Shown here: piece after piece, positions 1 to 64,000 of the stretch
Layout of the letters: the number at the start of each line of letters is the position of its first letter
Position numbering within the stretch: position 1 is the stretch's first letter
From: Giardia intestinalis
Taxonomy: Eukaryota
Length of the DNA: 64,000 nucleotides
Strand: one strand, 5' to 3'
Assembly: GCA_000002435.2 (NCBI GenBank)
Contig: CM018790.1
The notes under the pieces: model-generated
The model's input: the letters and a program-made list of their open reading frames with translations, nothing else
Told to the model about the DNA's origin: nothing
Database searches by the model: none
Program-made: the position numbers and the translations under genes

Positions 1-1
1 G

Positions 2-2293
2 AGCTATAAGGCAAAAGTAGAGGCATGTGCTACAGGCAGCTCTCATGCGCCGCCTGGAGTCGATCCAGGGCTGTCCCCTCTATCTTATAACATAATTACG
101 TTACCGCCGGCAAACACCGCTCATGCATGCTCGGGGCAGCAGCCAGTGCTTACAGGAGAGGCCCTTTTTTCTCTCTCGTTCTTTCTTCGCAGCGTCTTCA
201 CTAGCTGTCTGGACCAAGTGGAGAAGATCGCCAGCAGTTCTATACCACCAGACAGTATTGATGTCACGATATGCCTCCGTCAGGTTGCGTCCAAGCGCAT
301 TGGAAGCGAAAAGCTTCTGGAGCTTGCCCTACTCAAGTACCGATCAGCCCTTCAGCTTCTCGTAGCAATCCTTGTCTTCCAGAAGGTAAGCTTTGATGTC
401 GTTGACATTCAGTTAATAGAGTTTTTTTCCTTTTTGGCTAAAAGGGCACAATCCTGCAATACTTCCAATCCCGCATTCAAAAGAATGGAGCTCTACACAG
501 ATATCTTCACTGCCGTTCAGCGTTTTACCATTGGTAACATACCCCCTCCAATAGAAGTACTCGTCTATGTCGATGAATATGGCAATTTGATGAAGAGAGA
601 GCTTGAAGACAGTGAAAAGCTGAACACGTTTGCTGTCATGAGCAAGACCATTGAGGCAACCACACGTGCAATCAAAACATCTGTTGCCATCAAGGATCTA
701 CTATCCGATCTGTCGAAGCAATTCTCGGTTCCTGCTGTGAACTCCATTGCATGGTCCCTCCCTGCTGTTGCTCGCAGCATCAAGTCCTCAGACTCCCTTA
801 TCATCACGACAATCAATCACCTTGTTGATCTATCATCCATTCTTGTGTCAATTGAACACAAAATATGCATAGCGAGTGGCATTGTATATATTTGCAGCCA
901 AATGCCCCTCTTTGTTGACACAAAGGAAAGCATATTCCTTGTCATATTGAACAAGATGCTCTTCTTCACTAGTTTTCCTAACGAGCACCTCCAAGAGATG
1001 TCGGTCCGGTGCTTTGCCCTTCTGATGAATAATATCAAGGGCAGTGCCTTTTTTGAGTCTGCCGGCTTTCGAAGTTTCCTCCGGAACATTCCACAGATAG
1101 CAATGCAGATCCCGTCGTCACTTATCATCATCCTCTATGAAAGCATCTCACGACGCATAAGTGACAGCTCCAGCACCTTCATGGACTACGTGGGGCCTCT
1201 GTTTGAAATGCTCGATGGAGTGCTCTCGCAGTACCCTCCAGTGAGCATAGAAACGTTGAGCACCATAAGCACACTATACTCCATCTTCAGCGGTATATGT
1301 GAGGGCGTCGCAGGCAAAACTAACGGAGAGATATTTGCTTCCTCATACTCCCACTTCATGGGGAGGACTCTCAAGCTATACACCTTTATTCATGAGCACA
1401 TTATATCATCATCTAATGACCCCAATCTGCATAATATTTTCTGCACTGTGAGAAGGGCAATCTCGAACTTCCTGGAAATGCTAATGCGAGCAAGCGCCTA
1501 CAACCACATACGTGTTTGGTTTTTGAACACATCTGTGGGTACCAATATTGCTCTCCCAGACAGCAACTCGGTGCGTCCCGATATGCTTGCGCTTCTTGGA
1601 GCCTACAAGCAATTTTTAGACCCGATCAATGCAACACAACAAAGCAAGATTGATGTGCAATTTGCTCGGTTTGCTCACGCTCTATTTGAACGAATTTCCC
1701 TACTGTCGAGCGATGCTGACAAGGACGATCTAATAGGTATATACTTCAATGAGGTGCTGGCACCAATCCTAAAGTTCTTGGCAACAACTGGCTTTGCCGC
1801 ACACGCAGATTTAGCAGACGTCTTTATCGAGAGTATTTGCCAAACGCTCACCACTTGTAATGCGTATCTTAGACGACAAGGAAGCGAGTTTCTGCATGTG
1901 TTTCTGGAATTCATCCCGCCAATCATCCGGGCTGTAAGCGAGAGCAATCTTTTCTACAAACACTATGCGCTATGCTTTAAAGCTCTCACAACTCTTGCTG
2001 ATATGCTTATGATGCGAGAGCCGTTGGCGGTCAGCGTCTTGTCTGTTTTGTTTGTCGACACAATTAGATTGCTGAATAAAAGCATCATTCCGAGTGAGTA
2101 TGCACTGCTCAGTGCATGGTGGGAGCTTCTTCAAAGAACGAATGAGCCTGACATGGAGGCCAAGGTGTTCTACTGCATATCCCCATCTATAACGGTTAAC
2201 ATGATAAGCTACTTTAGGAACGGCCTTATAGAGCGCAACGAGGCAATTACCAGAGATCTCTTTGTGGTTTTGCGCACGCTTCTATGGTTTTGA
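2..2293 (+). CDS. Hypothetical alpha-helical repeat (HEAT/ARM-like) protein, possibly the C-terminal portion of a karyopherin-like protein; probably 5'-partial. The frame is open from the window edge, the ORF-track start at 146 is GTG, and the first in-frame ATG is at 485 with an AT-rich stretch just upstream.
   Basis: Long uninterrupted frame 2..2293 with coding-like, leucine-rich amphipathic helical composition throughout. There is no upstream stop inside the window. The alternative start at ATG 485 (caaaagaATGg) follows a T/A-rich tract 420-445. No catalytic motif was recognised. Confidence 0.5.
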   Translation, partial: SYKAKVEACATGSSHAPPGVDPGLSPLSYNIITLPPANTAHACSGQQPVLTGEALFSLSFFLRSVFTSCLDQVEKIASSSIPPDSIDVTICLRQVASKRIGSEKLLELALLKYRSALQLLVAILVFQKVSFDVVDIQLIEFFSFLAKRAQSCNTSNPAFKRMELYTDIFTAVQRFTIGNIPPPIEVLVYVDEYGNLMKRELEDSEKLNTFAVMSKTIEATTRAIKTSVAIKDLLSDLSKQFSVPAVNSIAWSLPAVARSIKSSDSLIITTINHLVDLSSILVSIEHKICIASGIVYICSQMPLFVDTKESIFLVILNKMLFFTSFPNEHLQEMSVRCFALLMNNIKGSAFFESAGFRSFLRNIPQIAMQIPSSLIIILYESISRRISDSSSTFMDYVGPLFEMLDGVLSQYPPVSIETLSTISTLYSIFSGICEGVAGKTNGEIFASSYSHFMGRTLKLYTFIHEHIISSSNDPNLHNIFCTVRRAISNFLEMLMRASAYNHIRVWFLNTSVGTNIALPDSNSVRPDMLALLGAYKQFLDPINATQQSKIDVQFARFAHALFERISLLSSDADKDDLIGIYFNEVLAPILKFLATTGFAAHADLADVFIESICQTLTTCNAYLRRQGSEFLHVFLEFIPPIIRAVSESNLFYKHYALCFKALTTLADMLMMREPLAVSVLSVLFVDTIRLLNKSIIPSEYALLSAWWELLQRTNEPDMEAKVFYCISPSITVNMISYFRNGLIERNEAITRDLFVVLRTLLWF

Positions 2294-2372
2294 ACCTCCG
2301 TACTGCTATCGAGTTGTTTGAACTATAAAATAAAAAACGACAAATCCAAGAAATATCTTGCGCCGATAGACC

Positions 2373-3509
2373 ATGATTTTAGAATACAGAGGCCCTATCC
2401 AAGATGGTTGCATGCACGGTAGAGGTGAGGCTATGTATAGTAATGGAGAGACGTACGTGGGCGATTGGTACAAGGGAAAGAGGCACGGTCAGGGCAGGTA
2501 CACGAATGCAGACGGAAGTTACTATGAGGGATCCTGGGAAGACGATGTTATCCACGGTAAGGGAACCTTCGTTTTCAGCAACGGAAATGTGTACCAAGGT
2601 GACTGGAACCACGGCGAGACCCATGGCATGGGTATCATAACGTACGCGTGCGGAGACGCCTACGAAGGCCAGTGGGAGAACGGGAAGATGTGCGGACACG
2701 GAAAGTTTGTGTACCGCGAGGGCGATATCTACGAGGGCGAGTTTCTCGACGACGAGCGGCATGGAGTGGGATCGATGACCTACGTTGATCCCCAGAACAC
2801 GTCTAGGGTCATAGAGAAGTACGAGGGCCAATGGGTTAGAGGAGTGATGCATGGACAGGGGATTTTGCGCCTTCAAGACGGCTCTGTCTACGAAGGAACG
2901 TTCGAGAATGACACCATGGGTGGGACTGACCCCATGGACCAGACACGGGGCAAGCATGGCGTGTTGGTGTACTCTGGAGAGGACCCCATCTACATGAAGT
3001 ACACAGGAGAATTCAAGGACGACAAGAGGCATGGCGAGGGCGTCCTTGAGTACAAGAATGGACAGGTGTACAAGGGGCGTTTCTACCAAGATTTGTTTGA
3101 TGGTACTGGAGAGATGCAGTATGCGAACGGAGATGTGTATAGTGGAGAGTGGGTCCGGGGACTCAAGGAGGGCACGGGGACTATGCTATACAGGACAGGT
3201 GACACCTACAGTGGCACATGGTTCAACGATCTTCCCCACGGAAAGGGCGAGTTCCAGTACAACCATAAGACCGGCAGATGCAGGTATGTCGGCGAGTGGC
3301 GTGAAGGTCTCAGACACGGTCCGGGGACCTTTGCCGATGCACATGGAAATTCCTACACGGGGGACTGGGCCAAAGGAAAGAAGCACGGCAACGGGACCCT
3401 TGAGCTCAATGGGCACGTGCTTGTGGGGATTTGGGAAAACGGAGAGCCGAAGCAGATCATGAAGTACACCATTAACAGGGACTCCCCATGGGCCGATCCT
3501 AACTTTTGA
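2373..3509 (+). CDS. MORN-repeat protein (about 14 tandem YxGxWxxGKxHGxG repeats)
   Basis: Repeated units such as YVGDWYKGKRHGQGRY, YEGSWEDDVIHGKGTF, YQGDWNHGETHGMG and YEGQWENGKMCGHGKF are the canonical MORN motif. ATG at 2373 is preceded by the AT-rich tract ctataaaataaaaaacgacaaatccaagaaatatc. Confidence 0.85.
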   Translation: MILEYRGPIQDGCMHGRGEAMYSNGETYVGDWYKGKRHGQGRYTNADGSYYEGSWEDDVIHGKGTFVFSNGNVYQGDWNHGETHGMGIITYACGDAYEGQWENGKMCGHGKFVYREGDIYEGEFLDDERHGVGSMTYVDPQNTSRVIEKYEGQWVRGVMHGQGILRLQDGSVYEGTFENDTMGGTDPMDQTRGKHGVLVYSGEDPIYMKYTGEFKDDKRHGEGVLEYKNGQVYKGRFYQDLFDGTGEMQYANGDVYSGEWVRGLKEGTGTMLYRTGDTYSGTWFNDLPHGKGEFQYNHKTGRCRYVGEWREGLRHGPGTFADAHGNSYTGDWAKGKKHGNGTLELNGHVLVGIWENGEPKQIMKYTINRDSPWADPNF

Positions 3510-3674
3510 CACGGGTTCTTTTACTAGATTTACTAGTTTACTTGATAGTTTACTAGATGCTCTCTAGCATGAGCTTACGGCCATTGCCGCTCACGTCGTC
3601 ATTATGTGCCTTTTGTAAATGAGCATTCTCCATAAGCTGTAAACAGTGGTACAGATTCAGATCTAAGAAATTAA

Positions 3675-4616
3675 ATGCAATATCCTCCTCGCTTGGGCTT
3701 TGGAACGTGGCAGGCGCCTCCAGAGGCCGTGCAGACCGCTGTTGAGACAGCGCTCATGACTGGGTACAGGCACATCGACTGCGCCTATGTCTACCAGAAT
3801 GAGGAGGCCATTGGTCGTGCTTTTGGAAAGATCTTCAAGGATGCGTCTTCAGGAATCAAGCGCGAAGATGTCTGGATCACCTCAAAGCTATGGAACTATA
3901 ACCATCGCCCAGAACTGGTCCGTGAGCAGTGCAAGAAAACCATGTCTGACTTACAGGTGGATTACCTAGATCTCTTCCTTGTCCACTGGCCGCTTGCCTT
4001 TGTTCGTAATGACGTCGGGGATCTCTTCCCGAAGGATGCCGAAGGCCGTGCGATGCTCGAGAAGGTCCCCCTGGCCGACACATGGAGGGCAATGGAACAG
4101 CTGGTCGAGGAGGGCCTTGTGAAGCACATCGGGGTCTCGAATTACACGGTCCCTCTTTTGGCCGATCTACTAAACTACGCCAAGATCAAGCCTCTTGTGA
4201 ATCAGATCGAGATACACCCGTGGCACCCCAACGACGCTACCGTAAAGTTCTGCCTTGACAACGGAATAGGTGTGACAGCCTACTCTCCCATGGGTGGATC
4301 ATATGCAGATCCCAGGGATCCCTCTGGCACACAGAAGAACGTGATCCTTGAGTGCAAGACGCTGAAAGCAATAGCCGATGCCAAAGGGACAAGCCCGCAC
4401 TGTGTGGCGCTCGCTTGGCACGTGAAGAAGTGGAACACCTCGATGTACAGTGTCATTCCTAAGAGCCAGACGCCCGCGCGCATTGAGGCCAACTTCAAGT
4501 GCACCGAAGTACAGCTGAGCGATGATGACATGGATGCAATCAACAATATTCACTTGAACAAGAGAATCCGCTTTTGCGATCCCGCTATCTTTTGGAAGGT
4601 ACCACTGTTTGACTAG
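3675..4616 (+). CDS. Aldo-keto reductase (aldose reductase-like, AKR superfamily)
   Basis: N-terminal LGFGTWQ...GYRHIDCAYVYQNEEAIG, the mid-protein ITSKLWN, VDYLDLFLVHWP and IGVSNY, and the C-terminal IEIHPW are hallmark AKR motifs, including the catalytic Tyr and Lys context. Classic Giardia initiator agaaattaaATG. Confidence 0.88.
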   Translation: MQYPPRLGFGTWQAPPEAVQTAVETALMTGYRHIDCAYVYQNEEAIGRAFGKIFKDASSGIKREDVWITSKLWNYNHRPELVREQCKKTMSDLQVDYLDLFLVHWPLAFVRNDVGDLFPKDAEGRAMLEKVPLADTWRAMEQLVEEGLVKHIGVSNYTVPLLADLLNYAKIKPLVNQIEIHPWHPNDATVKFCLDNGIGVTAYSPMGGSYADPRDPSGTQKNVILECKTLKAIADAKGTSPHCVALAWHVKKWNTSMYSVIPKSQTPARIEANFKCTEVQLSDDDMDAINNIHLNKRIRFCDPAIFWKVPLFD

Positions 4617-4625
4617 ACATTTTCC

Positions 4626-5519
4626 ATGTGGGTTCCTTCAGTTGCGAGTAAATTTTACCAAAGTATGGTTAATCTTCAATACTTCAGGATGAAGGGGCTC
4701 CGCAGGCTGGTGAAGCAGATACCAAACATCCTCTCACTCTCGCGCATACCGTTGCTCTTCTCCATCACAGCGTGTCTCTTCGCCAAGTTTCCGAGCCGCT
4801 ATGCGGTGTCTTTTACTCTCTGTGTTGTGGCATCCATAACAGACTACTTAGACGGTGCTACAGCGCGCAAATTCAACGCGACGTCCGACTTTGGCAAGCT
4901 CTTTGACGCCCTCTGTGATAAGATTCTAACGGTCGGCATTTTCATCAGCTTCATAGCCACTGGGATCTACCCTCCGCTGTTCGTGTTCCCAACGCTAATA
5001 GTCCTCAGCCGAGAATTTCTGGTAACGGGCTTGCGGATGATAGCTGCATCCCGTGGGGTAGTCATGGCAGCCGAAAGAGGCGGGAAAGTGAAGACGGCAG
5101 CGCAGATGTTTGCCATCTGTGCCATCCTTTTCTCCTACACGCTGGAAGAAGCTAATATGAGTGATGGAGGGCTTCTTAACACTATCCTATACATGCTTAT
5201 CAAACCCATCCGCTTGGCCTCCCTGGTGATGTTTCTGTTCAGTTCTGTCTTGGCACTCATGAGCGGTTATACATATCTCCGGAAATATAGCTACCTGATC
5301 TCTGATCCCTCCATCAACTGCACTACAAGTCGCTCTGCTGCTCCCAATCCAGCAGTGGGTCGAGCAGCCTCACCAGCCTCTAAGCCCTATGACATCATCA
5401 GCTCGAGCAAAGCAAGTTCGAGACCAAGCAGGGCTTCCGCCGTCTCCATAAAGCCAGAAGCGTCTGACCCCATCTGCAGTCCTGCTCTTCCGGCCCCACC
5501 TCCACCAAAATTTGATTAA
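4626..5519 (+). CDS. CDP-alcohol phosphatidyltransferase (phosphatidylglycerophosphate or phosphatidylinositol synthase-like); the true start is possibly ATG 4689 (MKGLRR...)
   Basis: DYLDGATARKFNATSDFGKLFDALCDKI matches the family signature D-G-x2-A-R-x8-G-x3-D-x3-D. Multiple transmembrane-like hydrophobic segments. The pgsA-like N-terminus IPNILSLSRIPLLF follows Met at 4689, which has a more AT-rich upstream than ATG 4626. Confidence 0.78.
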   Translation: MWVPSVASKFYQSMVNLQYFRMKGLRRLVKQIPNILSLSRIPLLFSITACLFAKFPSRYAVSFTLCVVASITDYLDGATARKFNATSDFGKLFDALCDKILTVGIFISFIATGIYPPLFVFPTLIVLSREFLVTGLRMIAASRGVVMAAERGGKVKTAAQMFAICAILFSYTLEEANMSDGGLLNTILYMLIKPIRLASLVMFLFSSVLALMSGYTYLRKYSYLISDPSINCTTSRSAAPNPAVGRAASPASKPYDIISSSKASSRPSRASAVSIKPEASDPICSPALPAPPPPKFD

Positions 5520-5677
5520 CAATGTCAGCCAATGAAGTACCTGACTAGTGGCCTCAAGGTGCAGAGGCATGGAGCACGGGAACGAAAGAACAAAAGCAAT
5601 CATACAATGTCTAAAAATTATGAACAGGTAAACCTCCATTTACGTTTAACTTTGATAGCACATCAGGAGGCCCAGCT

Positions 5678-6835
5678 TTACTGCGGATGCATGACGCTGT
5701 CATACTCCACTATAATAGACTTGGGGTACAGCTTCCTTCCTAGACCCAAGACGATGGTGACATTGTCTTCAGAGCCTAGACACAGAGCTAATCTCAATAA
5801 GTAGGAGGCCACGGCTTCTGGAGATATCTTTTGTCCGACGGTCTTGTAAGAGCGATCACACTCTTTGTACTCACCGCATTCCAGTGAAGAAAGGCCAGGC
5901 ATCTCTGGAAACACAGTGGCCAGCTCCTGGATGGAGGTCTGCCGCTGGCTAAGGTACTCACCGATACGAGTGGCTATCTTTACCAGCTGGTCATCAGGCC
6001 CCGAGCTGGCGACGAGGCATGCTATTGCGTGCTGAAGGAGCTCCTTCCGAGTTGCTGTGTGGTCGGGCCCGGAGAGTTTTGACTTGATAAGCTGAGTCGC
6101 AAAAACAGGGTCTGTGGACTTCCCCGCAACTGTGAATACATGTCTGATCAAACTGTCAACATCCTCGTTAGAGAGGACGTCCCAAAGTCCGTCACACGCC
6201 AGAACGACGTAGTCGGCGTCGGCCTCCCGGAGTGCAAAAATGTCTGGGTCTGCAATAACGCCGCAGTTCTTGAACGGCGAATCGCCTATTGCTCTAGACA
6301 CGGCAAGCATGCCTGCCACCCGGGGACAATCCCCATCGTCCATAACAACGCAGCTTCCTGCGCGCTCTATTCGTGTCTTTTCCGCAGGAAGGTTAGGTTT
6401 ATGGTCCACTGTGATTTGGCGTACACCGCGGTCGCGCAGTCCAACGATTGCACGAGAGTCTCCTGCGTTAGCAAAGTACAACATGCCCTTGTGATGAATA
6501 CACACCACCGCCGTGGTTCCAGCAGACGAGTAGATGTCTGACGTGCCCTCCTCGCGTAAATAGAGCTTATCTGTATTTAGATAGGCCTGTCTAAGGCTTT
6601 CTTTCAGGTCCATCGGGAAGATACGCGCCTTCGAAAGCTGTAAGTGGAGCTTGTCCCTTACGAACTTAGAGGCGCGGTCGCCGCCGTGACCATCGAAAAC
6701 ACCTACAAACGTGATACTGTCTATTAGATCCTGGCGGAGGCCCTTCAAATCCCTGATTATGTGTGCATCCTCATTTGATGGCCTTCGCCCGGAAACGGAC
6801 CCATGACCCCAAACATATAGTGACGATAAAAACAT
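5678..6835 (-). CDS. Protein phosphatase 2C (PPM family)
   Basis: GVFDGHGGDRASKFV, the DGHGG metal-binding motif, and LACDGLWDVLSNEDV are PP2C signatures. The ORF-track start at 6850 is TTG. The first ATG is at 6835 (MFLSSLYVWGHGS...) with AT-rich upstream on the minus strand. Confidence 0.85.
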   Translation of the reverse strand: MFLSSLYVWGHGSVSGRRPSNEDAHIIRDLKGLRQDLIDSITFVGVFDGHGGDRASKFVRDKLHLQLSKARIFPMDLKESLRQAYLNTDKLYLREEGTSDIYSSAGTTAVVCIHHKGMLYFANAGDSRAIVGLRDRGVRQITVDHKPNLPAEKTRIERAGSCVVMDDGDCPRVAGMLAVSRAIGDSPFKNCGVIADPDIFALREADADYVVLACDGLWDVLSNEDVDSLIRHVFTVAGKSTDPVFATQLIKSKLSGPDHTATRKELLQHAIACLVASSGPDDQLVKIATRIGEYLSQRQTSIQELATVFPEMPGLSSLECGEYKECDRSYKTVGQKISPEAVASYLLRLALCLGSEDNVTIVLGLGRKLYPKSIIVEYDSVMHPQ

Positions 6836-6962
6836 GTGCGCCTGTTTCAAATTCCCTTAGTTTACAAGTGCCATATATGCTGTAAATATTTCAATTTCAA
6901 ATTTAAATGCACGTGTCAATTGTGTAAGATCTGGGGACTCCGCCCGTTTTTTGTTTGGCCTT
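6836..6962. promoter_or_regulatory. Short divergent AT-rich intergenic region shared by PP2C (minus) and the acyltransferase (plus)
   Basis: 127 bp between the two start codons contains tttcaatttcaaatttaaatgcac-type AT tracts typical of Giardia initiators on both sides. Confidence 0.4.
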
Positions 6963-8264
6963 ATGGAGGATCAGGAGAAATTAGACGCTGAGAGCGAGTT
7001 GCTCAGCCAGCCTCTGTCGGATGACTCTGAGTATAAGAGCACCCAGTCTCCCATCGCCGTAGATACCCACACGATGTCAAGCGCCCTGATGCTTGCCTTG
7101 GAGCCGTACCAATATGGGACAGACTTTATTCTGAATAGGAATAGCATCCCGCGCCTTCAGAAGGAGCTGGACAAACTCATTGGCCGGACAGCTTCAAAGC
7201 CGCGACTTAGCCTTCGCATGGGTCAGAAGAAGTACATGGACTTGGAGCTTATGAGCTCTCTGGTTTTGGACTCGGTTCAGGCTGTCGCGTCTGACAGCTT
7301 CTGGGAGTGCTTCGAACGACCATACTCGCGGCCGTGGAATTGGACTTTCCCTCTTTGGGTTACCTGGGCAACTGGCTGCATCATCCGCTATTGTATTCTT
7401 TTACCTATCCGGGCTTTTCTCTTTCTGTTTATGCTTGTATTCTGCCTCTTCGGGACTCTTATGACGTCTGTTTTGGTTCCATCGAAGCGTTTGCAGACAC
7501 ATATTCAACGGCGCATACTTAAGATAGGCTATCACCTTACCCTCTTGTCTATAGGCGCTGTTGTTCTCATCCATGGATCTATCCCGCACACCCAATCAGG
7601 GAGAATCTACGTTGCTAATCACACGACTATAATGGATGCAATAATCTTGAGCTCAATCAAGCAGTTTGCCATTGTCGGACAAAAGTATAGTGGCCTCCTG
7701 GGCATTATTGAAGAACGTATCCTAGGATGCTTGGACCCTGTATGGTTCAATAGGTCTGACAGAACCGAGAGAACTGAGGCAGCGACAAAGATCAAGAATC
7801 GCATTTACGACGAAGGAGCTAAGGCGCCTCTGCTTTTGTTCCCAGAGGGAGTACTTGTCAATAACCGCTTCATAATTATGTTCAAAAAGGGAGCGTTCGA
7901 GCTTGGTGCAGAGATTTGCCCAATAGCAATCAAGTATAACGAGACACTGAGCTCTCATGCATACTGGTCTTCTCGGGATGTTTCTTTCTATAGATATCTG
8001 TTTGACTTAATGACGAATTGGATATTGATTGTTGATGTTTGGTTTCTTCCCCCTACGTCTATTCAGGACGGAGAGACGCCAGAAGAATTTGCGGAAAGAG
8101 TCAAACTGAGTATTGCTCGAGCAGCCCGACTGATACCGCGACCGTGGGATGGATATCTGAAATATACGAAAGCCACAAAGTCTATGCACAGAAACAGAAA
8201 GACAGAGCTTTTGCACCAAATCGGATTTTCTCCAAAGGAGATTGATGAAATGGTTTCTAGTTAA
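6963..8264 (+). CDS. Glycerol-3-phosphate or lysophospholipid acyltransferase (GPAT/LPLAT family)
   Basis: HxxxxD catalytic motif (VANHTTIMDAII), the FPEG motif (LLFPEGVLVNNR), and an N-terminal transmembrane segment. The ORF-track start at 6951 is TTG; the first ATG is at 6963 (MEDQEK...). Confidence 0.75.
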   Translation: MEDQEKLDAESELLSQPLSDDSEYKSTQSPIAVDTHTMSSALMLALEPYQYGTDFILNRNSIPRLQKELDKLIGRTASKPRLSLRMGQKKYMDLELMSSLVLDSVQAVASDSFWECFERPYSRPWNWTFPLWVTWATGCIIRYCILLPIRAFLFLFMLVFCLFGTLMTSVLVPSKRLQTHIQRRILKIGYHLTLLSIGAVVLIHGSIPHTQSGRIYVANHTTIMDAIILSSIKQFAIVGQKYSGLLGIIEERILGCLDPVWFNRSDRTERTEAATKIKNRIYDEGAKAPLLLFPEGVLVNNRFIIMFKKGAFELGAEICPIAIKYNETLSSHAYWSSRDVSFYRYLFDLMTNWILIVDVWFLPPTSIQDGETPEEFAERVKLSIARAARLIPRPWDGYLKYTKATKSMHRNRKTELLHQIGFSPKEIDEMVSS

Positions 8265-10429
8265 TGATTGATGCTATGCTCCATCTTCTCCTCAGGACGA
8301 AGACGAGACAGGGACGTCTGTACCTGAGAACTCGCTATCTGCGCCACCAGAGTCTGTTGCTTGCAGCATTGTCGAGCCAAGGAACCTACCATCCAGCCTT
8401 TCCTTGGTTCCGCCCTTCGCGCCCACTCCTAGCGCTGCTCCGAATGTTTATCCGATCCAGAGCATCTATCCAGCCCCTGGTGCCGTCCCTTATCTCCAGG
8501 CGTCGGGGGTGCTCAGTCTACAGCCGACGCCCTACCCCTTCGGCTTCGGGGTGCCGCTGACATACGTCCCTGTTCTGATACAATCGCCAGGACATACTGG
8601 CGGATGGCCCGTGGGCACGGGTGACGGTCCGCTCGGAAGGCCGACCAGGCAGCCCTGAGCCCCTGCTGCACCGCCTCGCACCAGAGGAGGAATCACGGTC
8701 TACAGCCAGAAGGGCAAAAGAGGCGCGTGGGTGGAGGCGCTCTCCCGATTTTCTTTTCGAGCTCGAACAGAACAGCCGTAGAGACTGTACGAAAACATCC
8801 TACAGTACCATCGAGGCCTCGCACGGAGGGGTTCTGAATGGACGAACGCCTAGGCTGGGAGTCATTCTAGAGCCGATTCTGGCCGAGGAAGGGGCTCCCC
8901 GCTTACGGGGGCATGGCGGCTCCGCTGGCCACGTACGGCGACAGTTGCCGGGTCAGCGGCCCAGCCAAACCAGCGATGCCGCTGCGGAAGCCACCCCCGG
9001 CCCTGTCCCACACAGTCGATGCCCTTGGCAGCCGCCTGCTCCAGTCCAGATCCACCCCACCGGCTGCGTGCCAGGGCCAGACATCTAGCAACCACAGAGA
9101 CACGTCCACCGAGGCCGACACTGGCTGCACACACCGACCGGCGCGTCGATTCGAGGCACAGACGCGCATTTTTTCTTTTGTCCGGCGAGATTCCGGGCTG
9201 CACTGGCTGCACGGACGCACGCAGCTGTTCCGCGCCGGCCGGGGCCTTCCGAGGCAGGCCTTGCACGAGAACGCGACGTCTCGCGCAGGTCCACCGGCCC
9301 TCTGGCGGGCGCACGGCCGCGGAGTGTCCGTCCCTGTTGCGATGCAGTGCACACGGCTTTGTAGCACGTGCAGAGACCCAGTTGCCCTGCCCTGGCTGTG
9401 GCTCCTGCGCGCTGCGGCCAGCCACTGAGACCAGCCCCCATTGGAGCAGGCCACGGCAGGGCCCGCCGGACAAGCTCTCTACATGAGCACATGCTGCACA
9501 GCTTAGAGGCGAACGCTGCACAGCCCGGCTAGTGCTCGCTGCCCCTATCGCTGCGTGGTACCTCTTCGTGAGACGACTGCGCAAGGCCACCCGATCGAGG
9601 GCTACGGCAGGACGCAAAGAGTGGACTAGTTCAGGGCGTTGTGCATCTAGTAGGCCTGTGAGTACGCCTAGGTCGTGTATAGCTATTACATCAACATACT
9701 CATGTAGGTGGATACAACTGATTGCTCCGAATGGACTGGTTCTTGATGGCGTGGGCTGATGGGGAAGGACGCATTTGTATTACAGGTCCAAGCATAGAGG
9801 GTGGCAGCAGGAAACGAAAAGTTGCTTGATTGCTGGTGTGCAGGTAAATGCAGCTATTTGCACTTGACTTGCCTAGTGTGCCGGATAGACTGCACGCAGG
9901 GAGCCACTAGGGTCGCCAGCTATGAAGCGAGGGAGGATGTCGTGAGAAAGGCTGTATGCCACTTGGAAGATAGTGTTCTCCAGCGCGTTATGCAGCACGC
10001 GGCAGATGCTGTACAAGAATGGGACAAGGATGCCACATATCCATTGTTGTGACAGAGGTGACAGGGCATCTAGCAGGCCCTATGTTGGGGTCACGCCTGC
10101 ACCACCACAGCAGCGCATACTAGGGACGATGGTATCCTGTCCAGGTGGGCATCGCCTATACATCTATGTTGCAAATGAATCGTTATCAAAGCCAGAGTTG
10201 ATCGTACCATGAGCCCATTTGTCATACACTGAAGCTTTTTTGGTCTCCATTCCCAAAGGACTGAGCAAACTAAGGCACGGCTTAAGCGTCTATCTCTTCT
10301 TCTCTATAATCAGAAGCAGAATGCGAAGTGTGTCTACGTTATTCGTATTCCTTCCATGATAATAGTATAACGCTCAGGAATACAATCAGGAAACTTTCTC
10401 AATACAAGTCTCTATGCACTGCCGGCGCA
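8265..10429. other. 2.1 kb non-coding island; 8400-9560 is strongly GC-rich with overlapping ORFs on both strands in all frames
   Basis: No frame has coding-like composition. Long ORFs are mutually overlapping on both strands and Pro/Arg/Ala/Gly-rich, the usual artefact of high GC. A gap of 2.1 kb between genes is unusually long for this otherwise compact sequence. Confidence 0.5.
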
Positions 10430-11689
10430 ATGTTTGCTAAGCTTATCTTCACAAGCCTCGTTCTGCAGCTGGCAGAGGCGACACGGCCAGCGGTCAAAGA
10501 GCAATCCGGCGCCTGCACCTCTCCAGAGAACGCCGGGTGTGCCGCGTGCAACCCGAATAACGGAGATGAGCTCTGCCTCTCGTGCACAAACGCGCAGGAG
10601 TTCATCCAGCTCAACAAGAAGGGGTGCACGGCCGCCTGCGCCGGGGATGGAGTGATTGGAGACGCTGCTGTCGACCCGAAGGTCTGCAAGTGTGACGGAG
10701 ACAATGGCTACACGCTCCAGGGCGACGCGTGCGTCAAGAGACAGGCCAACGAGTGCCAGACAGAGAACTGCCAGGAATGCACTGGCAAAGGCACAGCCAA
10801 CGAGGTCTGTACAAAGTGTACTTCTACTCATTACTTGACACCAACAAACCAGTGCGTACCTGACTGCACAGTTATCAAGGGCTACTACGGAGATACTAAC
10901 GAAGGGAAGTGTAAGCCATGTAGCCCTGAGTGCGCTGAGTGCGTTGGGCCGGCCAACAATCAGTGCAGTGCCTGTCCTGCTGGCAAGAAACTGACATATA
11001 CAGATGACAGCTATCCTAATAACGGAGGCGCCTGCGGGGATGCGTGCAAAGTGTCTGCAGACGGCGCTGGCTGTGAGACATGCGGGGCTCAGATAGGAGG
11101 AACTGCATACTGCTCAAAGTGCAAGACCTCCACTCAGGCCCCCTTGAACGGCGACTGTGCGGCCAATACGCGAACACAATTTTGCACTACAGTGAGCAAT
11201 GGAGTGTGCACTCAATGCGCTGCTAACTACTTCCTCAAGGACGGCGGCTGCTATCAAACAGATAGACAGCCTGGTAAACAAGTGTGTAGTAGTGCACAGG
11301 GAGGAACATGTACAAAATGTGCCAACGGACTACAGGTACAAAGTGGAGCCTGTGGAAACTGTCATTCTACTTGTGCTACGTGCAGTGCTCCCAGTATTGC
11401 AAGCTCGTGTAAGACCTGTGCCACTGGGTATTACAAGGAAAACGGTGACGATACCACTGATGGGTTATGCAAGAAGTGCTCAGAGAAGATCTCTGGATGC
11501 AAGCAATGTGTGTCATCATCTGGCAGTTCAGTCATATGTTTAGAATCAGAAGTAGGCACTGGTGGAAGCGTCAACAAGAGCGGTCTCTCCACTGGCGCCA
11601 TAGCGGGCATTGCTGTGGCTGCTGTTATTGTCATTGGTGGTCTCGTCGGCTTCCTCTGCTGGTGGTTCCTCTGCCGCGGGAAGGCGTAG
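10430..11689 (+). CDS. Variant-specific surface protein (VSP), solitary copy
   Basis: Signal peptide [17 protein letters not shown], about 10% Cys in CXXC pairs, GGCY motif (KDGGCYQTD), a C-terminal transmembrane helix and the invariant CRGKA* tail ([13 protein letters not shown]). AGTAAAT polyA motif 21 nt after the stop. The ORF-track start at 10328 is GTG. Confidence 0.88.
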   Translation: [419 protein letters not shown]

Positions 11690-11709
11690 ATTTAGCTGTG
11701 TACTTAGGT

Positions 11710-11716
11710 AGTAAAT
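11710..11716 (+). terminator. AGTRAAY-type polyadenylation signal (agtaaat) downstream of the VSP stop
   Basis: Matches the Giardia polyA motif AGTPuAAPy. It lies 21 nt after the TAG at 11687-11689. Confidence 0.4.
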
Positions 11717-12070
11717 GGTTATAGATGGATCCTGTGCTTGGTGGTGGCCTAAGTCTTAACTCCTTAATGTGCAGAGGATCCCACACAGCTATTACGAGGG
11801 CACCCATGTGCTCGACGACTCCTTGCTTTCTAGGTATCCGGGGAGCATCTTCGCTCTGCTCGACGCCAATGGAACTGAGAGCTTCACAATTACGCGCACA
11901 ATAACTGGAGTTCTGAAGTGTTCTATGCCGTATGCGAAGCTACACTCTTCGGTTATTTTTCCCAATGCGGCTTATCATCTCACCTCAATACAGATCTTCC
12001 CAATCAAGTCCCCAGCAAATGTATCAAACGAAGGTCGTAGGTGAATTCACTTATCCCACATACGTAACCC

Positions 12071-13300
12071 CTACTTCTTGTCAGACAGTCTGATGACTCC
12101 AGGAAGCGGGTCGCCCTGAAGAAGCTCGAGAGACGCGCCACCTCCGGTACTAACGTGGGAGATCTTGTTCGTTGCTTTGGCCTTTTTGGCTGCAGTTGCA
12201 GAGTCTCCGCCACCGATAATGGTGATGGCGCCTGCCTCAGTAGCCTTAACCACTGCATCTACCATGGCCATGGTTCCACGGCAGAAGCTGTTCATCTCAA
12301 AGACGCCCGGTGGACCATTCCAGATGACTGTCTTTGAAGACATGATGGCCTTCGCAAAGAGCTCGTTGGAGGCAGGGCCACAATCAAGGCCCATCCAACC
12401 TTCAGGAATACCCTCCTCGCATGTAACAACCTTCGTCTTGGCGTTGTCGTCAAACTCCGAGGCCGCGATGCAATCGACAGGAAGAATCACTTCCACATTG
12501 TGAGCCTTGGCGATGTCCATCAATGTGTCAACAGTCTCTGCACCCTCTTTGTCGTAAAGCGAGTTCGCGATGTTCATCCCCTTGAGCTTCTTGAGGAAGG
12601 TAAACGACATGCCACCGCAGATGATAATCTTGTCGACCTTCGGAAGTAGGTTCTTGATGAGCTTGATTTTGTCTGCTACCTTAGCGCCTCCAAGAATAGC
12701 CAAGTATGGCTTCTTGGGCTCAGAAAGGGCGATACGGAAGTAGTCGATCTCCTTCTGCATCAGGAAGCCAGCGCAACGGATCGAATACCCTTCTCCGACC
12801 ATAGAAGAGTGAGGGCGGTGCGCGGTTCCGAATGCATCATTACAGTAGATGTCAGCGAGCTTCGCGAGAGACGCTCTGAAAGCCTTTACTTCAGAATTGT
12901 CCTCATTCTCGTTGGTCTCCTCCTTATGAAAGCGCAGATTCTCCAAGAGGAAAATGGAACCAGGCGCAGGGTTGGCACAGGCACTCTCAACCTCGGGTCC
13001 ACAGCAATCCTTAAGAAGGGTGACAGGCTTTCCCAGAAGGCTTTCGAGAGCCTTGGCGACTGGAGCCAGAGTGAATGCCGCTTCTGGTCCGGTGCCCTTT
13101 GGGCGGCCAAGATGGGAGGCCAAGACAAGGGACTTACAGCCCTTCTCAAGACAGTGCCTCAAGGTCGGCAAAGAAGCCTCGATTCTCGCCAAATTGGTGA
13201 TGTTACCCTCCTTGTCCTGGGGGACATTGTAATCCGTGCGCACGAAAACACGCTTTCCAGAGAGATCTACGTCGGCAATGGAGAGCTTCGCTAAGGACAT
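12071..13300 (-). CDS. PGK: Phosphoglycerate kinase
   Basis: Full-length PGK. N-terminal VFVRTDYNVP..., the hinge motifs GGGASLELL (C-terminus) and IIGGGDSAT, and conserved ADP- and 3-PG-binding segments. ATG at 13300 with AT-rich upstream. Confidence 0.95.
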   Translation of the reverse strand: MSLAKLSIADVDLSGKRVFVRTDYNVPQDKEGNITNLARIEASLPTLRHCLEKGCKSLVLASHLGRPKGTGPEAAFTLAPVAKALESLLGKPVTLLKDCCGPEVESACANPAPGSIFLLENLRFHKEETNENEDNSEVKAFRASLAKLADIYCNDAFGTAHRPHSSMVGEGYSIRCAGFLMQKEIDYFRIALSEPKKPYLAILGGAKVADKIKLIKNLLPKVDKIIICGGMSFTFLKKLKGMNIANSLYDKEGAETVDTLMDIAKAHNVEVILPVDCIAASEFDDNAKTKVVTCEEGIPEGWMGLDCGPASNELFAKAIMSSKTVIWNGPPGVFEMNSFCRGTMAMVDAVVKATEAGAITIIGGGDSATAAKKAKATNKISHVSTGGGASLELLQGDPLPGVIRLSDKK

Positions 13301-13407
13301 TTTTTGCTAAAATCTAATTGAAAAGTTCGGAGCGTAGGATTAGCCCCAGAGTAAAGTAAAAGGAGATCTGTGATTTACAAGTAGACGTGGATATTGAGTG
13401 ATGTACT

Positions 13408-14703
13408 TCAAAACTCTATGTTGTCGGGGTCCAGTTCCTCGCCACCAATGTCACTGTACTCATATGAATACTCCTCATTGTCCGCATTCTCATTCGACTT
13501 ATGGGATAGCTCATCCAGTCCTCGGTGTTTCTCTCCATTAGAATGTGTCTCTGGTGCACGCGCTTGTTGCATAGGATTGGCGGAGCTGATGACCTGCTCT
13601 TCTTCCTCTTCCTCCTCATAGCTATACGAATAGGATTCATCATCAGGGATCTCTGCATTCGTGTTAATGGGCGCTGCCTTAGAAGGGACGAAGTCCTGCA
13701 CTGGTTTAGGCTGGTGCATATCCATGACATGGGGCATGGGAGTCTCTACAAACTCATCGTCCAGGTGCGACGTCGATGAGCGTGCATCCACGCCCCCGTA
13801 CATGTTATTTAGCTCCTCCTTCAGAGCGTTCTCTTGCAGGGCCCGAAGATTCTTCTCCCGCTCAATTACACGCTGCTGCTCGCGCACATCATTGGCACGT
13901 AGCTGGCCTTCGAGAAACAGAAGAGACCGAAATTTGCGAGCATACTCTAGATGAAGTTTAGACAGGTCTGCCTCCAGAGCCTCCAGCTCTGCAAGGAATG
14001 GGGGCTTTGTGGAACGAATGGCATCAAGTCGATCCATCGTGTGTGTGATGCTCTGCTTCTTCTGGGTTATCTGCTCCTCGAGCTTAGCTTTTTCGCGCTT
14101 GTTGGTCGTCACCTCCTCCTGGAGGGTGTTGCACTCGGCCGCAAGATTCTTTATACGTTGCTGGACGGCAGCAGAGAGAGAGGCTGCGTCTGGCTGACTG
14201 CTCATCGCCTGCTGCATGCGCTGATAAAGATCATCGACGTGGAGGCGTAGCTGCGTAAGAAGCTTGGTGGATGCTTCAACTATCTTCGAGGAGGCCACGC
14301 ACAACGCATTCGAGTGGAGAGTCAAGTCAACACTGGCTGCAGAAGACGTCCCCTTATCTGTGGATGTAGCTGCCGCGCCTATATACGTGGCTACCTCCTG
14401 CACTATTTTTCTGAGTTCTCGCACTGCCTCTGGGCCCGCAGCATAAATCTTCTTGGAGTCCAGCTTGAGGTGCAGTGTGGTCTGGAGCACGTTTACCACA
14501 GTTGTGATAAAATAAACCCTATCCTCCTGAGTAGCGATGTCCATGGCAATAGCATTACTTGGTGCAACTACGGTGGTTATATAGTGGAGAATTTCGGCGA
14601 CAAGAAAGAAATCTGGCTTCCGGAACGTATCAATGGATATGGGCCGTGGAAACCCTATCTGAGTCATTAACAATGTAAAATGCTGAAGTTCGTGGTATGA
14701 CAT
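13408..14703 (-). CDS. CLUAP1: Clusterin-associated protein 1 homologue (CLUAP1 / IFT38 / qilin), an intraflagellar transport complex B component
   Basis: N-terminal FTLLMTQIGFPRPISIDTFRKPDFFLVAEIL and TQEDRVYFITTVV...LHLKLDSKKIYAAGPEAVRELRKI align closely with the conserved CLUAP1 N-terminal domain (my recollection of the human sequence, e.g. [31 protein letters not shown]). A central coiled coil and an acidic Glu/Asp/Tyr-rich tail follow, as in CLUAP1. Confidence 0.7.
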   Translation of the reverse strand: MSYHELQHFTLLMTQIGFPRPISIDTFRKPDFFLVAEILHYITTVVAPSNAIAMDIATQEDRVYFITTVVNVLQTTLHLKLDSKKIYAAGPEAVRELRKIVQEVATYIGAAATSTDKGTSSAASVDLTLHSNALCVASSKIVEASTKLLTQLRLHVDDLYQRMQQAMSSQPDAASLSAAVQQRIKNLAAECNTLQEEVTTNKREKAKLEEQITQKKQSITHTMDRLDAIRSTKPPFLAELEALEADLSKLHLEYARKFRSLLFLEGQLRANDVREQQRVIEREKNLRALQENALKEELNNMYGGVDARSSTSHLDDEFVETPMPHVMDMHQPKPVQDFVPSKAAPINTNAEIPDDESYSYSYEEEEEEEQVISSANPMQQARAPETHSNGEKHRGLDELSHKSNENADNEEYSYEYSDIGGEELDPDNIEF

Positions 14704-14986
14704 TTCGGTGAGAGATTTTTTTGTTAATTGAGGCTGCTATGGCTGCCAAAGCCGTACCAACAAGTTGCTCATCCCACAGAGCTTATCACTTTCTAGATCA
14801 CTTCGTACTTCAGTAACATTTCTGATTGGACTCTCCAACCTGAGATCGTCAACAAAAGATATTAAAGGCATTGATAGATAAATGCAGATAGAGAACAATG
14901 ATGCTATGGCAACTGCTCCAGCGTATAGTTGCAGCTGCCAAGTGACACGACAAGAGACATCAGTTCAACCAGGTGGCTTGGTTTAC

Positions 14987-15805
14987 TTAAGTCAGCTTGG
15001 TCTGCTCTTGAATGTCTGTTGATTGCTCCTTTGTATATACTACAGTACCTGTGTCGGAGATAAAAGCAAAGCGGAGGGTAAACTCCGGATCGTTGATGTG
15101 ATCGTGGCACGCCCAGATAACTTTTGCGGTTGCCAGGATTGCCTCACTCTCACTCATCCCAGTCAACAGCCCCCCTGAGTTGTGCACACGCTTTAGATGA
15201 TTAAATCTATCGTTAGTGTCTTTCTCGGCAGGCCCCATGTGGTTTTCGAGCTCCACCTTAGCTTGAGAGGTATGTCTACCTGCTGCTGTGGCAAAACAAT
15301 TGGTGATATCGCCCGACGGCTGCAACAAGTAAAGTGAGTACTTGGTTTTCAATGTGGTGGGCTCGTCTGCAGACGCAATTGAGTCGTACCCAGCTATCAA
15401 CAGGGAGCAGCCAAAGGGACGCACCTCGCCGTAGTGAGTGTAAAGCTGCATATAGCCGGAGATGCTGTTGGCGAGAACACCCGTTGGCACGATGCGGCTA
15501 TAGTTTTCTCTGTAAGATTCTGCCACCTCTCGGGCCTTGGACACTAAAACCATGCCATCCGGTTGAAGCCCCGCAACCGCTATCACGATGCTATCCTCTA
15601 TTTGGTAGAAGCACGGAGCAGAGTCGATCTCCAGTATGTCGTGAATGTTCTTCTGAACAGCCAGGGCTACCCCCCCTGAGGTTCGAATGCCAACACAGAG
15701 CCCGTGCTGTTCGACGGCTTTCAGTGCATAGTCCACCTGGAAGATCTTCCCATCGGGAGAGTAGGATCCACAGGAAACGTCGTATCCAGAGCCGACAGCA
15801 GTCAT
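14987..15805 (-). CDS. 20S proteasome alpha-type subunit
   Basis: GYDVSCGSYSPDGKIFQVDYALKAV matches the alpha-subunit signature YDxxxxxFSPxGRLxQVEYAxxAV. The start is moved from the upstream in-frame ATG 15865 (track ORF 14987..15865) to ATG 15805 (MTAVGSGYD...). Alpha subunits begin immediately before the YD motif, and 15805 is preceded on the minus strand by aaaacataaattattcATG. Confidence 0.85.
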   Translation of the reverse strand: MTAVGSGYDVSCGSYSPDGKIFQVDYALKAVEQHGLCVGIRTSGGVALAVQKNIHDILEIDSAPCFYQIEDSIVIAVAGLQPDGMVLVSKAREVAESYRENYSRIVPTGVLANSISGYMQLYTHYGEVRPFGCSLLIAGYDSIASADEPTTLKTKYSLYLLQPSGDITNCFATAAGRHTSQAKVELENHMGPAEKDTNDRFNHLKRVHNSGGLLTGMSESEAILATAKVIWACHDHINDPEFTLRFAFISDTGTVVYTKEQSTDIQEQTKLT

Positions 15806-15903
15806 GAATAATTTATGTTTTCGGGCCGGCCTTGTCCCAGGGGATCTATTCGCCGGCTCTATCATACGTAAAGCCAGAGCAGCCGTTTACTAATACAAGG
15901 ACC

Positions 15904-17619
15904 CTACCATATCTTCTGCAGACTCAAGTACCCGCTCACGCAACTTTTGTCGTGATCGCTGGTTACTATCAGCTGCAGCTTGCTGTTCTCGCTCAAGTAA
16001 ATATAGTCCGTCAGGCTCTGGCCCACATAAGTGTTCTGCGCCTGGTTCTTAGGCTTTATGTACATATAGGGGGCAACATCTCCGCTCATGGCACATATAA
16101 TGGGCTCCCCGTTTACGTGCAGCTGCACCGTGGGACGCTGTTTGCCAAATATTACGAAGTCCACCCGGTAGCAGCCTGCTAGACACACTAAGATTGTTGG
16201 TTTTCCGGTGTCCCAAATGAAGTTGCTCTGTAATGTGTTGCATACCTCAGTACTCCACACTATGCCTCCTACACTGGAGTACCGCTTCCCTTTCCATAGC
16301 CACCGCGCAGTGGGCAGCGAAAGCACTGCATCACTGGAATGAATGATGGAGTCCAATGTGTTAAGCTTGGATATCAGTTTCAAGTTACTTTCTTCCATAT
16401 AGTCAGACAACGCTACCAGCTCCTCCTTTAGCTGAGACTGGAACCATAACCGCGTGTCAACAAGGAGCTTCTCAAGGTCTATGAACCGCTCTTCAAACTC
16501 CATCTGTGACTTGGCTCCTTCCTTCACAATGGTCTTCGCAACTGACTTTGCAAGCTTATCCTTGACATGGGCCGTGTTCTCCTTAAGAGTATTATCAAAC
16601 TGTGCGTGATACTGGTTAAATTCGTGCTTAATAAGCCTTGATATTGTTTTGTCTAACTGGGTATCTATACTGGCCTTCACTAAGGCGTCAAATCGGTCCT
16701 GTTTGAAGTTCTGTGACAGGTTCTCAATAGAAGCCAGCCGCTCTTGAAGCTCCTCTACGTGCTGCGTGATGTGCGGGAATTTTGCATAGACTCGGTTCTC
16801 GGTATCTAGAAGCTTGGCATGAAGTGCATTGAGATCATCGGTAATAGCTGCCCGTACATTCGCAAGCTTATCTGCATGGCTATTTAATTTCAGGGTGAAG
16901 TCTCCGCAGTGTTCGGCCACATTATCAATCGAGAGCTCGAGGCTGCGTTTTGTAGTTTGAAGTGCCTCACTTTGAATTTGTAGTGCTGTTTGCAGCTGTT
17001 CAGGTGTCACAGAGGTTGTTGCAATCTCTTTGAGACGATCATTCATAAGGGTAGTGACAATCTCGAACTGTGGATGCTGCGTCCTCAGAGAAGAAACTAT
17101 TGAGTCAAAATTGCTCTGCGACACGTAGTCTGCCAGTCTTTCATCTATGTCTCTACGAAGAGAGGAAGCCAGTGCATCTGCTTGGCGCCGAACTTCGTCG
17201 AACTCTGTGTCTAGCCGACGGGCTATCAAGTCGAGTAGATCCCTCGTTGCAAACTTTGCCGATGCGCCATTGTACTCTTCCACATCCAGCTTTGTGCTGA
17301 GCATATGTATAATGTGTGTAAGCTGGCTTTCGGCCTTGGCCTTGACCATTTCAGAACACTCCGTCTTGATGCTTAAAATCTCTGCCCGAGCTTCGCGAAT
17401 CTTAGCGTCAAGATCATCAAAACGGGGATCGCGCCGCTCAGCGGCTTCGATTGCCCTTTCTGCTGCCCTTTCCTGTTGCGCTAACCGAGTCTTCAGTTCG
17501 TGCAGTTCAGTGGATTGCTTCTCTACAAGCCCATAAAGCTCAATAAAGGCCGACCTTACGACCGGCTGGATATTCTTCCAATCTCCTACGCCGGCTTTGG
17601 CCTCATTCAAGCTGAGCAT
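15904..17619 (-). CDS. Long coiled-coil protein with a C-terminal ~140-aa beta-sandwich domain (C1q/TNF-like or TRAF/MATH-like jelly roll)
   Basis: About 420 aa of heptad-rich, charged helical sequence. The C-terminus WLWKGKRYSSVGGIVW...IWDTGKPTILVCLAGCYRVDFVIF...KLQLIVTSDHD...GYLSLQKIW has the alternating hydrophobic beta-strand pattern of C1q/TNF or MATH domains. No signal peptide. Confidence 0.6.
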   Translation of the reverse strand: MLSLNEAKAGVGDWKNIQPVVRSAFIELYGLVEKQSTELHELKTRLAQQERAAERAIEAAERRDPRFDDLDAKIREARAEILSIKTECSEMVKAKAESQLTHIIHMLSTKLDVEEYNGASAKFATRDLLDLIARRLDTEFDEVRRQADALASSLRRDIDERLADYVSQSNFDSIVSSLRTQHPQFEIVTTLMNDRLKEIATTSVTPEQLQTALQIQSEALQTTKRSLELSIDNVAEHCGDFTLKLNSHADKLANVRAAITDDLNALHAKLLDTENRVYAKFPHITQHVEELQERLASIENLSQNFKQDRFDALVKASIDTQLDKTISRLIKHEFNQYHAQFDNTLKENTAHVKDKLAKSVAKTIVKEGAKSQMEFEERFIDLEKLLVDTRLWFQSQLKEELVALSDYMEESNLKLISKLNTLDSIIHSSDAVLSLPTARWLWKGKRYSSVGGIVWSTEVCNTLQSNFIWDTGKPTILVCLAGCYRVDFVIFGKQRPTVQLHVNGEPIICAMSGDVAPYMYIKPKNQAQNTYVGQSLTDYIYLSENSKLQLIVTSDHDKSCVSGYLSLQKIW

Positions 17620-17691
17620 CTACAATGTGAAAATAAAAAACCCGGGAACGCCGGAAGAAGCCGAGAGAGCCGGAAGCTCAGATTTTAAATC

Positions 17692-19251
17692 ATGGAACGC
17701 CTGAAAGTGTATTACGTTTCAGACAGTCATGCGACACGGGAGCCGTATTATGACACCCCCTTTTCTGAGCGGTCCAACAAGTTAGCCATCACCGTGCCCC
17801 AGGATGATATCGGGGGGCCTGTCTATCTCATGCAGCAGATCTTGACACCAGGTGGCGATCAGGCACACTATATCTATCTTTTTCAGCTGCTCCGCCAGTA
17901 TGCAGCGAGAAGCCAGACAAGTTGTGAGCTTTTGATAAAGCCCCTTGTGCAGATTGTACTTTATTCGCTAGCTCGTTTAGGCTGTCTCGAGATGTTTGGA
18001 AACACCGCATCTTCTGGAGCTCAACCGAGTGCGTTAGATATTCTGGCTCGTGACGACTGTGCTGAGGCACGTGTTCTTTGTCTTTCAATTCTTAAAGATA
18101 TTGCAGCATCCCCATCGTTCATTCAGCAAGGCCTTGGATACGTAAACCATGGAACCTCATGGATTGATATGGGCCCGGTGGCAGAGCAGTTTACAGACTA
18201 TGCATCTTACATTGGAAAGGAAGAAAAAGCATGCTTGCACTTATTAAATAACATATACACCCTTGTAGAGAAGGACAAGCATACGGTGGAGGACTTTTTA
18301 TCCAAGGAGGTGCACGACTACATCAATAGCAACACAGCAAACATCTATGGGATTGCCTCCTACAACAATTACTACGTATATACACCCCAGCAGGGCATGG
18401 ACATACTCATGTCTTTCACGTTAGACCCATGCGTTGATGTTGCCAAGGCCGCTATGTCCCTCTTGAGTTCTCTCCTAGCGCTTCACGGGGACGACTTTCT
18501 GAGGCCTCTTGTAGATTGTAACACATGCAACAAGCTTATCAACGCAATCTTCTACGTCCTAGGAGCGCACACAGAGCGTTCCCGGACAGTGCAGCTAGTT
18601 GCCGACTGGGGCCTTACCTCCAATAACGTTTATCTTATGCAGAGATCATACTTTGAAGGATACTGTGCTATAGTCACTGCAATGGCGCACCACCTCAGTA
18701 CGTTATCCAATGCAACCGAGAGCGGTTTGCTTTCCACCGCCATCGTCATGTGTTACTTTAGCAGCACATTTGAGTCCGCCATTGCTCTATTGGACAGTAT
18801 CTTACTCACAGACTATGGCCTTACTGGTGTGGTCTACAACAAAACCCTCGAATTTCTCCACTTAGACGGCGGGCACTCATTTGCGTATTCGATTCTGCAT
18901 AATGTAACAGGCTTACTGAGCTCTAAAGCGAAAAAGGACGCCATCAGCTTCTCCCTCTCCATGCTGAAACACAAGGAATGCGTGCAGGACTTCAGCCGCG
19001 ATCTACCAGGGCTATTCACCCTCGTGTCCCAGCAGGAGTTTAGCACCATGGAAGCTGCGCGTCTCTTCTCAGCGGCGTCCCAGTATGGGCAAAATCAAAG
19101 ATTGATACGAGAGTTTCTAGACAGCGATGATGAGGTGGCTCACGAAATACTCAATCTAATGAACGTAAGTACATCATCTAGATTGCAGCCTGTGGAGCAA
19201 ATGGGATACAAATTCCAAGAGCTCGATTTGGGATGGACCAGGCCTTCATGA
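17692..19251 (+). CDS. Hypothetical protein (alpha-helical)
   Basis: Clean 519-aa frame, ATG preceded by gattttaaatcATG. No recognised motifs. Confidence 0.6.
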   Translation: MERLKVYYVSDSHATREPYYDTPFSERSNKLAITVPQDDIGGPVYLMQQILTPGGDQAHYIYLFQLLRQYAARSQTSCELLIKPLVQIVLYSLARLGCLEMFGNTASSGAQPSALDILARDDCAEARVLCLSILKDIAASPSFIQQGLGYVNHGTSWIDMGPVAEQFTDYASYIGKEEKACLHLLNNIYTLVEKDKHTVEDFLSKEVHDYINSNTANIYGIASYNNYYVYTPQQGMDILMSFTLDPCVDVAKAAMSLLSSLLALHGDDFLRPLVDCNTCNKLINAIFYVLGAHTERSRTVQLVADWGLTSNNVYLMQRSYFEGYCAIVTAMAHHLSTLSNATESGLLSTAIVMCYFSSTFESAIALLDSILLTDYGLTGVVYNKTLEFLHLDGGHSFAYSILHNVTGLLSSKAKKDAISFSLSMLKHKECVQDFSRDLPGLFTLVSQQEFSTMEAARLFSAASQYGQNQRLIREFLDSDDEVAHEILNLMNVSTSSRLQPVEQMGYKFQELDLGWTRPS

Positions 19252-19395
19252 GCCTTGCAGACTTTGCAATAGACTTTGTGATAGACTTTGATCCCAGTGT
19301 GAAGGGTTGAGAGCATAAGCAGTCTGGGGCATGGTGTTGAGTACATCAATAGGACATCAATAGTACTGATAAGTGAACTGAGGTGGCGATAGCAA

Positions 19396-21279
19396 CTAAG
19401 CAAGAGTCTCTAACTCACCAGCCATCTTCTCGAACAGCGGCTGGTCTAGGTTATCGGTGACGAAGCTCTCTCCACCAACTGCTAGGAAGAACTCCGTTGT
19501 GTCCGGATACGTTTCAAGCAACTTGGTGACAAAGCCCACCAGGACATCCTTGAACTTCTTCTTTGTGTTTCCAAAGCGGCAGAAATAGATCAGCATATCG
19601 TATATGTGTTTCCAAGTGTCTGGGAGATAGATAGCTTCTTTAGAAACAAGGGCCTCCGTCAAGGAGTACAGAGCTGTGGAAATCTTGTTGAGAGGCATGC
19701 TCTTGAGAACCCTTATATATTGGTTGAACAGGTGCTCGTTAGGGGAGATTGCTTCTAGAAAGTTGTTGACTACATAAACCAAAAGTGAGCTCATGTTGGA
19801 AGAGATCTGGATAGTGAAGCTCGTAGACAATGGAGCCATTTGTGTGAAAGTCTTTTCGATGAGAAGCACAAGAGAAGGGGAATTCGGCGGCCCACCAACA
19901 TCATATATAGATGCCCCCGCAGACAGAGACGGCATCCCCGGCACTTGTGCAGAGATGAAGGGGTCCTCACACGTCGCAGTCAGCCGCTCCTTCAGCTGCA
20001 GCTCTTGATATGAAGACCTTGACTGTACAATCTTATTTATTGCAGAGACAACGAGAGATGTCAGGTTCTTTTTGCGAAAAGACATGAGGGAGAAGAGCTT
20101 GTTCATAAACTCCACGTTATACGCTACAGAAAGCTCAACACAAGACCAGAAGGACGTTATGTGCGCCTCCAGTAGAGCTATGAGCATATAAAGTATGCGG
20201 TTCATAAAGGACACATTAGTTGGTGGGACCAACATAAAGATAGACACGCCGAGTTCGAAGATGTGAGAGAACGCGCGGAAGATAAAGACTACTTGCTGGA
20301 CGAACGACTGAGACACAAAGTCCTCCTCTATTTGAATCTCTTCCTCTCTTGAAATGCGGACTACCCCCGCCACGAAGGTCGGACAGAGATATGGGTGATG
20401 TAGTCTTCCCTCATAGTAACAAGTTGATATGATGTCCCCCTCGTCAGTGAAATCGAATTCGTGGTAGTCGTCGTCTGTCCCCGCTTGTAAATAGCTCAAA
20501 GGAAAGTGTGTCTCGTAGTAAGATATCATTGCGTACACAAGATTGCCTATTATATACATTGCATACTTTGAGATGAAGCTCACGTTGAGCCTCTCTTGTG
20601 GTATTTGACTCTGCTTGAGTGCCTCTGCCTGGCAGAACAGGTCTGGATATTCCATGAGGAGATGCTTGTAAAAGAACCGCAAGATGATAGTACACTCTAA
20701 AGGCGTGAGGCGTATTTGCTTGCTCGAGGTAATGTTGAGAATGATAATGCACAAGGTTTCGGATGCTGGTGTATGCTTAATATCTGAGAGAATCCCCAAC
20801 AAAGTTTCATGCTTTTGATACAGTATACGTTCTGCAGTGCTGGAGTAGTAAGAAAGACTGCTAAGAAGCCAAGTTATTTCATATATGGCGTTGAGGAAAG
20901 GGTCAGCACTGCTGTTCCCTTGGAGCGCAGCTCTGTAGTGAGAATATTCCAGTTCTAGATATGCGATGATAGCACGGATTACAGCCTCGTTCGACGCTAG
21001 GTGCAGCGTGTATTTATCCTGCATGTTAATCCAGTATCTGAGGTGTCTTACGCAGTACTCCAGCCTGTCTAGCGGGTAGGTGCTGGGGTCCCCAGTCTGT
21101 AGCTCGGCAGCAATGAGCGCAGCCTCGTCGTGGGACACAGGAGGATAGGATGCAAGGCGCTTCTTGGATTCTTCTTCATCAGAAGAGATATCGTCCTCTA
21201 GAATCTGCTGCATTTCTCTGCGGCGAATCTGCGCCAACGACCTCTGGTCATTAAGAAAGATGCGGCGCTCCCTCGACAT
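19396..21279 (-). CDS. Hypothetical protein (alpha-helical)
   Basis: 627-aa frame. The ORF-track start at 21282 is TTG; ATG at 21279 (MSRERRIF...) has a strongly AT-rich upstream (ttttttagtggaaatttttaatgg). N-terminal acidic/Ser cluster DDISSDEEESKK. Confidence 0.6.
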   Translation of the reverse strand: MSRERRIFLNDQRSLAQIRRREMQQILEDDISSDEEESKKRLASYPPVSHDEAALIAAELQTGDPSTYPLDRLEYCVRHLRYWINMQDKYTLHLASNEAVIRAIIAYLELEYSHYRAALQGNSSADPFLNAIYEITWLLSSLSYYSSTAERILYQKHETLLGILSDIKHTPASETLCIIILNITSSKQIRLTPLECTIILRFFYKHLLMEYPDLFCQAEALKQSQIPQERLNVSFISKYAMYIIGNLVYAMISYYETHFPLSYLQAGTDDDYHEFDFTDEGDIISTCYYEGRLHHPYLCPTFVAGVVRISREEEIQIEEDFVSQSFVQQVVFIFRAFSHIFELGVSIFMLVPPTNVSFMNRILYMLIALLEAHITSFWSCVELSVAYNVEFMNKLFSLMSFRKKNLTSLVVSAINKIVQSRSSYQELQLKERLTATCEDPFISAQVPGMPSLSAGASIYDVGGPPNSPSLVLLIEKTFTQMAPLSTSFTIQISSNMSSLLVYVVNNFLEAISPNEHLFNQYIRVLKSMPLNKISTALYSLTEALVSKEAIYLPDTWKHIYDMLIYFCRFGNTKKKFKDVLVGFVTKLLETYPDTTEFFLAVGGESFVTDNLDQPLFEKMAGELETLA

Positions 21280-21412
21280 CAAACGTTCTCTTTTTTAGTG
21301 GAAATTTTTAATGGAAAATGCTTATCAAAATAAATTAAATCTATAAGCCGAGCCTTAAGCTAAAGTACTAACATATTTCAATTCCCGAGGCTGACCATAG
21401 GTGCCTATGAAA

Positions 21413-24400
21413 CTATGAGGTGCCTGAGACTTTGGAAGATTCAGTGAGAAAGTATGCAGAAATGGCGTCTTTTGTCTCACGGCTTACGCGAGAGCTGCAG
21501 TTTTTTGCATAGTGCAAGTATGACCGGCCGTCAGCGTCGAGGATGTGATGCTCTTTGGGATACAAAAGCTTCACCAGGTCATAGTGGCCATAGTATACAG
21601 ACAGGTGGAGTGCGGTATACCCTTTCCCCACGTTTGTAAGCCTGTTTCCGTGATGGCCGGTCTCCAGTGGGAGTAGAAGTTGTGCAATATCAATGTGCTG
21701 GTTGATGACGGCTATCATAAGGGCTGTGTCCCCCGTTACCGTACTCATTCCAGCTTCAAAGGCGGCTAAAATGCGGCATATGTCGAAGTTTCCCGCGTCT
21801 GCAGCATACATTAAGGCGGTCCGCTTGCCGTCGTCTTGTAGCCGCTTCTGGTAGCCTAGGAGTGCCCACACCATGCTGATATTGTTGTTCTTGGCCGCCT
21901 TCATGAGTTCGGTGAAGCGGTCATTTGCCAGATTGACCCTAGAAAGTTTTACACCTTCGTATGGTGTCAGAATCTCTGCTGCCTCAATACGCCCTGCCCG
22001 CAGAGCCATGGTGAGCGCAGTCTCATTGTTTGGCGCATATATGCCCGATTCCAACGGTGCAAGAACCTTTACTGCCTCTAGAAAATTCCTCTCGACTGCA
22101 AACATGAGTGCTGTCATGCCGGTCGAGGTTGCCACCTTTCCGTACTGGAGATTACTCGAGATACCGGCAAGGTCTTTTTGTTGGACAGCAACCATCAGGG
22201 GTGTAAGCTGCAGAGCATCATGTTTATCTTCTTGTCCATCTCTTGCCTTCTGTTGCTTGTTCCCTTTGTTATCTTTACTGTCCTTTGAGTTGATGATTCT
22301 TCTGGATCGTGCTCGCGTGGAGTGCTGGCCAGAAGGCAGTGGCGGGGGTGGAACGTCAATCGCCTCCTTGAGCAGATTAGAAAGCTTTTGTGTAAGCGCG
22401 CTAGATGGGCTCTTAGGCTTCTTGGAGAGGCCTAATTTTTCATCAAGTCTCTCCTCTGAGCATGTGTCCAGATCCTTCAGAGCTTCTGCAGACGCTCCAT
22501 GAAAAACGGACGAGGACTGCAGCGGGTTGTGTAAAATTGTTGCATCTACACACTGCGTGGGTTGCTCTGTGTTGGTAGTATTTAGATAGAGGATAGTTGT
22601 ATTCTGTGGAGGCGGAGATGTGGAAGATATTAAATGGTCAATATCACCGAGCATAGGGGTGGATTCTGACTGTGTTATATTTGGGAGGAGTTTATAAGTG
22701 GGAGAGATTAGTGGCACATTGTAAGATAGCTCATCTTCAAGGGGAACAGAGAGGTTAAATGTCTGCGTCCACATATCGGTAACGTGTCGCTTGGCGTGAG
22801 CTGTATCTCCATCAGTTGGCTCGCGTAAAAGCTTACTAGTTATGGGCTGCTCCATACGGACTGATAGTGGGGGGTTCTCCAAAGTTAATGATTTGATCTT
22901 TTTCTTTATGGCCTCTATCTCTTGGGGCGTATCTTCTGAGGGCCCGGATGCGGACAGCTTTCCTTTGGCGTATATCCGCTTCACATTGAGTACTGGATCC
23001 AGCTCGTGCACGATAGTCTCTAGGTCTTTAACAAGTAACTCATTCTTATGTGTAAGCCCCTCGTTAATATTCTTTATTCTTTTTAGCTCTGCTTTTAGTT
23101 GCGAAAGCTCCTTATTTAACTCAATGCAGCCTTCACAGACGTCTCCCATGGACATCTCAGTGATTCCTTCTAGCCCAGAGGGAAGATCTCCTGGACGGCC
23201 GTTACTTTGATCATTTGCAACAGGATTTGGAGACTGCCGCTCTTTATTTTGGCAGACTAACCCTTGGGGGTCTATACTATTGATGGTGTCAGCGTTATGG
23301 TTGGGGTGTTGGGAGGATAGCCTCTCTACCTCTGTCTGGGCTATGTGTGCATCCCGTCTGAGAACGAGTATGTCGTTTTCTAATTTAATGTTCTTTTGTT
23401 GCTCATCATAATAGAGTTGCAGGTATCTATTACCAGCCTCTTCAAATGCTTTTAGCTCTTTCTTTTCACTGAGCAATGAAGCTGATAGCATCCTGATTTC
23501 GCTGTGCATCTCCTCAATTAAGGCTTTAAACCGCGATACCTCCAGTTCTCCGTTGGAAACGTTATACTTTTCCAGCAAATCCTTAATATCTATGTGTAGT
23601 AAGGTTCGCTTGTGTTTCCACAAAGCCGCTTGAAGCTTTATGTTTCGACGCACAGTATCTGCGTGTTCGCTCAGCAACGACTGAAAAGCTAAGTCCTTTT
23701 CTTGCACCAGACTTATAGCACGGTCCATTCCAGCAGTGCGCAAAGACAAAAGGCTTCTTAGATTAGTGATAATACGATCATTGTCGTTTGGTGACGACGA
23801 GCTTGTAATACCTAGGTCTTCAATACCTAGGCTTTCAACACCTAGGCTTAGTTGTTGCTTAAAAATATTCTGATAATAGGCCAGAAGCTCTGTAGTATAT
23901 TTTATTTGAGCTTTATATTCATTGAGAAGTGGTATAAAGCAGGATTGAGTAAGCTGTGACCCTGGTCGCTGACTAGAGTGGCTGTCAGTATGGGAAGGAT
24001 CAACAATGGTTTCGGGAGCAGCTAAATCTTTTAGATCGCTCATCCTAATGGAGCTATCTATTTGACCTACACTGGGGGTGACAGAAATCTTGCTCCTGTC
24101 CGAAGTAGCCATGGATATACACGAAGACCTGTTACTCTGTAACGTCTTTGGGGGGCCTGTGTTTGCCTTCTCATCTGCCTCATTAGATCTGGAGGTAAGC
24201 CGCAAAAGCTTCTCATCTAGGTCCTTCATAAACCAGTTTGTCTCCACTAGTCGCCGAAGGATTGCTATTTCTTGGTCTTTCTTTTGTATGGTATGTTTGT
24301 GCTCCTCTAGCTCCTTCTCTAAACCCTCTAGATTCCTTGGATTAGGAGGAATATCCGAAGCTGAGGCTGACCGGGCTGCGATGGCCACAGACTCTGCATC

Positions 24401-25291
24401 GTGCAGTTTTTGCGAATACTCCTTCAGCTGATTCTCCAGGGACTCTTTTTCTTTCTTCTTTTCCATTGTTAAGGAGGAGATTGCATTTTTCAATCTAGCA
24501 TTCTCAGTCTGCAGCCTCTCAATTTCAATTTTCTCCATTACTTGGTCTAGGGTCTTAGATGAGTCAACTGATAATCGTGAACCAGAGACGGCGCCTATCG
24601 ATGATGCCCTGGTAATGCCCTTGTTAAACAATGGCCCTATGTCCGACTCTGCTTTGCTAATATCACGTGAATCCTTTAACCTCTGTAGAATGATCGTAGG
24701 CGGCACTGAATTATAGGATATGTGGTTGGAAGCTTTACCGCCAGAGGAAATGGATCTTAGTCCTATGCTAGAAGGCGCGACTGAATCAAGGTTGCTTTCT
24801 TTCTTTGTATTATTTGTAGACCCTTGAATCAAGAACTCTTCAATCTGGCGTTTCTCTTCGGGCCTCCTGCACTCCTTTCTCAAAAACTTCAAAGCTCTCT
24901 CGTAGTCAACGTCTCTCAGGTGACAGTGTTCAGCGAGGAGCTTGCACATTGAAAGATCTCCTGCTTGTGCTGCGTGCGAAAGCGCGCACAGCCCAGACGA
25001 ATCCTGTATGTACGAGCAGCGTCGCGCTAAAACAGGGATAACGTAATTTGCCCCCGCCTCCGCGGCCAAAATCAGTGCATTTTTTCCATCGCTAGTAAGA
25101 AAGTAATGCTCCCTATCTATTAAGAGTTGACAAAAGTAACGATTATTCATCTCTGCCGCAATCATCAACGCCGTTTTTCCAGCGGTGTCTCTGCTGCCAA
25201 ACTGAGTATTCCTTGGCAAGATTACCTCAAGAAGCCTCTTGTCTGATCGTTTGACGGCCCGTATGAGGGTGCTTTCTGGTGCAGGTATCAT
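21413..25291 (-). CDS. Ankyrin-repeat and coiled-coil protein of the Giardia 'protein 21.1' family; ankyrin blocks at both ends with a long coiled coil between
   Basis: Repeated GxTALMxAAxxGHxxxVxLL ankyrin units at the N-terminus and C-terminus, with about 600 aa of coiled coil in the middle. The ORF-track start at 25417 is GTG. The best ATG is 25291 (MIPAPE...), preceded by ccaTGcttttagagttttttctaaaacc. Confidence 0.75.
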   Translation of the reverse strand: MIPAPESTLIRAVKRSDKRLLEVILPRNTQFGSRDTAGKTALMIAAEMNNRYFCQLLIDREHYFLTSDGKNALILAAEAGANYVIPVLARRCSYIQDSSGLCALSHAAQAGDLSMCKLLAEHCHLRDVDYERALKFLRKECRRPEEKRQIEEFLIQGSTNNTKKESNLDSVAPSSIGLRSISSGGKASNHISYNSVPPTIILQRLKDSRDISKAESDIGPLFNKGITRASSIGAVSGSRLSVDSSKTLDQVMEKIEIERLQTENARLKNAISSLTMEKKKEKESLENQLKEYSQKLHDAESVAIAARSASASDIPPNPRNLEGLEKELEEHKHTIQKKDQEIAILRRLVETNWFMKDLDEKLLRLTSRSNEADEKANTGPPKTLQSNRSSCISMATSDRSKISVTPSVGQIDSSIRMSDLKDLAAPETIVDPSHTDSHSSQRPGSQLTQSCFIPLLNEYKAQIKYTTELLAYYQNIFKQQLSLGVESLGIEDLGITSSSSPNDNDRIITNLRSLLSLRTAGMDRAISLVQEKDLAFQSLLSEHADTVRRNIKLQAALWKHKRTLLHIDIKDLLEKYNVSNGELEVSRFKALIEEMHSEIRMLSASLLSEKKELKAFEEAGNRYLQLYYDEQQKNIKLENDILVLRRDAHIAQTEVERLSSQHPNHNADTINSIDPQGLVCQNKERQSPNPVANDQSNGRPGDLPSGLEGITEMSMGDVCEGCIELNKELSQLKAELKRIKNINEGLTHKNELLVKDLETIVHELDPVLNVKRIYAKGKLSASGPSEDTPQEIEAIKKKIKSLTLENPPLSVRMEQPITSKLLREPTDGDTAHAKRHVTDMWTQTFNLSVPLEDELSYNVPLISPTYKLLPNITQSESTPMLGDIDHLISSTSPPPQNTTILYLNTTNTEQPTQCVDATILHNPLQSSSVFHGASAEALKDLDTCSEERLDEKLGLSKKPKSPSSALTQKLSNLLKEAIDVPPPPLPSGQHSTRARSRRIINSKDSKDNKGNKQQKARDGQEDKHDALQLTPLMVAVQQKDLAGISSNLQYGKVATSTGMTALMFAVERNFLEAVKVLAPLESGIYAPNNETALTMALRAGRIEAAEILTPYEGVKLSRVNLANDRFTELMKAAKNNNISMVWALLGYQKRLQDDGKRTALMYAADAGNFDICRILAAFEAGMSTVTGDTALMIAVINQHIDIAQLLLPLETGHHGNRLTNVGKGYTALHLSVYYGHYDLVKLLYPKEHHILDADGRSYLHYAKNCSSRVSRETKDAISAYFLTESSKVSGTS

Positions 25292-25428
25292 GGTTTTAGA
25301 AAAAACTCTAAAAGCATGGGCTCCAACCCCGCAAACACAGCGCAAGTGTGATGTGTGCCAGTACCAAGCAAGGATGACCATAGGAGCCTGAGCAATCCCT
25401 TTGATAGATGCATTCACTCACAAAACTA

Positions 25429-26844
25429 TCACGCATCCTCCACTGTGGGAGCCTGACGCTTCACAATGGTAGTGAGATCTAGAGTCTCTCCTGTAATGCG
25501 TTGATACATGTCTATTGCATCAGCTACTGTGCTCTCGAAGTGGGACGTAGCGTCGTAAGACTTGCTGATAAAGATATTTCTCCTCTGAGCCTCCTCCTTT
25601 GGTTCTAATAGGTCATACTCTTTGTAAAAGGTCTTACTGATTCCTGCTCTCTTGAGAATATCAAATCCTGCCTTGAGCTCATCGCGGTTGTCACTCCTAC
25701 TTCCATAGACAAGGCCTGAGACATAGCCCAGCACACAGTTGCGTGGCGTAGTTCGATGGTTGTATCCCTGCGTCGAGACATAGATATCTGATTTGCGTTG
25801 TATCTGAGAGGCTGGAAGAATGACTTGGTGGGCGGTTTGCACGATTCTATTTCCAGCGCCATCCTTCTCCACGTCGGACTGCTGGTCACATTCCGGAATA
25901 GGGCCTTTTAATATGCATATCGCCCGGCCCACGCGTCCCTTGCTCACAACAAGGTCAGGAAAATAGCTGGGATCTCCCACGACGATTGGGGCAGAAACTT
26001 CATGGTCTCCGAATCGTACTCCACGAACCTTCTTGTCATCGTTGTACAAAATTTCAGAAACAGGGGTATTGAGCATGTATATTCCTCCCCACACGGCTGC
26101 AACCCTGCTGAACGCCTGCGGGAGGTCTCCCAGGCCGTAGAGAGGATAGATGAAGGGAGACTGGCCAAAGCGGCTGAGGCTCTGCGTGTAGAGATCGATG
26201 CGGCGGAAGGTCTCCAAAGCTGGCTTGTTCAAATACTCATCATCCAGCTCTAAAGCCATTGCATGTCCAATGAACTCCTTAGTCGAATCCGAAAGCTTAT
26301 ATGCATCAAAGTATTCGTTACAAGTAGCAGTTGCAGGTGTCTTTCCCTGGCTAGATAAATTGGAGGTAGCAGATGGATTCTCTTCAAAGCTAGTAATATA
26401 CTCGAAAAGGTTTGCCATACGCTTTTTCTCAAACAGACCCATAAGTTTTGAGTCCAGAGCTTGCTTGGTTGTGGCGGGCACACGATGAATGACACCGTTA
26501 TTGTAAACAAACGCACCTGCGACACGCCCAAACTCCAGATAGTGAAGACAATCAACATGACGAAGCATGTAGAATAAGTCTCCGCTGGAGAGTATGAACT
26601 TAGGTATAAGGTCTATGCTCCATTCGTTGTCCTTTCCGAACTCTGCGGGGATTGACGACAGACTTTCACCAAAAAAAGAGTAAAGTTGCGAGAGTTTCAA
26701 TGACGCACAATCTCCTCCGTAGAAGTCATTTCGATCAATGTGAAGGACCTTACGCCCGTGGACAGACAGGAGAGCAGAGACAATCCCCTCTTTCAGACCT
26801 GTGCCCAAAACTATGGCATCGAACTCCTTGGGAAGGGTGTCCAT
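25429..26844 (-). CDS. GDI: Rab GDP-dissociation inhibitor (GDI/REP family)
   Basis: N-terminal EFDAIVLGTGLKEGIVSALLSVHGRKVLHIDRNDFYGGDCASL is the canonical GDI FAD-fold/SCR1 region. Length (471 aa) fits GDI. Confidence 0.9.
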   Translation of the reverse strand: MDTLPKEFDAIVLGTGLKEGIVSALLSVHGRKVLHIDRNDFYGGDCASLKLSQLYSFFGESLSSIPAEFGKDNEWSIDLIPKFILSSGDLFYMLRHVDCLHYLEFGRVAGAFVYNNGVIHRVPATTKQALDSKLMGLFEKKRMANLFEYITSFEENPSATSNLSSQGKTPATATCNEYFDAYKLSDSTKEFIGHAMALELDDEYLNKPALETFRRIDLYTQSLSRFGQSPFIYPLYGLGDLPQAFSRVAAVWGGIYMLNTPVSEILYNDDKKVRGVRFGDHEVSAPIVVGDPSYFPDLVVSKGRVGRAICILKGPIPECDQQSDVEKDGAGNRIVQTAHQVILPASQIQRKSDIYVSTQGYNHRTTPRNCVLGYVSGLVYGSRSDNRDELKAGFDILKRAGISKTFYKEYDLLEPKEEAQRRNIFISKSYDATSHFESTVADAIDMYQRITGETLDLTTIVKRQAPTVEDA

Positions 26845-27198
26845 CCAATTTTTATAATTATGTTTCCCTTTACAAAAACATGTGCTCTATCGCAAGATCC
26901 TAGCAATCTACTTTTATAACTAAAGAGACGTGCAAGCAACCTGAGCCGAAAAGGTCTACGTCGATCACTCTTTCTGCTTTTGACTTTCGACAGATTTACA
27001 GTTCCATATATCATGCGTTGGAAAAGAAATCAGACCGTGAAAGCCTTCGTAAACTCTCGCACTCTGCACCCAATTACATCTCTCAGGTCAGCAGCAACAG
27101 CAAACCAACTGATAAAAAGAGTCTCTGCACCATTGTACTTTTATCACAAAAATGGAATTTTTGTGAATTTAGTCTAGATTGTTGTACAAAATACAACC

Positions 27199-30018
27199 AT
27201 GTCCAGCGATGAGTCCCGGCTCTCCATTATTCAGAAGCTATGCATCAGCACAATAAAGGAGGGTGCCATCACAGCTTTCATCGATATCTTCCGGCTTACA
27301 CACATGGAGCAGCCAATGGGGAAGAACCAACCGAACAACCTTAATGATCTAGTGTCAACATCGGGCCCAACAGTCGCAGAGATCCTTCATCAGTTTTCGT
27401 TCGACAACCCCCTGAATTTCAACCAGACTAAATTATTGACTGTTCAGGCCCTGCTGTTGGCTGCAGATACGCATCAGATGAACGAAGACTATTTCAGCCG
27501 CTTTGATGCACTCTCAAAGCTAGCAGACATCTTCTTTGAGACGCAACTCGCACGCACCCAATTCCGCATGATGCCCTTGGTGACACCGCATCCCACCATC
27601 ACGTCTCTCACCGACGAGAATGACACCATAGGCTGTGCAGACATTTTAATCCACATCACTTCTCCCGTTTTTAATAGACAAACAGAGCTTAAGGACCCAC
27701 TGATGGCTGCGGTGGCACACATAAGATCTATAGAAGACACGACGCAAATATACTGTCCTCTGGATGTATACTATGCTATTCTGGCACGCAACACACTCTA
27801 TAATATGGTGAAGTCTGTGGAAGATGCAAACTCGATTGCAGGCCTCCTAGGTAATATTCTCCCCCGGTTGAAAACTGGCACTCCGGAAGACTTCACTCCA
27901 TCCGACCCCATAACTATTCCCAAGAACATGAAGACACGTATGCTTTTGTATACCATTGTCTGCTATCTGCGGTTAGGAAAGAGCTTGCACTTTTTTCAGC
28001 TCCACCGCGCAGCCCACGGAGTTCTTGATGTCTGCTTGGTTGCTATCGCAGCTATTGAGCAGCACCTAGATGTTGACTTTAGTGCGGTCTTCGAGCCCAC
28101 GGTTGACAATGGGTACAAGGTGCTCATACCAGATGATGTTACTCGAGAAGCACAGACGGAAACAGCCTTAATTGACAAGCAGGATGGAGACCATTCAAAA
28201 CACACTAGCTTTGCTGGAGCACGGCTCGATGTGGAGTCGGTTCCATACATGCCATTCACAAGGTTAGAGGAAGAGGCGCTGCCGACTTTTATCAGCGACG
28301 ATCCTAACGAGAACTATGCCTCGTACATTGACACTCTTGCAGAGCTGGCTTTCATAGCAAGAATGATGATGGTTCATAACTTAATGTTCATCGCATGCAC
28401 GGCCTTCAGCAACGCCATAAGTGAAAGCGACCTTATGTTTGTACGCGCCGATGTCTTAGCGTTACATGCACGAATATCTCAATTAAATAATACTCCACGG
28501 ACCAATACTAGTACCAATAACGCAGGTCTGAGCGGTTCACATATGTTATCTGATGACTTCAAGCAGAAAACCGTTGATGAGACGCTTTCCGTATCCTCTC
28601 TGGCCGACCCCATTTCTCTGCCAAATAAAATATTACATAACATGCCATGCAGCTACGTTTGCGCCCTATCAGGGTGTGTCCTGCTCATGAACGCTGCAGA
28701 CATAGCATTCGGGTTTAATATCTATCCCCTCATAATGCCTATCTGTAGACGTCTGTTTGAAATCACAACTCGCCTCAACTGCGTCGATATAGTTACTCCA
28801 TACATTGATAAACTTCTAGCCGGAGACACTGAGTTTGCAATTTTGGGCCATTCTTGGGCTGCAAATTGGGCTGCAGCAAGGGGTGACAGCGACGACTTGG
28901 TACAGCATCTAATGGCTCGATGGAAGCTAGCAAATCAGGAGCTTAGCAGCACAGCCGAAGCTCTTGCAGAGACTAATTGCAATTCTGGCGCTGATCTCCT
29001 GACAATCTTGAACAATATGAACTATGAAGAGAGGCCTCCCTCAGAGCAAGCAGCCCTGCAGCCTCAAAAGTCTAGGGTGCGCTTTGATGTAGCCTCGGCC
29101 CTTAGCTCTGTGAGGTCTACGTCTGGCTCAGTAGATCCCGCAAAGCTGGCCACCAATCTAGATTCGATAGATGACTCCGGCGGTCCTCCCGGGCCTTCAC
29201 ATCTGGAGACCTGCGTTGATATGCTCGATGATTTGAACGCTTCATTACTCAATCCGGAAGAAATGCTTTTGACGGACAATAACCTTCGGAGTGGATTGAG
29301 AGAAGCAATTGCTGTCCCCATTCAGATTGAAGACGTCCCCAGTACCCCGGACTCACAGCAGATTATTCAATCTGATAGTGAGCTTCGCGCATACAGATCA
29401 GCCCAGAAGTTTCTCACAGATGCGGGAGTCCCCTCTGTTGGGAGAGATATGGGATCAAGCGGGCTTCTGGATGCCACTCGCACCAAGCCGACCTTGAAGG
29501 TCTCGGAGTCAGACATGATACGCTGGAATATAGCCCGTGCCAGAGCCATGGTTGGCGCACGTGAAGCTGTTGCTGCTGCGTCTGCGTTGTCGTGTGCTGG
29601 AAACACCAAGAAAAAGTCTACTCCAGGGACTGTGGACGATCTTGAGCTTATGACTGGAGCGTGGAATACTATTGCAGGAATATATGCGAGCAATCGCGAC
29701 GCGCACATAGCGGGCCATGAACACCTGGCTGAGCAGAATGATCCAAGCCTGATGGACATGACTGTGAGTGTAGGAGGGACACTAGGAACATCTTCTGCTG
29801 GCGCTGGTCTTGGAAAGCGTAGCAATGCAGAAACTATGGAAAGGATCATTGCAGAAGAGCGTAGAGGGGTCTCTACTTCTGTTGTTGAGGCGCGAGTACG
29901 GCTGGGCGCCGTAAAGGGTCAGTTGTTGGTTCAGCAAGTACTCGGGAACCTGCACCACCAGGTGCTTGAGGATGCCAACGAGGGTGATCTAGATAGTTGT
30001 CTGCAGGAGGGTGAATGA
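27199..30018 (+). CDS. Hypothetical protein, 939 aa
   Basis: Single clean frame with ATG preceded by gttgtacaaaatacaaccATG. Mixed helical N-terminal half, Ser/Ala-rich low-complexity C-terminal third. No recognised motif. Confidence 0.6.
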   Translation: MSSDESRLSIIQKLCISTIKEGAITAFIDIFRLTHMEQPMGKNQPNNLNDLVSTSGPTVAEILHQFSFDNPLNFNQTKLLTVQALLLAADTHQMNEDYFSRFDALSKLADIFFETQLARTQFRMMPLVTPHPTITSLTDENDTIGCADILIHITSPVFNRQTELKDPLMAAVAHIRSIEDTTQIYCPLDVYYAILARNTLYNMVKSVEDANSIAGLLGNILPRLKTGTPEDFTPSDPITIPKNMKTRMLLYTIVCYLRLGKSLHFFQLHRAAHGVLDVCLVAIAAIEQHLDVDFSAVFEPTVDNGYKVLIPDDVTREAQTETALIDKQDGDHSKHTSFAGARLDVESVPYMPFTRLEEEALPTFISDDPNENYASYIDTLAELAFIARMMMVHNLMFIACTAFSNAISESDLMFVRADVLALHARISQLNNTPRTNTSTNNAGLSGSHMLSDDFKQKTVDETLSVSSLADPISLPNKILHNMPCSYVCALSGCVLLMNAADIAFGFNIYPLIMPICRRLFEITTRLNCVDIVTPYIDKLLAGDTEFAILGHSWAANWAAARGDSDDLVQHLMARWKLANQELSSTAEALAETNCNSGADLLTILNNMNYEERPPSEQAALQPQKSRVRFDVASALSSVRSTSGSVDPAKLATNLDSIDDSGGPPGPSHLETCVDMLDDLNASLLNPEEMLLTDNNLRSGLREAIAVPIQIEDVPSTPDSQQIIQSDSELRAYRSAQKFLTDAGVPSVGRDMGSSGLLDATRTKPTLKVSESDMIRWNIARARAMVGAREAVAAASALSCAGNTKKKSTPGTVDDLELMTGAWNTIAGIYASNRDAHIAGHEHLAEQNDPSLMDMTVSVGGTLGTSSAGAGLGKRSNAETMERIIAEERRGVSTSVVEARVRLGAVKGQLLVQQVLGNLHHQVLEDANEGDLDSCLQEGE

Positions 30019-30311
30019 GCAGAAGCTTCTGAGCTCTGCTAAGTTCTCTATAATTAGCGTAAAAGGGTATATGTAAGATTGAAAAGAGAATGTAAAGAGC
30101 CAAAAGTAAAGAACGTTTGTAATTTGCACATACGTCGCATAACCGATATGGCAGCTTGGTCCTTGGCACTCAGCGGAGGAGCACACCCATTTGCTTTTGA
30201 AGCATTGGTTTTAGTTCACGGCAAATTGTTTAGAACTAAAGTGGAAAAGAACTGGGTATATGTTTTGCAATGATAATTGGGGTGTCTATGGCCCAATAAA
30301 GGAACGTAACC

Positions 30312-31166
30312 ATGCACAAGCGCTTCTATGAATACCAAAAAATGGTGATCCTGCAATCAGCCAAGATAGGAGAGCTGACCCCGCTGATGGAGGCGGTTAT
30401 AAATCCAACTGTTCAGCTGACAGATGACTTGATAGCCACATATGCTGGCATGGCAATGGACGGAATCCATAGGTACGGTAGGTGGAATATCTTTAACCCC
30501 ACAGCTTTGATGTTAGCCGCAGCCTACAACAATGTGGATGGTGTCAGGAAGCTTATCGATACTACGGAAGTCCGTATGCAAAACGCTCACGGATGGACGG
30601 CGCTGATGTACGCATCCGTGAATGGTCACACGGAGTGTGTAAAGCTTCTTAGAGATGTCGAGGCAGGCCTTCAGTGCTTAGATGGTATGACTGCCCTAAT
30701 AGAGGCGGCGCAGCACGGCAAGACAGAGGTGGTACAGCTTCTGCTTGAGAAGGAGGGGGGTCTCTCCACGAATGAGTGCTTTGAGCACGGGAGCGGCTTC
30801 ACGGCCCTCATGGCTGCGTGTCGCTCAAATCATTATGATGCAGCAAAGCTGTTATATGACTGCGAAAAAGGGATGACCCAAGCAGACGGCTGGACTGCTC
30901 TAATGTGGGCAGCAAGCGAGGGGCAGTATAGGTGCGTACGCCTCATGATGCCTGCAGAGGCTGGCATGGTCATCAACGAAAGCTCAGAGGAATTCCGTGG
31001 GTGGACCGCGATGACCTGGGCTGTGAGCAATGGAAATATTGACTGTGCTGAGCTCCTGGCTAAAGACGAGTTAGATAAATCAAGGAACGACATCCTTCGT
31101 ATCATCCAAACTTCGGATGATCTGAGTCCCGACCAGATCCGGCAGTGCAAGGATCTGCTGATGTAG
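30312..31166 (+). CDS. Ankyrin-repeat protein (protein 21.1 family)
   Basis: At least six ankyrin units, e.g. GWTALMYASVNGHTECVKLL, GMTALIEAAQHGKTEVVQLLL, GWTALMWAASEGQYRCVRLMM. Confidence 0.8.
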   Translation: MHKRFYEYQKMVILQSAKIGELTPLMEAVINPTVQLTDDLIATYAGMAMDGIHRYGRWNIFNPTALMLAAAYNNVDGVRKLIDTTEVRMQNAHGWTALMYASVNGHTECVKLLRDVEAGLQCLDGMTALIEAAQHGKTEVVQLLLEKEGGLSTNECFEHGSGFTALMAACRSNHYDAAKLLYDCEKGMTQADGWTALMWAASEGQYRCVRLMMPAEAGMVINESSEEFRGWTAMTWAVSNGNIDCAELLAKDELDKSRNDILRIIQTSDDLSPDQIRQCKDLLM

Positions 31167-31242
31167 GTGTAGATGTTTCCTGTAAATAGAAGGGAAGAAC
31201 GTTTCTCTTTACTGTTATGAGAAGACTGCTGGTGGATTATCT

Positions 31243-34200
31243 CTAGTTCTCCTGATCTTGCCACAGCCTTGTCCACTGCTCATAACGACGCTGGGCAAGC
31301 TGGCCATTCTCGTAAATAAGGAGAGGCTTGACTGAGTATTCATCCAAGTCCGGAAATCCATTGGTCATCCGTTCGAATGTATCTTCGGTGATAATTACTG
31401 GTTGCTCTATGTTAATCTTGGCACCACACATGAGACAAACACACTGACCATTCTTTATCTCCTCCTCCTTATAAACATCATAGAATCCCAGTTTTGAGCA
31501 TGTCCACAAACAAGTGGGACATTCGCAATAGTCTGCAAGCGTGATCTGGGCTCCTGTTGCGCTATCCAATGGTAGAACGGCCATACAATTTTCACAACTG
31601 AGTGACCCTAAGAGTACGTTTTCTCCACAGGAGCAGCATGAGCGATATTCAGCGTCAACAGGCTCCCCTTTCTTGTGCTTACGCACCACTTGCTCTACAG
31701 GTTTCTTATACTTCTCAGGTATCTTGTCTCCGTACTCTTTAAGCAAGATGCACGCACATTCATATGCTTCATTTGCATAGCGTGGACCTGCACGACTACA
31801 TTCCACGGTAGCCGGAAGAAGCACATTGACAGCAGCGTCTCCAAACCTACTTGCAAGCCTACTTGTACGATACAGACACATAGCAGCTTGCGCATGAAGG
31901 CCTGCCTTTGAGAAAACCTTGCCTGCTTCAAGCCCGTGCAGAAGAATAAGCAAGTCCCGAAATTTTGTGGGCATATGCTTGGCCTGCATTCTGAGCTTAC
32001 AAGCACACTGGATCAAGACAGATTTCGCTTTTGAGTATCTGCCCGCCTCTATTTCGCGGTCTGCAAGTAAATATGCGGTTCTAGCTGCGTCTCCATACTT
32101 CTCCATAGCCATGTAAAACTTGAACACATATAGCGGGGGGCGCTTACAGCCATCCAATTCTCCGTTAAGATATTTGAGAATCAGCTCAATAATGGAAACA
32201 GATTGCTTACATGATTTAAGCAGATCGAGAGCTTTGTCTATATCTGTCGATCCATCGCCGTAGTGAAGCAAGAGCTTGATAGCCGCCTCATGCTCCCCAA
32301 GCAATTCCAGGAAGTGCGCCGCAGCCCTAATGTTTCTAGGAACTTGTAGTGGCTGGGAGGAGGTTTCTGGAGTTTCGTCAAGCGGGCTAATATCCGGGTT
32401 ACTGCGTGTGACGGGTGCCGAAAAGTAACGCACCGCCTTTTTCAGAAACTCCTGGGGAGCACGCTCGTTAACAAGGCGAATTAGAATGTCTTCATTACTG
32501 GTCTGAATTGCAAGGTCAAATGCCTCATCGAATGCTCCACTCAGCACTCCGAAAAATATAGCCTTCTTTATGTTACCAGCTGTCCGGTGATAGAGGGAAA
32601 GGCTTGCTGAGGATCCTTTGAGCTCTGCCTCCAACTCATACACCGCCAAAGTAGTACGCTCCCCAGCGTGCGCCTTTTCGAGGAGAAGCTTTGTCTCTTT
32701 AACGGCTGACTCTGCTTCGGAGATCTTTCCTAGTGCAATCAGACAATCCACAATTTCACGACTCTGACCAGCGCGCTTGAAAAGAACCAGAGCCTTATCC
32801 GGATCGTCTTTCATGTAAACTCTCGCCAAGTCTGCGACAATATTCATATCGGTAACATTGTCTATAAGCCGCTCTGCCTCACCGTACTGCCGTGACTTGA
32901 TATAGCAGCCGACTGCTCGAGATAAAAGCAGCGGTGGGTCTATTTCTTTCAGATCCTTTTCTTGCACGATGTCCTGTATGCTAGTGGGGAGAAGCTCTGA
33001 GAGAAGCTTCTTAGTTGCTTCTACGTTAAGCACCGCATCTATCTCTTTAACTATGGAGATATCAATACCTGAGCTATCACCAGAGGCTGTCTGTGAAAGC
33101 GCAGAGTTTGCTATCGTTGTTAGGAGAGATGGAATGAGAGCAAAGAGAAGGAGAGGCTTGGTCCCCCCAGTACCTTGGATACCAGATCCACCGCCCCTAT
33201 TCCCGCCAACACGAATCATGTTAGTGTCTGTAGAATTATATATGTATGCATAGATGTTTAGCTCGCCACTAAGAAGGCCTGCTATCTCCTTTCTGAGCCT
33301 TGAGTAACACGCCTCTGCTAAGTTAGAGGAGGCTTCCAAAAAGAGAGCAGCTTCCGCAAAGCGCTTCTGCAGACATAGAATGTTTCCGCATTCCATGCAA
33401 AGGCGAGACCGCTGAAGGATATTCAAAGGGTCCTTGACCCTAGGAACAAACCGATTCGTCGCTTCTTTGCGAGGAGGAAGAGCCATTTCCTTCAGGTCTG
33501 AAAGCTTCCCTAACTGCGCGTAACAGCGTGACATGAGGCCTATCAGAAAGGGAATTAGTTTGGGCGGAATGCTGCTCCACATGAAGCGTGCTTCGCCTGA
33601 CTCCTGTCCTTGCTTGCTGTCATCCTTTAGCAAGTTCATGCAGACGTCAAGGCACTCTGGATATTGAAGCCTGTTCTCCAATTCTCCCGCCCACTGTATC
33701 AAGATCTCGCTTCTGACAGCTGTGGACCCTATCCTCGTTGCTAGCATGCTCGCAGTATTCCAATCTAAGCTATCCATACGGAAGGAGAGGGCCACGTTTG
33801 GCTTTCGGGACTTAAGGAGAAACCGCTCCGCTGCACTAAGATAGACGTCTGCCTTGCTCTGTCCCATGGCAAATGCCACGTTGCTACTATTATCTCCAGA
33901 TGCTGGAAGATCAGGGCATGCCATCAGCAGGGAAAGAGCCATAGCTGTGTTATTGTCATATTCGTTGATGCAGATTCTGGATAGAAAAAGGGATAACGCA
34001 GCTGGGTCGTTGCTGTGTGTTGTATTCATTGTGGACAGATTGCGAAGCAGGTCATTAACACCCTGTGCACCCCTAGAATCTAGGAACGTCGTATCCTGAT
34101 AAGTCCCAAGGCTATGCATAACGTGCTCTTCAGTTGTCCCATACAAAGAGAGCTCTCTGTAAGCAGTAAGCGCAGTGCTAAAGTCTGTAATACGAACTGC

Positions 34201-37080
34201 CGAATCAGCTACGTACTTCATCACATCTGTGTTGCCAGAAACGGACGCAAGGATAAATGCTAGCTTCGTGTGGCCGATAGTTCCTAACTCCACTGCTGCT
34301 TTTTCGTATTCTTGCAACAGCCCTGCCGCTTTGAGCGATCGATACTTAGGGAAAAGACCAGATATTTTGAACGGAACGGAATTGAACTCCTGACCAGTGT
34401 ATTGAAGCAAGCTATCCTGCAGAGGTGCCAGGTAGCTATAATAAGACATAAATAAGTCATCTTTTTGTGAAGTGTTGTCCTCGATATCATCACCCTTCAG
34501 CAGGAGAGGACGTGGGGCTCCAAATGATGCCGAATTGTCGTAGAACGCTAGGCATGTTGCAAAGCTTTGAAGCCCACTAATATAGTCGCGCTGGCGAAGT
34601 TCTGCTCCGTCCAAAACAAATCCCATGCCCCCTGCAACTATCGTTGGTAACGTTGTACTGGAAGATGTAGCAACAGAGGCTTTTACAGCTAATATCCCAT
34701 AGCCTTCTTGCTCTGGTAGCGAATGGTGAAGCACGCAAACATAGGAATTAGCTGGCAGACAGTCGCTTCCAATCTTTGTACAAGTCGTTATAACGAACGT
34801 ATTTGCCAACAATGAGTCAAAGGTAATATCATAAATACACTCAGGCTCCTCTTTGAAAAGCAGTGAGACAGATTCAAAACTATCGTTCGAAGCTTCTTCA
34901 GATAGAATGCGTGAGTATCGCGCATCGTTTATCAAAATTCCTTCAGCAGGAAGATAAAAACACGGCCGAATTTTTGCACCAGTTCGATATATTGCGCAAA
35001 TTGTGCCACCAGGACTAAGCTTAATTGTTACGTTTGCATCCGTGCCTCTTCTTAAAACAACATTGTCTGTGAATTCATCTGGAAGCTGCTGGGCAGCAAC
35101 TTTAACAAAGTTTAGTTTCCCATCGTCTTCGTAAATGGAGTACACAACCAGCATCCCTCCGAAGGTAATGCCGTAAACAAAGGGAGAACAACAGGCGCAT
35201 ACTTGAAACTTGAGGCTCTCCACGTCAGAAAGTATTAGACTTGGACAGGAACCAACGATCACCTCCAACGTACCTTCCTGTGCAAGAGACACGATGCAAA
35301 TCGACCCTGTTTCCAGTGTCATAATGTCGAATCTGGTTGGCTTGGTTGTGGGTTCTGCCGTGTGCCAAGATAGTTCAGGATTGAGTTGTGCCGGGTCAGA
35401 GCCGATTAAAATAAGCTTTGAATACCTTATTTTGCTATTAGATAAATAGCCAATTGCCCCGTCAGAAACTGCAAATTGAGATGGTTCACCATTCAGGTCA
35501 ATAAGAGTCGAGAGCTTGTATGCCTTTGGAGGAGCCATGGGATTTGCCAACACAAAGCTGAGGGATGCCACACTAGGGCTGGCCAATGAGAGACAGAAGA
35601 CCACACCTTTTTTGTGATCAAACACGGAGGCCTCGCTAACAGATTGATCAAGGTAGCATACGTCTGGTGGGTTCAGTGGAACACTAACTTGCCAGAGTAC
35701 CACATTAGTTGTCAGCATTACAGTCACAACACCGTTGGAAAACGCAACGGCACAAAGACCTCTATTAAAAAGACTATGGGAAATATTAACAGGATAACCA
35801 GTTATGCCCGGAAATGTGGGGTTTTTGCCGAAAAGGAGGTAGGGGGTTTCCTGGGTAGGATTGTGGAGATTAACTACCGAGAAGCCTCGTTCCACCGGGA
35901 GAACAAGCTTGTCTCCCGTACCTAGGACGGAAAGAAATCCAATTCCGTGGCACGTGCTCACTCCCTTCATTATATATTCGGTGAGGCTGTTTATTCCATT
36001 TGCATTGTCCTGGAGCCCCACCTGATCGTTCATCTCTTCAATGTAACCATTGTACGTTCCAGTTGATCCTGAAACGGATAACTTAATAGCGTTTCGTTGC
36101 CACATGATGGCTCCAAACCTTGTCACGTGTGCATCTGTTGATAGATTAAATCCTACTTTAGATCTGTCTAGTGAAACGCGAAGTATCAACGCATTAGAAA
36201 ATAGTACAAAAATCGAGGGAGGAATAGAGGCAGTTCGTGGACAGTACACCATATCAATTAACGTGTCTGCCCCCACATCTGGTAGATTGAGAATCGCACA
36301 GCCATCTATGCCGTTGACTACCGCAGTGAATAAATTCTTGCTATCCAATGTCTCTGCAGACCACATCTCTGGCACGGTGGAGATAATGATGAGTTTGTAT
36401 CCGGGTTCATATGATACCTGCGAGTCTGAGTGACTTTTTTTCATGATAGAGGGATGGAAGAAGGCTGGGACTGCAACCGCATCTATGCACTCATTGGTAT
36501 CTATAAGAATTTCTATTGGAAGAAGCTTGCCCAGAAAGAGACAGCCAAGAGCCTTTTGCTTTAAGGTGGCCTGAGTGTTTCCATCACTGTCAGATACTAT
36601 CAGACTCTCTGCAGACAAGGAAATGATCCGGTGGGTAGAAATAGTATGACAAACGGAAACCAACCTGCGAACATGCTTGGTCATTTGGGGGACACGCTTG
36701 GTAGTGTGCGGGTCATACGTAAAAATATGCCCCTGGCCGGTACCAATTACCAGTTGTCGCTCTAGCGTATTCCATGATAAACACGTTGGATCTGTAACGT
36801 CTAGCATCAGCTTGATTAAGCTTTTCTGAGATGAGGACCATATTCTCACTAGCTGTGAGCCAGAGCATAGTACAGCGAAGTATGCTCCATTGGGTGACCA
36901 CATCACGTCCAGAATAGTGGAGTTTTCAGTCGGGATCTTGTCCACTAGAGCCCCATCCTTCGTATAAAAAGTAACTTGGGTCCGTGCGGCAACGGCCAGT
37001 ATGTCATCCCTTGGTGACCACGACAGCATCACTGGCCGATTACCATGTCTATCTCCTTTGATCTGAAATTTAAGATGCAT
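31243..37080 (-). CDS. IFT172: Intraflagellar transport protein 172-like: N-terminal WD40 beta-propellers, long TPR/alpha-solenoid, and a cysteine-rich C-terminal tail
   Basis: N-terminus MHLKFQIKGDRHGNRPVMLSWSPRDDILAVA...TCLSW resembles the IFT172 N-terminus (my recollection of the human sequence MHLKHLRTLLSPQDG..VTCMAWS...TCLQW). WD-like repeats fill roughly the first 600 aa and TPR-like helices follow. The C-terminal region has at least five Cys pairs (CSCGEN...CENC...CECPTC...CVCLMC). The ORF-track start at 37083 is GTG; ATG at 37080. Confidence 0.6.
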   Translation of the reverse strand: MHLKFQIKGDRHGNRPVMLSWSPRDDILAVAARTQVTFYTKDGALVDKIPTENSTILDVMWSPNGAYFAVLCSGSQLVRIWSSSQKSLIKLMLDVTDPTCLSWNTLERQLVIGTGQGHIFTYDPHTTKRVPQMTKHVRRLVSVCHTISTHRIISLSAESLIVSDSDGNTQATLKQKALGCLFLGKLLPIEILIDTNECIDAVAVPAFFHPSIMKKSHSDSQVSYEPGYKLIIISTVPEMWSAETLDSKNLFTAVVNGIDGCAILNLPDVGADTLIDMVYCPRTASIPPSIFVLFSNALILRVSLDRSKVGFNLSTDAHVTRFGAIMWQRNAIKLSVSGSTGTYNGYIEEMNDQVGLQDNANGINSLTEYIMKGVSTCHGIGFLSVLGTGDKLVLPVERGFSVVNLHNPTQETPYLLFGKNPTFPGITGYPVNISHSLFNRGLCAVAFSNGVVTVMLTTNVVLWQVSVPLNPPDVCYLDQSVSEASVFDHKKGVVFCLSLASPSVASLSFVLANPMAPPKAYKLSTLIDLNGEPSQFAVSDGAIGYLSNSKIRYSKLILIGSDPAQLNPELSWHTAEPTTKPTRFDIMTLETGSICIVSLAQEGTLEVIVGSCPSLILSDVESLKFQVCACCSPFVYGITFGGMLVVYSIYEDDGKLNFVKVAAQQLPDEFTDNVVLRRGTDANVTIKLSPGGTICAIYRTGAKIRPCFYLPAEGILINDARYSRILSEEASNDSFESVSLLFKEEPECIYDITFDSLLANTFVITTCTKIGSDCLPANSYVCVLHHSLPEQEGYGILAVKASVATSSSTTLPTIVAGGMGFVLDGAELRQRDYISGLQSFATCLAFYDNSASFGAPRPLLLKGDDIEDNTSQKDDLFMSYYSYLAPLQDSLLQYTGQEFNSVPFKISGLFPKYRSLKAAGLLQEYEKAAVELGTIGHTKLAFILASVSGNTDVMKYVADSAVRITDFSTALTAYRELSLYGTTEEHVMHSLGTYQDTTFLDSRGAQGVNDLLRNLSTMNTTHSNDPAALSLFLSRICINEYDNNTAMALSLLMACPDLPASGDNSSNVAFAMGQSKADVYLSAAERFLLKSRKPNVALSFRMDSLDWNTASMLATRIGSTAVRSEILIQWAGELENRLQYPECLDVCMNLLKDDSKQGQESGEARFMWSSIPPKLIPFLIGLMSRCYAQLGKLSDLKEMALPPRKEATNRFVPRVKDPLNILQRSRLCMECGNILCLQKRFAEAALFLEASSNLAEACYSRLRKEIAGLLSGELNIYAYIYNSTDTNMIRVGGNRGGGSGIQGTGGTKPLLLFALIPSLLTTIANSALSQTASGDSSGIDISIVKEIDAVLNVEATKKLLSELLPTSIQDIVQEKDLKEIDPPLLLSRAVGCYIKSRQYGEAERLIDNVTDMNIVADLARVYMKDDPDKALVLFKRAGQSREIVDCLIALGKISEAESAVKETKLLLEKAHAGERTTLAVYELEAELKGSSASLSLYHRTAGNIKKAIFFGVLSGAFDEAFDLAIQTSNEDILIRLVNERAPQEFLKKAVRYFSAPVTRSNPDISPLDETPETSSQPLQVPRNIRAAAHFLELLGEHEAAIKLLLHYGDGSTDIDKALDLLKSCKQSVSIIELILKYLNGELDGCKRPPLYVFKFYMAMEKYGDAARTAYLLADREIEAGRYSKAKSVLIQCACKLRMQAKHMPTKFRDLLILLHGLEAGKVFSKAGLHAQAAMCLYRTSRLASRFGDAAVNVLLPATVECSRAGPRYANEAYECACILLKEYGDKIPEKYKKPVEQVVRKHKKGEPVDAEYRSCCSCGENVLLGSLSCENCMAVLPLDSATGAQITLADYCECPTCLWTCSKLGFYDVYKEEEIKNGQCVCLMCGAKINIEQPVIITEDTFERMTNGFPDLDEYSVKPLLIYENGQLAQRRYEQWTRLWQDQEN

Positions 37081-37083
37081 CAC

Positions 37084-37326
37084 GAAGGGGCCAATTAATT
37101 TTTGGCCATTTACTCTGCTTCACCGAGGCTGGTTTGCCAGCTGCTATCCGAGCAAGTCTCACGCGAACTACCACTCCAAGCAAAGCCCAAGATCCAGAAT
37201 CTGAAAGTCGGATTCCATCCAGCTCTGGTGAGAAAAGAAGACTTTATTTTCATCTCCCTAGGAGCTGTTGCTATTCCTCCCAGCGCCTTCTAAGACTTCC
37301 TCTTCCTCCGACCAGTTATGGGCAGC
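37084..37326. repeat. Left flank of the inverted repeat, containing the motif gatccagaatctgaaa shared with 53781-53800 and 54886-54900
   Basis: Direct sequence comparison: gatccagaatctgaaagtcggattcc (37191) vs gagatccagaatccgaaatcagaagg (54886), and the reverse complement at 53781-53800. Confidence 0.5.
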
Positions 37327-40300
37327 CAGGACTCAGTTCGCCTCTGCCAGCCAAGCACCCCAAGTCCTATTTCTTGTCGAGGGATTCACATGGGTCACGT
37401 GTGGGTCCGTCTGGACAGGCGGGGCGAGTGATTAGTGCCATCACTGGCTTCAAGCTCTCCGTTGCTCTGGGAGCTCCTTGAGACCGGCCAGGAAGGAGGC
37501 CTCCTGCCCCTCAGTGCTCTTACACCCAATGTTGACCGTCGAGCATAGCGCTTCGCTAGGTCTGTCGCCTCTGTGACTACCCTGTCGCGTCACTGTCATC
37601 GGCATGGGCAGTGAGTGGAGTATCTCCTTCAGCTCCTGGTGAGCAGGTTCTGTACCACGCAGTATGGGGGCATGCGCAGGGCCCCGAGGGACCGAGTCCA
37701 GGAGTGCAGCGCGTCCCAGCCGGAGGAAGGCCTCGACGCAGCTCCTCGGGACGGGGCACACTTGCCTGGGAGAGGCCGTCTGCTGTTGGGGCTCTCGTTA
37801 TGTCGAGCGAGGCCGCCGTGCCCATCAGCTTGTGTCTCCCTGTGCCATGCGAACACCACCCATGTGCAATCGGTGGAACGCAGTCTGCTCTGTCTCGAGG
37901 AAGGCCAGTGTCTGGGTCTCCAGGGGGCTCGGGACTGCCTTGTGGAGCGCATCATGATCGTCCCCTGATCGTGGTTGTCCTGTCTCGTTCTTGGGAAGAG
38001 GGCAGAACAAAAGTTCTTCTCCCGTCGGAGTCGCTTGGCACTTGAGTTCGAACTTTGGGTTTTGATCTTGGCCAATGCAGGGATGAGGGAGACCTGCTTC
38101 CCCAGAGCGGCGGTGGCTTGCATGGGAAGATCACTCAGATAGCAGGTGACAGCCCCACCCCGGCTAAAAAACTTGAGGCAGCCGTCGCGCCCGCCGCCCC
38201 CAGGACAGAGATTCTGCGTGCATGGCCAGCTGCCCTTGTCAGTTCGGTCTACTGGTCCGGTAGTCTGAGGACCTTCTGCGCCGCTTCTGATGTATGATGC
38301 ATCGCAACTGCTTATAGGGGTAAGCAGCATGAAAAGGCAATTGCATGTGTGGACATTGTACTATGACCGTCTCAGAGGGCCGAAGTCTCCAACTACAGAG
38401 CGCTGCACCGAGCAACACGCCCCACTGCCCTGCGCCGGTGGCTGCCTCCACCACCGTCTTCGTTGCACTTGGGCTGTGCCTGCCCAGCAGACTGAGCAGA
38501 GATTACAGAAGCTTCTCTAATAATGCACACACGCCGCATAAGGTCTGATGATGGAATGGACACCACCTGTCTGAGCTGTCTGCTATTGACGAGAGACAGC
38601 CCTTGGTTGCACTAGAGTGCTTTTGTTTAAGCATAAGGTCTTCGCACCTACTCCCCCATCAGCTATAGCGATAGCTGTATATCCAGAAGGGTCCTGCAGA
38701 GCGTTCCACCGTCTTTCAAGGTAAGGCATGGGCTCCATACCTATAGCTAAAAACAGAAATCCGTGCACCAAGTGTCACGAGTCTAGTATACTGACCGACC
38801 TGAATCGCAGTGCACTTGTCAAGGACCTGTGCACACGTTTGGATGCTCACTGCTAGTGGTAGACGGGCTTGTAAGGAAAATTGCTTCTGGTCGCGCTTGC
38901 CTTATAGTGTTTGATCCTGGGTGGCATGCCTCAGCAAAGGAAGATGCTATTTATATGCATAGAAGGCTATCCATGCACAGTGATTCCTGGAAAGCCGGTT
39001 CGCACGGAGAGGGTAGAGGCCATCAGCAAACCAGTGAGATACACCTGACGCTAGAGAGGCCAGCTACCGGCTCAGATTGCAGTGGTGACACTTGTAGTGC
39101 CCCTCTGACTTCTAAGCATGGAAACGTCACGGGGTCTGTGGGCAAACCGGACGCTCTTTTTGATTTTATACGTTTGTAGCAACGTAGTATTTATTGGGGT
39201 CTGCTTCGTCTGGAGTCGAGGAGGCTCGCTTTCTCTCCACATACAGATTAAGATCGATTGTAGGGGTATACTGTGCAGATCAGTACCAGTCAGTGTGGTC
39301 TCTGTCCACAGGTACCTCACTTGCGTCTTCCCGTGGCAGACATTCACCAACAACACCTCCGGCCTGTGTGGTGTTCTACAGTGTACCTTCACCTTCGACC
39401 AAGGGGCTGGTACACACGTTACGTAATTTAGATTGCTCATCAGTCAGGGTGGTATGGTCCGCTCTTGTTCTCCACTTGCATATCTCGTATAACCTGCTGA
39501 TAGCCTTTCCAGATTAGTATGCAGATGCTTCTATCGGTCCTGTAAGGCATGCGTCATGTAGGTAACCATTACAGGCCAGAGTCCTGTCTGCTAAGGAAAA
39601 GAACCACCAGTTTACCATGTGGACATCCGTTGTGCTCTCCAGTATCTCCTCGCCAGCCGCCATCTAGTTCTCCCTGCCGTTTGGAGCCCGTATGTATATT
39701 GTTACTGACAAGCACTTGGTTTCAATGGGCCCCTGGGACGTTAAGCACTTTACCCTGTGCAGTGGGTATGTTCAATGTGGGAGATACACAATCAGCATTG
39801 ACTTTCTCACTCATTGTTTGTGTAATTATTGTTGCTTCTTAGTCTAATTAGCAACCCAGATCATGGCCTCCAGTGTAGTGGTATTCTACCAACAGACAGC
39901 TGGCAGTGACTGTGGCACGTACTTTCATCAAGACACAGCCACCTGAGCAGGGGTATGAAATGGGTCCTTGTTATTCTACGATTCTGCTAATTCCTCAGAT
40001 AGCAGGGATCAGAGCAGCTTATTGTTAGTATTGACTATCTCCGTGTCTCCATTTATCTTCGTCGCTTGAGATACGCTTGACTCCAAAGACTCGAAAAGGT
40101 GCTATACTGTGCTCAGATCTGCGAGTCTCAATTAAGTAAGGCTACCATCTCGGTGGCTGCGCTGAGGTAGCTACACACCTTGTGGGCTCTGCAAGGTGCA
40201 TTACAGCCCAATGGAACCCTTACCTATCGAATGCAGGCCGCAATGCAGCCTCGCTGGTGCACGATTTCTTAAGATGACTGATCAATCCGCAGAGTCCACC

Positions 40301-41916
40301 CTACTCATGTAGAGCCAGCGATAGATGACGATATCAACCCTGTAGATAATCTACACTGTACATCAGTGGTCCTATAGGTAAGTAAGGGTCAGCCATCCCG
40401 CAGTAATGAGCATTAGCGGTGTCTTTCCCAAGAATAAATGGGCGAGTTGTCAGCAGTCACAACATCCGCTTTCTCAATGAAGACCGCCCTGCCACTGAGG
40501 CCCAGGCCAGTCTCCTATAAGATCCTTGACAAGATTGTATCCAAGATGTATATCTATGGTGCTCCCCGACTCAAGGTGTATGCTGCTGAACCTCCCATTT
40601 CTCGTATCAGCTTATGAATATCGATGTCCCTGCCTCTAGCAGAATTGTATTAGAAATAATATGAGATATGGCGCCTTCAGTCGGGTTGTTCGGATTCCCA
40701 GCTGCACAACGGGGGCCCACTTTCGTATTGTGCATCAGAAAGACATGTCATGCCGTAATGATGCAACCTTTCGTATGGTATAATTCTTGCGTCAAGAGAT
40801 AGGGCACTTGTATCGATCGGCATATCTACCCATGGCCAGTTATAGCTTGGACCAAAGGTCACAAACGAACGCTATCTAACTCCCTTATCAACAGACGGGA
40901 GATCTGACCATCCTTCTGCCTCACACAAAGCCACAAAGGATTCTAGATCAGGATTTCGGCCAGTAGCTGGCAAGTCATTATACTCTCCTGGATTTCTGCT
41001 CCCTCTACTATAGGTATCCACATGTAGGAAGCTCTGAGGGCCTAAAGTCCTACACCAATAGGCTCAGGGTACTGCAAACCCAGGTGTTTTCACTAGTGGT
41101 GGTAGTGATGGTCTCAAGATGATCCAGAAGGGATGACAGGAGTCCTGGTCAATCAACTTAGAAGGTGGCACGGCTTGGTCAGTGATTCTCCTTGTCCAGA
41201 TGCGGGACTGCTTGTCTGCGCCTTCTAAGCTTCACATGGCATCCCGTCATGCGATAGGATATCTTAATAATATTCATTAAAAAAGGCCAGAAATGACACA
41301 CTGTACATCCAACAGACTGCTGCACCTTATTATCTAATCTTTGCCGGTTCACACCTTCCACAAACCCCAGTGGTTGCTGCGATCTTCTCTTAGGATCTCG
41401 TAGGGGTCTTTCATTAAGGGAGGCTCCCCTGTGACGACCAGAGGTCGCAGACATAATCCAAAGGGATGCGAATGCTACGGAGGCGGAGAGAAGGTCATCG
41501 GCGCACGGGGGTCCGCAGGGGCCCGACCCGTCCAGGGAAAGCACAGGGAGCTGGCTTATCAGAGACGCAAAGACGCCAGGAGAAAAGCCAGCAACGAACC
41601 CACGGCACAGTGGAGGCACTCGAGCCGTCCTTTGATTGGCCGCAGGGCAGAGAGGCGGCAAGCGTGTGGAGAGGTCTCACCACTTATTTTTGGATTTTCT
41701 GTTTCCCTGCGTGTTGTGCAGGGAGCATGGGGTTCAGACCCAGGGAGCTCGCGTGGGCTGTATGCAGTAGATGTGCTTAGTATTCGATGAGCTTCTATGC
41801 CCTAAGCAGAGGTATCGTAGAAGACGAATCTCTTTGGATTAATTAGCATAGTGTAGTCAGGTCTTTAGTCTTAAGTATCTTATTCTTACTTATACGACAA
41901 GCTGAGAAGGACCTCA

Positions 41917-43803
41917 ATGTTGCTGGTAGTTTTCTACTTTGTGCTGAGTGCTCTTGCGGGAGCATGTACTGTTGAGGCTAACACACGAGATTGTACAGAG
42001 AATAAGTGCGAAATGGTTGGCGAAACAGAAATCTGTACACAATGCAAGACGGGCGGAAATGTTCCCATTGATGGAGTGTGTAAGGCGGTTGCTGAGGCCG
42101 CCAATAAGTGTACGAAGAGCGATGACAATCCGGTAGGCGCAGGAGATACGACTTGTGGAAAATGCGTAAACGCATACTTCATGTACAAAGGCGGATGTTA
42201 TCTGGCCGGTGCAGCTGGACCGGGTACTGGTACTAAAATGTGCAAGCAGGCTGCTGGTGGCAAGTGTACGCAAGCTGCTGATGCGAAGAACTACTTCATT
42301 CCACCAGCAAATACAGACGATACTCATGATTCTGTCGTTTGGTGCGGTGATGAAATAGGCGTAACACTTAGTAGTACTCAGTATAAGGGTGTTGCTAAGT
42401 GCCTAGTATGTGATGCTCCCGGTGGGGCTGGTGCTGCAACGTGCACAACCTGTGAAGACGGGTACTTTGGTGCTACTTGTAAAAAATGCCATGAAAGTTG
42501 TAGGACATGTGAAGCTGCAGAAGAGAATAAGTGCAAGTCGTGTACAGATGGCTACTTCCTTGGAGCAACCAATGGAGCCGCAGGTAAGTGCCTTAAGTGT
42601 AACTCTAAAACAGAGGAAGGCTGGCACGGAGTTGACAACTGTGCTAAGTGCACGTCATCTAATACGCAAAACACCCCTGCGACATGCACTGAATGCGTTG
42701 CAAATTTCTATCTAAAACCAGCCGCGGGTGCAACTCCTTCTAGTTGCGTCACAGAAACGGGGTGCGGTGACGGATACTTCCCAACTATTGTTGATGAGAT
42801 CAAGAAATGTATCGCTTGCGGTACAGCTGCAAATGGTGGCATAGATGACTGCAAAAAGTGTTCTCTCAAAACAACGTCTGCGAAGGCAGGAATAGAGATC
42901 GTATGCACTGAATGTAATACTAAATGGCTCAGTCCTCTAGGAGACGCATGTTTGGATAGCTGTCCTCCTGGAACACATGCTGATTCTGGCAATATTTGTC
43001 CTTTATGTCATAGCACATGTGCAGAGTGTGATGGCAATGCAGAAGCCACATCGTGCAGAGCATGTTATCCCGGATTTGTGCTGAGTTATGGCAGCGATAA
43101 AGTCAGAGGCACATGTATTCAAGAATGTACCGGCAAATACGCAGAAAATTGTGAAGAAAATATGTGTACGGCTGTCCTTGGAGGCTCCAAGTATTGTAGC
43201 AAGTGTAAGGCCGGATTCGTTCCAATAGATGGTGTCTGTGTATCGACAGCTTCACGAGCAGTAACCGGATGTACGCCAGGAAATGGAGTATGCATTGCAT
43301 GTACAGACTCATACTTCTTACAGTCTGGAGGATGCTATCAGTCGACAGTGTTTCCTGGTAATAAGCTGTGTACACTAGCTAGTAATGGAAAGTGTACAGC
43401 ATGCTCCAACGGGCAAACAGCAGATGGTCAAGGTTCGTGCCCAGCGTGTAATGCCATCTGTGCAACATGTGCGGCAGGAAATATAGACCAATGCCAAACT
43501 TGCTTCCCTGGATACTATAAATCCGGAACTAAGTGCGTAAAATGTAGCATTACTGACAACGGAATAACTGGTGTAGAGAACTGCATAAGCTGTGCCCCTC
43601 CAGCTGGTAATAGTGGTCCTGTCACTTGCTATATGAAGACAGATGACACTAACGATGGTGGTAACGACAACAACGGCGGAAGCACGAACAAGAGCGGGCT
43701 CTCCACAGGGGCCATCGCGGGGATCTCCGTGGCTGTGATTGTTGTTGTAGGTGGTCTCATAGGCTTCTTGTGTTGGTGGTTCATATGTAGAGGGAAGGCG
43801 TAA
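41917..43803 (+). CDS. Variant-specific surface protein (VSP), copy A of an identical inverted pair
   Basis: 628 aa: signal peptide [16 protein letters not shown], dozens of CXXC motifs, GGCY motifs ([18 protein letters not shown]), a transmembrane helix and the CRGKA* tail. AGTAAAC polyA motif at 43811-43817. Confidence 0.9.
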   Translation: [628 protein letters not shown]

Positions 43804-43810
43804 CTTAGGT

Positions 43811-43817
43811 AGTAAAC
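43811..43817 (+). terminator. AGTRAAY polyadenylation signal (agtaaac) of VSP copy A; its mirror for copy B is at 46537-46543 on the minus strand
   Basis: Motif lies 8 nt after the TAA stop. Confidence 0.4.
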
Positions 43818-44322
43818 GCGTTACTTTATGTAACCTATGTAGATGTGCTGCTGGGGCTATCTGAGCGCGGTCCAGAGATCGTGTGGGTAATCATCGCTCC
43901 TTCCTGACCAGTCCAGAGACGATGGCTGGTTGTGAATAATATAACGAGAGAATCCTCTCCAGTGATACCTCCAGAGCCTGGTGCATTCCTCAATCATTTC
44001 GTGGGCGTGTGCTCAGACCGAATGCGTACATCGGTCCTTTAGGGGTTCAGGCCCTCTTGCAGACTCTCTGATCCGCCGGCGCCTCTCCTTGGTCTGCCGC
44101 CTTGGTGGATGAGGCTTGGGTCGCTGTCTTTTTTAGATGCCCCCATCTGTCAGAGGGCTGCCCTCGGGCTCTCTTCTGGCCGCCCCTCGGTGTCCGTCCG
44201 GCTGTGGCCCGGGCAGTGCTTCTACAGTCGCGGTCACTTGGGTATCAGCGGGCCAGCTGGTGGGCGAGGCGGGGTTGGTGAGGCTGGAGGGGACTGGTGG
44301 GGGCTGAGGTGGGCGGTGTTGT

Positions 44323-46031
44323 ATGCGCCCCTGACCTCTTGGTGAGTGGGGTGATCGCAGCTGTTATGACTGGGGGCTGTCCATCTGTGACTCATCCCTC
44401 TGTGTGCTCGTGGTCTGTGAGTGCCTCCACCCAGACAACCCTCAGGAGCCGGAGAGTGGTGCCAGCCTAGCTGTCCTCCCTCCTCGGTGCCTCCCAGTGC
44501 AGACTCACCGGAGGCCACTACCCTGTCAGCCACCCGAAGGAGCCGTGCACGCCGGGACAGAGAGAGTGACCAAGGGGAGTCAAGCAGCCCTGCCATGAGA
44601 GTGCACAGCAACCAGCCTGGACTGTATGGGCTGCTCGAACAGTGGTAGTGGCAGACGACTCCCTCTGACAGCAGCCCTGATGACGGCACTGGCCTGCTCT
44701 TGAGACTGAATGACAGTGAACACAGACGGACATGAGCGCAGGAGGACCATCCACACACGAACAGACTGTGTGGACCCAGAGAGGACTAGGGTCTGCTCAG
44801 ACACACGCTGACTGTGCCCCATACGAGAGTACCAGGCAACCACCCGAGCACCCGAGAGGCAGGTACAGCCACGGGCACTAGAGATCCCCAGCCAGACACA
44901 TTGCCATGCTCATCCACAGGGGCATCAGAGGGCCAGGTGGGGTCACTCTCACAATCAGGGGCCTGATAGGAAGCCAGAGGACCCGAGCAGCACAGCACAG
45001 CAGGCCCAAGGGAGGCACACTCCAGGCAGGTGAGCAGTGGCAGAGCCTTGACAGCTGCCAGCCCCCCATGACACCCAGGCAGGCACCAGACTCCGAAGAC
45101 TCGCTGGCCTCCACCTATGACCCGAGAGGGCAGCAACCAGAGGAGCGAGGAGGCCTTCGGATGACACAAGAGGCCGGCTGTCCAGCGGGCGATGGAGCAC
45201 AGGTGGCCTCTGAGCACCATAAGGCACAGGACTGACCATCAGAGTGATGCCCGGTCACAGAGACGACCACGAGCACCCTCCACCCACTCTGAGGGGCTGT
45301 CGATCATTCACTGCCTCTCATAGCAGACCTCCTTAAGGGCAGTGCAGTGGGTCCCAGCTCATGCAGGAGGGTGCACACCCCTCAGTATAGGACACCCCGA
45401 CTCTCCCCGAGGGGTCATCAGAGCCATGAGAGGTGTCAAGGTCCTGATAGATCACACCGGGAACCCCTCGAATGGGCACAGCAGGTGAGGTATGGGTGAC
45501 CCCAGCGTGCTCCTCTCTGCATGGTAGAGCATCCTGAGACCAAGGGGGTCACCTCTGCCTACGGATAATACACAGCACTCCATGACAAGGACCCACCAGG
45601 AGCAGCACAGCTGACCACGGGGACAGTGCAGTCACCAGTGCCCCACCGTGCCAGTCTTCTGGGCCATCACACTAGAGGCACGAGAGAACCCCATCCCATC
45701 CACCGGCTCATCTATGCCCCTGCTGGCCCGAGGTGAACTAACCTTGTCGAGGCACTGGACAGGGCATGCCAGGGGGCCCAGCAGACCCGCACAGAGCAAC
45801 AGGAGGGGCTGCGATGGCCTGCCTCACCCTTCACGCACCAGCCAGACAGAGCAGCAGTACTGCCTGAGACATGCAGGGGCTAAGGGAGGCGCTCAGTCGG
45901 GGGACACGACACGATCGTCGGTGCCTCTGTCTCGGGAGTGCAACGCAGGCTGGTGATCAGACACAACCACCTTAGCAAACAGAGCGGGGATCACCCACCA
46001 CCGCAATGACCCACCGGACCCAGGGGCGCAT
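44323..46031. other. Unique 1.7 kb spacer at the centre of the inverted repeat; GC-rich and strongly T-poor on the plus strand
   Basis: ORFs in this interval have no mirror partners. Composition is dominated by C, A and G runs (e.g. cacagacggacatgagcgcaggaggaccatccacacacgaacagac). Overlapping junk ORFs lie on both strands. Confidence 0.7.
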
Positions 46032-49000
46032 ACAACACCGCCCACCTCAGCCCCCACCAGTCCCCTCCAGCCTCACCAACCCCGCCTCGCCCACCAGCTG
46101 GCCCGCTGATACCCAAGTGACCGCGACTGTAGAAGCACTGCCCGGGCCACAGCCGGACGGACACCGAGGGGCGGCCAGAAGAGAGCCCGAGGGCAGCCCT
46201 CTGACAGATGGGGGCATCTAAAAAAGACAGCGACCCAAGCCTCATCCACCAAGGCGGCAGACCAAGGAGAGGCGCCGGCGGATCAGAGAGTCTGCAAGAG
46301 GGCCTGAACCCCTAAAGGACCGATGTACGCATTCGGTCTGAGCACACGCCCACGAAATGATTGAGGAATGCACCAGGCTCTGGAGGTATCACTGGAGAGG
46401 ATTCTCTCGTTATATTATTCACAACCAGCCATCGTCTCTGGACTGGTCAGGAAGGAGCGATGATTACCCACACGATCTCTGGACCGCGCTCAGATAGCCC
46501 CAGCAGCACATCTACATAGGTTACATAAAGTAACGCGTTTACTACCTAAGTTACGCCTTCCCTCTACATATGAACCACCAACACAAGAAGCCTATGAGAC
46601 CACCTACAACAACAATCACAGCCACGGAGATCCCCGCGATGGCCCCTGTGGAGAGCCCGCTCTTGTTCGTGCTTCCGCCGTTGTTGTCGTTACCACCATC
46701 GTTAGTGTCATCTGTCTTCATATAGCAAGTGACAGGACCACTATTACCAGCTGGAGGGGCACAGCTTATGCAGTTCTCTACACCAGTTATTCCGTTGTCA
46801 GTAATGCTACATTTTACGCACTTAGTTCCGGATTTATAGTATCCAGGGAAGCAAGTTTGGCATTGGTCTATATTTCCTGCCGCACATGTTGCACAGATGG
46901 CATTACACGCTGGGCACGAACCTTGACCATCTGCTGTTTGCCCGTTGGAGCATGCTGTACACTTTCCATTACTAGCTAGTGTACACAGCTTATTACCAGG
47001 AAACACTGTCGACTGATAGCATCCTCCAGACTGTAAGAAGTATGAGTCTGTACATGCAATGCATACTCCATTTCCTGGCGTACATCCGGTTACTGCTCGT
47101 GAAGCTGTCGATACACAGACACCATCTATTGGAACGAATCCGGCCTTACACTTGCTACAATACTTGGAGCCTCCAAGGACAGCCGTACACATATTTTCTT
47201 CACAATTTTCTGCGTATTTGCCGGTACATTCTTGAATACATGTGCCTCTGACTTTATCGCTGCCATAACTCAGCACAAATCCGGGATAACATGCTCTGCA
47301 CGATGTGGCTTCTGCATTGCCATCACACTCTGCACATGTGCTATGACATAAAGGACAAATATTGCCAGAATCAGCATGTGTTCCAGGAGGACAGCTATCC
47401 AAACATGCGTCTCCTAGAGGACTGAGCCATTTAGTATTACATTCAGTGCATACGATCTCTATTCCTGCCTTCGCAGACGTTGTTTTGAGAGAACACTTTT
47501 TGCAGTCATCTATGCCACCATTTGCAGCTGTACCGCAAGCGATACATTTCTTGATCTCATCAACAATAGTTGGGAAGTATCCGTCACCGCACCCCGTTTC
47601 TGTGACGCAACTAGAAGGAGTTGCACCCGCGGCTGGTTTTAGATAGAAATTTGCAACGCATTCAGTGCATGTCGCAGGGGTGTTTTGCGTATTAGATGAC
47701 GTGCACTTAGCACAGTTGTCAACTCCGTGCCAGCCTTCCTCTGTTTTAGAGTTACACTTAAGGCACTTACCTGCGGCTCCATTGGTTGCTCCAAGGAAGT
47801 AGCCATCTGTACACGACTTGCACTTATTCTCTTCTGCAGCTTCACATGTCCTACAACTTTCATGGCATTTTTTACAAGTAGCACCAAAGTACCCGTCTTC
47901 ACAGGTTGTGCACGTTGCAGCACCAGCCCCACCGGGAGCATCACATACTAGGCACTTAGCAACACCCTTATACTGAGTACTACTAAGTGTTACGCCTATT
48001 TCATCACCGCACCAAACGACAGAATCATGAGTATCGTCTGTATTTGCTGGTGGAATGAAGTAGTTCTTCGCATCAGCAGCTTGCGTACACTTGCCACCAG
48101 CAGCCTGCTTGCACATTTTAGTACCAGTACCCGGTCCAGCTGCACCGGCCAGATAACATCCGCCTTTGTACATGAAGTATGCGTTTACGCATTTTCCACA
48201 AGTCGTATCTCCTGCGCCTACCGGATTGTCATCGCTCTTCGTACACTTATTGGCGGCCTCAGCAACCGCCTTACACACTCCATCAATGGGAACATTTCCG
48301 CCCGTCTTGCATTGTGTACAGATTTCTGTTTCGCCAACCATTTCGCACTTATTCTCTGTACAATCTCGTGTGTTAGCCTCAACAGTACATGCTCCCGCAA
48401 GAGCACTCAGCACAAAGTAGAAAACTACCAGCAACATTGAGGTCCTTCTCAGCTTGTCGTATAAGTAAGAATAAGATACTTAAGACTAAAGACCTGACTA
48501 CACTATGCTAATTAATCCAAAGAGATTCGTCTTCTACGATACCTCTGCTTAGGGCATAGAAGCTCATCGAATACTAAGCACATCTACTGCATACAGCCCA
48601 CGCGAGCTCCCTGGGTCTGAACCCCATGCTCCCTGCACAACACGCAGGGAAACAGAAAATCCAAAAATAAGTGGTGAGACCTCTCCACACGCTTGCCGCC
48701 TCTCTGCCCTGCGGCCAATCAAAGGACGGCTCGAGTGCCTCCACTGTGCCGTGGGTTCGTTGCTGGCTTTTCTCCTGGCGTCTTTGCGTCTCTGATAAGC
48801 CAGCTCCCTGTGCTTTCCCTGGACGGGTCGGGCCCCTGCGGACCCCCGTGCGCCGATGACCTTCTCTCCGCCTCCGTAGCATTCGCATCCCTTTGGATTA
48901 TGTCTGCGACCTCTGGTCGTCACAGGGGAGCCTCCCTTAATGAAAGACCCCTACGAGATCCTAAGAGAAGATCGCAGCAACCACTGGGGTTTGTGGAAGG

Positions 49001-52000
49001 TGTGAACCGGCAAAGATTAGATAATAAGGTGCAGCAGTCTGTTGGATGTACAGTGTGTCATTTCTGGCCTTTTTTAATGAATATTATTAAGATATCCTAT
49101 CGCATGACGGGATGCCATGTGAAGCTTAGAAGGCGCAGACAAGCAGTCCCGCATCTGGACAAGGAGAATCACTGACCAAGCCGTGCCACCTTCTAAGTTG
49201 ATTGACCAGGACTCCTGTCATCCCTTCTGGATCATCTTGAGACCATCACTACCACCACTAGTGAAAACACCTGGGTTTGCAGTACCCTGAGCCTATTGGT
49301 GTAGGACTTTAGGCCCTCAGAGCTTCCTACATGTGGATACCTATAGTAGAGGGAGCAGAAATCCAGGAGAGTATAATGACTTGCCAGCTACTGGCCGAAA
49401 TCCTGATCTAGAATCCTTTGTGGCTTTGTGTGAGGCAGAAGGATGGTCAGATCTCCCGTCTGTTGATAAGGGAGTTAGATAGCGTTCGTTTGTGACCTTT
49501 GGTCCAAGCTATAACTGGCCATGGGTAGATATGCCGATCGATACAAGTGCCCTATCTCTTGACGCAAGAATTATACCATACGAAAGGTTGCATCATTACG
49601 GCATGACATGTCTTTCTGATGCACAATACGAAAGTGGGCCCCCGTTGTGCAGCTGGGAATCCGAACAACCCGACTGAAGGCGCCATATCTCATATTATTT
49701 CTAATACAATTCTGCTAGAGGCAGGGACATCGATATTCATAAGCTGATACGAGAAATGGGAGGTTCAGCAGCATACACCTTGAGTCGGGGAGCACCATAG
49801 ATATACATCTTGGATACAATCTTGTCAAGGATCTTATAGGAGACTGGCCTGGGCCTCAGTGGCAGGGCGGTCTTCATTGAGAAAGCGGATGTTGTGACTG
49901 CTGACAACTCGCCCATTTATTCTTGGGAAAGACACCGCTAATGCTCATTACTGCGGGATGGCTGACCCTTACTTACCTATAGGACCACTGATGTACAGTG
50001 TAGATTATCTACAGGGTTGATATCGTCATCTATCGCTGGCTCTACATGAGTAGGGTGGACTCTGCGGATTGATCAGTCATCTTAAGAAATCGTGCACCAG
50101 CGAGGCTGCATTGCGGCCTGCATTCGATAGGTAAGGGTTCCATTGGGCTGTAATGCACCTTGCAGAGCCCACAAGGTGTGTAGCTACCTCAGCGCAGCCA
50201 CCGAGATGGTAGCCTTACTTAATTGAGACTCGCAGATCTGAGCACAGTATAGCACCTTTTCGAGTCTTTGGAGTCAAGCGTATCTCAAGCGACGAAGATA
50301 AATGGAGACACGGAGATAGTCAATACTAACAATAAGCTGCTCTGATCCCTGCTATCTGAGGAATTAGCAGAATCGTAGAATAACAAGGACCCATTTCATA
50401 CCCCTGCTCAGGTGGCTGTGTCTTGATGAAAGTACGTGCCACAGTCACTGCCAGCTGTCTGTTGGTAGAATACCACTACACTGGAGGCCATGATCTGGGT
50501 TGCTAATTAGACTAAGAAGCAACAATAATTACACAAACAATGAGTGAGAAAGTCAATGCTGATTGTGTATCTCCCACATTGAACATACCCACTGCACAGG
50601 GTAAAGTGCTTAACGTCCCAGGGGCCCATTGAAACCAAGTGCTTGTCAGTAACAATATACATACGGGCTCCAAACGGCAGGGAGAACTAGATGGCGGCTG
50701 GCGAGGAGATACTGGAGAGCACAACGGATGTCCACATGGTAAACTGGTGGTTCTTTTCCTTAGCAGACAGGACTCTGGCCTGTAATGGTTACCTACATGA
50801 CGCATGCCTTACAGGACCGATAGAAGCATCTGCATACTAATCTGGAAAGGCTATCAGCAGGTTATACGAGATATGCAAGTGGAGAACAAGAGCGGACCAT
50901 ACCACCCTGACTGATGAGCAATCTAAATTACGTAACGTGTGTACCAGCCCCTTGGTCGAAGGTGAAGGTACACTGTAGAACACCACACAGGCCGGAGGTG
51001 TTGTTGGTGAATGTCTGCCACGGGAAGACGCAAGTGAGGTACCTGTGGACAGAGACCACACTGACTGGTACTGATCTGCACAGTATACCCCTACAATCGA
51101 TCTTAATCTGTATGTGGAGAGAAAGCGAGCCTCCTCGACTCCAGACGAAGCAGACCCCAATAAATACTACGTTGCTACAAACGTATAAAATCAAAAAGAG
51201 CGTCCGGTTTGCCCACAGACCCCGTGACGTTTCCATGCTTAGAAGTCAGAGGGGCACTACAAGTGTCACCACTGCAATCTGAGCCGGTAGCTGGCCTCTC
51301 TAGCGTCAGGTGTATCTCACTGGTTTGCTGATGGCCTCTACCCTCTCCGTGCGAACCGGCTTTCCAGGAATCACTGTGCATGGATAGCCTTCTATGCATA
51401 TAAATAGCATCTTCCTTTGCTGAGGCATGCCACCCAGGATCAAACACTATAAGGCAAGCGCGACCAGAAGCAATTTTCCTTACAAGCCCGTCTACCACTA
51501 GCAGTGAGCATCCAAACGTGTGCACAGGTCCTTGACAAGTGCACTGCGATTCAGGTCGGTCAGTATACTAGACTCGTGACACTTGGTGCACGGATTTCTG
51601 TTTTTAGCTATAGGTATGGAGCCCATGCCTTACCTTGAAAGACGGTGGAACGCTCTGCAGGACCCTTCTGGATATACAGCTATCGCTATAGCTGATGGGG
51701 GAGTAGGTGCGAAGACCTTATGCTTAAACAAAAGCACTCTAGTGCAACCAAGGGCTGTCTCTCGTCAATAGCAGACAGCTCAGACAGGTGGTGTCCATTC
51801 CATCATCAGACCTTATGCGGCGTGTGTGCATTATTAGAGAAGCTTCTGTAATCTCTGCTCAGTCTGCTGGGCAGGCACAGCCCAAGTGCAACGAAGACGG
51901 TGGTGGAGGCAGCCACCGGCGCAGGGCAGTGGGGCGTGTTGCTCGGTGCAGCGCTCTGTAGTTGGAGACTTCGGCCCTCTGAGACGGTCATAGTACAATG

Positions 52001-53027
52001 TCCACACATGCAATTGCCTTTTCATGCTGCTTACCCCTATAAGCAGTTGCGATGCATCATACATCAGAAGCGGCGCAGAAGGTCCTCAGACTACCGGACC
52101 AGTAGACCGAACTGACAAGGGCAGCTGGCCATGCACGCAGAATCTCTGTCCTGGGGGCGGCGGGCGCGACGGCTGCCTCAAGTTTTTTAGCCGGGGTGGG
52201 GCTGTCACCTGCTATCTGAGTGATCTTCCCATGCAAGCTACCGCCGCTCTGGGGAAGCAGGTCTCCCTCATCCCTGCATTGGCCAAGATCAAAACCCAAA
52301 GTTCGAACTCAAGTGCCAAGCGACTCCGACGGGAGAAGAACTTTTGTTCTGCCCTCTTCCCAAGAACGAGACAGGACAACCACGATCAGGGGACGATCAT
52401 GATGCGCTCCACAAGGCAGTCCCGAGCCCCCTGGAGACCCAGACACTGGCCTTCCTCGAGACAGAGCAGACTGCGTTCCACCGATTGCACATGGGTGGTG
52501 TTCGCATGGCACAGGGAGACACAAGCTGATGGGTACAGCGGTCTTGCTCGACATAACGAGAGCCCCAACAGCAGACGGCCTCTCCCAGGCAAGTGTGCCC
52601 CGTCCCGAGGAGCTGCGTCGAGGCCTTCCTCCGGCTGGGACGCGCTGCACTCCTGGACTCGGTCCCTCGGGGCCCTGCGCATGCCCCCATACTGCGTGGT
52701 ACAGAACCTGCTCACCAGGAGCTGAAGGAGATACTCCACTCACTGCCCATGCCGATGACAGTGACGCGACAGGGTAGTCACAGAGGCGACAGACCTAGCG
52801 AAGCGCTATGCTCGACGGTCAACATTGGGTGTAAGAGCACTGAGGGGCAGGAGGCCTCCTTCCTGGCCGGTCTCAAGGAGCTCCCAGAGCAACGGAGAGC
52901 TTGAAGCCAGTGATGGCACTAATCACTCGCCCCGCCTGTCCAGACGGACCCACACGTGACCCATGTGAATCCCTCGACAAGAAATAGGACTTGGGGTGCT
53001 TGGCTGGCAGAGGCGGACTGATCCTAA
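46032..53027. repeat. Right arm (~7.0 kb) of the inverted repeat, reverse complement of 37327-44322 at about 99.9% identity
   Basis: See left arm. The only differences seen are a roughly 20-bp hypervariable patch (left 37806-37823 / right 52531-52548) and two single substitutions near left 38105-38125. Confidence 0.92.
46551..48437 (-). CDS. Variant-specific surface protein (VSP), copy B, convergent with copy A
   Basis: Translated protein is identical to copy A, 628/628 aa. Confidence 0.9.
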   Translation of the reverse strand: [628 protein letters not shown]

Positions 53028-53832
53028 CCGCACCGAAGAGTGGAGGCCTGGACCACCTGCCGGGGGTCTGCCGCAGCAGCTGGCAGTGCCTGACACCCTC
53101 GAGTAGACGGGCGCCGGTTGTAGAGAGAGACGGCCTGACGGTGAACCGGTCCTGATCGCTCGTGATGCTTCGGATGACACCCTTCAGAGAGGTGGCCCTG
53201 GACCGACGCCTCAGCAGACCGAAGCATCACCCCAAGCGTGCTGTGCGGTGCAGATGGACCAGCTCATACGTCATTGAGCCAGACGCACTGCATAGAATGA
53301 TGCGCCGACACGATCTCGTACTGGGTGACTGGCCACCTGTAAGAGCGCACTGCGATCCATGAGCAGAGGGGTGGGCCTCCTCCCCCGACACCACCGCATG
53401 GGATTACTCCATCGGCATCCATGAACGCATACTATGACTCCAAGACAGAGGCGCAGGGGGAGCACACCCTTGATAATGGAACAGATGGTGCCCTCCACGA
53501 GGAGGCGAAGAGGCACCCGAGGAACGGGGCAGGCACCCGGGGTCGTGGCGTGGGATCTTCGTCATGGAGCACCAGCACCAGGGCCACGTGGAGGCCAGAT
53601 CGCCGCGACAGACGCAAGACCTGAGATAGCAGGTGCTCAATAGATGTCAGACGATGGTTGACCCCGACGGGCCAGAGGAAGGAAAGTCCTAGGGGGCACC
53701 GCGAGGAGCGGCAGGGACTCCCGAGAGGCAGAGCAAAGTTCCTTCTTCTTCTCCCATCGGAATCGCTACATCCGATCTCAGATTTCGGATTCTGGATCTC
53801 AACCGATGCAGGGACGGGAGGTACTTGTTTGT

Positions 53833-54591
53833 TCAGGGCGGCGACTCGCACGGGGGATTTACTTGGACAGCAACTAGCAAACTAATCTCAGTGAAACAGG
53901 GTAAACATTGTGATATGATCAGCAAGTAGGCGAGTTCACTCACAAGTTTCCTAGGCTGCATCTGTAAGTATGGATCTACAATACCCTCACTCTCGAGAAA
54001 AGATGCTACCTCGGAGTGATTCCATCTATTGGCCGTACGGATGGCATGTACGCCACCTATGTCCTTCTCCTTCTCCAGTAGCAACTTGACACACTCCAGA
54101 TGATCATGCCCTGCTGCAAGCACGAGGGCAGTAAAACCTCTGCCTTTCTGCATGCCTCCCTCAGCATCCAGGAGTAGTCTCACGACCTCGGTGCGGCCAA
54201 AATGTGCCGCCCACATGAGGGCTGTCCATCCATTACTGCTCCTCATACCGCTCTCGCACCTCATCAGCAGCTTCACCACTCTGGTGTGTCCGAGCACCGC
54301 AGCAACCATCAGGGCCGTCCCCCCACTTATGTCTTTCCTCCCTGCCTTGACAAGCTTCGCCACCATCCTTGCCTGATAAGGGATGTAGCGCTTCACCGCC
54401 TTCACGTCGTTTCGGTTGGCTGCCTTCATAAGCGTGGTGACCCCGTTCTCGTCCACGCTGCCTTCATCATCCATTTCTGAAGGCTCAGTTGGGTTTCCTG
54501 CGCCCTCTTCGCTCGTGTCCCTTTCGGGCATGAGGGGTGGGGCGCAGTCGCACTCCTGAAGGAGTTGACCTAAATCATCCGCAGACGACAT
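53833..54591 (-). CDS. Ankyrin-repeat protein (21.1-like), short and possibly 3'-truncated
   Basis: Five ankyrin units (GVTTLMKAANRNDVKAVKRYI, GGTALMVAAVLGHTRVVKLLM, GWTALMWAAHFGRTEVVRLLL, GFTALVLAAGHDHLECVKLLL). The last ~35 aa (…ISQCLPCFTEISLLVAVQVNPPCESPP) are non-ankyrin and run into the dispersed repeat fragment at 53781-53800. ATG at 54591. Confidence 0.6.
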   Translation of the reverse strand: MSSADDLGQLLQECDCAPPLMPERDTSEEGAGNPTEPSEMDDEGSVDENGVTTLMKAANRNDVKAVKRYIPYQARMVAKLVKAGRKDISGGTALMVAAVLGHTRVVKLLMRCESGMRSSNGWTALMWAAHFGRTEVVRLLLDAEGGMQKGRGFTALVLAAGHDHLECVKLLLEKEKDIGGVHAIRTANRWNHSEVASFLESEGIVDPYLQMQPRKLVSELAYLLIISQCLPCFTEISLLVAVQVNPPCESPP

Positions 54592-54994
54592 TTTTACTGC
54601 GGGTCACATAGAGCTCGTGTGTCAGTACGCCTGCAATTCCTGGGCCTCTTGCAGCGCATCCAGATGGCGCATCATACAAAGACTGCACCCCTTGAATTCC
54701 TTCCGTCGCCCCTGCTATGTGTAGCAAGGTGCAATGGAGTGACCTTCGGCCGTGGCGTCAGGCACGCTGTGAACAGAAGAGTTCATTCTGCTTCCTCTGG
54801 TTGGTTTGTCAGCTGTTGCCTGAACAGGTCCTCCATGCGAGCCGCCGCCGCCCCAGGCTGGCAGTCTCTCGCTCGCTCACCAGCCGAGATCCAGAATCCG
54901 AAATCAGAAGGTCAGATATCGTCCAGTTCTGACGGGGAAGATCTGTGCCTCCTCCCCGAGGCGGTAGCGAGTACAGATGAGCGTTCGAGGCTGG

Positions 54995-55153
54995 TAATGG
55001 CACTAATCACTCGCCACGCTGGTCGAGATGGACCCACACGTGACCCATATGAATCCCTCGACAAGAGATGGGGCCCCTGGGGTGTCTGGCTGGCAGAGGC
55101 GGACTGATCCTGACCGCACTGAAGAGTGGTGGCGGCCTGGGCCACCTACCGGG
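54995..55153. repeat. Third, partial copy (~85% identity) of the inverted-repeat arm terminus, similar to 52908-53064 and to the reverse complement of the left arm end 37327-37490
   Basis: ctggtaatggcactaatcactcgccacgctggtcgagatggacccacacgtgacccatatgaatccctcgacaagag...tggctggcagaggcggactgatcctgaccgcactgaagagtgg aligns with 52908-53064. It is preceded by the gagatccagaatccg motif at 54886. Confidence 0.7.
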
Positions 55154-55282
55154 CATCTATATTGGTGAAACAGGGTAAGTTCTCTTCGCTGAACACCAAA
55201 TATAAGACCCATGCGCAGTGTTCCTCAAAGCGAACAAGGTTTGCTGGCATCAAGAAGAATATCGTCATGAGTAATATGCAGT

Positions 55283-56242
55283 TTACTTTGGAGCTTCTGA
55301 AAAGACCTGAGGAGACGTCGACCATGTAAGTTTAGTGCCCTTTTCCTTGCCGTCGTCCTCTACCTCATCGGCCTTCCAGTCCCAGGTCCAGTTCGCCTTT
55401 CCATGACGAATAATAGATCCATCTTCGGTGGCCGAGTAGACGGGTGTAAAGTTAGCATTTGTCCTATCCCACATAGGATTCTTGCTCTTTGAAGGCTTTT
55501 TCCGCGGAGTCTTATTCCGTATAACAGGCTCTCCTGGTTTAGGATCCCATGGGTAGAGCATCTCGCTCTTGCGCATAATCTTGATGGAAGGCATATACTT
55601 CCGCTTGAAAAGCCAATCTACAAGGTCGTTTGCCATGTCAGGCATAGCCTCGACCTTAAGCTTAAGTCTGTTGAAGGTGGGGCTTTTTGTCTGCAGATTA
55701 GGGTGCACCCTGAAGCTTGGCGGGTCCTTCTTGAAGATTATCTGACCCCCCTTAATACATTGAACAACGTGCGGGACAAAGTCTGGTTTTACAATGACAT
55801 GAAGATTATCCGTAGAATCGAAGGGGTAATACTGACAAAACTCATCTAGAAGCGTTACGCAGTCAGTGGCCATGGTGCAGTCTGCCAAATGGTACATCAC
55901 TATCATGATCATGGCCTCACCGGGGTACTCGTCGGCAAACTTCTGAATTGCCTTCTTACCGGTGTCGTACTGATACTGACTGTTCCATAACATACTCTGG
56001 ACGTTGACTCGACCGACTGGGATAGAGGTTACGTTGAAATGGATGCATATCTTTGCTATCAGCTGCTCGTTGGTAGTTGTAACCAAAGCATATGCCTCGT
56101 TTCCATTATAATACACTAGGACGCGCTCGAGCATGAGGTTCTCGCACTGCTTATTGACAAAGTTGTGGAGCTGGTAAACGGAGGTCCTGGGGTCAAACCC
56201 TATGAATTTCGTCGTCGGAAGATAGTCTTCTTTCGTGGCCAT
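55283..56242 (-). CDS. Hypothetical protein, 319 aa, Trp/Lys-rich C-terminus
   Basis: Clean frame, ATG at 56242 preceded by cttgttttttaactttaacaacc on the minus strand. No motif recognised. Confidence 0.6.
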   Translation of the reverse strand: MATKEDYLPTTKFIGFDPRTSVYQLHNFVNKQCENLMLERVLVYYNGNEAYALVTTTNEQLIAKICIHFNVTSIPVGRVNVQSMLWNSQYQYDTGKKAIQKFADEYPGEAMIMIVMYHLADCTMATDCVTLLDEFCQYYPFDSTDNLHVIVKPDFVPHVVQCIKGGQIIFKKDPPSFRVHPNLQTKSPTFNRLKLKVEAMPDMANDLVDWLFKRKYMPSIKIMRKSEMLYPWDPKPGEPVIRNKTPRKKPSKSKNPMWDRTNANFTPVYSATEDGSIIRHGKANWTWDWKADEVEDDGKEKGTKLTWSTSPQVFSEAPK

Positions 56243-56439
56243 GAGCGAGGCAGGTTGTTAAAGTTAAAAAACAAGTGAGTGCATTTTTTGAATCAAAGGA
56301 CATGTTTATTCATCCAGACTGCAGATCACGATAACAACCAAGGCGAAGACACAGGATAACCGACAAGCGTAAATGTAGTAATACAGAAAGCATAGACCTA
56401 ACTATGCCGCGCCATCCAGGACTTAGGCGCACAATTGAC

Positions 56440-56838
56440 TTAGCGTCTAGCATACCGTTTACGCACAGAGGCGCCACGCTGTCTTAGAACAGGTTTCTGA
56501 GTGGATCCACTTACTCTGGTATCGGACGCGTGCTTAGAAATATTCTTTAAAGCGTTAAACTGATCTTCCAAAGACTTTTCTAACATGTTTCGGACAAGTT
56601 CTGGAATAAGAATCTGCAAGTAGAGCGGGCTAGTTTGAGAATTAGCGATGGACCTCACCGGGGTTGCATCTCCGGAGACGATCCGCCCGTTAATAAAAAG
56701 ACCGTAAAAGACCGGCTGAATGCCATATCTGTGAAGGACGACTTTTGCTATAGTGTAAAGGAACTTTACTGTTGCCATATCATCGACCAGCGCACTGACA
56801 GGGTATTTGAGAAGCTCCGATACAAAGATCACCTGCAT
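56440..56838 (-). CDS. Small hypothetical protein, 132 aa, basic C-terminal tail
   Basis: ATG 56838 with AT-rich upstream (ttttgctttgactttttaatttg, minus-strand sense). Compact alpha/beta-like N-terminal 90 aa plus a Lys/Arg tail. No homologue recognised. Confidence 0.45.
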   Translation of the reverse strand: MQVIFVSELLKYPVSALVDDMATVKFLYTIAKVVLHRYGIQPVFYGLFINGRIVSGDATPVRSIANSQTSPLYLQILIPELVRNMLEKSLEDQFNALKNISKHASDTRVSGSTQKPVLRQRGASVRKRYARR

Positions 56839-57221
56839 TTTTGCTTTGACTTTTTAATTTGATTGGCCTAGTTTATATTGTATGATTGTGCAATTGGGAT
56901 CAGCCACTCAACCTGTTGCTGCCTTTCTGCTGTCATCTGGTAAGCTCTAGGATGGCAGCGTTCCTGTCTCTCTGCCCTACCAGGCGCTTTTGACATGTAT
57001 CGCTCATGGGGTGTTTGCTCAATCTTCCTGATCTACAAAGTTGTCTAGTTACTTCTCATCGGGAAAGGACTTACCGTCTAGTTGAAAGGCTTGATTGAAA
57101 TACTATAAAAAAGTGCATGGGCTATGTAGCCACTCGTTTCTCGTTGTTCTAATCCTTTACTCCTCTGCCGTCTATCTTCAGCAACACCGGTGCTCTGACC
57201 AATTAAAAAGTTAATTAAAAA

Positions 57222-57959
57222 ATGGGTCAAGCGGATTCCAGACTCGCTGATTCCCCGGCCGTCCCGAATGACCCCGCCACTGTGGAGGTCACCGTTACCT
57301 GGAACGATCCTAATGGATCGGCAGTTTACTGTATTGGCTCCTTCAACAACTGGACGGAGCGGTTGCCTCTTCAGCGCAACCACTCGGGAACATGGTTTGC
57401 AGTTCTTTATTTACCTCCAGGCATCTATCAGTATAAATTTATAGTGGATGGAAATTGGGTGTGTGCGCCTGATCAGCCCCAATGCCGCGACAACGACGGA
57501 AACCTGAACAATGTGATCCAGATTTCTGTCTCGGGCCACCTTACAGAGCCTGCGAATCAGGAAGATGCCCGTTGTGATTTTAGGCCCGGGGAGTCGCACC
57601 GAGAGATCGATGCGTGGTTCACTCTGTCGATTCCAGATAATCCCAGGGACGTGTGGAAGAGCTTTCCATCTGAGGTGCCGAAGCAGCTCCTGAAGACCAT
57701 TCTCAACGAGACCATCTCTAAGACAGACACATATGAGCCTACACTGCTCCTGCCAATCCCCGAACATGTCACGCTCACGCACTTCTTCCGCCAAAAGAGG
57801 CGGAAGATGATCACCGCGACCTCTGCGTCTATCAAGTATCGCAGCAAGTACCTTACTGTCGTGCTCTACTCGCCGTCCGACGAACCCGTCAACATCCCTG
57901 ACCTGAGCAGAGTTATACATGATTACGTAGCAACCAACAATATCAGACCAGATGTCTAA
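57222..57959 (+). CDS. AMP-activated / SNF1 protein kinase beta subunit (CBM48 glycogen-binding domain plus C-terminal interaction domain)
   Basis: N-myristoylation consensus MGQADS. CBM48 core VYCIGSFNNWTERLPLQRNHSGTWFAVLYLPPGIYQYKFIVDGNWVCAPDQP...NLNNVIQI closely parallels the AMPK-beta GBD (SFNNW...LP...G.HQYKFFVDGQW..DP...N.I.V). Textbook Giardia promoter aattaaaaagttaattaaaaaATG. Confidence 0.82.
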   Translation: MGQADSRLADSPAVPNDPATVEVTVTWNDPNGSAVYCIGSFNNWTERLPLQRNHSGTWFAVLYLPPGIYQYKFIVDGNWVCAPDQPQCRDNDGNLNNVIQISVSGHLTEPANQEDARCDFRPGESHREIDAWFTLSIPDNPRDVWKSFPSEVPKQLLKTILNETISKTDTYEPTLLLPIPEHVTLTHFFRQKRRKMITATSASIKYRSKYLTVVLYSPSDEPVNIPDLSRVIHDYVATNNIRPDV

Positions 57960-58035
57960 CTAGGACACTAATCAGAAATTTACAACACACTGGTGACACA
58001 CGGACGTCCCTGCACACCGTCACCACTTCCTTTCC

Positions 58036-60576
58036 TTAAAGCTTCTTGCCATCTTTTTCTCCAAATAAACCAAGATTATATATGCATGTGTACTCTCCGC
58101 CGTTATTTGTGAATTGAACACGTACCTGTATGAGGTCGTGATTCTCCTGCAGTTGGAAGGCTTGCTGCTCTGGGCCATCGACGTCGAAAGTGAAGCTCCC
58201 CAGCTGAATCTCCTTTCCAGTGGTTGTGCGCCCGATGAACGTTAGATCACGTGGGACAGTAGTCCGGCCGGTAGAGAGCTTCGGCGCAGCTGGATGTGAG
58301 ATAGTGCCGTAGTACAACGTAACTGGGTCCTTAAAACGCAATACAACATGCCCGTTTTTCTTCGTCGGCCAACATGCTCCTGGTGACATGTTCTCGTTGA
58401 ACATGAGCCGTACACGCTCGTTCCCGGAGATGAGAGTTTTGAGGCTCTCTGCGATGTTCGTAATGTCATCAGATTTGCCTGCAATTCTTGTCCCAAAAGA
58501 CTGTTTCGTAAAATCCGTGTACTGTAACCGCAGATCGTCAACTACGCCTTGTGAGACAGTACTTGTGCTTTCGGAAGAGTAGCTCGTTTGCTTCAATAGA
58601 GCCTTCTTTATTATTCCTGCTAGTCCCATCTTCAGATGATCCACGCGCTCGTTAGCCTCCTGAATCATCTTGTTTTCTGAGGCATTTATCCTCTCCTGAA
58701 TAGCAAGAGTAACGTTCTGTGCCTGCTGTGTAATGTGTTGGGAAAGCTTATACCGTGCCTCTTCAAGGTCAGCTAATGTCAACAGTGAGGACTGAGAATC
58801 ACCATGGCTGCCAGTGCTACCAAAGCCAGAGCCCACCCGGTCTGAAAGCTCTCCAAGTACAACGATAATTCTATCTATGGCGTGCTGCATAGAGCTCAGG
58901 CTTTCAGATGCAAACATTACTGGGGCCGTACCATTGACAGATACCTCTGCATTGACAGCGGACTTTGCAGCAAGGTCAATAAGCACAGTGGATAAGCTCT
59001 CTGTCTGTGTACGGATGCTAGCTAGAGAGTCGCTAATTACCTGGTTTGTTATTGCGGCAGCATCCTTCAGCTGTGTCTGGATGTCAAGGAGGATCGATTG
59101 CTGCAAGGCCTGTAACTCTTTAGTGATGCTCTCGTTGCGATATGACGTCTCTAACCTACGTGACAGGCCCTCTATCATCGTAAATAGAGCAGTGAAGTCG
59201 GCAGATCCTGCGGTTACCACTGCATCTGTCGCATCAGATATCTTCCCAACAGCTGCTTTGATTTTCTCCGAGGCTTTCTTTGCTGGCGTTGAGGTCGCAT
59301 TGAAACTGTTGTTCCTGAGGAGATCCTTCATCAGATCGATGGTAGCAGACTGCGCATTCAGCATCTCCTTCTCAAACTTAGCAATAGCATCAGAGAGTGC
59401 AGAAGTGCGCTCCTTGGTCGCTGAAGTCACTTCGTCCCTAACTATCTTGGCTAGATCTTTTAGTTGGTTGGTCGTAATACTCTGATCAGTGGCCCGAGCC
59501 GTATGCTTATCAATTATCTCTGCAATCTTGAACTCCAACTTTTGATGCTGATCCGAAAGTTTGGACGCCACCTGAGTTGCAATGTTATGAATTTCTTTAT
59601 TATCTAGTGTAAATGCGCGAGCATTGCCCCACTCTTTGAGCAGGACCTTGTTGTTTAACTCAAGGAGAGATTGTATTTCTTTCAGTGACGGGCCTGTGCA
59701 GGACACGCCTGCAACACCGTCACCTGTATGTATAGGAACCAGTGGAGCACCAGCGCCAACGATGCCTAGCCCAGCACATCCCGTCCAGAGGCGCATCAGC
59801 AGGTAGCTGAAGATGAAGAGCACCATGAGAGCAAGTAATCCACATGCGCTAGCGTAAACATACTCAGCGCAACCCCATGCTTTCTTGTAGGCGTAGAGCA
59901 TACCGGGTTCGCCAGCTGTAACCACTCTCGTACTCGTTGATAGCCTCGAAGGTGGACGCGGTCTTCTCTTGACACGCTGCTTGACCATGACATACTCATC
60001 TGTGTACTCATCTTCTTGGGACGGTTGGATAGCTGGGGACGGCTTCTTGATAGGAGTGGCCGACTGTCTGAGTGGGGTTGGAGTGGCTGGCTTAGGCACA
60101 TCCTTGGGAGATTTCCGTGCAGGTGGAGGGCTTGGCGTGGGGCTAGATTCTGGAGGAGTTGACGTGCTGGATGTTTCGGAAAGGGAAGCCTGCTGGGGTT
60201 GACTAGAAGAAGAATCCTTATCCTCTGATGTTATTTCGTATTTGGGAGGCTCCTGGACACGGGATCTCTGAATCGGTGCAACTTGTAGAGCTGTCAAAGA
60301 CTTCTGCAATTTAAGCGCATCACTCTGATCCATGAGGGTGTCAATCTTCTTGGGAGGGCGTGCATCGACCTCAGCGGCCATAAGATACTCTTGAAGCCGG
60401 AGGGTCCCCTCGTCTTGATTTCTAAGATTCTGGGTTATCCGCTCAGACTTACCGGATGTTAGCTCCGCCCTAAACCCGTCGCTTGTCTTCCTAAGGACTT
60501 CCTTTGTGTAGGCCTCATCCTCGCGCGTGGGATTCATACGCACAAGGGCTCCCGAAGAGCGAGTGCGGGGCGGCAT
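58036..60576 (-). CDS. SUN-domain (Sad1/UNC-84) inner-nuclear-membrane protein: Pro/Ser-rich N-terminal region, transmembrane helix, coiled coils, C-terminal SUN domain
   Basis: C-terminal ACWPTKKNGHVVLRF...LYYGTISHP...TVPRDLTFIG...IQLGSFTFDVDGPEQQAFQLQ...VRVQFTNNGGEYTCIYNLGLFGE matches the SUN-domain consensus (CW...lEH...aPkdF...LG.F.Y...Q.F...N.G...TClYrfrVHG). Transmembrane segment AEYVYASACGLLALMVLFIFSYLLM. The ORF-track start is GTG; ATG at 60576 is preceded by a very AT-rich tract (aaaaataaaaataaaaATG). Confidence 0.8.
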   Translation of the reverse strand: MPPRTRSSGALVRMNPTREDEAYTKEVLRKTSDGFRAELTSGKSERITQNLRNQDEGTLRLQEYLMAAEVDARPPKKIDTLMDQSDALKLQKSLTALQVAPIQRSRVQEPPKYEITSEDKDSSSSQPQQASLSETSSTSTPPESSPTPSPPPARKSPKDVPKPATPTPLRQSATPIKKPSPAIQPSQEDEYTDEYVMVKQRVKRRPRPPSRLSTSTRVVTAGEPGMLYAYKKAWGCAEYVYASACGLLALMVLFIFSYLLMRLWTGCAGLGIVGAGAPLVPIHTGDGVAGVSCTGPSLKEIQSLLELNNKVLLKEWGNARAFTLDNKEIHNIATQVASKLSDQHQKLEFKIAEIIDKHTARATDQSITTNQLKDLAKIVRDEVTSATKERTSALSDAIAKFEKEMLNAQSATIDLMKDLLRNNSFNATSTPAKKASEKIKAAVGKISDATDAVVTAGSADFTALFTMIEGLSRRLETSYRNESITKELQALQQSILLDIQTQLKDAAAITNQVISDSLASIRTQTESLSTVLIDLAAKSAVNAEVSVNGTAPVMFASESLSSMQHAIDRIIVVLGELSDRVGSGFGSTGSHGDSQSSLLTLADLEEARYKLSQHITQQAQNVTLAIQERINASENKMIQEANERVDHLKMGLAGIIKKALLKQTSYSSESTSTVSQGVVDDLRLQYTDFTKQSFGTRIAGKSDDITNIAESLKTLISGNERVRLMFNENMSPGACWPTKKNGHVVLRFKDPVTLYYGTISHPAAPKLSTGRTTVPRDLTFIGRTTTGKEIQLGSFTFDVDGPEQQAFQLQENHDLIQVRVQFTNNGGEYTCIYNLGLFGEKDGKKL

Positions 60577-60627
60577 TTTTATTTTTATTTTTAGCTTTGG
60601 CTTTGGCTTTAAACAGAAAGCATACAC

Positions 60628-62307
60628 TTAGTAGGATTTGCTACTGCAAGCTCGCCGTTTCGAACATTCGCATGTACACCGCGAAAGAGAATTGCATCCT
60701 GTTCCACAGCTACAGTGGTTGATAGCGTTTTGTTCTAACCTGCGATAGATATCCATTTGGTTAATCAGTAGCTTGCTTTTCTGTGCCAGATATGCTCTCT
60801 CTGTCTTTAGAATAGCTTCTTGAGACGCTAAAGCCTCTGCCTTTGTCCTCAAAACAGCCATATCAAGAGCGGACGCAGTGATAAACCGCTTAGATTCGTG
60901 CTTGAGACTATTCAATTCGGCCTCCAGTAGGTGAGCTCTATCAGCTGCTCGCCTGATCATTTGAAGTTCATCTGCATCAATTGTCACCGTCTTCTGTGCA
61001 GTGGTTGGCCCGGCCCAATTATTATTTCTGGCCACAAGCGATACCTTGTTAACAGTGCTAAGTATTTTACGAGTCCAACGATCTCGTCCAGCACTCTGAA
61101 ACACGAATCCGATGACGCATGTACAGACCCTCCCTGTAAACGTATCCTTTAGATCCAAGAGAAAAGGACATTTCAAGAGGGGAAGTTCTCTATTGCATAG
61201 AGCTGCGAATGCTGCGGAGATCTGTGTCATTATGCTTTCGTTGTTTGCGGATGGATGTATTATGGAAGAGGGCACCTCTACAGCGCTTCGCTCTGATTGG
61301 ACTCCATGACAACCCAAGACTTGGATGTCTCCTAGCCTCTCTGCTCTGCTACACTTTCCTTCCTTGATCCTATGCGCCAACGTCGGGCCACAGGATTGGG
61401 TGATTACAGATTTTCCACTGCTTCCAGATGGAGAAAGATGGTTGATGGATGTTGTCTCTATAAACTGCTGAGAGCCTACCCCTGGAGTGGTTCTTGGAAA
61501 GTGACCCCTTCCCGGAATAGCTTCCTCAAGCACTGGTATGGCAGTGGACCCAGAAGCTCCGCCGACAAAGGGAATTATGCCCAATTTCAACGTGGATGTC
61601 ACTATAAAGGATCCAGATTCGTCTGAAATGGTTATATTGAAGGTAGAGATAGTGGGCATGGTTCGACCTACGTCTATGAGCAGGCTGCAATATGTATTCA
61701 GCAGAGCATCAGGGGTTATATATTGTTGGGGCATGAGGCACACGACACTGTTGTTCTCACGATAGCCAAGTACTTGGCATGATAAGGTGAAGATTGCACC
61801 AGGACTTCTGGCCTTGAGCCTATGCAGTAAGCGAGCAATAAAGCACTGCTCAAGGCTGCTCATGCTGCAGAAGAAGAAGGAAATAGGTTCCGGCAGGGGG
61901 CCGGAAAGGTGCCCCACGTCGGTACCAGCAAACGCAAGAATATGTAGATCCTCTCCGTGGCATAGAAGATCCAGATACCAGTCCAGTACCTCCCCGTAAA
62001 GCCAATCGTTGGTTTCGTCCGGTCCCACAATGGCTTGACAGCTTAATAGGGATCTTCCCTCCCCAAAGCTTATGGGGCCCGCTTCCCTAGCTGCTCTGCC
62101 CCTTCCTCCTCCTCCATGATATGACAGTATCGAGGCGGAGCTCGGGCGTGTAACTCCTTGAGCAATAAACGGAATCGTCAATTGTGAAGTAGACTCCTTT
62201 CGGACTTCATAAAGAGCGGCATGCTTAGGGTTAAAGAAGCAACTGCGGGTAGCTTCTGGGACAGGGATAATGCGGATGTATCCTGAGATTTTGGGCCTTT
62301 GAGACAT
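60628..62307 (-). CDS. Hypothetical protein, about 560 aa, with a C-terminal coiled coil and Cys-rich tail (HCSCGTGCNSLSRCTCECSKRRACSS)
   Basis: The ORF-track start at 62364 is TTG. The first ATG is 62307 (MSQRPKISGY...). No recognised domain. Confidence 0.55.
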   Translation of the reverse strand: MSQRPKISGYIRIIPVPEATRSCFFNPKHAALYEVRKESTSQLTIPFIAQGVTRPSSASILSYHGGGGRGRAAREAGPISFGEGRSLLSCQAIVGPDETNDWLYGEVLDWYLDLLCHGEDLHILAFAGTDVGHLSGPLPEPISFFFCSMSSLEQCFIARLLHRLKARSPGAIFTLSCQVLGYRENNSVVCLMPQQYITPDALLNTYCSLLIDVGRTMPTISTFNITISDESGSFIVTSTLKLGIIPFVGGASGSTAIPVLEEAIPGRGHFPRTTPGVGSQQFIETTSINHLSPSGSSGKSVITQSCGPTLAHRIKEGKCSRAERLGDIQVLGCHGVQSERSAVEVPSSIIHPSANNESIMTQISAAFAALCNRELPLLKCPFLLDLKDTFTGRVCTCVIGFVFQSAGRDRWTRKILSTVNKVSLVARNNNWAGPTTAQKTVTIDADELQMIRRAADRAHLLEAELNSLKHESKRFITASALDMAVLRTKAEALASQEAILKTERAYLAQKSKLLINQMDIYRRLEQNAINHCSCGTGCNSLSRCTCECSKRRACSSKSY

Positions 62308-62327
62308 CAGTTTTGGCCAGTAAAAAA
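62308..62327. promoter_or_regulatory. 20-bp divergent promoter (cagttttggccagtaaaaaa) between the start codons of the 60628-62307 gene (minus) and HscB (plus)
   Basis: Both flanking ATGs (62305-62307 on the minus strand, 62328-62330 on the plus strand) are the first ATGs of long ORFs. The A-tract abuts the plus-strand ATG. Confidence 0.45.
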
Positions 62328-63002
62328 ATGGCTCTACCAACCTTATTCTCAGCAAATTCGTCAACCATCCTAGGTCGTATTGAGCGTTACCTTAAACATG
62401 CGTGCTGGAAGTGTGGAACCAAGCAGCCCGTGACTATTCTCTGTAGCGGCTGTGGAGCTCTTCAGCCCATCTCTCGGCCAACCAACTACTTCAAGCTTAT
62501 GGGCATTTCAGAGACATATGACATAGATCTGAAGAAGCTCAAACAGCGATACAATATGCTGCAGGCAAGAATACACCCAGATGTTATTGGCAAAGAGGTT
62601 AGGACACCTAACGCGCCGCCAGGGCTCCTCCAACTGGCTGAGAGCCTGTCATCGGAGGTGAACCATGCACATGACGTTCTCAAAGATGACATGCGGCGAG
62701 CGGAGTACCTGGCGTCTCTGTACAATGTCTCAGCGTCGGCGGCCTCCCCGGCCCTCTTGATTGACCAGATGGTTCTCCGAGACCAGATAGCCTCTTTCCA
62801 TCATAAGAAAAATGCTAAGAAACTATCTGAAATGCGCCACGCGCTGACCAAACGCTTTTCTGATTGCTCGGAGCTCTTCGGAAAGGCGCTAGCAGAAAAA
62901 GATTCGAACCAAATGGCGAGTTTACTATGTGAAATGAGATTCCTGACATCTACCTTAGATGAACTCAAGGGCCGTATGAACACCTTGGACATAGAAGAAT
63001 AG
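62328..63002 (+). CDS. HSCB: Fe-S cluster co-chaperone HscB/Jac1 (J-type co-chaperone of the mitosomal ISC pathway) with an N-terminal tetracysteine zinc finger
   Basis: CWKCGTKQPVTILCSGCGALQ zinc finger (compare eukaryotic HSCB CWxCG...CxxC). A J-domain-like segment follows (NYFKLMGISETYDIDLKKLKQRYNMLQARIHPD), then the HscB C-terminal helical-domain signature MRRAEYLASLY. The ORF-track start at 62313 is TTG; ATG at 62328. Confidence 0.75.
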   Translation: MALPTLFSANSSTILGRIERYLKHACWKCGTKQPVTILCSGCGALQPISRPTNYFKLMGISETYDIDLKKLKQRYNMLQARIHPDVIGKEVRTPNAPPGLLQLAESLSSEVNHAHDVLKDDMRRAEYLASLYNVSASAASPALLIDQMVLRDQIASFHHKKNAKKLSEMRHALTKRFSDCSELFGKALAEKDSNQMASLLCEMRFLTSTLDELKGRMNTLDIEE

Positions 63003-63026
63003 GCAGCATGCGATCTATCTAGCAAT

Positions 63027-64000
63027 TCAAGAAAGGGACCTAATCTTCTCTCGTTGGGCCGCAGTCAGGCGTGATTCATTAAGTGACGAGAGCGTAGTCT
63101 TAGGAACACGCGCCTTGGCCACTCCAATGACTAGTATATCAACTAACGCGTCCATAGCATATGCCTTGATAGACAGCTCGGAGGCTATCTGCACTAGCGT
63201 TTTACAGACAGCAATCCAGTTCTCCTTTTCCTTTAGTAGAGTATCCAGAATCCCCTTCTCTGCAGCAGTACACATGTTCTTGATAGCTGCTATTGACAAT
63301 TCAATGCACTGAATGTTCCCCTGGGTTTGCACATACTCTATCAGAGTAGCCAAGAACCCAAAGATCATAGGGCATCCCGTCCTTCCTACACCAGCAATCG
63401 TGACTTCGTTGCTCAACAATGTCTTGAGGAGGATGATGTAGGAATGTGCGAGAGTTAACACAATGGTGCACTTACTAACCATAATAGTCTTAAAGAGAGC
63501 AGAGTTCTTCGCCAGATATTGACATATGTTCTCAGAATCCTGCTCATCTGAGCACGACTCAGCAAATACAGTAACAATTTCCACAGGACGAATTATCTGG
63601 CCTGTGATTTTCTCGCTGTCCAACGAAATATCTATGGAAGTTCCTTGCTCCTGCCCTGCTTTCATCAGTTCTGTGAAAAAGCTCTTTATGGCCATGTCTA
63701 CCTTATTAATGTACACCCACAGGTGCTCATACACAAGGTCCTTGTCAGCCAGCGCGATGTACGGAGTTAGGGGGAGGAGTATAAAGAAGAGCCCCGGGTA
63801 GGGGCCACTTTTGTACAGGTCAATCAAAAGGTGCAGCATGGCAGCGCTCTCTAGCAGAACGTTGGAGAACTCTAGTGGAAAGCTTCCAAAGAATATTGTG
63901 AATACCCTTCCAAACAGCTGCAGCAGGTCGGGTTCATTGTTGTATGAAAAGGCTATCTCTTTAAAGCGGTTCATCAGGGGCTTCAGTGCTTGAATGTGAT
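63027..64000 (-). CDS. Hypothetical alpha-helical protein, probably 5'-partial because the frame stays open to the window edge
   Basis: In-frame ATG at 63974, but no stop between it and position 64000 on the minus strand, and no AT-rich initiator upstream. Coding-like composition throughout. Confidence 0.5.
   Translation of the reverse strand, partial: HIQALKPLMNRFKEIAFSYNNEPDLLQLFGRVFTIFFGSFPLEFSNVLLESAAMLHLLIDLYKSGPYPGLFFILLPLTPYIALADKDLVYEHLWVYINKVDMAIKSFFTELMKAGQEQGTSIDISLDSEKITGQIIRPVEIVTVFAESCSDEQDSENICQYLAKNSALFKTIMVSKCTIVLTLAHSYIILLKTLLSNEVTIAGVGRTGCPMIFGFLATLIEYVQTQGNIQCIELSIAAIKNMCTAAEKGILDTLLKEKENWIAVCKTLVQIASELSIKAYAMDALVDILVIGVAKARVPKTTLSSLNESRLTAAQREKIRSLS

Follow-up and report, generated by a model that had tools for sequence, protein, structure and literature searches.

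The gene-poor island at positions 37081–55282 of the window (the whole stretch of 64,000 nt analyzed here) is a VSP locus of Giardia intestinalis WB, GL50803_11521/d11521 on chromosome 2, and it hides no genes. The explanation that best accounts for the observations jointly, and that is very probably correct, combines a known VSP locus at a synteny break with a mirror-image unit whose history would comprise a gain in assemblages A and E, an inverted duplication, and homogenization of the two arms.

Identity and gene content of the island

Exact protein matches identified the genes of the locus as WB entries KAE8301980–KAE8301984 on chromosome 2 (1,539,535 bp), and the metrics of its VSP pair equal those of the published vsp-126 and d11521/11521 entries; together these correspondences establish the identity of the locus. 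Pair 126 (vsp-126) is listed with 530 nt and 2748 bp in Table 5 of Adam 2010 (PMC2996952), and the d11521/11521 entry is given as Chr 2, -> <-, 628 aa and 2747 bp in Table 2 of Xu 2020 (PMC7000408). In the public WB annotation, the five consecutive entries are an IFT144-like gene, two VSPs, an ankyrin gene and GL50803_101918, with no further gene there.

Counting long ORFs as genes, we obtained a coding fraction of 0.249 within the island (18,202 nt) and of 0.865 elsewhere in the window, in line with the contrast proposed by an earlier, sequence-only reading of this DNA. The three largest gaps of the window (5,395, 4,836 and 2,747 nt) all fall within the island. The gene-dense surroundings described in that reading are real but not uniform: a GC-rich gap of 2,063 nt (8265–10327) lies outside the island and is followed by a second VSP at 10328–11689. 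ORFs, Pfam and the public annotation agree on the three genes it had counted inside, namely a pair of identical VSP genes plus an ankyrin gene, and nothing else. Its estimate of about 12 kb lacking a credible ORF counts much of this DNA twice: because the island is mostly one unit present in two copies, its 13.7 kb of non-coding DNA contains only ~8.6 kb of unique sequence. The left neighbor had been called IFT172, an identification ruled out by the matches of the protein to IFT144 (8bda_I, 4.6e-47) and WDR19 (2.5e-42) in the PDB and to Beta-prop_WDR19_1st (3.3e-25) in Pfam, which point to an IFT144/WDR19-like protein.

Table 1. Features of the island and its flanks (window coordinates; a dot marks features given without strand).
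Feature	Position	Strand	Evidence or remark
Left flanking gene, 1945-aa WD40 protein KAE8301980, IFT144/WDR19-like	31243..37080	-	PDB, Pfam
Left junction, 223 nt of island sequence lying between the WD40 gene's conserved promoter-proximal motif and the left arm	37110..37332	.	
Left arm, 7,001 nt (upstream DNA, VSP gene and its 3′ flank)	37333..44333	+	Repeat search
Upstream non-coding DNA (U), 4,584 nt	37333..41916	.	
VSP copy 1, 628 aa (GL50803_11521/d11521 pair; vsp-126 of Adam 2010)	41917..43803	+	Pfam PF03302, 1.8e-91
Extended VSP polyadenylation signal ACTTAGGTAGTAAACGC, overlapping the stop codon	43803..43819	+	Read from sequence
3′ flank inside the arm, 530 nt, from stop codon to abrupt divergence point	43804..44333	+	
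Element S, ~1.4 kb, GC-rich, non-coding, spanning the inner arm boundary	~44150..45560	.	
Unique spacer between the arms, 1,687 nt	44334..46020	.	
Right arm, mirror image of 37333–44333	46021..53021	-	Repeat search
VSP copy 2, protein identical to copy 1, convergent	46551..48437	-	ORF
R1, repeat of ~155 nt across the outer boundary of the right arm	52910..53064	+	
Ankyrin repeat protein 1, 252 aa, KAE8301983	53833..54591	-	Pfam Ank_2, 2.2e-49
R2, direct copy of R1	54994..55153	+	85.6% identity
Right flanking gene GL50803_101918, 319 aa, hypothetical	55283..56242	-	Syntenic in A1, A2, E and B

A VSP unit in mirror image

The main structure of the island, which the sequence-only reading overlooked, is an inverted duplication (palindrome) with arms of 7 kb. 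Each arm consists of 4,584 nt of upstream DNA, the 628-aa VSP gene and 530 nt of 3′ flank, and the two arms differ at only 6 of 7,001 positions (37338, 37809, 37812, 37817, 37820 and 38115), all of them transitions; such a repeat cannot have arisen by chance. The spacer has a GC content of 62%, 14.5% T on the + strand and a CpG observed/expected ratio of 0.37, with no internal symmetry and no Pfam or Rfam matches.

Both VSP ORFs encode the same 628 residues (tblastn, 100% at both places), exactly matching KAE8301981/KAE8301982 and XP_001705557. The protein shows the features of its class: a cysteine-rich ectodomain and a C-terminal transmembrane segment with the terminus CRGKA (sequence end ...FLCWWFICRGKA), in addition to a signal peptide called by eye only (MLLVVFYFVLSALAGA). 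The extended polyadenylation signal, ACTTAGGTAGTAAACGC, fits the 16-nt consensus given for VSPs in PMC3091692. The ORFs lie tail to tail, 2,747 nt apart, with no Pfam or Rfam match in between, and arm identity ends at 44333/46021, 530 nt beyond the stop codon. The locus thereby displays the three hallmarks of tail-to-tail pairs, namely an identical coding sequence, convergent orientation across 2–4 kb of non-coding DNA, and abrupt divergence of the flanks. From what is known of the VSP family, we infer that the locus adds a single VSP, encoded twice, to the repertoire used in antigenic variation.

The island of assemblage E (P15) is homologous but built differently, with a 235-aa VSP at the syntenic position. 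Its inverted repeat has perfect arms of at least 1,753 nt (0 mismatches) around a 1,065-nt segment; the arms end 272 nt upstream of the single VSP, which lies outside them, in the spacer. Arms are therefore near-identical within each genome (6/7,001 mismatches in WB, 0/1,753 in P15), whereas the upstream DNA shows 35% mismatch between WB and P15. This pattern suggests that arm-to-arm gene conversion keeps the arms uniform. After its gain, the VSP segment would have undergone inverted duplication, its junction lying within the conserved element S, and recombination or gene conversion between the arms would hold them 99.9% identical, which fits the locally raised GC content.

It is somewhat unlikely that the WB and P15 repeats are instead independent recent duplications and not one old palindrome kept by gene conversion. 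Near-perfect identity is also expected of a very young duplication, and the inner limits differ, the WB arms including the VSP and 530 nt beyond it and the P15 arms stopping short of the gene. However, for the same upstream region to be duplicated twice independently at one locus would be coincidental, except at a hotspot, and the many identical inverted VSP pairs in WB (14 in Adam 2010, PMC2996952; 19 in Xu 2020, PMC7000408; 20 in the preprint 10.1101/2022.03.07.483299), together with the seven published for G. muris, suggest a recurrent or maintained state. We prefer upkeep of an old palindrome by gene conversion.

Element S, within which the WB arm boundary lies, starts ~350 nt beyond the VSP stop codon and is T-poor and CpG-depleted. 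Its identity to two metagenome Giardia contigs is 89.6% (L021) and 87.6% (L022), ranging from 85 to 99% per 100 nt, whereas the DNA beside it is only 65–79% identical to the same contigs (3′ flank 75–79%, upstream DNA 68%). Indels of 1–2 nt are numerous in S, and codon-phase bias is neither strong nor consistent (21/15/32 against WB, 18/22/21 against L022). An identity of ~90% amid drifted neighbors and an arm boundary inside S are the whole basis for a further, rather improbable reading, namely that S is a functional or recombinogenic non-coding module that seeds inverted duplication of the VSP unit, read-through then yielding a hairpin RNA. Seeding by S could explain the near-constant spacing (2.4–2.8 kb) of most tail-to-tail VSP pairs. 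If the reading is true, read-through across S would produce a VSP sense/antisense hairpin RNA, a possible input to the RNAi-type silencing that has been proposed for VSPs.

Synteny break and non-coding DNA

The WD40 gene is syntenic in all assemblages, with orthologs in B, E and A2. In four assemblies of assemblage B (GS, GS_B, BAH15c1 and the Logan short-read assembly SRR1957176), this large gene comes immediately after the ortholog of the 319-aa gene, at a distance that gene calls place at 5–77 nt, with 77 nt for GS. Homology to GS, P15 and ERR3333380 stops at 37107–37109, and GS homology restarts at 55276, so that the flanking genes, adjacent in B, are parted here between sharp homology ends at 37109 and 55276, a few bases from the edges proposed in the sequence-only reading. 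The empty site falls 27–30 nt upstream of the neighboring gene's start codon. In assemblage A2 (DH), the ankyrin end, including the ankyrin gene, and the outer left arm are present, with contigs stopping at 37991 and 53654; the left junction is 99% identical to that of WB.

The right end of the island is filled by the ankyrin segment, bracketed by R1 and R2. A mirror copy of R1 (R′) occurs at 37327–37444. The ankyrin gene was not detected in P15 (no blastn match in contig L015); a paralog with 91% identity is located on a different WB contig (4.0 Mb). All WB short-read contigs that enter from the right terminate at R2, Logan contigs L001–L006 stopping 115–223 nt past the 319-aa gene (window ~55060–55170; 55060 by blastn for L001).

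With the interval empty in B and the island present in A2 and E, the sequence-only proposal of a lineage-restricted insertion is borne out, the direction of gain versus loss aside. The locus has in fact been catalogued as 'Insertion of gene cluster in WB', GS being shown as a point site (Jerlström-Hultqvist 2010, PMC3091692, Additional file 9). The simplest reading of the empty B site is that the VSP-bearing segment entered this site in the lineage ancestral to assemblages A and E. We regard it as unlikely that B lost an ancestral island by clean deletion. One loss fits the pattern no worse than one gain when A, E and B are the informative lineages; no Giardia muris ortholog came up in homology searches with the two flanking proteins. 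In the divergent Giardia samples ERR3333380 and ERR3333383, contigs break right at both junctions, and one sample has unrelated sequence upstream of the WD40 gene, indicating that the B arrangement is not universal. Against a deletion, assemblage B has an ordinary 77-nt Giardia intergenic spacer at this site, without any island remnant, lineage-specific insertions usually hold VSP and ankyrin families, and the published catalogue scores the locus as an insertion in WB. A gain in the ancestor of A and E remains our preferred reading.

The upstream DNA consists of an outer ~1.2 kb that is GC-rich (57–59%) and an inner ~3.1 kb (38560–41720) homologous to P15 and to metagenome contig L021. We found no ORF longer than 233 aa in it, no Pfam match in six frames, and no VSP or ankyrin remnants by tblastn. 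WB–P15 mismatches in it lacked 3-periodicity (p=0.67), and among 55 gap runs only 5 were multiples of 3, compared with p=6e-31 and 2e-54 and no gaps in the control genes; frameshifting indels were present against both P15 and L021. Its 35% divergence is close to that of third codon positions in the flanking genes (25–30%). Judging from these comparisons, the upstream ~3 kb drifts neutrally, without coding signal, and the locus is gene-poor because the duplicated unit is mostly DNA of this kind.

In the non-coding DNA of the island we found no Pfam or Rfam matches and no tandem repeats. Conserved but unannotated genes filling the interval, the outcome that the sequence-only reading had itself set against its proposal, were not seen, given the lack of Pfam matches in six frames and of WB–P15 codon periodicity. 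It is very unlikely that this DNA conceals conserved genes or a decayed mobile element, such as a retrotransposon, that carried the VSP in. Mirrored 'hypothetical proteins' stand on both arms in old annotations, and the 233-aa arm ORF is present in UniParc, but the long ORFs sit in GC-rich, strand-skewed DNA with few stop codons, and coding periodicity is absent. Retrotransposon remnants do lie between some head-to-head WB VSP pairs; here, no reverse transcriptase, endonuclease or other Pfam domain was detected in six frames of any non-coding part, and the junctions, on reading, show no obvious target-site duplication. We rejected a transposable-element insertion on the latter two grounds; moreover, the R repeats are internal and bracket the ankyrin segment only, unlike the terminal repeats of a transposon.

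Short-read assemblies collapse or break at the arms. It is scarcely credible that the palindrome is an artefact of the long-read WB assembly: foldback chimeras can yield false inverted duplications and an exact-protein lookup gave no record for the VSP gene, but the older Sanger assembly already contained this pair with identical 530-nt and 2748-bp metrics, the repeat lies within a 1.5 Mb chromosome and is flanked on either side by unique genes, the arms are not identical (six differing positions), and an independent short-read contig from another data set (L017) stops at 37362, 30 nt (k-1 bases) into the left arm, as at a true two-copy boundary, supporting the outer limit.

Comparison with known systems

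The locus has the tail-to-tail layout of the identical inverted VSP pairs of Giardia (prototype vsp1267; PMC2996952, PMC7000408), and the pair itself appears in both publications. It differs in extent: the published tables give no upstream extent for tail-to-tail pairs, and here the duplication reaches 4,584 nt upstream, producing arms of 7.0 kb instead of a gene plus a few hundred bases; otherwise, nothing essential sets it apart. VSP regions are described as gene-poor, GC-rich and located at synteny breaks (PMC3091692, PMC7000408, 10.1101/2022.03.07.483299), and the island resembles them in its low coding density, GC blocks of 57–62%, VSP/ankyrin content and absence from another assemblage. 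VSPs are rarely syntenic according to PMC3091692, whereas the WB and P15 VSPs share their position and homologous upstream DNA.

The VSP pair, its surroundings poor in genes and rich in GC, and the insertion with respect to assemblage B are thus already published and ordinary for Giardia. The 7-kb arm length, the precise empty site and the slow divergence of S amid fast-drifting surroundings are absent from the published tables, and these three details could guide a genome-wide look at the origin of inverted VSP pairs. The locus also offers a worked example of how an antigen repertoire may be built, with a VSP unit placed at a synteny break, copied in mirror image and kept identical between copies while assemblages diverge.

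The ampliconic palindromes of the human Y chromosome are large and kept uniform by arm-to-arm gene conversion. Like them, the island has kilobase arms of >99.9% identity around a unique spacer, diverged between lineages and identical within a genome; unlike them, it is far smaller, its arms are mostly non-coding, conversion is only inferred, and the arm limits differ in P15. The inverted repeats of the yeast 2-micron plasmid and of plastids flank a unique segment that can flip by recombination. The island differs from these in encoding no recombinase and resembles them in its arrangement, the P15 arms flanking the 1,065-nt single-VSP segment and the WB arms the 1,687-nt spacer.

The island and its inverted pair of VSP genes

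By exact-sequence lookups, the window belongs to Giardia intestinalis WB C6, on a chromosome of 1,539,535 bp. With long ORFs counted as genes, the coding fraction is 24.9% within the island, against 86.5% in the remaining window, and the three largest gaps of the window all lie inside it. The consecutive accessions KAE8301980 to KAE8301984 correspond to the WD40 gene on the left, two VSPs, an ankyrin gene and GL50803_101918 on the right; the current annotation therefore likewise places no more than three genes inside the island, bearing out the gene-poor interval proposed in a sequence-only reading. The dense surroundings described there agree with the 86.5% figure but are not uniform, as a 2 kb GC-rich gap precedes a second VSP. 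The left neighbor had been named IFT172, a label that we dropped because solved structures and Pfam point to IFT144/WDR19 of the IFT-A complex (PDB 8bda_I, 4.6e-47; Pfam WDR19 first propeller, 3.3e-25). This IFT144/WDR19-like gene is ~600 residues longer than its matched homologs.

Features of the locus, in window coordinates
Feature	Coordinates	Strand	Description
Second VSP and its upstream stretch	8265–11689		
Second VSP	10328–11689		453-aa ORF; Pfam VSP 3.6e-73
WD40 gene (IFT144/WDR19-like)	31243–37080	−	left flank
Island	37081–55282		gene-poor
Inverted pair	37333–44333 and 46021–53021		arms 7,001 nt each, 1,687 nt apart
U	37333–41916		upstream non-coding DNA of VSP
Extended VSP poly(A) signal	43803–43819		overlaps VSP stop codon
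Element S	~44150–45560		GC-rich block of ~1.4 kb
Spacer	44334–46020		between the arms
R1	52910–53064		~155 nt; straddles right arm's outer end
Ankyrin gene	53833–54591	−	252 aa, right of inverted repeat
R2	54994–55153		direct copy of R1, 85.6% identical
Gap	56243–57221		979 nt
Small ORF	~56440–56838	−	within the 979-nt gap

The ORF table is mirror-symmetric around x+y=90354, and a repeat finder reported a single inverted pair. Base-by-base comparison of the arms revealed six differences, every one a transition, four of which cluster inside 12 nt (37809–37820). In each arm, 4,584 nt lacking any credible ORF are followed by a 628-aa VSP ORF and 530 nt of 3' flank. The ORF is a textbook VSP (Pfam PF03302, 1.8e-91; CRGKA terminus), and its two copies are convergent at a distance of 2,747 nt. 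GC content reaches 57–62% at three places: the outer arm ends, the spacer and the surroundings of the ankyrin gene.

The ankyrin gene is bracketed by the direct repeats R1 and R2. A paralog of 221 aa (KAE8306054), 91% identical, lies on another WB contig (4.0 Mb), and WB short-read assemblies break within R2. Together, these observations suggest that the ankyrin segment, or R alone, is a dispersed duplicate.

Elsewhere in the window, the second VSP is 77% identical to the island VSP at its 3' end. Upstream of it lies a 2,063-nt stretch of 57–61% GC, crowded with overlapping ORFs on both strands, and the two together form a smaller version of the gene-poor, GC-rich VSP neighborhood pattern. The small ORF beyond the right flank, which has no Pfam match, is called at 132 aa in assemblages A1, A2 and E and at 119–123 aa in B; it is possibly a genuine, conserved small gene, in which case the surrounding gap would be shorter.

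The site among assemblages and the possible upkeep of the palindrome

In assemblage B (GS, GS_B, BAH15c1 and SRR1957176) the site is empty: the flanking genes are 5–77 nt apart by gene call (77 nt in GS), and homology to the window ends at 37109 and restarts at 55276. Parts of the island are present in A2 and E. This comparison, suggested in the sequence-only reading, supports its interpretation of the island as an insertion or expansion. In A1, the right-hand contigs of WB-like short-read assemblies end inside R2 and the left-hand contig ends 30 nt into the arm. In the A2 isolate DH, the right contig, which includes the ankyrin gene at 96% identity, ends at window position 53654, and the left contig enters the left arm and ends at 37991. 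Over 37319–37800, roughly the outermost ~500 nt of that arm, DH (L020:190–680) is 63–92% identical to WB, compared with 99% just outside the arm and 98% farther in; this hypervariable patch takes in the site of the four clustered arm-to-arm transitions.

In the assemblage E isolate P15, ~2.1 kb of unrelated DNA is followed by 3.1 kb collinear with window 38699–41718 (~64% identity) and by a complete 235-aa VSP, similar to the WB VSP at the N-terminus and the C-terminus alike. This lone VSP occupies a 1,065-nt segment with a perfect inverted arm on either side, the arms measuring at least 1,753 nt (L015:14528–19098, from contig ACVC01000052), a provisional structure, as the second arm extends to the contig end. 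In P15, the contig bearing the WD40 gene extends 262 nt upstream of that gene. Contigs from two other divergent samples, ERR3333380 and ERR3333383, terminate at the island junctions (L018:1–46; L016 end), and one of these samples has unrelated sequence that finishes, 30 nt ahead of the WD40 gene, with a stop codon and an AGTAAA-like signal, a hint that rearrangement of this site extends to other Giardia lineages. A conserved AT-rich motif, GGCCAAAAATTAATTGGCC, precedes the WD40 start codon in every lineage, with the island's left edge just upstream of the motif.

With E grouped with A, as in the P15 genome paper (PMC3091692), the simplest reading is that the island was gained in the A+E stem, which is also the published reading. 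Loss from B instead of gain in A+E is a less probable alternative; searches with both flanking proteins returned no Giardia muris ortholog among their results.

The arms are essentially identical inside WB, and likewise inside P15, while the same DNA differs by about one-third between the two genomes. We infer that either a single old palindrome has been continually homogenized via arm-to-arm recombination, or inverted duplication recurs at the locus. The GC enrichment at the arm ends and in the spacer would fit frequent conversion, and the different inner limits of the arms in WB and P15 leave room for recurrent duplication. An assembly artefact was rejected, given that the pair metrics are unchanged in the older Sanger assembly, the break of a short-read contig coincides with the arm boundary in the way that a true two-copy repeat predicts, unique genes lie on either side of the repeat, and the arms differ at six positions.

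Coding tests of the non-coding DNA and element S

Six-frame Pfam searches of 37110–41916, 43804–46020, 53022–53832 and 54592–55282 revealed no family above noise, the only signal being a match to Crystallin below threshold (E=0.0058; 17.1 bits, cut-off 23.2). Using tblastn with all window proteins and the P15 VSP, we found no pseudo-VSP or pseudo-ankyrin pieces beyond the three island genes. Rfam gave no match at the gathering threshold across the window, nor at E≤0.1 in the island, and no tandem repeats were found.

Our strongest coding test was the distribution of WB–P15 substitutions by codon phase. The flanking controls behaved as genes, with mismatches of 97/14/3 for the 319-aa gene (p=6e-31) and 255/69/29 for the first 3 kb of the WD40 gene (p=2e-54), both without gaps. 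For U the counts were 375/351/362 (p=0.67), with 55 gap runs, of which 5 had lengths divisible by three. Since the overall mismatch of U (35%) is similar to the third-position divergence of the flanking genes (25–30%), we conclude that U is orthologous between A and E and drifts neutrally. Long ORFs in the GC-rich parts, such as a 233-aa ORF once in UniParc, were discounted as the expected product of strand-skewed GC-rich DNA. A 174-aa spacer ORF was likewise set aside, its one weak match (E=1.1e-07), among 1.84 billion representatives, being confined to a short segment of a protein of 2,560 aa. A 144-aa spacer ORF was also rejected as a protein: its three relatives, all metagenomic, share 60–73% amino acid identity (two closest) or 55% (third, a partial match), well under the ~88–90% DNA identity, with many 1–2 nt indels and a codon-phase bias neither strong nor consistent.

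A spurious spacer ORF used as query recovered three metagenome-assembly ORFs, and contigs were fetched for two (L021 and L022). L021 (6,457 nt) follows the WB left-arm order: a U homolog at 68% identity comes first, then a 506-aa VSP distinct from the WB one, then the 3' flank at 75% and finally the left 1 kb of the spacer at 89.6%; in L022, the spacer part is 87.6% and the 3' flank 79% identical to WB. Three-way alignment delimited element S, a block of 85–99% identity with counterparts at L021:479–1600 and L022:1–1180. Overall, S is ~90% identical to both contigs, compared with 65–79% for the adjoining 3' flank and upstream DNA, and the WB arm boundary at 44333 falls within it. Its plus strand contains only 14.5% T, and its CpG observed/expected ratio is 0.37. 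Its many 1–2 nt indels, and a codon-phase bias neither strong nor consistent, show S to be non-coding. The right third of the spacer (45564–46020) has no relative, the spacer lacks internal inverted symmetry, and no further copies of S turned up when JGI metagenome contigs were scanned with one of its conserved 27-mers.

If L021 and L022 were orthologs from other assemblages, S would be constrained; if they were paralogous VSP loci, S would be a homogenized repeat. According to a 2022 preprint (10.1101/2022.03.07.483299), spacers from distinct duplicated pairs may closely resemble one another, and published tail-to-tail inter-ORF distances are mostly 2.4–2.8 kb (PMC2996952; PMC7000408). These similar spacers and clustered distances both favor the possibility that S is a shared module.

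Relation to published accounts

Element S is the sole part of the locus that might reward more work. The pair itself was reported by Adam et al (2010; PMC2996952) as the identical tail-to-tail pair "126", whose 3' flanks diverge at 530 nt and whose ORFs lie 2748 bp apart, the very figures obtained in our analysis, and was listed by Xu et al (2020; PMC7000408) as "Chr 2, d11521/11521, -> <-, 628 aa, 2747 bp". The latter study states that VSP surroundings tend to be poor in genes, and other accounts give elevated G+C, extended intergenic regions and breaks in synteny as general features of them (PMC3091692; 2022 preprint, 10.1101/2022.03.07.483299). Jerlström-Hultqvist et al (2010; PMC3091692, Additional file 9) entered the locus as "Insertion of gene cluster in WB". 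Their entry names the ankyrin gene, then known as Protein 21.1 (GL50803_1713), along with hypothetical ORFs in mirrored positions, VSP GL50803_11521 and a second VSP that is partial; its counterpart is one VSP (GLP15_2589) in P15 and one coordinate in GS. The arms flank the VSP in P15, whereas in WB they contain it. The feature is a VSP inverted-pair locus known from earlier work, and the synteny break at which it lies has been catalogued.

What the first reader, a model, noticed from the sequence alone, without database searches (positions are those of the whole stretch)
54886..55153. Dispersed copies of the inverted-repeat terminus mark a recombination-prone junction family
The outer ~160 bp of the repeat arm recurs at 54995-55153 at about 85% identity, with a further 30 bp of shared sequence extending beyond the inverted-repeat boundary. 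A short motif, gagatccagaatccgaaatc, occurs three times: 37191 (plus), 53781-53800 (minus) and 54886 (plus). Each copy lies just 5' of a minus-strand gene start or at an arm boundary (IFT172 start 37080, ankyrin start 54591, inverted-repeat end 53027). This looks like repeated use of one breakpoint sequence during successive duplication and inversion events. It could also be a small non-autonomous mobile or promoter-associated element.
Basis: seen in the sequence. Interest (0 to 1): 0.55.

Follow-up and report, generated by a model that had tools for sequence, protein, structure and literature searches.

The report
Old repeat scars beside Giardia VSP palindrome
The flagged stretch holds two worn fragments of an old non-coding repeat family that sits at the edges of rearranged blocks in a Giardia surface-antigen/ankyrin/kinase gene island; this is real but an ordinary kind of repeat-associated rearrangement scar.

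Summary
The window is Giardia WB. The 7-kb inverted repeat is the published tail-to-tail VSP pair GL50803_00d11521/11521.

**Observation: partly confirmed.**
- The 160-180 bp copy (B', 54979-55158) matches the right arm end (52895-53069) at 83-86%. The match runs 44 bp past the arm boundary.
- The 20-mer is exact only twice. The copy near 37190 has four mismatches ungapped.

**What the 20-mer is.**

**What B is.** It is an internal piece of a ~1.5-kb non-coding unit, U (A-ext-Y-B-X). Eight contigs from other Giardia assemblies carry parts of U next to ankyrin, NEK kinase or VSP-upstream sequence, in different combinations.

**How the arms end.**
- Each palindrome arm ends inside a U copy.
- Perfect identity stops at a 628-bp indel.
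- Beyond it the two sides still align at about 62%.
- All six arm mismatches lie in the outer 783 bp.

**The flagged interval.** B' plus A'' is a gutted third U copy. It sits at a separate breakpoint where a related genome has an intact kinase gene.

**Verdict.** The best reading is recombination or gene conversion between old dispersed repeats. I found no sign of one reused breakpoint, a promoter element or a mobile element. Interest is low to moderate.

The parts
54979..55158 (+). B': a 180-bp fragment of unit U, homologous to 52895-53069
   Evidence: 82.8-85.6% identity. 88% to the L007 and L016 copies. nhmmer E = 4e-59. Its 5' end falls in the middle of the most conserved block of U.
54779..54970 (+). 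A'': short-form copy of the ~190-bp A repeat; holds the exact 20-mer at 54886-54905
   Evidence: Leave-one-out nhmmer E = 2e-20. Alignments. About 90% identical to its counterpart in L016.
54809..55003 (-). Relic of the last ~57 codons of a NEK-type kinase ORF; only 54809-54992 is homologous to the kinase, and the ORF's 5' end lies in B'
   Evidence: L016 has an intact 349-aa Pkinase ORF ending ...NAHLHSLLPWGNHKALICQNWTISDLLISDSGSRLVNERETASLGRRLAWRTCSDNS*. The window ORF ends ...NAHLYSLPPRGGGTDLPRQNWTISDLLISDSGSRLVSERETASLGRRRLAWRTCSGNS*. Homology to L016 stops at 54992.
53833..54591 (-). Ankyrin repeat protein 1 gene (252 aa); its last ~24 codons come from A'
   Evidence: Pfam Ank_2 E = 2e-49. 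P0005 is 100% identical and named Ankyrin repeat protein 1. Most paralogues end ...KLVSERA* at 221-223 aa.
53654..53908 (-). A' plus ext: long-form A copy; holds the exact 20-mer at 53781-53800
   Evidence: nhmmer E = 5e-61; leave-one-out E = 3e-25. Same unit in L016, L009, L008, L017 and L018.
53026..53653 (+). 628-bp segment (end of B plus Y) present right of the right arm and absent from the left side
   Evidence: Uninterrupted in L007, L009 and L016. The left flank aligns to rc(53654-53905) directly after the arm end.
52351..53069 (+). X and B parts of unit U in the right arm; the arm boundary at 53025 cuts through B
   Evidence: 82.6% to L007 over 962 bp and 87.2% to L016 over 2406 bp, both crossing 53025.
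52178..52372 (+). A copy inside the right arm (short form)
   Evidence: Leave-one-out nhmmer E = 1e-10. L008 is 93-100% identical to its 5' half.
46021..53025 (-). Right arm of the VSP palindrome (VSP 46551-48437)
   Evidence: Matches pair d11521/11521: 628 aa, 2747 bp apart (PMC7000408).
37328..44333 (+). Left arm of the VSP palindrome (VSP 41917-43803). Its outer end holds B (37319-37456, -), X and A (37984-38177, -)
   Evidence: Only 6 mismatches to the right arm, all in 37338-38115. The left junction is present in independent short-read contigs L010-L014.
37108..37329 (+). A-left plus ext: long-form A copy outside the left arm, next to the IFT172 start; holds the degenerate 20-mer near 37190
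   Evidence: Leave-one-out nhmmer E = 8e-33. Aligns to rc(53654-53905) at 62% over 253 columns, score 46 against shuffles of 13.4 +/- 2.0.

Best explanation
**What the interval is.** 54886-55153 is not a discrete element. It spans the join between two old repeat fragments:
- the 3' half of A'', a copy of a ~190-bp non-coding repeat (A);
- B', a 180-bp internal piece of a ~1.5-kb non-coding unit (U).

Read on the minus strand on the right side, U runs A'-ext-Y-B-X. A further A copy, inverted, follows X. U and A recur in Giardia VSP/ankyrin/NEK islands.

**How the palindrome ends.** Both arms of the known VSP palindrome end inside a U copy. The two U copies are inverted relative to each other and anciently diverged. 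The near-perfect identity of the arms is a homogenised tract, made either by gene conversion between the arms or by a recombination-dependent duplication primed within U. That tract stops at a 628-bp indel inside U.

**What B' plus A'' is.** It is a third, heavily deleted U copy. It lies at an independent breakpoint joined through about 10-14 nt of imperfect microhomology. A related genome still has an intact NEK kinase gene at that position.

**Shown:**
- the repeats, their coordinates and their significance;
- the different neighbours of these units in other genomes;
- the position of the arm boundary inside U;
- the kinase relic.

**Inferred:**
- that recombination or gene conversion between U/A copies produced these arrangements;
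- the direction of each event.
For: **A is a real family**
- Leave-one-out nhmmer E-values run from 1e-10 to 8e-33 for every copy. There are no other copies in the 64 kb.
- Copies are about 65% identical to one another. Each is about 90% identical to its counterpart in L016. The copies are therefore old and stably inherited.
- A similarity has sharp limits. Sequences flanking different copies show no similarity.

**U is a unit**
- The window matches L007 at 82.6% over 962 bp. It matches L016 at 87.2% over 2406 bp, and L009 also. All three cross position 53025 without a break.
- L009 and L016 come from the same sample and are only 63-74% alike. U is therefore multi-copy within one genome or sample.

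**Blocks are shuffled at A and U ends**
- L008 reads P-A-ext-Y(rc). The window reads P-A-X-B-Y.
- L016 has a kinase next to A'', where the window has B'.
- L007 and L009 have an unrelated sequence in place of A before X.
- L017 and L018 read VSP-ankyrin-NEK-A-ext-Y.
- P0006 shows a second ankyrin-A'-ext block on another WB chromosome-scale contig.

**The arm boundary**
- The left flank 37109-37329 aligns to rc(53654-53905) at 62% identity, z about 16.
- All 6 arm mismatches lie in the outer 783 bp; the inner 6.2 kb is identical.
- The left junction is present in many independent short-read assemblies.

**Literature**
- WB has 19-20 identical VSP pairs. Similar sequences flank different pairs (PMC7000408; bioRxiv 10.1101/2022.03.07.483299).
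- Synteny breaks are enriched at VSP, Protein 21.1 and NEK genes (PMC3091692).
Against: - The whole Giardia genome could not be searched, so copy number and the link to other VSP pair ends are unknown.
- The comparison contigs come from metagenome assemblies of unknown assemblage. I cannot tell orthologues from paralogues, and an assembly chimera at a repeat cannot be formally excluded for L008.
- A copies are now only about 65% identical, too diverged for present-day homologous recombination. Their role as substrates must date from earlier, or A may only mark fragile sites.
- The drop from 99.9% to 62% at the arm end would also fit a recent duplication that happened to land next to an older A copy.
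Confidence: 0.55

Rival explanations
1. One specific breakpoint sequence, the arm terminus, has been reused in successive duplication and inversion events, leaving copies of the terminus at each junction.
For: B' resembles the arm end. A copies alternate in orientation (+, -, +) around the ankyrin gene and the arm end.
Against: - The arm boundary (53025) lies inside a sequence that is continuous in L007, L009 and L016.
- The ends of B' correspond to 52895 and 53069, not 53025.
- The sequences next to different A copies are unrelated. A is therefore not the residue of nested larger duplications.
- A copies are about equally distant from one another at 65%, not a nested series.
Confidence: 0.08
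2. U is a non-autonomous DNA transposon or foldback-type element of about 1.7 kb. A forms its ~190-bp terminal inverted repeats (52178-53908). Solo A copies and B' are decayed insertions. Alternatively, the segment between inverted A copies flips.
For: - An A copy lies at each end of U in inverted orientation, on both sides of the palindrome.
- A has discrete limits.
- Relative to the window, L008 looks like an inversion of the segment between the two A copies.
- U occurs in several contexts.
Against: - No target-site duplications, and no short terminal repeats within A.
- L007 and L009 lack A at the X end.
- No transposase or RT remnant in six frames.
- The switch in L008 is not crisp. About 90 nt of it resembles neither A copy.
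- The two 'terminal repeats' are only about 65% identical.
Confidence: 0.12
3. A recent simple inverted duplication (fold-back or template switch) of a 7-kb segment ended by chance inside B and landed next to an unrelated, pre-existing A copy near IFT172. U and A played no role.
For: - Identity changes abruptly from 99.9% to about 62% at the junction.
- The left junction shows little or no microhomology by eye (junction sequences).
Against: - All five A copies in 64 kb cluster at this locus.
- A-left plus ext has the orientation and position expected of the outer end of a U copy, which chance would rarely give.
- The mismatches between arms are confined to the outer 11% of the arm. That pattern fits a conversion gradient better than a single recent copy.
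Confidence: 0.15
4. A and/or the B core is a functional cis element or non-coding RNA gene (promoter-associated, 3'-end signal, snoRNA or miRNA precursor) kept by selection.
For: - The 20-mer core is the best-conserved part of A.
- B contains invariant runs of 17 nt and about 28 nt in four diverged copies.
Against: - No Rfam match, even at E <= 1.
- Almost no covariation: -1.06 and -1.44 kcal/mol covariation terms.
- Positions relative to genes are inconsistent.
- L017 and L018 have lost the 20-mer core.
- B' begins in the middle of the conserved block 52813-52972.
Confidence: 0.05

Closest known systems
Identical inverted VSP gene pairs of Giardia WB (Xu et al. 2020, PMC7000408; Rodriguez-Walker et al., bioRxiv 10.1101/2022.03.07.483299)
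   Same: The palindrome here is one of them: 628-aa VSPs, tail-to-tail, 2747 bp apart, listed as chr 2 d11521/11521. Those papers already note that flanks of different pairs resemble each other and call them transposon relics.
   Different: The passages I searched do not describe where the arms end, the U/A units, the diverged continuation beyond the arms, or the kinase relic.
Low-copy-repeat or dispersed-repeat mediated rearrangement and arm homogenisation (from my own knowledge: human Y-chromosome palindromes kept identical by arm-to-arm gene conversion; repeat-mediated amplification in Leishmania)
   Same: Diverged repeat copies sit at the edges of duplicated or inverted blocks. Arms are near-identical with sharp ends. 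Differences are confined to the arm edge.
   Different: No experimental evidence of conversion or of rearrangement frequency exists here. The repeat copies are far more diverged (about 65%) than typical substrates for homologous recombination.
Synteny-break regions rich in VSP, Protein 21.1 (ankyrin) and NEK genes (Jerlstrom-Hultqvist et al. 2010, PMC3091692)
   Same: Same gene families and the same kind of block reshuffling between isolates.
   Different: That work described gene categories at breaks. It did not describe a specific non-coding repeat at the junctions.
Non-autonomous TIR elements (MITE-like)
   Same: Inverted A copies bracket a non-coding body of about 1.4 kb.
   Different: No target-site duplications, no sharp conserved termini, few copies seen, and some copies lack one end.

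Membership tests
Duplicated inverted VSP pair of G. intestinalis WB | Two identical VSP genes in inverted orientation a few kb apart | tested here: met
   628-aa VSP ORFs at 41917-43803 (+) and 46551-48437 (-), Pfam VSP E = 2e-91. Arms 99.9% identical. The 2747-bp spacing and 628-aa size match pair d11521/11521.
Dispersed repeat family (more than a local nested duplication) | Copies at independent loci with unrelated flanks | tested here: met
   A and U parts occur in L007, L008, L009, L016, L017 and L018 with different neighbours. P0006 lies on another WB chromosome-scale contig. Flanks of different A copies are unrelated. Genome-wide copy number was not obtainable.
TIR DNA transposon / MITE | Terminal inverted repeats with conserved termini | tested here: inconclusive
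   Inverted A copies bracket U, but they are only about 65% identical, and L007 and L009 lack one of them. A itself has no internal inverted termini.
TIR DNA transposon / MITE | Target-site duplications flanking copies | tested here: not met
   The 20-nt flanks of the four window copies show no duplication. Boundaries are fuzzy, so this test is weak.
Non-LTR retrotransposon relic (GilM/GilT/GilD type) | Remnant reverse transcriptase or endonuclease coding sequence | tested here: not met
   Six-frame Pfam scan found nothing relevant at E <= 1 (plus-strand frames 48438-53880, minus-strand frames 48438-53832). GilD itself was not available for direct comparison.
Known structured RNA family | Match to an Rfam covariance model, or conserved structure with covariation | tested here: not met
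   No Rfam hits at gathering score or at E <= 1. No tRNA. RNAalifold covariation terms were -1.06 (B) and -1.44 (A) kcal/mol.
Giardia core promoter element | Constant position within about 60 bp upstream of a start codon | tested here: not met
   A copies start about 25 bp (IFT172) and about 190 bp (ankyrin) upstream of an ATG, just 3' of the canonical ankyrin stop position (inside the extended ORF tail), and about 3.7 kb upstream of the VSP start.
Repeat-mediated recombination / gene-conversion tract boundary | Arm ends fall inside paralogous repeat copies, with identity decaying toward the edge | tested here: met
   Both arm ends lie inside U copies, and the outer parts align at 62%. All 6 mismatches lie in the outer 783 bp of 7001. 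The process itself is inferred, not observed.

The most novel reading that the evidence does not exclude
U (52178-53908) is a previously unrecognised TIR-bounded, non-autonomous DNA element, or an invertible segment, of Giardia. Its ~190-bp inverted ends (A) are the sites at which VSP-containing blocks are duplicated, inverted and reshuffled. That would make it a DNA-level driver of VSP repertoire evolution in a genome where, to my knowledge, only non-LTR retrotransposons are established.
Probability: 0.1. Interest if true: 0.6.

Novelty: new member of a known kind. Interest (0 to 1): 0.3.

Why it matters
Identical inverted VSP pairs are a striking feature of the Giardia genome, and how they arise and stay identical is unsettled. 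Here the arms of one pair end inside diverged copies of a dispersed non-coding unit, and the same unit sits at other block junctions in ankyrin/NEK/VSP islands. That gives a concrete, testable candidate for the sequences that guide these rearrangements. The test is whether the other 18-19 pairs end in U copies. By itself this is an incremental, descriptive result about repeat scars. It is not a new mechanism.

Tried and rejected
- **Chance similarity:** rejected.
- **Assembly artefact:** the left junction is present in independent short-read contigs. The right side is collinear with L007, L009 and L016. Exact-protein look-ups meant to recover short-read contigs across the right junction found nothing.
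- **Structured RNA or tRNA:** nothing.
- **Protein-coding or transposon relic:** no Pfam domain in six frames across about 5.4 kb from 48438. ORFs over A, B and X are not conserved between copies, and frames shift.
- **A as a conserved flank of every ankyrin paralogue:** rejected. L015 has none. Of 57 homologues, only P0006 carries an A-encoded peptide.
- **Ancient palindromic similarity between X and ext-Y, as nested inverted duplications would leave:** none.
- **TIRs or TSDs of A:** none.
- **JGI metagenome scan for the B core:** 0 hits.
- **Fetching the WB paralogue locus via P0006:** not on record.
- **Homologue search with ORFs over A and B:** only one to three hits each. Protein-based recovery of further copies is therefore exhausted.

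Full report
**Identity of the window**

ORFs at 41917-43803 (+) and 46551-48437 (-) are 628-aa Giardia VSPs (Pfam VSP, E = 2e-91). 53833-54591 (-) is an ankyrin protein. It is 100% identical to 'Ankyrin repeat protein 1 [Giardia duodenalis]'. The two VSPs lie tail-to-tail, 2747 bp apart. They sit inside a 7-kb inverted repeat, 37328-44333 / 46021-53025, 99.9% identical. Size, orientation and spacing match the published WB pair GL50803_00d11521/11521 on chromosome 2 (PMC7000408).

**The observation**

The copy of the arm end is real.
- 54979-55158 matches 52895-53069 at 83-86%. I call the two copies B' and B.
- On the right, the match continues 44 bp past the arm boundary. The left-arm mirror stops at the boundary.

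The 20-mer is exact only at 53781-53800 (-) and 54886-54905 (+). The copy near 37190 has four mismatches ungapped.

**The A repeat**

The 20-mer is the core of a ~190-bp degenerate repeat, A. The window holds five copies:

| Copy | Coordinates | Strand |
|---|---|---|
| A-left | 37108-37300 | + |
| A in left arm | 37984-38177 | - |
| A in right arm | 52178-52372 | + |
| A' | 53747-53908 | - |
| A'' | 54779-54970 | + |

- These are shown.
- Copies are about 65% identical to each other.
- Leave-one-out profile searches recover every copy at E = 1e-10 to 8e-33. They find nothing else in the 64 kb.
- Three copies (A-left, A', and the one in L008) share a further ~90-bp extension, 'ext'.

**The larger unit U**

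Homologue searches with spurious ORFs over these sequences, and with the ankyrin protein, led to eight contigs from other Giardia assemblies.
- L007 is 82.6% identical to 52602-53529.
- L016 is 87.2% identical to 54992-52614.
- L009 runs from X to A'.
- All three run straight through 53025.

B is therefore an internal part of a ~1.5-kb non-coding unit. On the minus strand this unit reads A'-ext-Y-B-X. The arm boundary is not an element end.

Further points on U:
- Conservation among four copies peaks at 52599-52736 and 52813-52972. B' starts in the middle of the second block.
- L009 and L016 come from one sample yet are only 63-74% alike, so U is multi-copy.
- L017 and L018 show VSP tail, ankyrin, a 717-aa NEK, then A-ext-Y. 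There the 20-mer core is deleted.
- WB protein P0006 lies on the 4.0-Mb contig. It is an ankyrin paralogue that reads through an A'-ext copy to 300 aa.
- All six metagenome contigs that carry U end inside it.
- WB short-read contigs coming from the 319-aa gene all stop inside B'. B' shares no exact run of 31 nt or longer with B by eye. This hints at more copies, which I could not test.

**Junction behaviour**

The blocks on either side of A differ between genomes.
- The window reads P-A-X-B-Y-ext(rc)-A'(rc)-ankyrin.
- L008 reads P-A-ext-Y(rc). Its A region is 93-100% like the arm copy for the first ~170 nt. It is then like neither copy for ~90 nt, then 83-93% like the A'/ext side. This is what an inversion between the inverted A copies would give, but the switch is not crisp.
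- L007 and L009 have an unrelated sequence in place of A before X.
- L016 has an intact 349-aa kinase ORF running into the counterpart of A''.
- The window keeps only the last ~57 codons of that ORF (54809-54992, minus strand). It then switches to B' across about 10-14 nt of imperfect microhomology.
- B' therefore sits at a separate breakpoint from the arm end.

**The arm boundary**

- Immediately outside the left arm, 37109-37329 aligns to the reverse complement of 53654-53905. Identity is 62% over 253 columns; the score is 46 against 13.4 +/- 2.0 for shuffles.
- The right side has an extra 628 bp (53026-53653), which is present in L007, L009 and L016.
- Both arms therefore end inside U copies. 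The outer parts of those copies are anciently diverged.
- The six differences between the arms all lie in the outer 783 bp: 37338, 37809-37820 and 38115. The inner 6.2 kb is identical.
- The left junction appears in many independent short-read assemblies.

**Interpretation**

The best-supported reading has three parts.
1. U and A are old dispersed repeats of VSP/ankyrin/NEK islands.
2. The near-identity of the arms is a homogenised tract between two inverted U-bearing flanks, and it stops at an indel.
3. B' plus A'' is a gutted third U copy at an unrelated deletion or rearrangement junction.

The mechanism is inferred, not shown. It would be gene conversion or recombination-dependent duplication between repeats, with microhomology joins.

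This fits published statements. Flanks of different VSP pairs resemble each other (bioRxiv 10.1101/2022.03.07.483299). Synteny breaks cluster at VSP, Protein 21.1 and NEK genes (PMC3091692).

**Rivals**

- Reuse of one breakpoint does not fit the coordinates.
- A TIR transposon or invertible segment remains possible. It lacks target-site duplications and consistent ends and any transposase relic.
- A functional RNA or promoter element has no support.
- A recent duplication landing by chance next to an A copy is hard to reconcile with two facts. All A copies cluster at this locus. The arm mismatches show an edge gradient.

**Verdict**

This is a real but ordinary kind of feature: repeat scars at segmental rearrangement junctions next to a known VSP palindrome. 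The specific U/A anatomy was not described in the papers I read. It offers a testable hypothesis for where VSP pair arms end. Interest is 0.3.

Noticed in passing
window 43804-46550 (between the two VSP genes); unique centre of the palindrome 44334-46020: The 2747-bp gap between the VSP genes matches the published pair d11521/11521. In that published table, all 12 tail-to-tail pairs are 2526-2813 bp apart. Such uniform spacing suggests a shared palindrome centre. The centre here is 62% G+C, and its two ORFs have no Pfam match.
   Followed up: partly
window 37809-37820 / 52534-52545: Four transition differences between the arms lie within 12 bp. The arms are otherwise nearly identical. All six arm differences lie in the outer 783 bp.
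   Followed up: partly
window 55060-55168; loci L001-L006: Short-read contigs from many WB-like runs all stop inside or just outside B'. B' and the arm copy share no exact run of 31 nt or longer by eye. This suggests further, more similar copies elsewhere in the genome. It remains unexplained.
   Followed up: partly
window 53833-53905; protein P0006: The ankyrin ORF takes its last ~24 codons from repeat A' instead of ending ...SERA* like most paralogues. A paralogue on the 4.0-Mb WB contig reads on through A' and ext to 300 aa.
   Followed up: partly
L008:833-907 versus window approximately 52150-52230: A 75-nt stretch is 100% identical to the window, in a contig whose 950-bp match to the window averages 78%. 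This could be local conservation or a recent exchange.
   Followed up: no
L016 (ERZ28528424 NODE_8242): This contig has about twice the assembly coverage (49x) of L015 (23x) and L009 (28x) from the same sample. In that genome the kinase-ankyrin-U block may itself be duplicated, so the repeat may extend further than in WB.
   Followed up: no
window 11561-11715: A third VSP 3' end lies here. It is 77% identical to the tails of the paired VSPs and 83% identical to the VSP tail at the start of L017. No A or B copy lies near it.
   Followed up: partly

Follow-up and report, generated by a model that had tools for sequence, protein, structure and literature searches.

A conserved 20-nt spacer between the divergent Giardia intestinalis genes for Jac1 and a predicted kinesin-fold pseudo-motor is a probable shared core promoter

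Transcription initiation in Giardia is poorly understood, and the systems closest to the locus described here are the AT-rich initiator promoters and bidirectional promoters of this organism. Giardia 5′ UTRs measure 1–14 nt, and translation proceeds without scanning (PMC3610916). By TSS-seq, an AT-rich 11-mer was found around start sites, often ending in the ATG, with AAAATAAAAAT and ATTTTAAAATG as frequent variants; the same work described cases of bidirectional initiation between adjacent genes in Giardia, and 38.8% of its transcription regions lay upstream of an ATG by over 100 nt (PMC3792122). According to Teodorovic et al. 2007, Giardia has bidirectional promoters, its AT-rich promoter elements are interchangeable and work in either orientation, and transcript levels of neighboring loci are uncorrelated in SAGE data (PMC1885649). 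Characterized Giardia promoters have been quoted as 50–60 bp (PMC12209930). A-richness around start codons is general across the genus, and intergenic regions have a median length of 81 bp for G. intestinalis and of 37 bp for G. muris (PMC7641422).

Here, we analyzed a 64,000-nt stretch of G. intestinalis contig CM018790.1 (assembly GCA_000002435.2), referred to as the window, and focused on two divergent genes and the DNA between their start codons:

62308–62327, unstranded: head-to-head spacer, read directly from the window; predicted common core promoter of the two divergent genes, with their 5′ UTRs
62328–63002, plus strand: Jac1/HscB (GL50803_17030, XP_001705548.1), 224 aa, mitosomal J-type co-chaperone for Fe-S cluster assembly
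60628–62307, minus strand: GL50803_0061271 (XP_037901679.1), predicted kinesin-fold pseudo-motor protein of 559 aa, assigned to no Pfam family

Read directly from the window, the minus-strand ATG is the CAT at 62305–62307, which opens ORF 60628–62307, the plus-strand ATG at 62328 opens ORF 62328–63002, and the 20 nt between them (62308–62327) are cagttttggccagtaaaaaa. The translations of both ORFs agree with those in a preliminary description of this DNA, including the Cys-rich tail HCSCGTGCNSLSRCTCECSKRRAC of the minus-strand product. The plus-strand protein is identical to Jac1 of G. intestinalis WB C6 and the minus-strand protein to GL50803_0061271 of the same strain, which is labeled hypothetical; given these exact matches, the window is of strain WB and the public reference annotation has the same two ATGs. 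The 20-bp gap that had been claimed between the divergent first ATGs is thus borne out by direct reading and by the annotated proteins.

To place the spacer in an evolutionary context, the orthologous locus was compared between WB, P15 and four further lineages of the G. intestinalis complex (six lineages in total). The head-to-head arrangement is the same in all six, with a spacer of 20 nt and identical sequence in WB and P15, and of 19 nt in the other four. Across the six lineages, 14 of the 20 spacer columns are invariant, among them every position of A6 and most of TTTT, as compared with 15–17% of third codon positions in HscB and 23% in the first 60 codons of its partner. The binomial probability of at least 14 invariant columns in 20 is 1e-5 even at p = 0.23 (1e-5 or lower). 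Pairwise differences amount to 0–25% in the spacer versus 45–55% at HscB third positions. Within codons 2–20, a single one of the 19 synonymous sites is invariant in each gene (~5%); because these adjacent sites are almost free to vary, sequence-specific non-coding constraint is confined to the 19–20 nt themselves. A coding extension is excluded by the 1-nt indel, and the spacer is therefore non-coding. Together, these data demonstrate that the spacer is conserved beyond chance and that purifying selection acts on a non-coding element. The confinement of the constraint is also consistent with the idea, put forward in the preliminary description, that the interval is a minimal bidirectional promoter.

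The spacer at the other end of Jac1 provides a contrast to this conserved 5′ interval:

63003–63026, unstranded: tail-to-tail spacer 3′ of Jac1, 24 nt

This interval measures 24 nt in WB and P15, and ~65–70 nt of unrelated sequence in the other lineages, such that neither its length nor its sequence is conserved among them. The gene convergent with Jac1 encodes 1364 aa in P15 and here extends past the end of the window. With only 24 nt between its stop codon and that of Jac1, the 3′ UTRs must overlap neighboring coding sequence.

The consensus of the head-to-head spacer on the plus strand is CAT-nAr-yTTT-r-GCy-AG(T)-AAAAAA-ATG, in which two opposed A-tracts flank a GC-rich core of 6–7 nt:

62321–62327, plus strand: TAAAAAA tract, predicted AT-rich initiator and start-site region of Jac1; A6 invariant in six lineages
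62311–62314, minus strand: TTTT (minus-strand AAAA, ccaaaactgATG), predicted initiator of the kinesin-like gene; three of its four positions invariant

A conserved AT-rich initiator-like element is therefore present within ~14 nt of each ATG, on both strands, the minus-strand element being weak. TAAAAAA resembles the published Giardia start-site consensus variants AAAATAAAAAT and ATTTTAAAATG (PMC3792122), and the predicted Jac1 5′ UTR is ~6 nt or less. The minus-strand AAAA lies about 4–8 nt upstream of the kinesin-like ATG, in the context ccAAAActg; it is short (A3–4) and matches the published initiator consensus weakly. An A-tract is also found just upstream of the orthologous kinesin-like ATG in G. 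muris and in two Giardia-like lineages (L010 and L011).

Within the core, the GGCC at 62315–62318 reads AGCT in two lineages (L002 and L008); these two substitutions, G to A and C to T, together preserve the palindrome and may reflect chance or one shared event. E2F-like (TTTGGCGC) or Myb-like sites, considered as candidates in the spacer, were dropped because of this AGCT variant.

On this basis, we think it probable that the 20 nt serve as a divergent core promoter, conserved and non-coding, of the kind usual in Giardia. The gene identities, the start codons, the conservation of the spacer and the absence of the pairing from other Giardia are shown here; the start-site positions and the promoter activity we infer. 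Each gene would most likely be transcribed from its own A-tract, and the resulting 5′ UTRs would comprise a few nucleotides, which would fit the non-scanning translation of Giardia. The predicted start regions lie ~8–16 nt apart, so that the two initiation complexes would have to share overlapping DNA, and any further promoter determinants would sit in the coding sequence of the neighboring gene. Neither gene identifier was found in the supplements of the TSS-seq, strand-specific RNA-seq and time-course RNA-seq papers, and a full-text literature search for GL50803_61271 returned no match.

The alternative that best withstands the evidence, although we regard it as unlikely, is that the divergent transcripts overlap, with one or both mRNAs starting within the coding sequence of the neighbor; the 20 nt would then mainly be a conserved 5′ UTR or translation-initiation context, and the promoters would be embedded in coding DNA. 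Since characterized Giardia promoters are given as 50–60 bp (PMC12209930), 20 nt may be less than a whole promoter, and compositional or structural determinants may reside inside the neighboring coding sequences. [quoted passage not shown] However, the synonymous sites of the first 20 codons are without extra constraint in either gene, and out-of-frame ATGs occur within 60 nt upstream of Jac1, inside the coding sequence of its partner. Such ATGs would be harmful in a longer leader, because published Giardia UTRs are 1–14 nt long and are not scanned (PMC3610916).

The identity of the plus-strand gene is firmly anchored. In its product, the Pfam HSCB_C family (PF07743) matches residues 140–214 (profile positions 2–74 of 74) with 43.6 bits against a cut-off of 22.1 (E = 3.9e-11). 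The DnaJ family matches residues 53–127 (E = 4.9e-6), its 27.0 bits falling just under the gathering cut-off of 27.8. Among PDB entries, human HscB matches best (3bvo, 5.8e-13), followed by a bacterial HscB homologue (4it5, 2.9e-11), E. coli HscB (1fpo, 1.1e-9) and yeast Jac1 (3uo2, 5e-5). Two short motifs were located:

62574–62582, plus strand: HPD tripeptide of the J-domain, residues 83–85, within the DnaJ match and invariant in all Giardia orthologues
62403–62453, plus strand: tetracysteine motif CWKC-x9-CSGC, Jac1 codons 26–42, aligned to human HscB

The CWKC...CSGC segment aligns with RCWNCG...FCPQC of human HscB 3bvo, and C26, W27, C29, C39 and C42 are unchanged in every Giardia orthologue, also in the G. 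muris protein, which is 44% identical overall. The motif is thus, as judged from alignment, a eukaryotic-type N-terminal tetracysteine motif with putative zinc-binding function. The preliminary description had named this gene HscB/Jac1 with a CWxC...CxxC zinc finger, had expected it to act in mitosomes, and had proposed an HMM check with PF07743 and DnaJ. Both parts of the identification are upheld, the first by the above-threshold HSCB_C match, the HPD tripeptide and the best PDB match to human HscB, and the second by the alignment and the invariant cysteines; of the two HMM searches, HSCB_C passes and DnaJ falls marginally short. The mitosomal location had already been demonstrated by tagged expression of GL50803_17030, in a study in which the protein was undetected by mass spectrometry and its short N-terminal leader was not predicted by TargetP as a targeting signal (Jedelsky et al. 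2011, PMC3044749 Table 1). An interactome paper likewise lists Jac1 among mitosomal proteins (PMC5142787). The HscB assignment, being annotated and experimentally localized, is therefore not new. Giardia Jac1 has in common with human HSCB (3bvo), E. coli HscB (1fpo) and yeast Jac1 (3uo2) a J-domain with HPD and an HSCB_C helical domain, and shares the N-terminal tetracysteine motif with the human protein; its J-domain differs from that of human HscB by a 6-residue insertion after HPD.

The kinesin-fold nature of the minus-strand partner, which the preliminary description missed, emerged from profile and structure comparisons. The protein is organized as follows:

61003–62307, minus strand: kinesin motor-like domain, residues 1 to ~435, without Walker A, switch I and switch II
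60721–60975, minus strand: predicted coiled-coil stalk, residues 445–529 (AlphaFold2 helices 445–476 and 480–529)
60646–60717, minus strand: Cys-rich tail HCxCGxGCx5CxCxCx5C, residues 531–554, with low model confidence and no Pfam match

Pfam returned no family for the WB protein, its homologues or the isolated Cys tail, and the Kinesin family PF00225 gave no match at E values up to 1 in the WB protein and five distant homologues. A word-based search retrieved only orthologues of the G. intestinalis complex (73–88% identity). Exhaustive profile searching added five more distant members, namely G. muris GMRT_14374, Spironucleus salmonicida SS50377_25473, a Hexamita inflata protein and the proteins of the two Giardia-like lineages L010 and L011, which are sequencing-run assemblies; all named members of the family are labeled hypothetical. 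When the profile of the ten-sequence family was compared with PDB sequences, kinesin motor domains accounted for 24 of the top 25 matches. The best of these was kinesin-5 (E = 4.3e-6), matched in two colinear stretches that correspond to the strand leading into the P-loop and to helices alpha4 to alpha6. In the region of residues 445–529, leucine-zipper and coiled-coil proteins of the PDB gave weak matches.

An AlphaFold2 model built with five close orthologues only was unusable (pLDDT 35), whereas the ten-sequence alignment, with the distant homologues added, yielded a pLDDT of 66.9 and a core of 80–94. In a Foldseek search against the PDB, the top 50 matches of this model were all kinesin motor domains (E = 5e-13 to 3e-11; identity 8–13%), with a target-normalized TM of 0.42–0.72 that was at least 0.56 for isolated motor-domain chains. 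Large disordered insertions are found at residues 251–308 and 327–351.

None of the ten family members contains the motifs G....GK[ST], SSRSH or D..G.E. At the Walker A equivalent, located by the HMMER alignment of the P-loop, the sequence reads GTDVGHL, a segment that the family does not conserve, and the equivalents of switch I and switch II read GRTMPT and IIPFVGG. An invariant Pro would occupy the position of the switch II Asp, an equivalence derived from the strand order of the model. The PYRxSKLT segment reads PLLKCPFL, its basic residues being replaced. With fold and sequence homology present and the catalytic motifs missing, we conclude from sequence profiles and the structural model that the minus gene would encode a kinesin-fold pseudo-motor. 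Giardia has a genuine kinesin-5 (PMC4161512), and GL50803_0061271 is therefore a separate protein.

The proposed architecture has counterparts elsewhere. Catalytically inactive kinesin-like proteins include the motor-homology domains of Vik1/Cik1, kinesin-11/KIF26 and Costal2. Like these, GL50803_0061271 would combine an N-terminal motor fold with a following coiled coil and lacks nucleotide-binding motifs. Unlike these, it belongs to a separate, diplomonad-restricted family whose best sequence matches are to kinesin-5 and whose structural matches show 8–13% identity, and it differs further by its disordered insertions, by PLLKCPFL in place of PYRxSKLT and by a Cys-rich tail specific to G. intestinalis. 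In this tail, H531, C532, C534, C538, C544, C546, C548 and C554 do not vary among five G. intestinalis lineages. The homologues of G. muris, Spironucleus and Hexamita lack the tail, and P0041 has a motif that resembles it in part. The suggestion that the tail could bind metal is plausible from its sequence. What is new here is a diplomonad-wide family, labeled hypothetical and overlooked by Pfam, of predicted kinesin-fold proteins without any ATPase motif, and a useful by-product is the re-annotation of GL50803_0061271 and of its G. muris, Spironucleus and Hexamita homologues.

We next considered whether the two genes form more than a positional pair. On its other side, the kinesin-like gene has a neighbor with a deeper history:

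58036–60576, minus strand: SUN-domain protein gene, 846 aa (XP_037901678.1, exact match), tandem neighbor downstream of the kinesin-like gene
58036–62307 of the window, 4001–8622 of L012 (G. muris), 2625–8853 of L010 and 590–5967 of L011: conserved gene order

The SUN gene carries a Pfam Sad1_UNC match (E = 4.6e-15). The order kinesin-like, SUN, AMPK-beta is common to G. intestinalis and G. muris, and the adjacency of the kinesin-like and SUN genes recurs in L010 and L011. This adjacency was looked for in Spironucleus and Hexamita and not found, and a deep linkage to the SUN gene was therefore rejected. Tentatively, the conserved SUN synteny within Giardia would be compatible with the kinesin-like protein acting as a link between nucleus and cytoskeleton. 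Short repeats make up the 51-nt tandem spacer that separates the kinesin-like stop codon from the SUN ATG (60577–60627), reading tttta ttttta ttttt agctttggctttggcttt on the plus strand; on the minus strand, AAAAATAAAAATAAAA directly abuts the SUN ATG.

Pairing with Jac1 is of narrower distribution. In G. muris, Jac1 lies head to head with an unrelated 1209-aa gene, and the kinesin-like orthologue maps to a different chromosome, flanked by a CDP-OH_P_transf gene and the SUN gene. The idea that the 1209-aa neighbor is a diverged orthologue of the partner, which would make the pair ancestral, was rejected (BLASTP E above 3). L010 and L011 are also without the pairing. Among the Giardia compared, Jac1 thus adjoins the kinesin-like gene only in G. 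intestinalis, and therefore moved beside it in that lineage.

These observations bear on a second alternative, namely that the genes are a functionally coupled pair in which a shared bidirectional promoter co-expresses Jac1 with its Cys-tailed partner, for example as an Fe-S or metal client. The retention of the spacer and of the head-to-head arrangement in all six G. intestinalis lineages would agree with such coupling, as would the conservation of the Cys-rich tail. We nevertheless consider it highly improbable, in view of the different partner of Jac1 in G. muris, the two further Giardia-like lineages that lack the pairing, and the G. muris, Spironucleus and Hexamita homologues that lack the tail. 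Moreover, start sites so close together would be likelier to compete than to cooperate, and the SAGE comparison shows neighboring loci to be uncorrelated in transcript levels (PMC1885649). The earlier statement that the two genes are probably co-regulated consequently finds no support in the G. intestinalis-only pairing or in these SAGE data. In the reading that we prefer, a divergent core promoter, the gene pairing would have arisen incidentally, through compaction of the genome and a rearrangement in the G. intestinalis lineage, and would form no functional unit.

The annotated start codons, on which the 20-nt distance depends, are supported by sequence comparison on both sides of the spacer. 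From codon 2 onwards, both genes show amino-acid conservation and a three-base substitution pattern. The next in-frame Met of HscB is M58, beyond the conserved zinc finger, and that of the kinesin-like partner is M149, well within the kinesin-like domain. We therefore regard both ATGs as supported true starts. In the annotation of strain DHA2 (P0004 and P0008), both genes are N-terminally extended, to 229 aa and 577 aa, which would create an overlap of the two genes. The corresponding codons in WB are TTG, and in four lineages the 1-nt spacer indel would put any N-terminal extension out of frame; the longer starts were rejected on these grounds and look like gene-caller artefacts. In the run assembly DRR668197 (L005, 2981–5348), HscB is called with 322 aa and the partner with 447 aa. 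The HscB call extends upstream across the spacer, which is intact at 19 nt, into the antisense strand of the partner, which suggests either that the ORF was called too long or that the partner is misassembled.

That one of the ORFs is no real gene, or starts elsewhere, and that the 20-nt spacing is meaningless is scarcely credible: the partner, judging from its newer-series XP_0379 accession, was missing from the 2007 RefSeq protein set and the DHA2 starts are longer, but purifying selection acts on both ORFs from codon 2, homologues of the partner are found across diplomonads and its kinesin-fold core is confidently modeled, the DHA2 extensions start at TTG and are frameshifted by the indel, and the next in-frame ATGs would cost HscB its zinc finger and the partner part of its kinesin-like domain.

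A spacer of this length is in itself no exception. In the first-ATG ORF map of the window, the head-to-head gaps measure 127, 72, 354, 2476, 2476, 72, 383 and 20 nt, the 20-nt gap being the shortest within the window. The window also contains a perfect inverted repeat of 7,001 nt (100% complementary; 37333–44333 and 46021–53021), whose arms lie 1,687 nt apart. Mirrored ORFs of 233 aa and 122 aa accompany the VSP gene found in each arm (628 aa; Pfam VSP, E = 1.8e-91), and the center of the repeat at 44–46 kb is GC-rich (0.62). At the G. muris loci that we retrieved, the head-to-head spacers measure 15, 16, 17, 18, 23 and 40 nt, that of Jac1 itself being 16 nt:

7985–8000, 10610–10627, 13121–13135 and 16419–16441 of L001, and 8623–8639 of L012: short ATG-to-ATG spacers of G. 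muris

Several of the 15–23 nt spacers in G. muris contain one A/T tract only, suggesting that one element can suffice for both directions. Short head-to-head spacers are thus a known general property of the genus, of which the present one is typical and not new. Its value lies in being a clean, conserved natural example of minimal non-coding DNA between two Giardia coding genes, and the contrast between 14 of 20 fixed columns and free synonymous sites makes it a convenient minimal template for the study of transcription initiation in this organism.

A stronger, two-part proposition, that the 19–20-nt spacer is the entire sequence-specific promoter of both genes and that the minus-strand gene founds a family of dead kinesin-fold proteins, is one that we put forward tentatively and hold to be somewhat doubtful. 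If true, two opposed A-tract initiators would share one platform of ~20 bp, on which initiation complexes would necessarily compete, and the spacer would rank with the smallest bidirectional promoters at which RNA polymerase II transcribes two coding mRNAs.

Compared with the described systems, the locus resembles the AT-rich initiator and bidirectional promoters of Giardia (PMC1885649; TSS-seq, PMC3792122) in having an A/T-rich tract by each ATG, very short implied 5′ UTRs, two opposed predicted initiation regions between divergent genes and no TATA box. It shares its short length with spacers elsewhere in the genus (15–23 nt in G. muris). It differs from the described bidirectional promoters of Giardia in that both directions would here give coding mRNAs, rather than one giving a sterile antisense transcript, and from the characterized 50–60-bp promoters in that the spacer, a predicted bidirectional promoter, comprises 20 nt.
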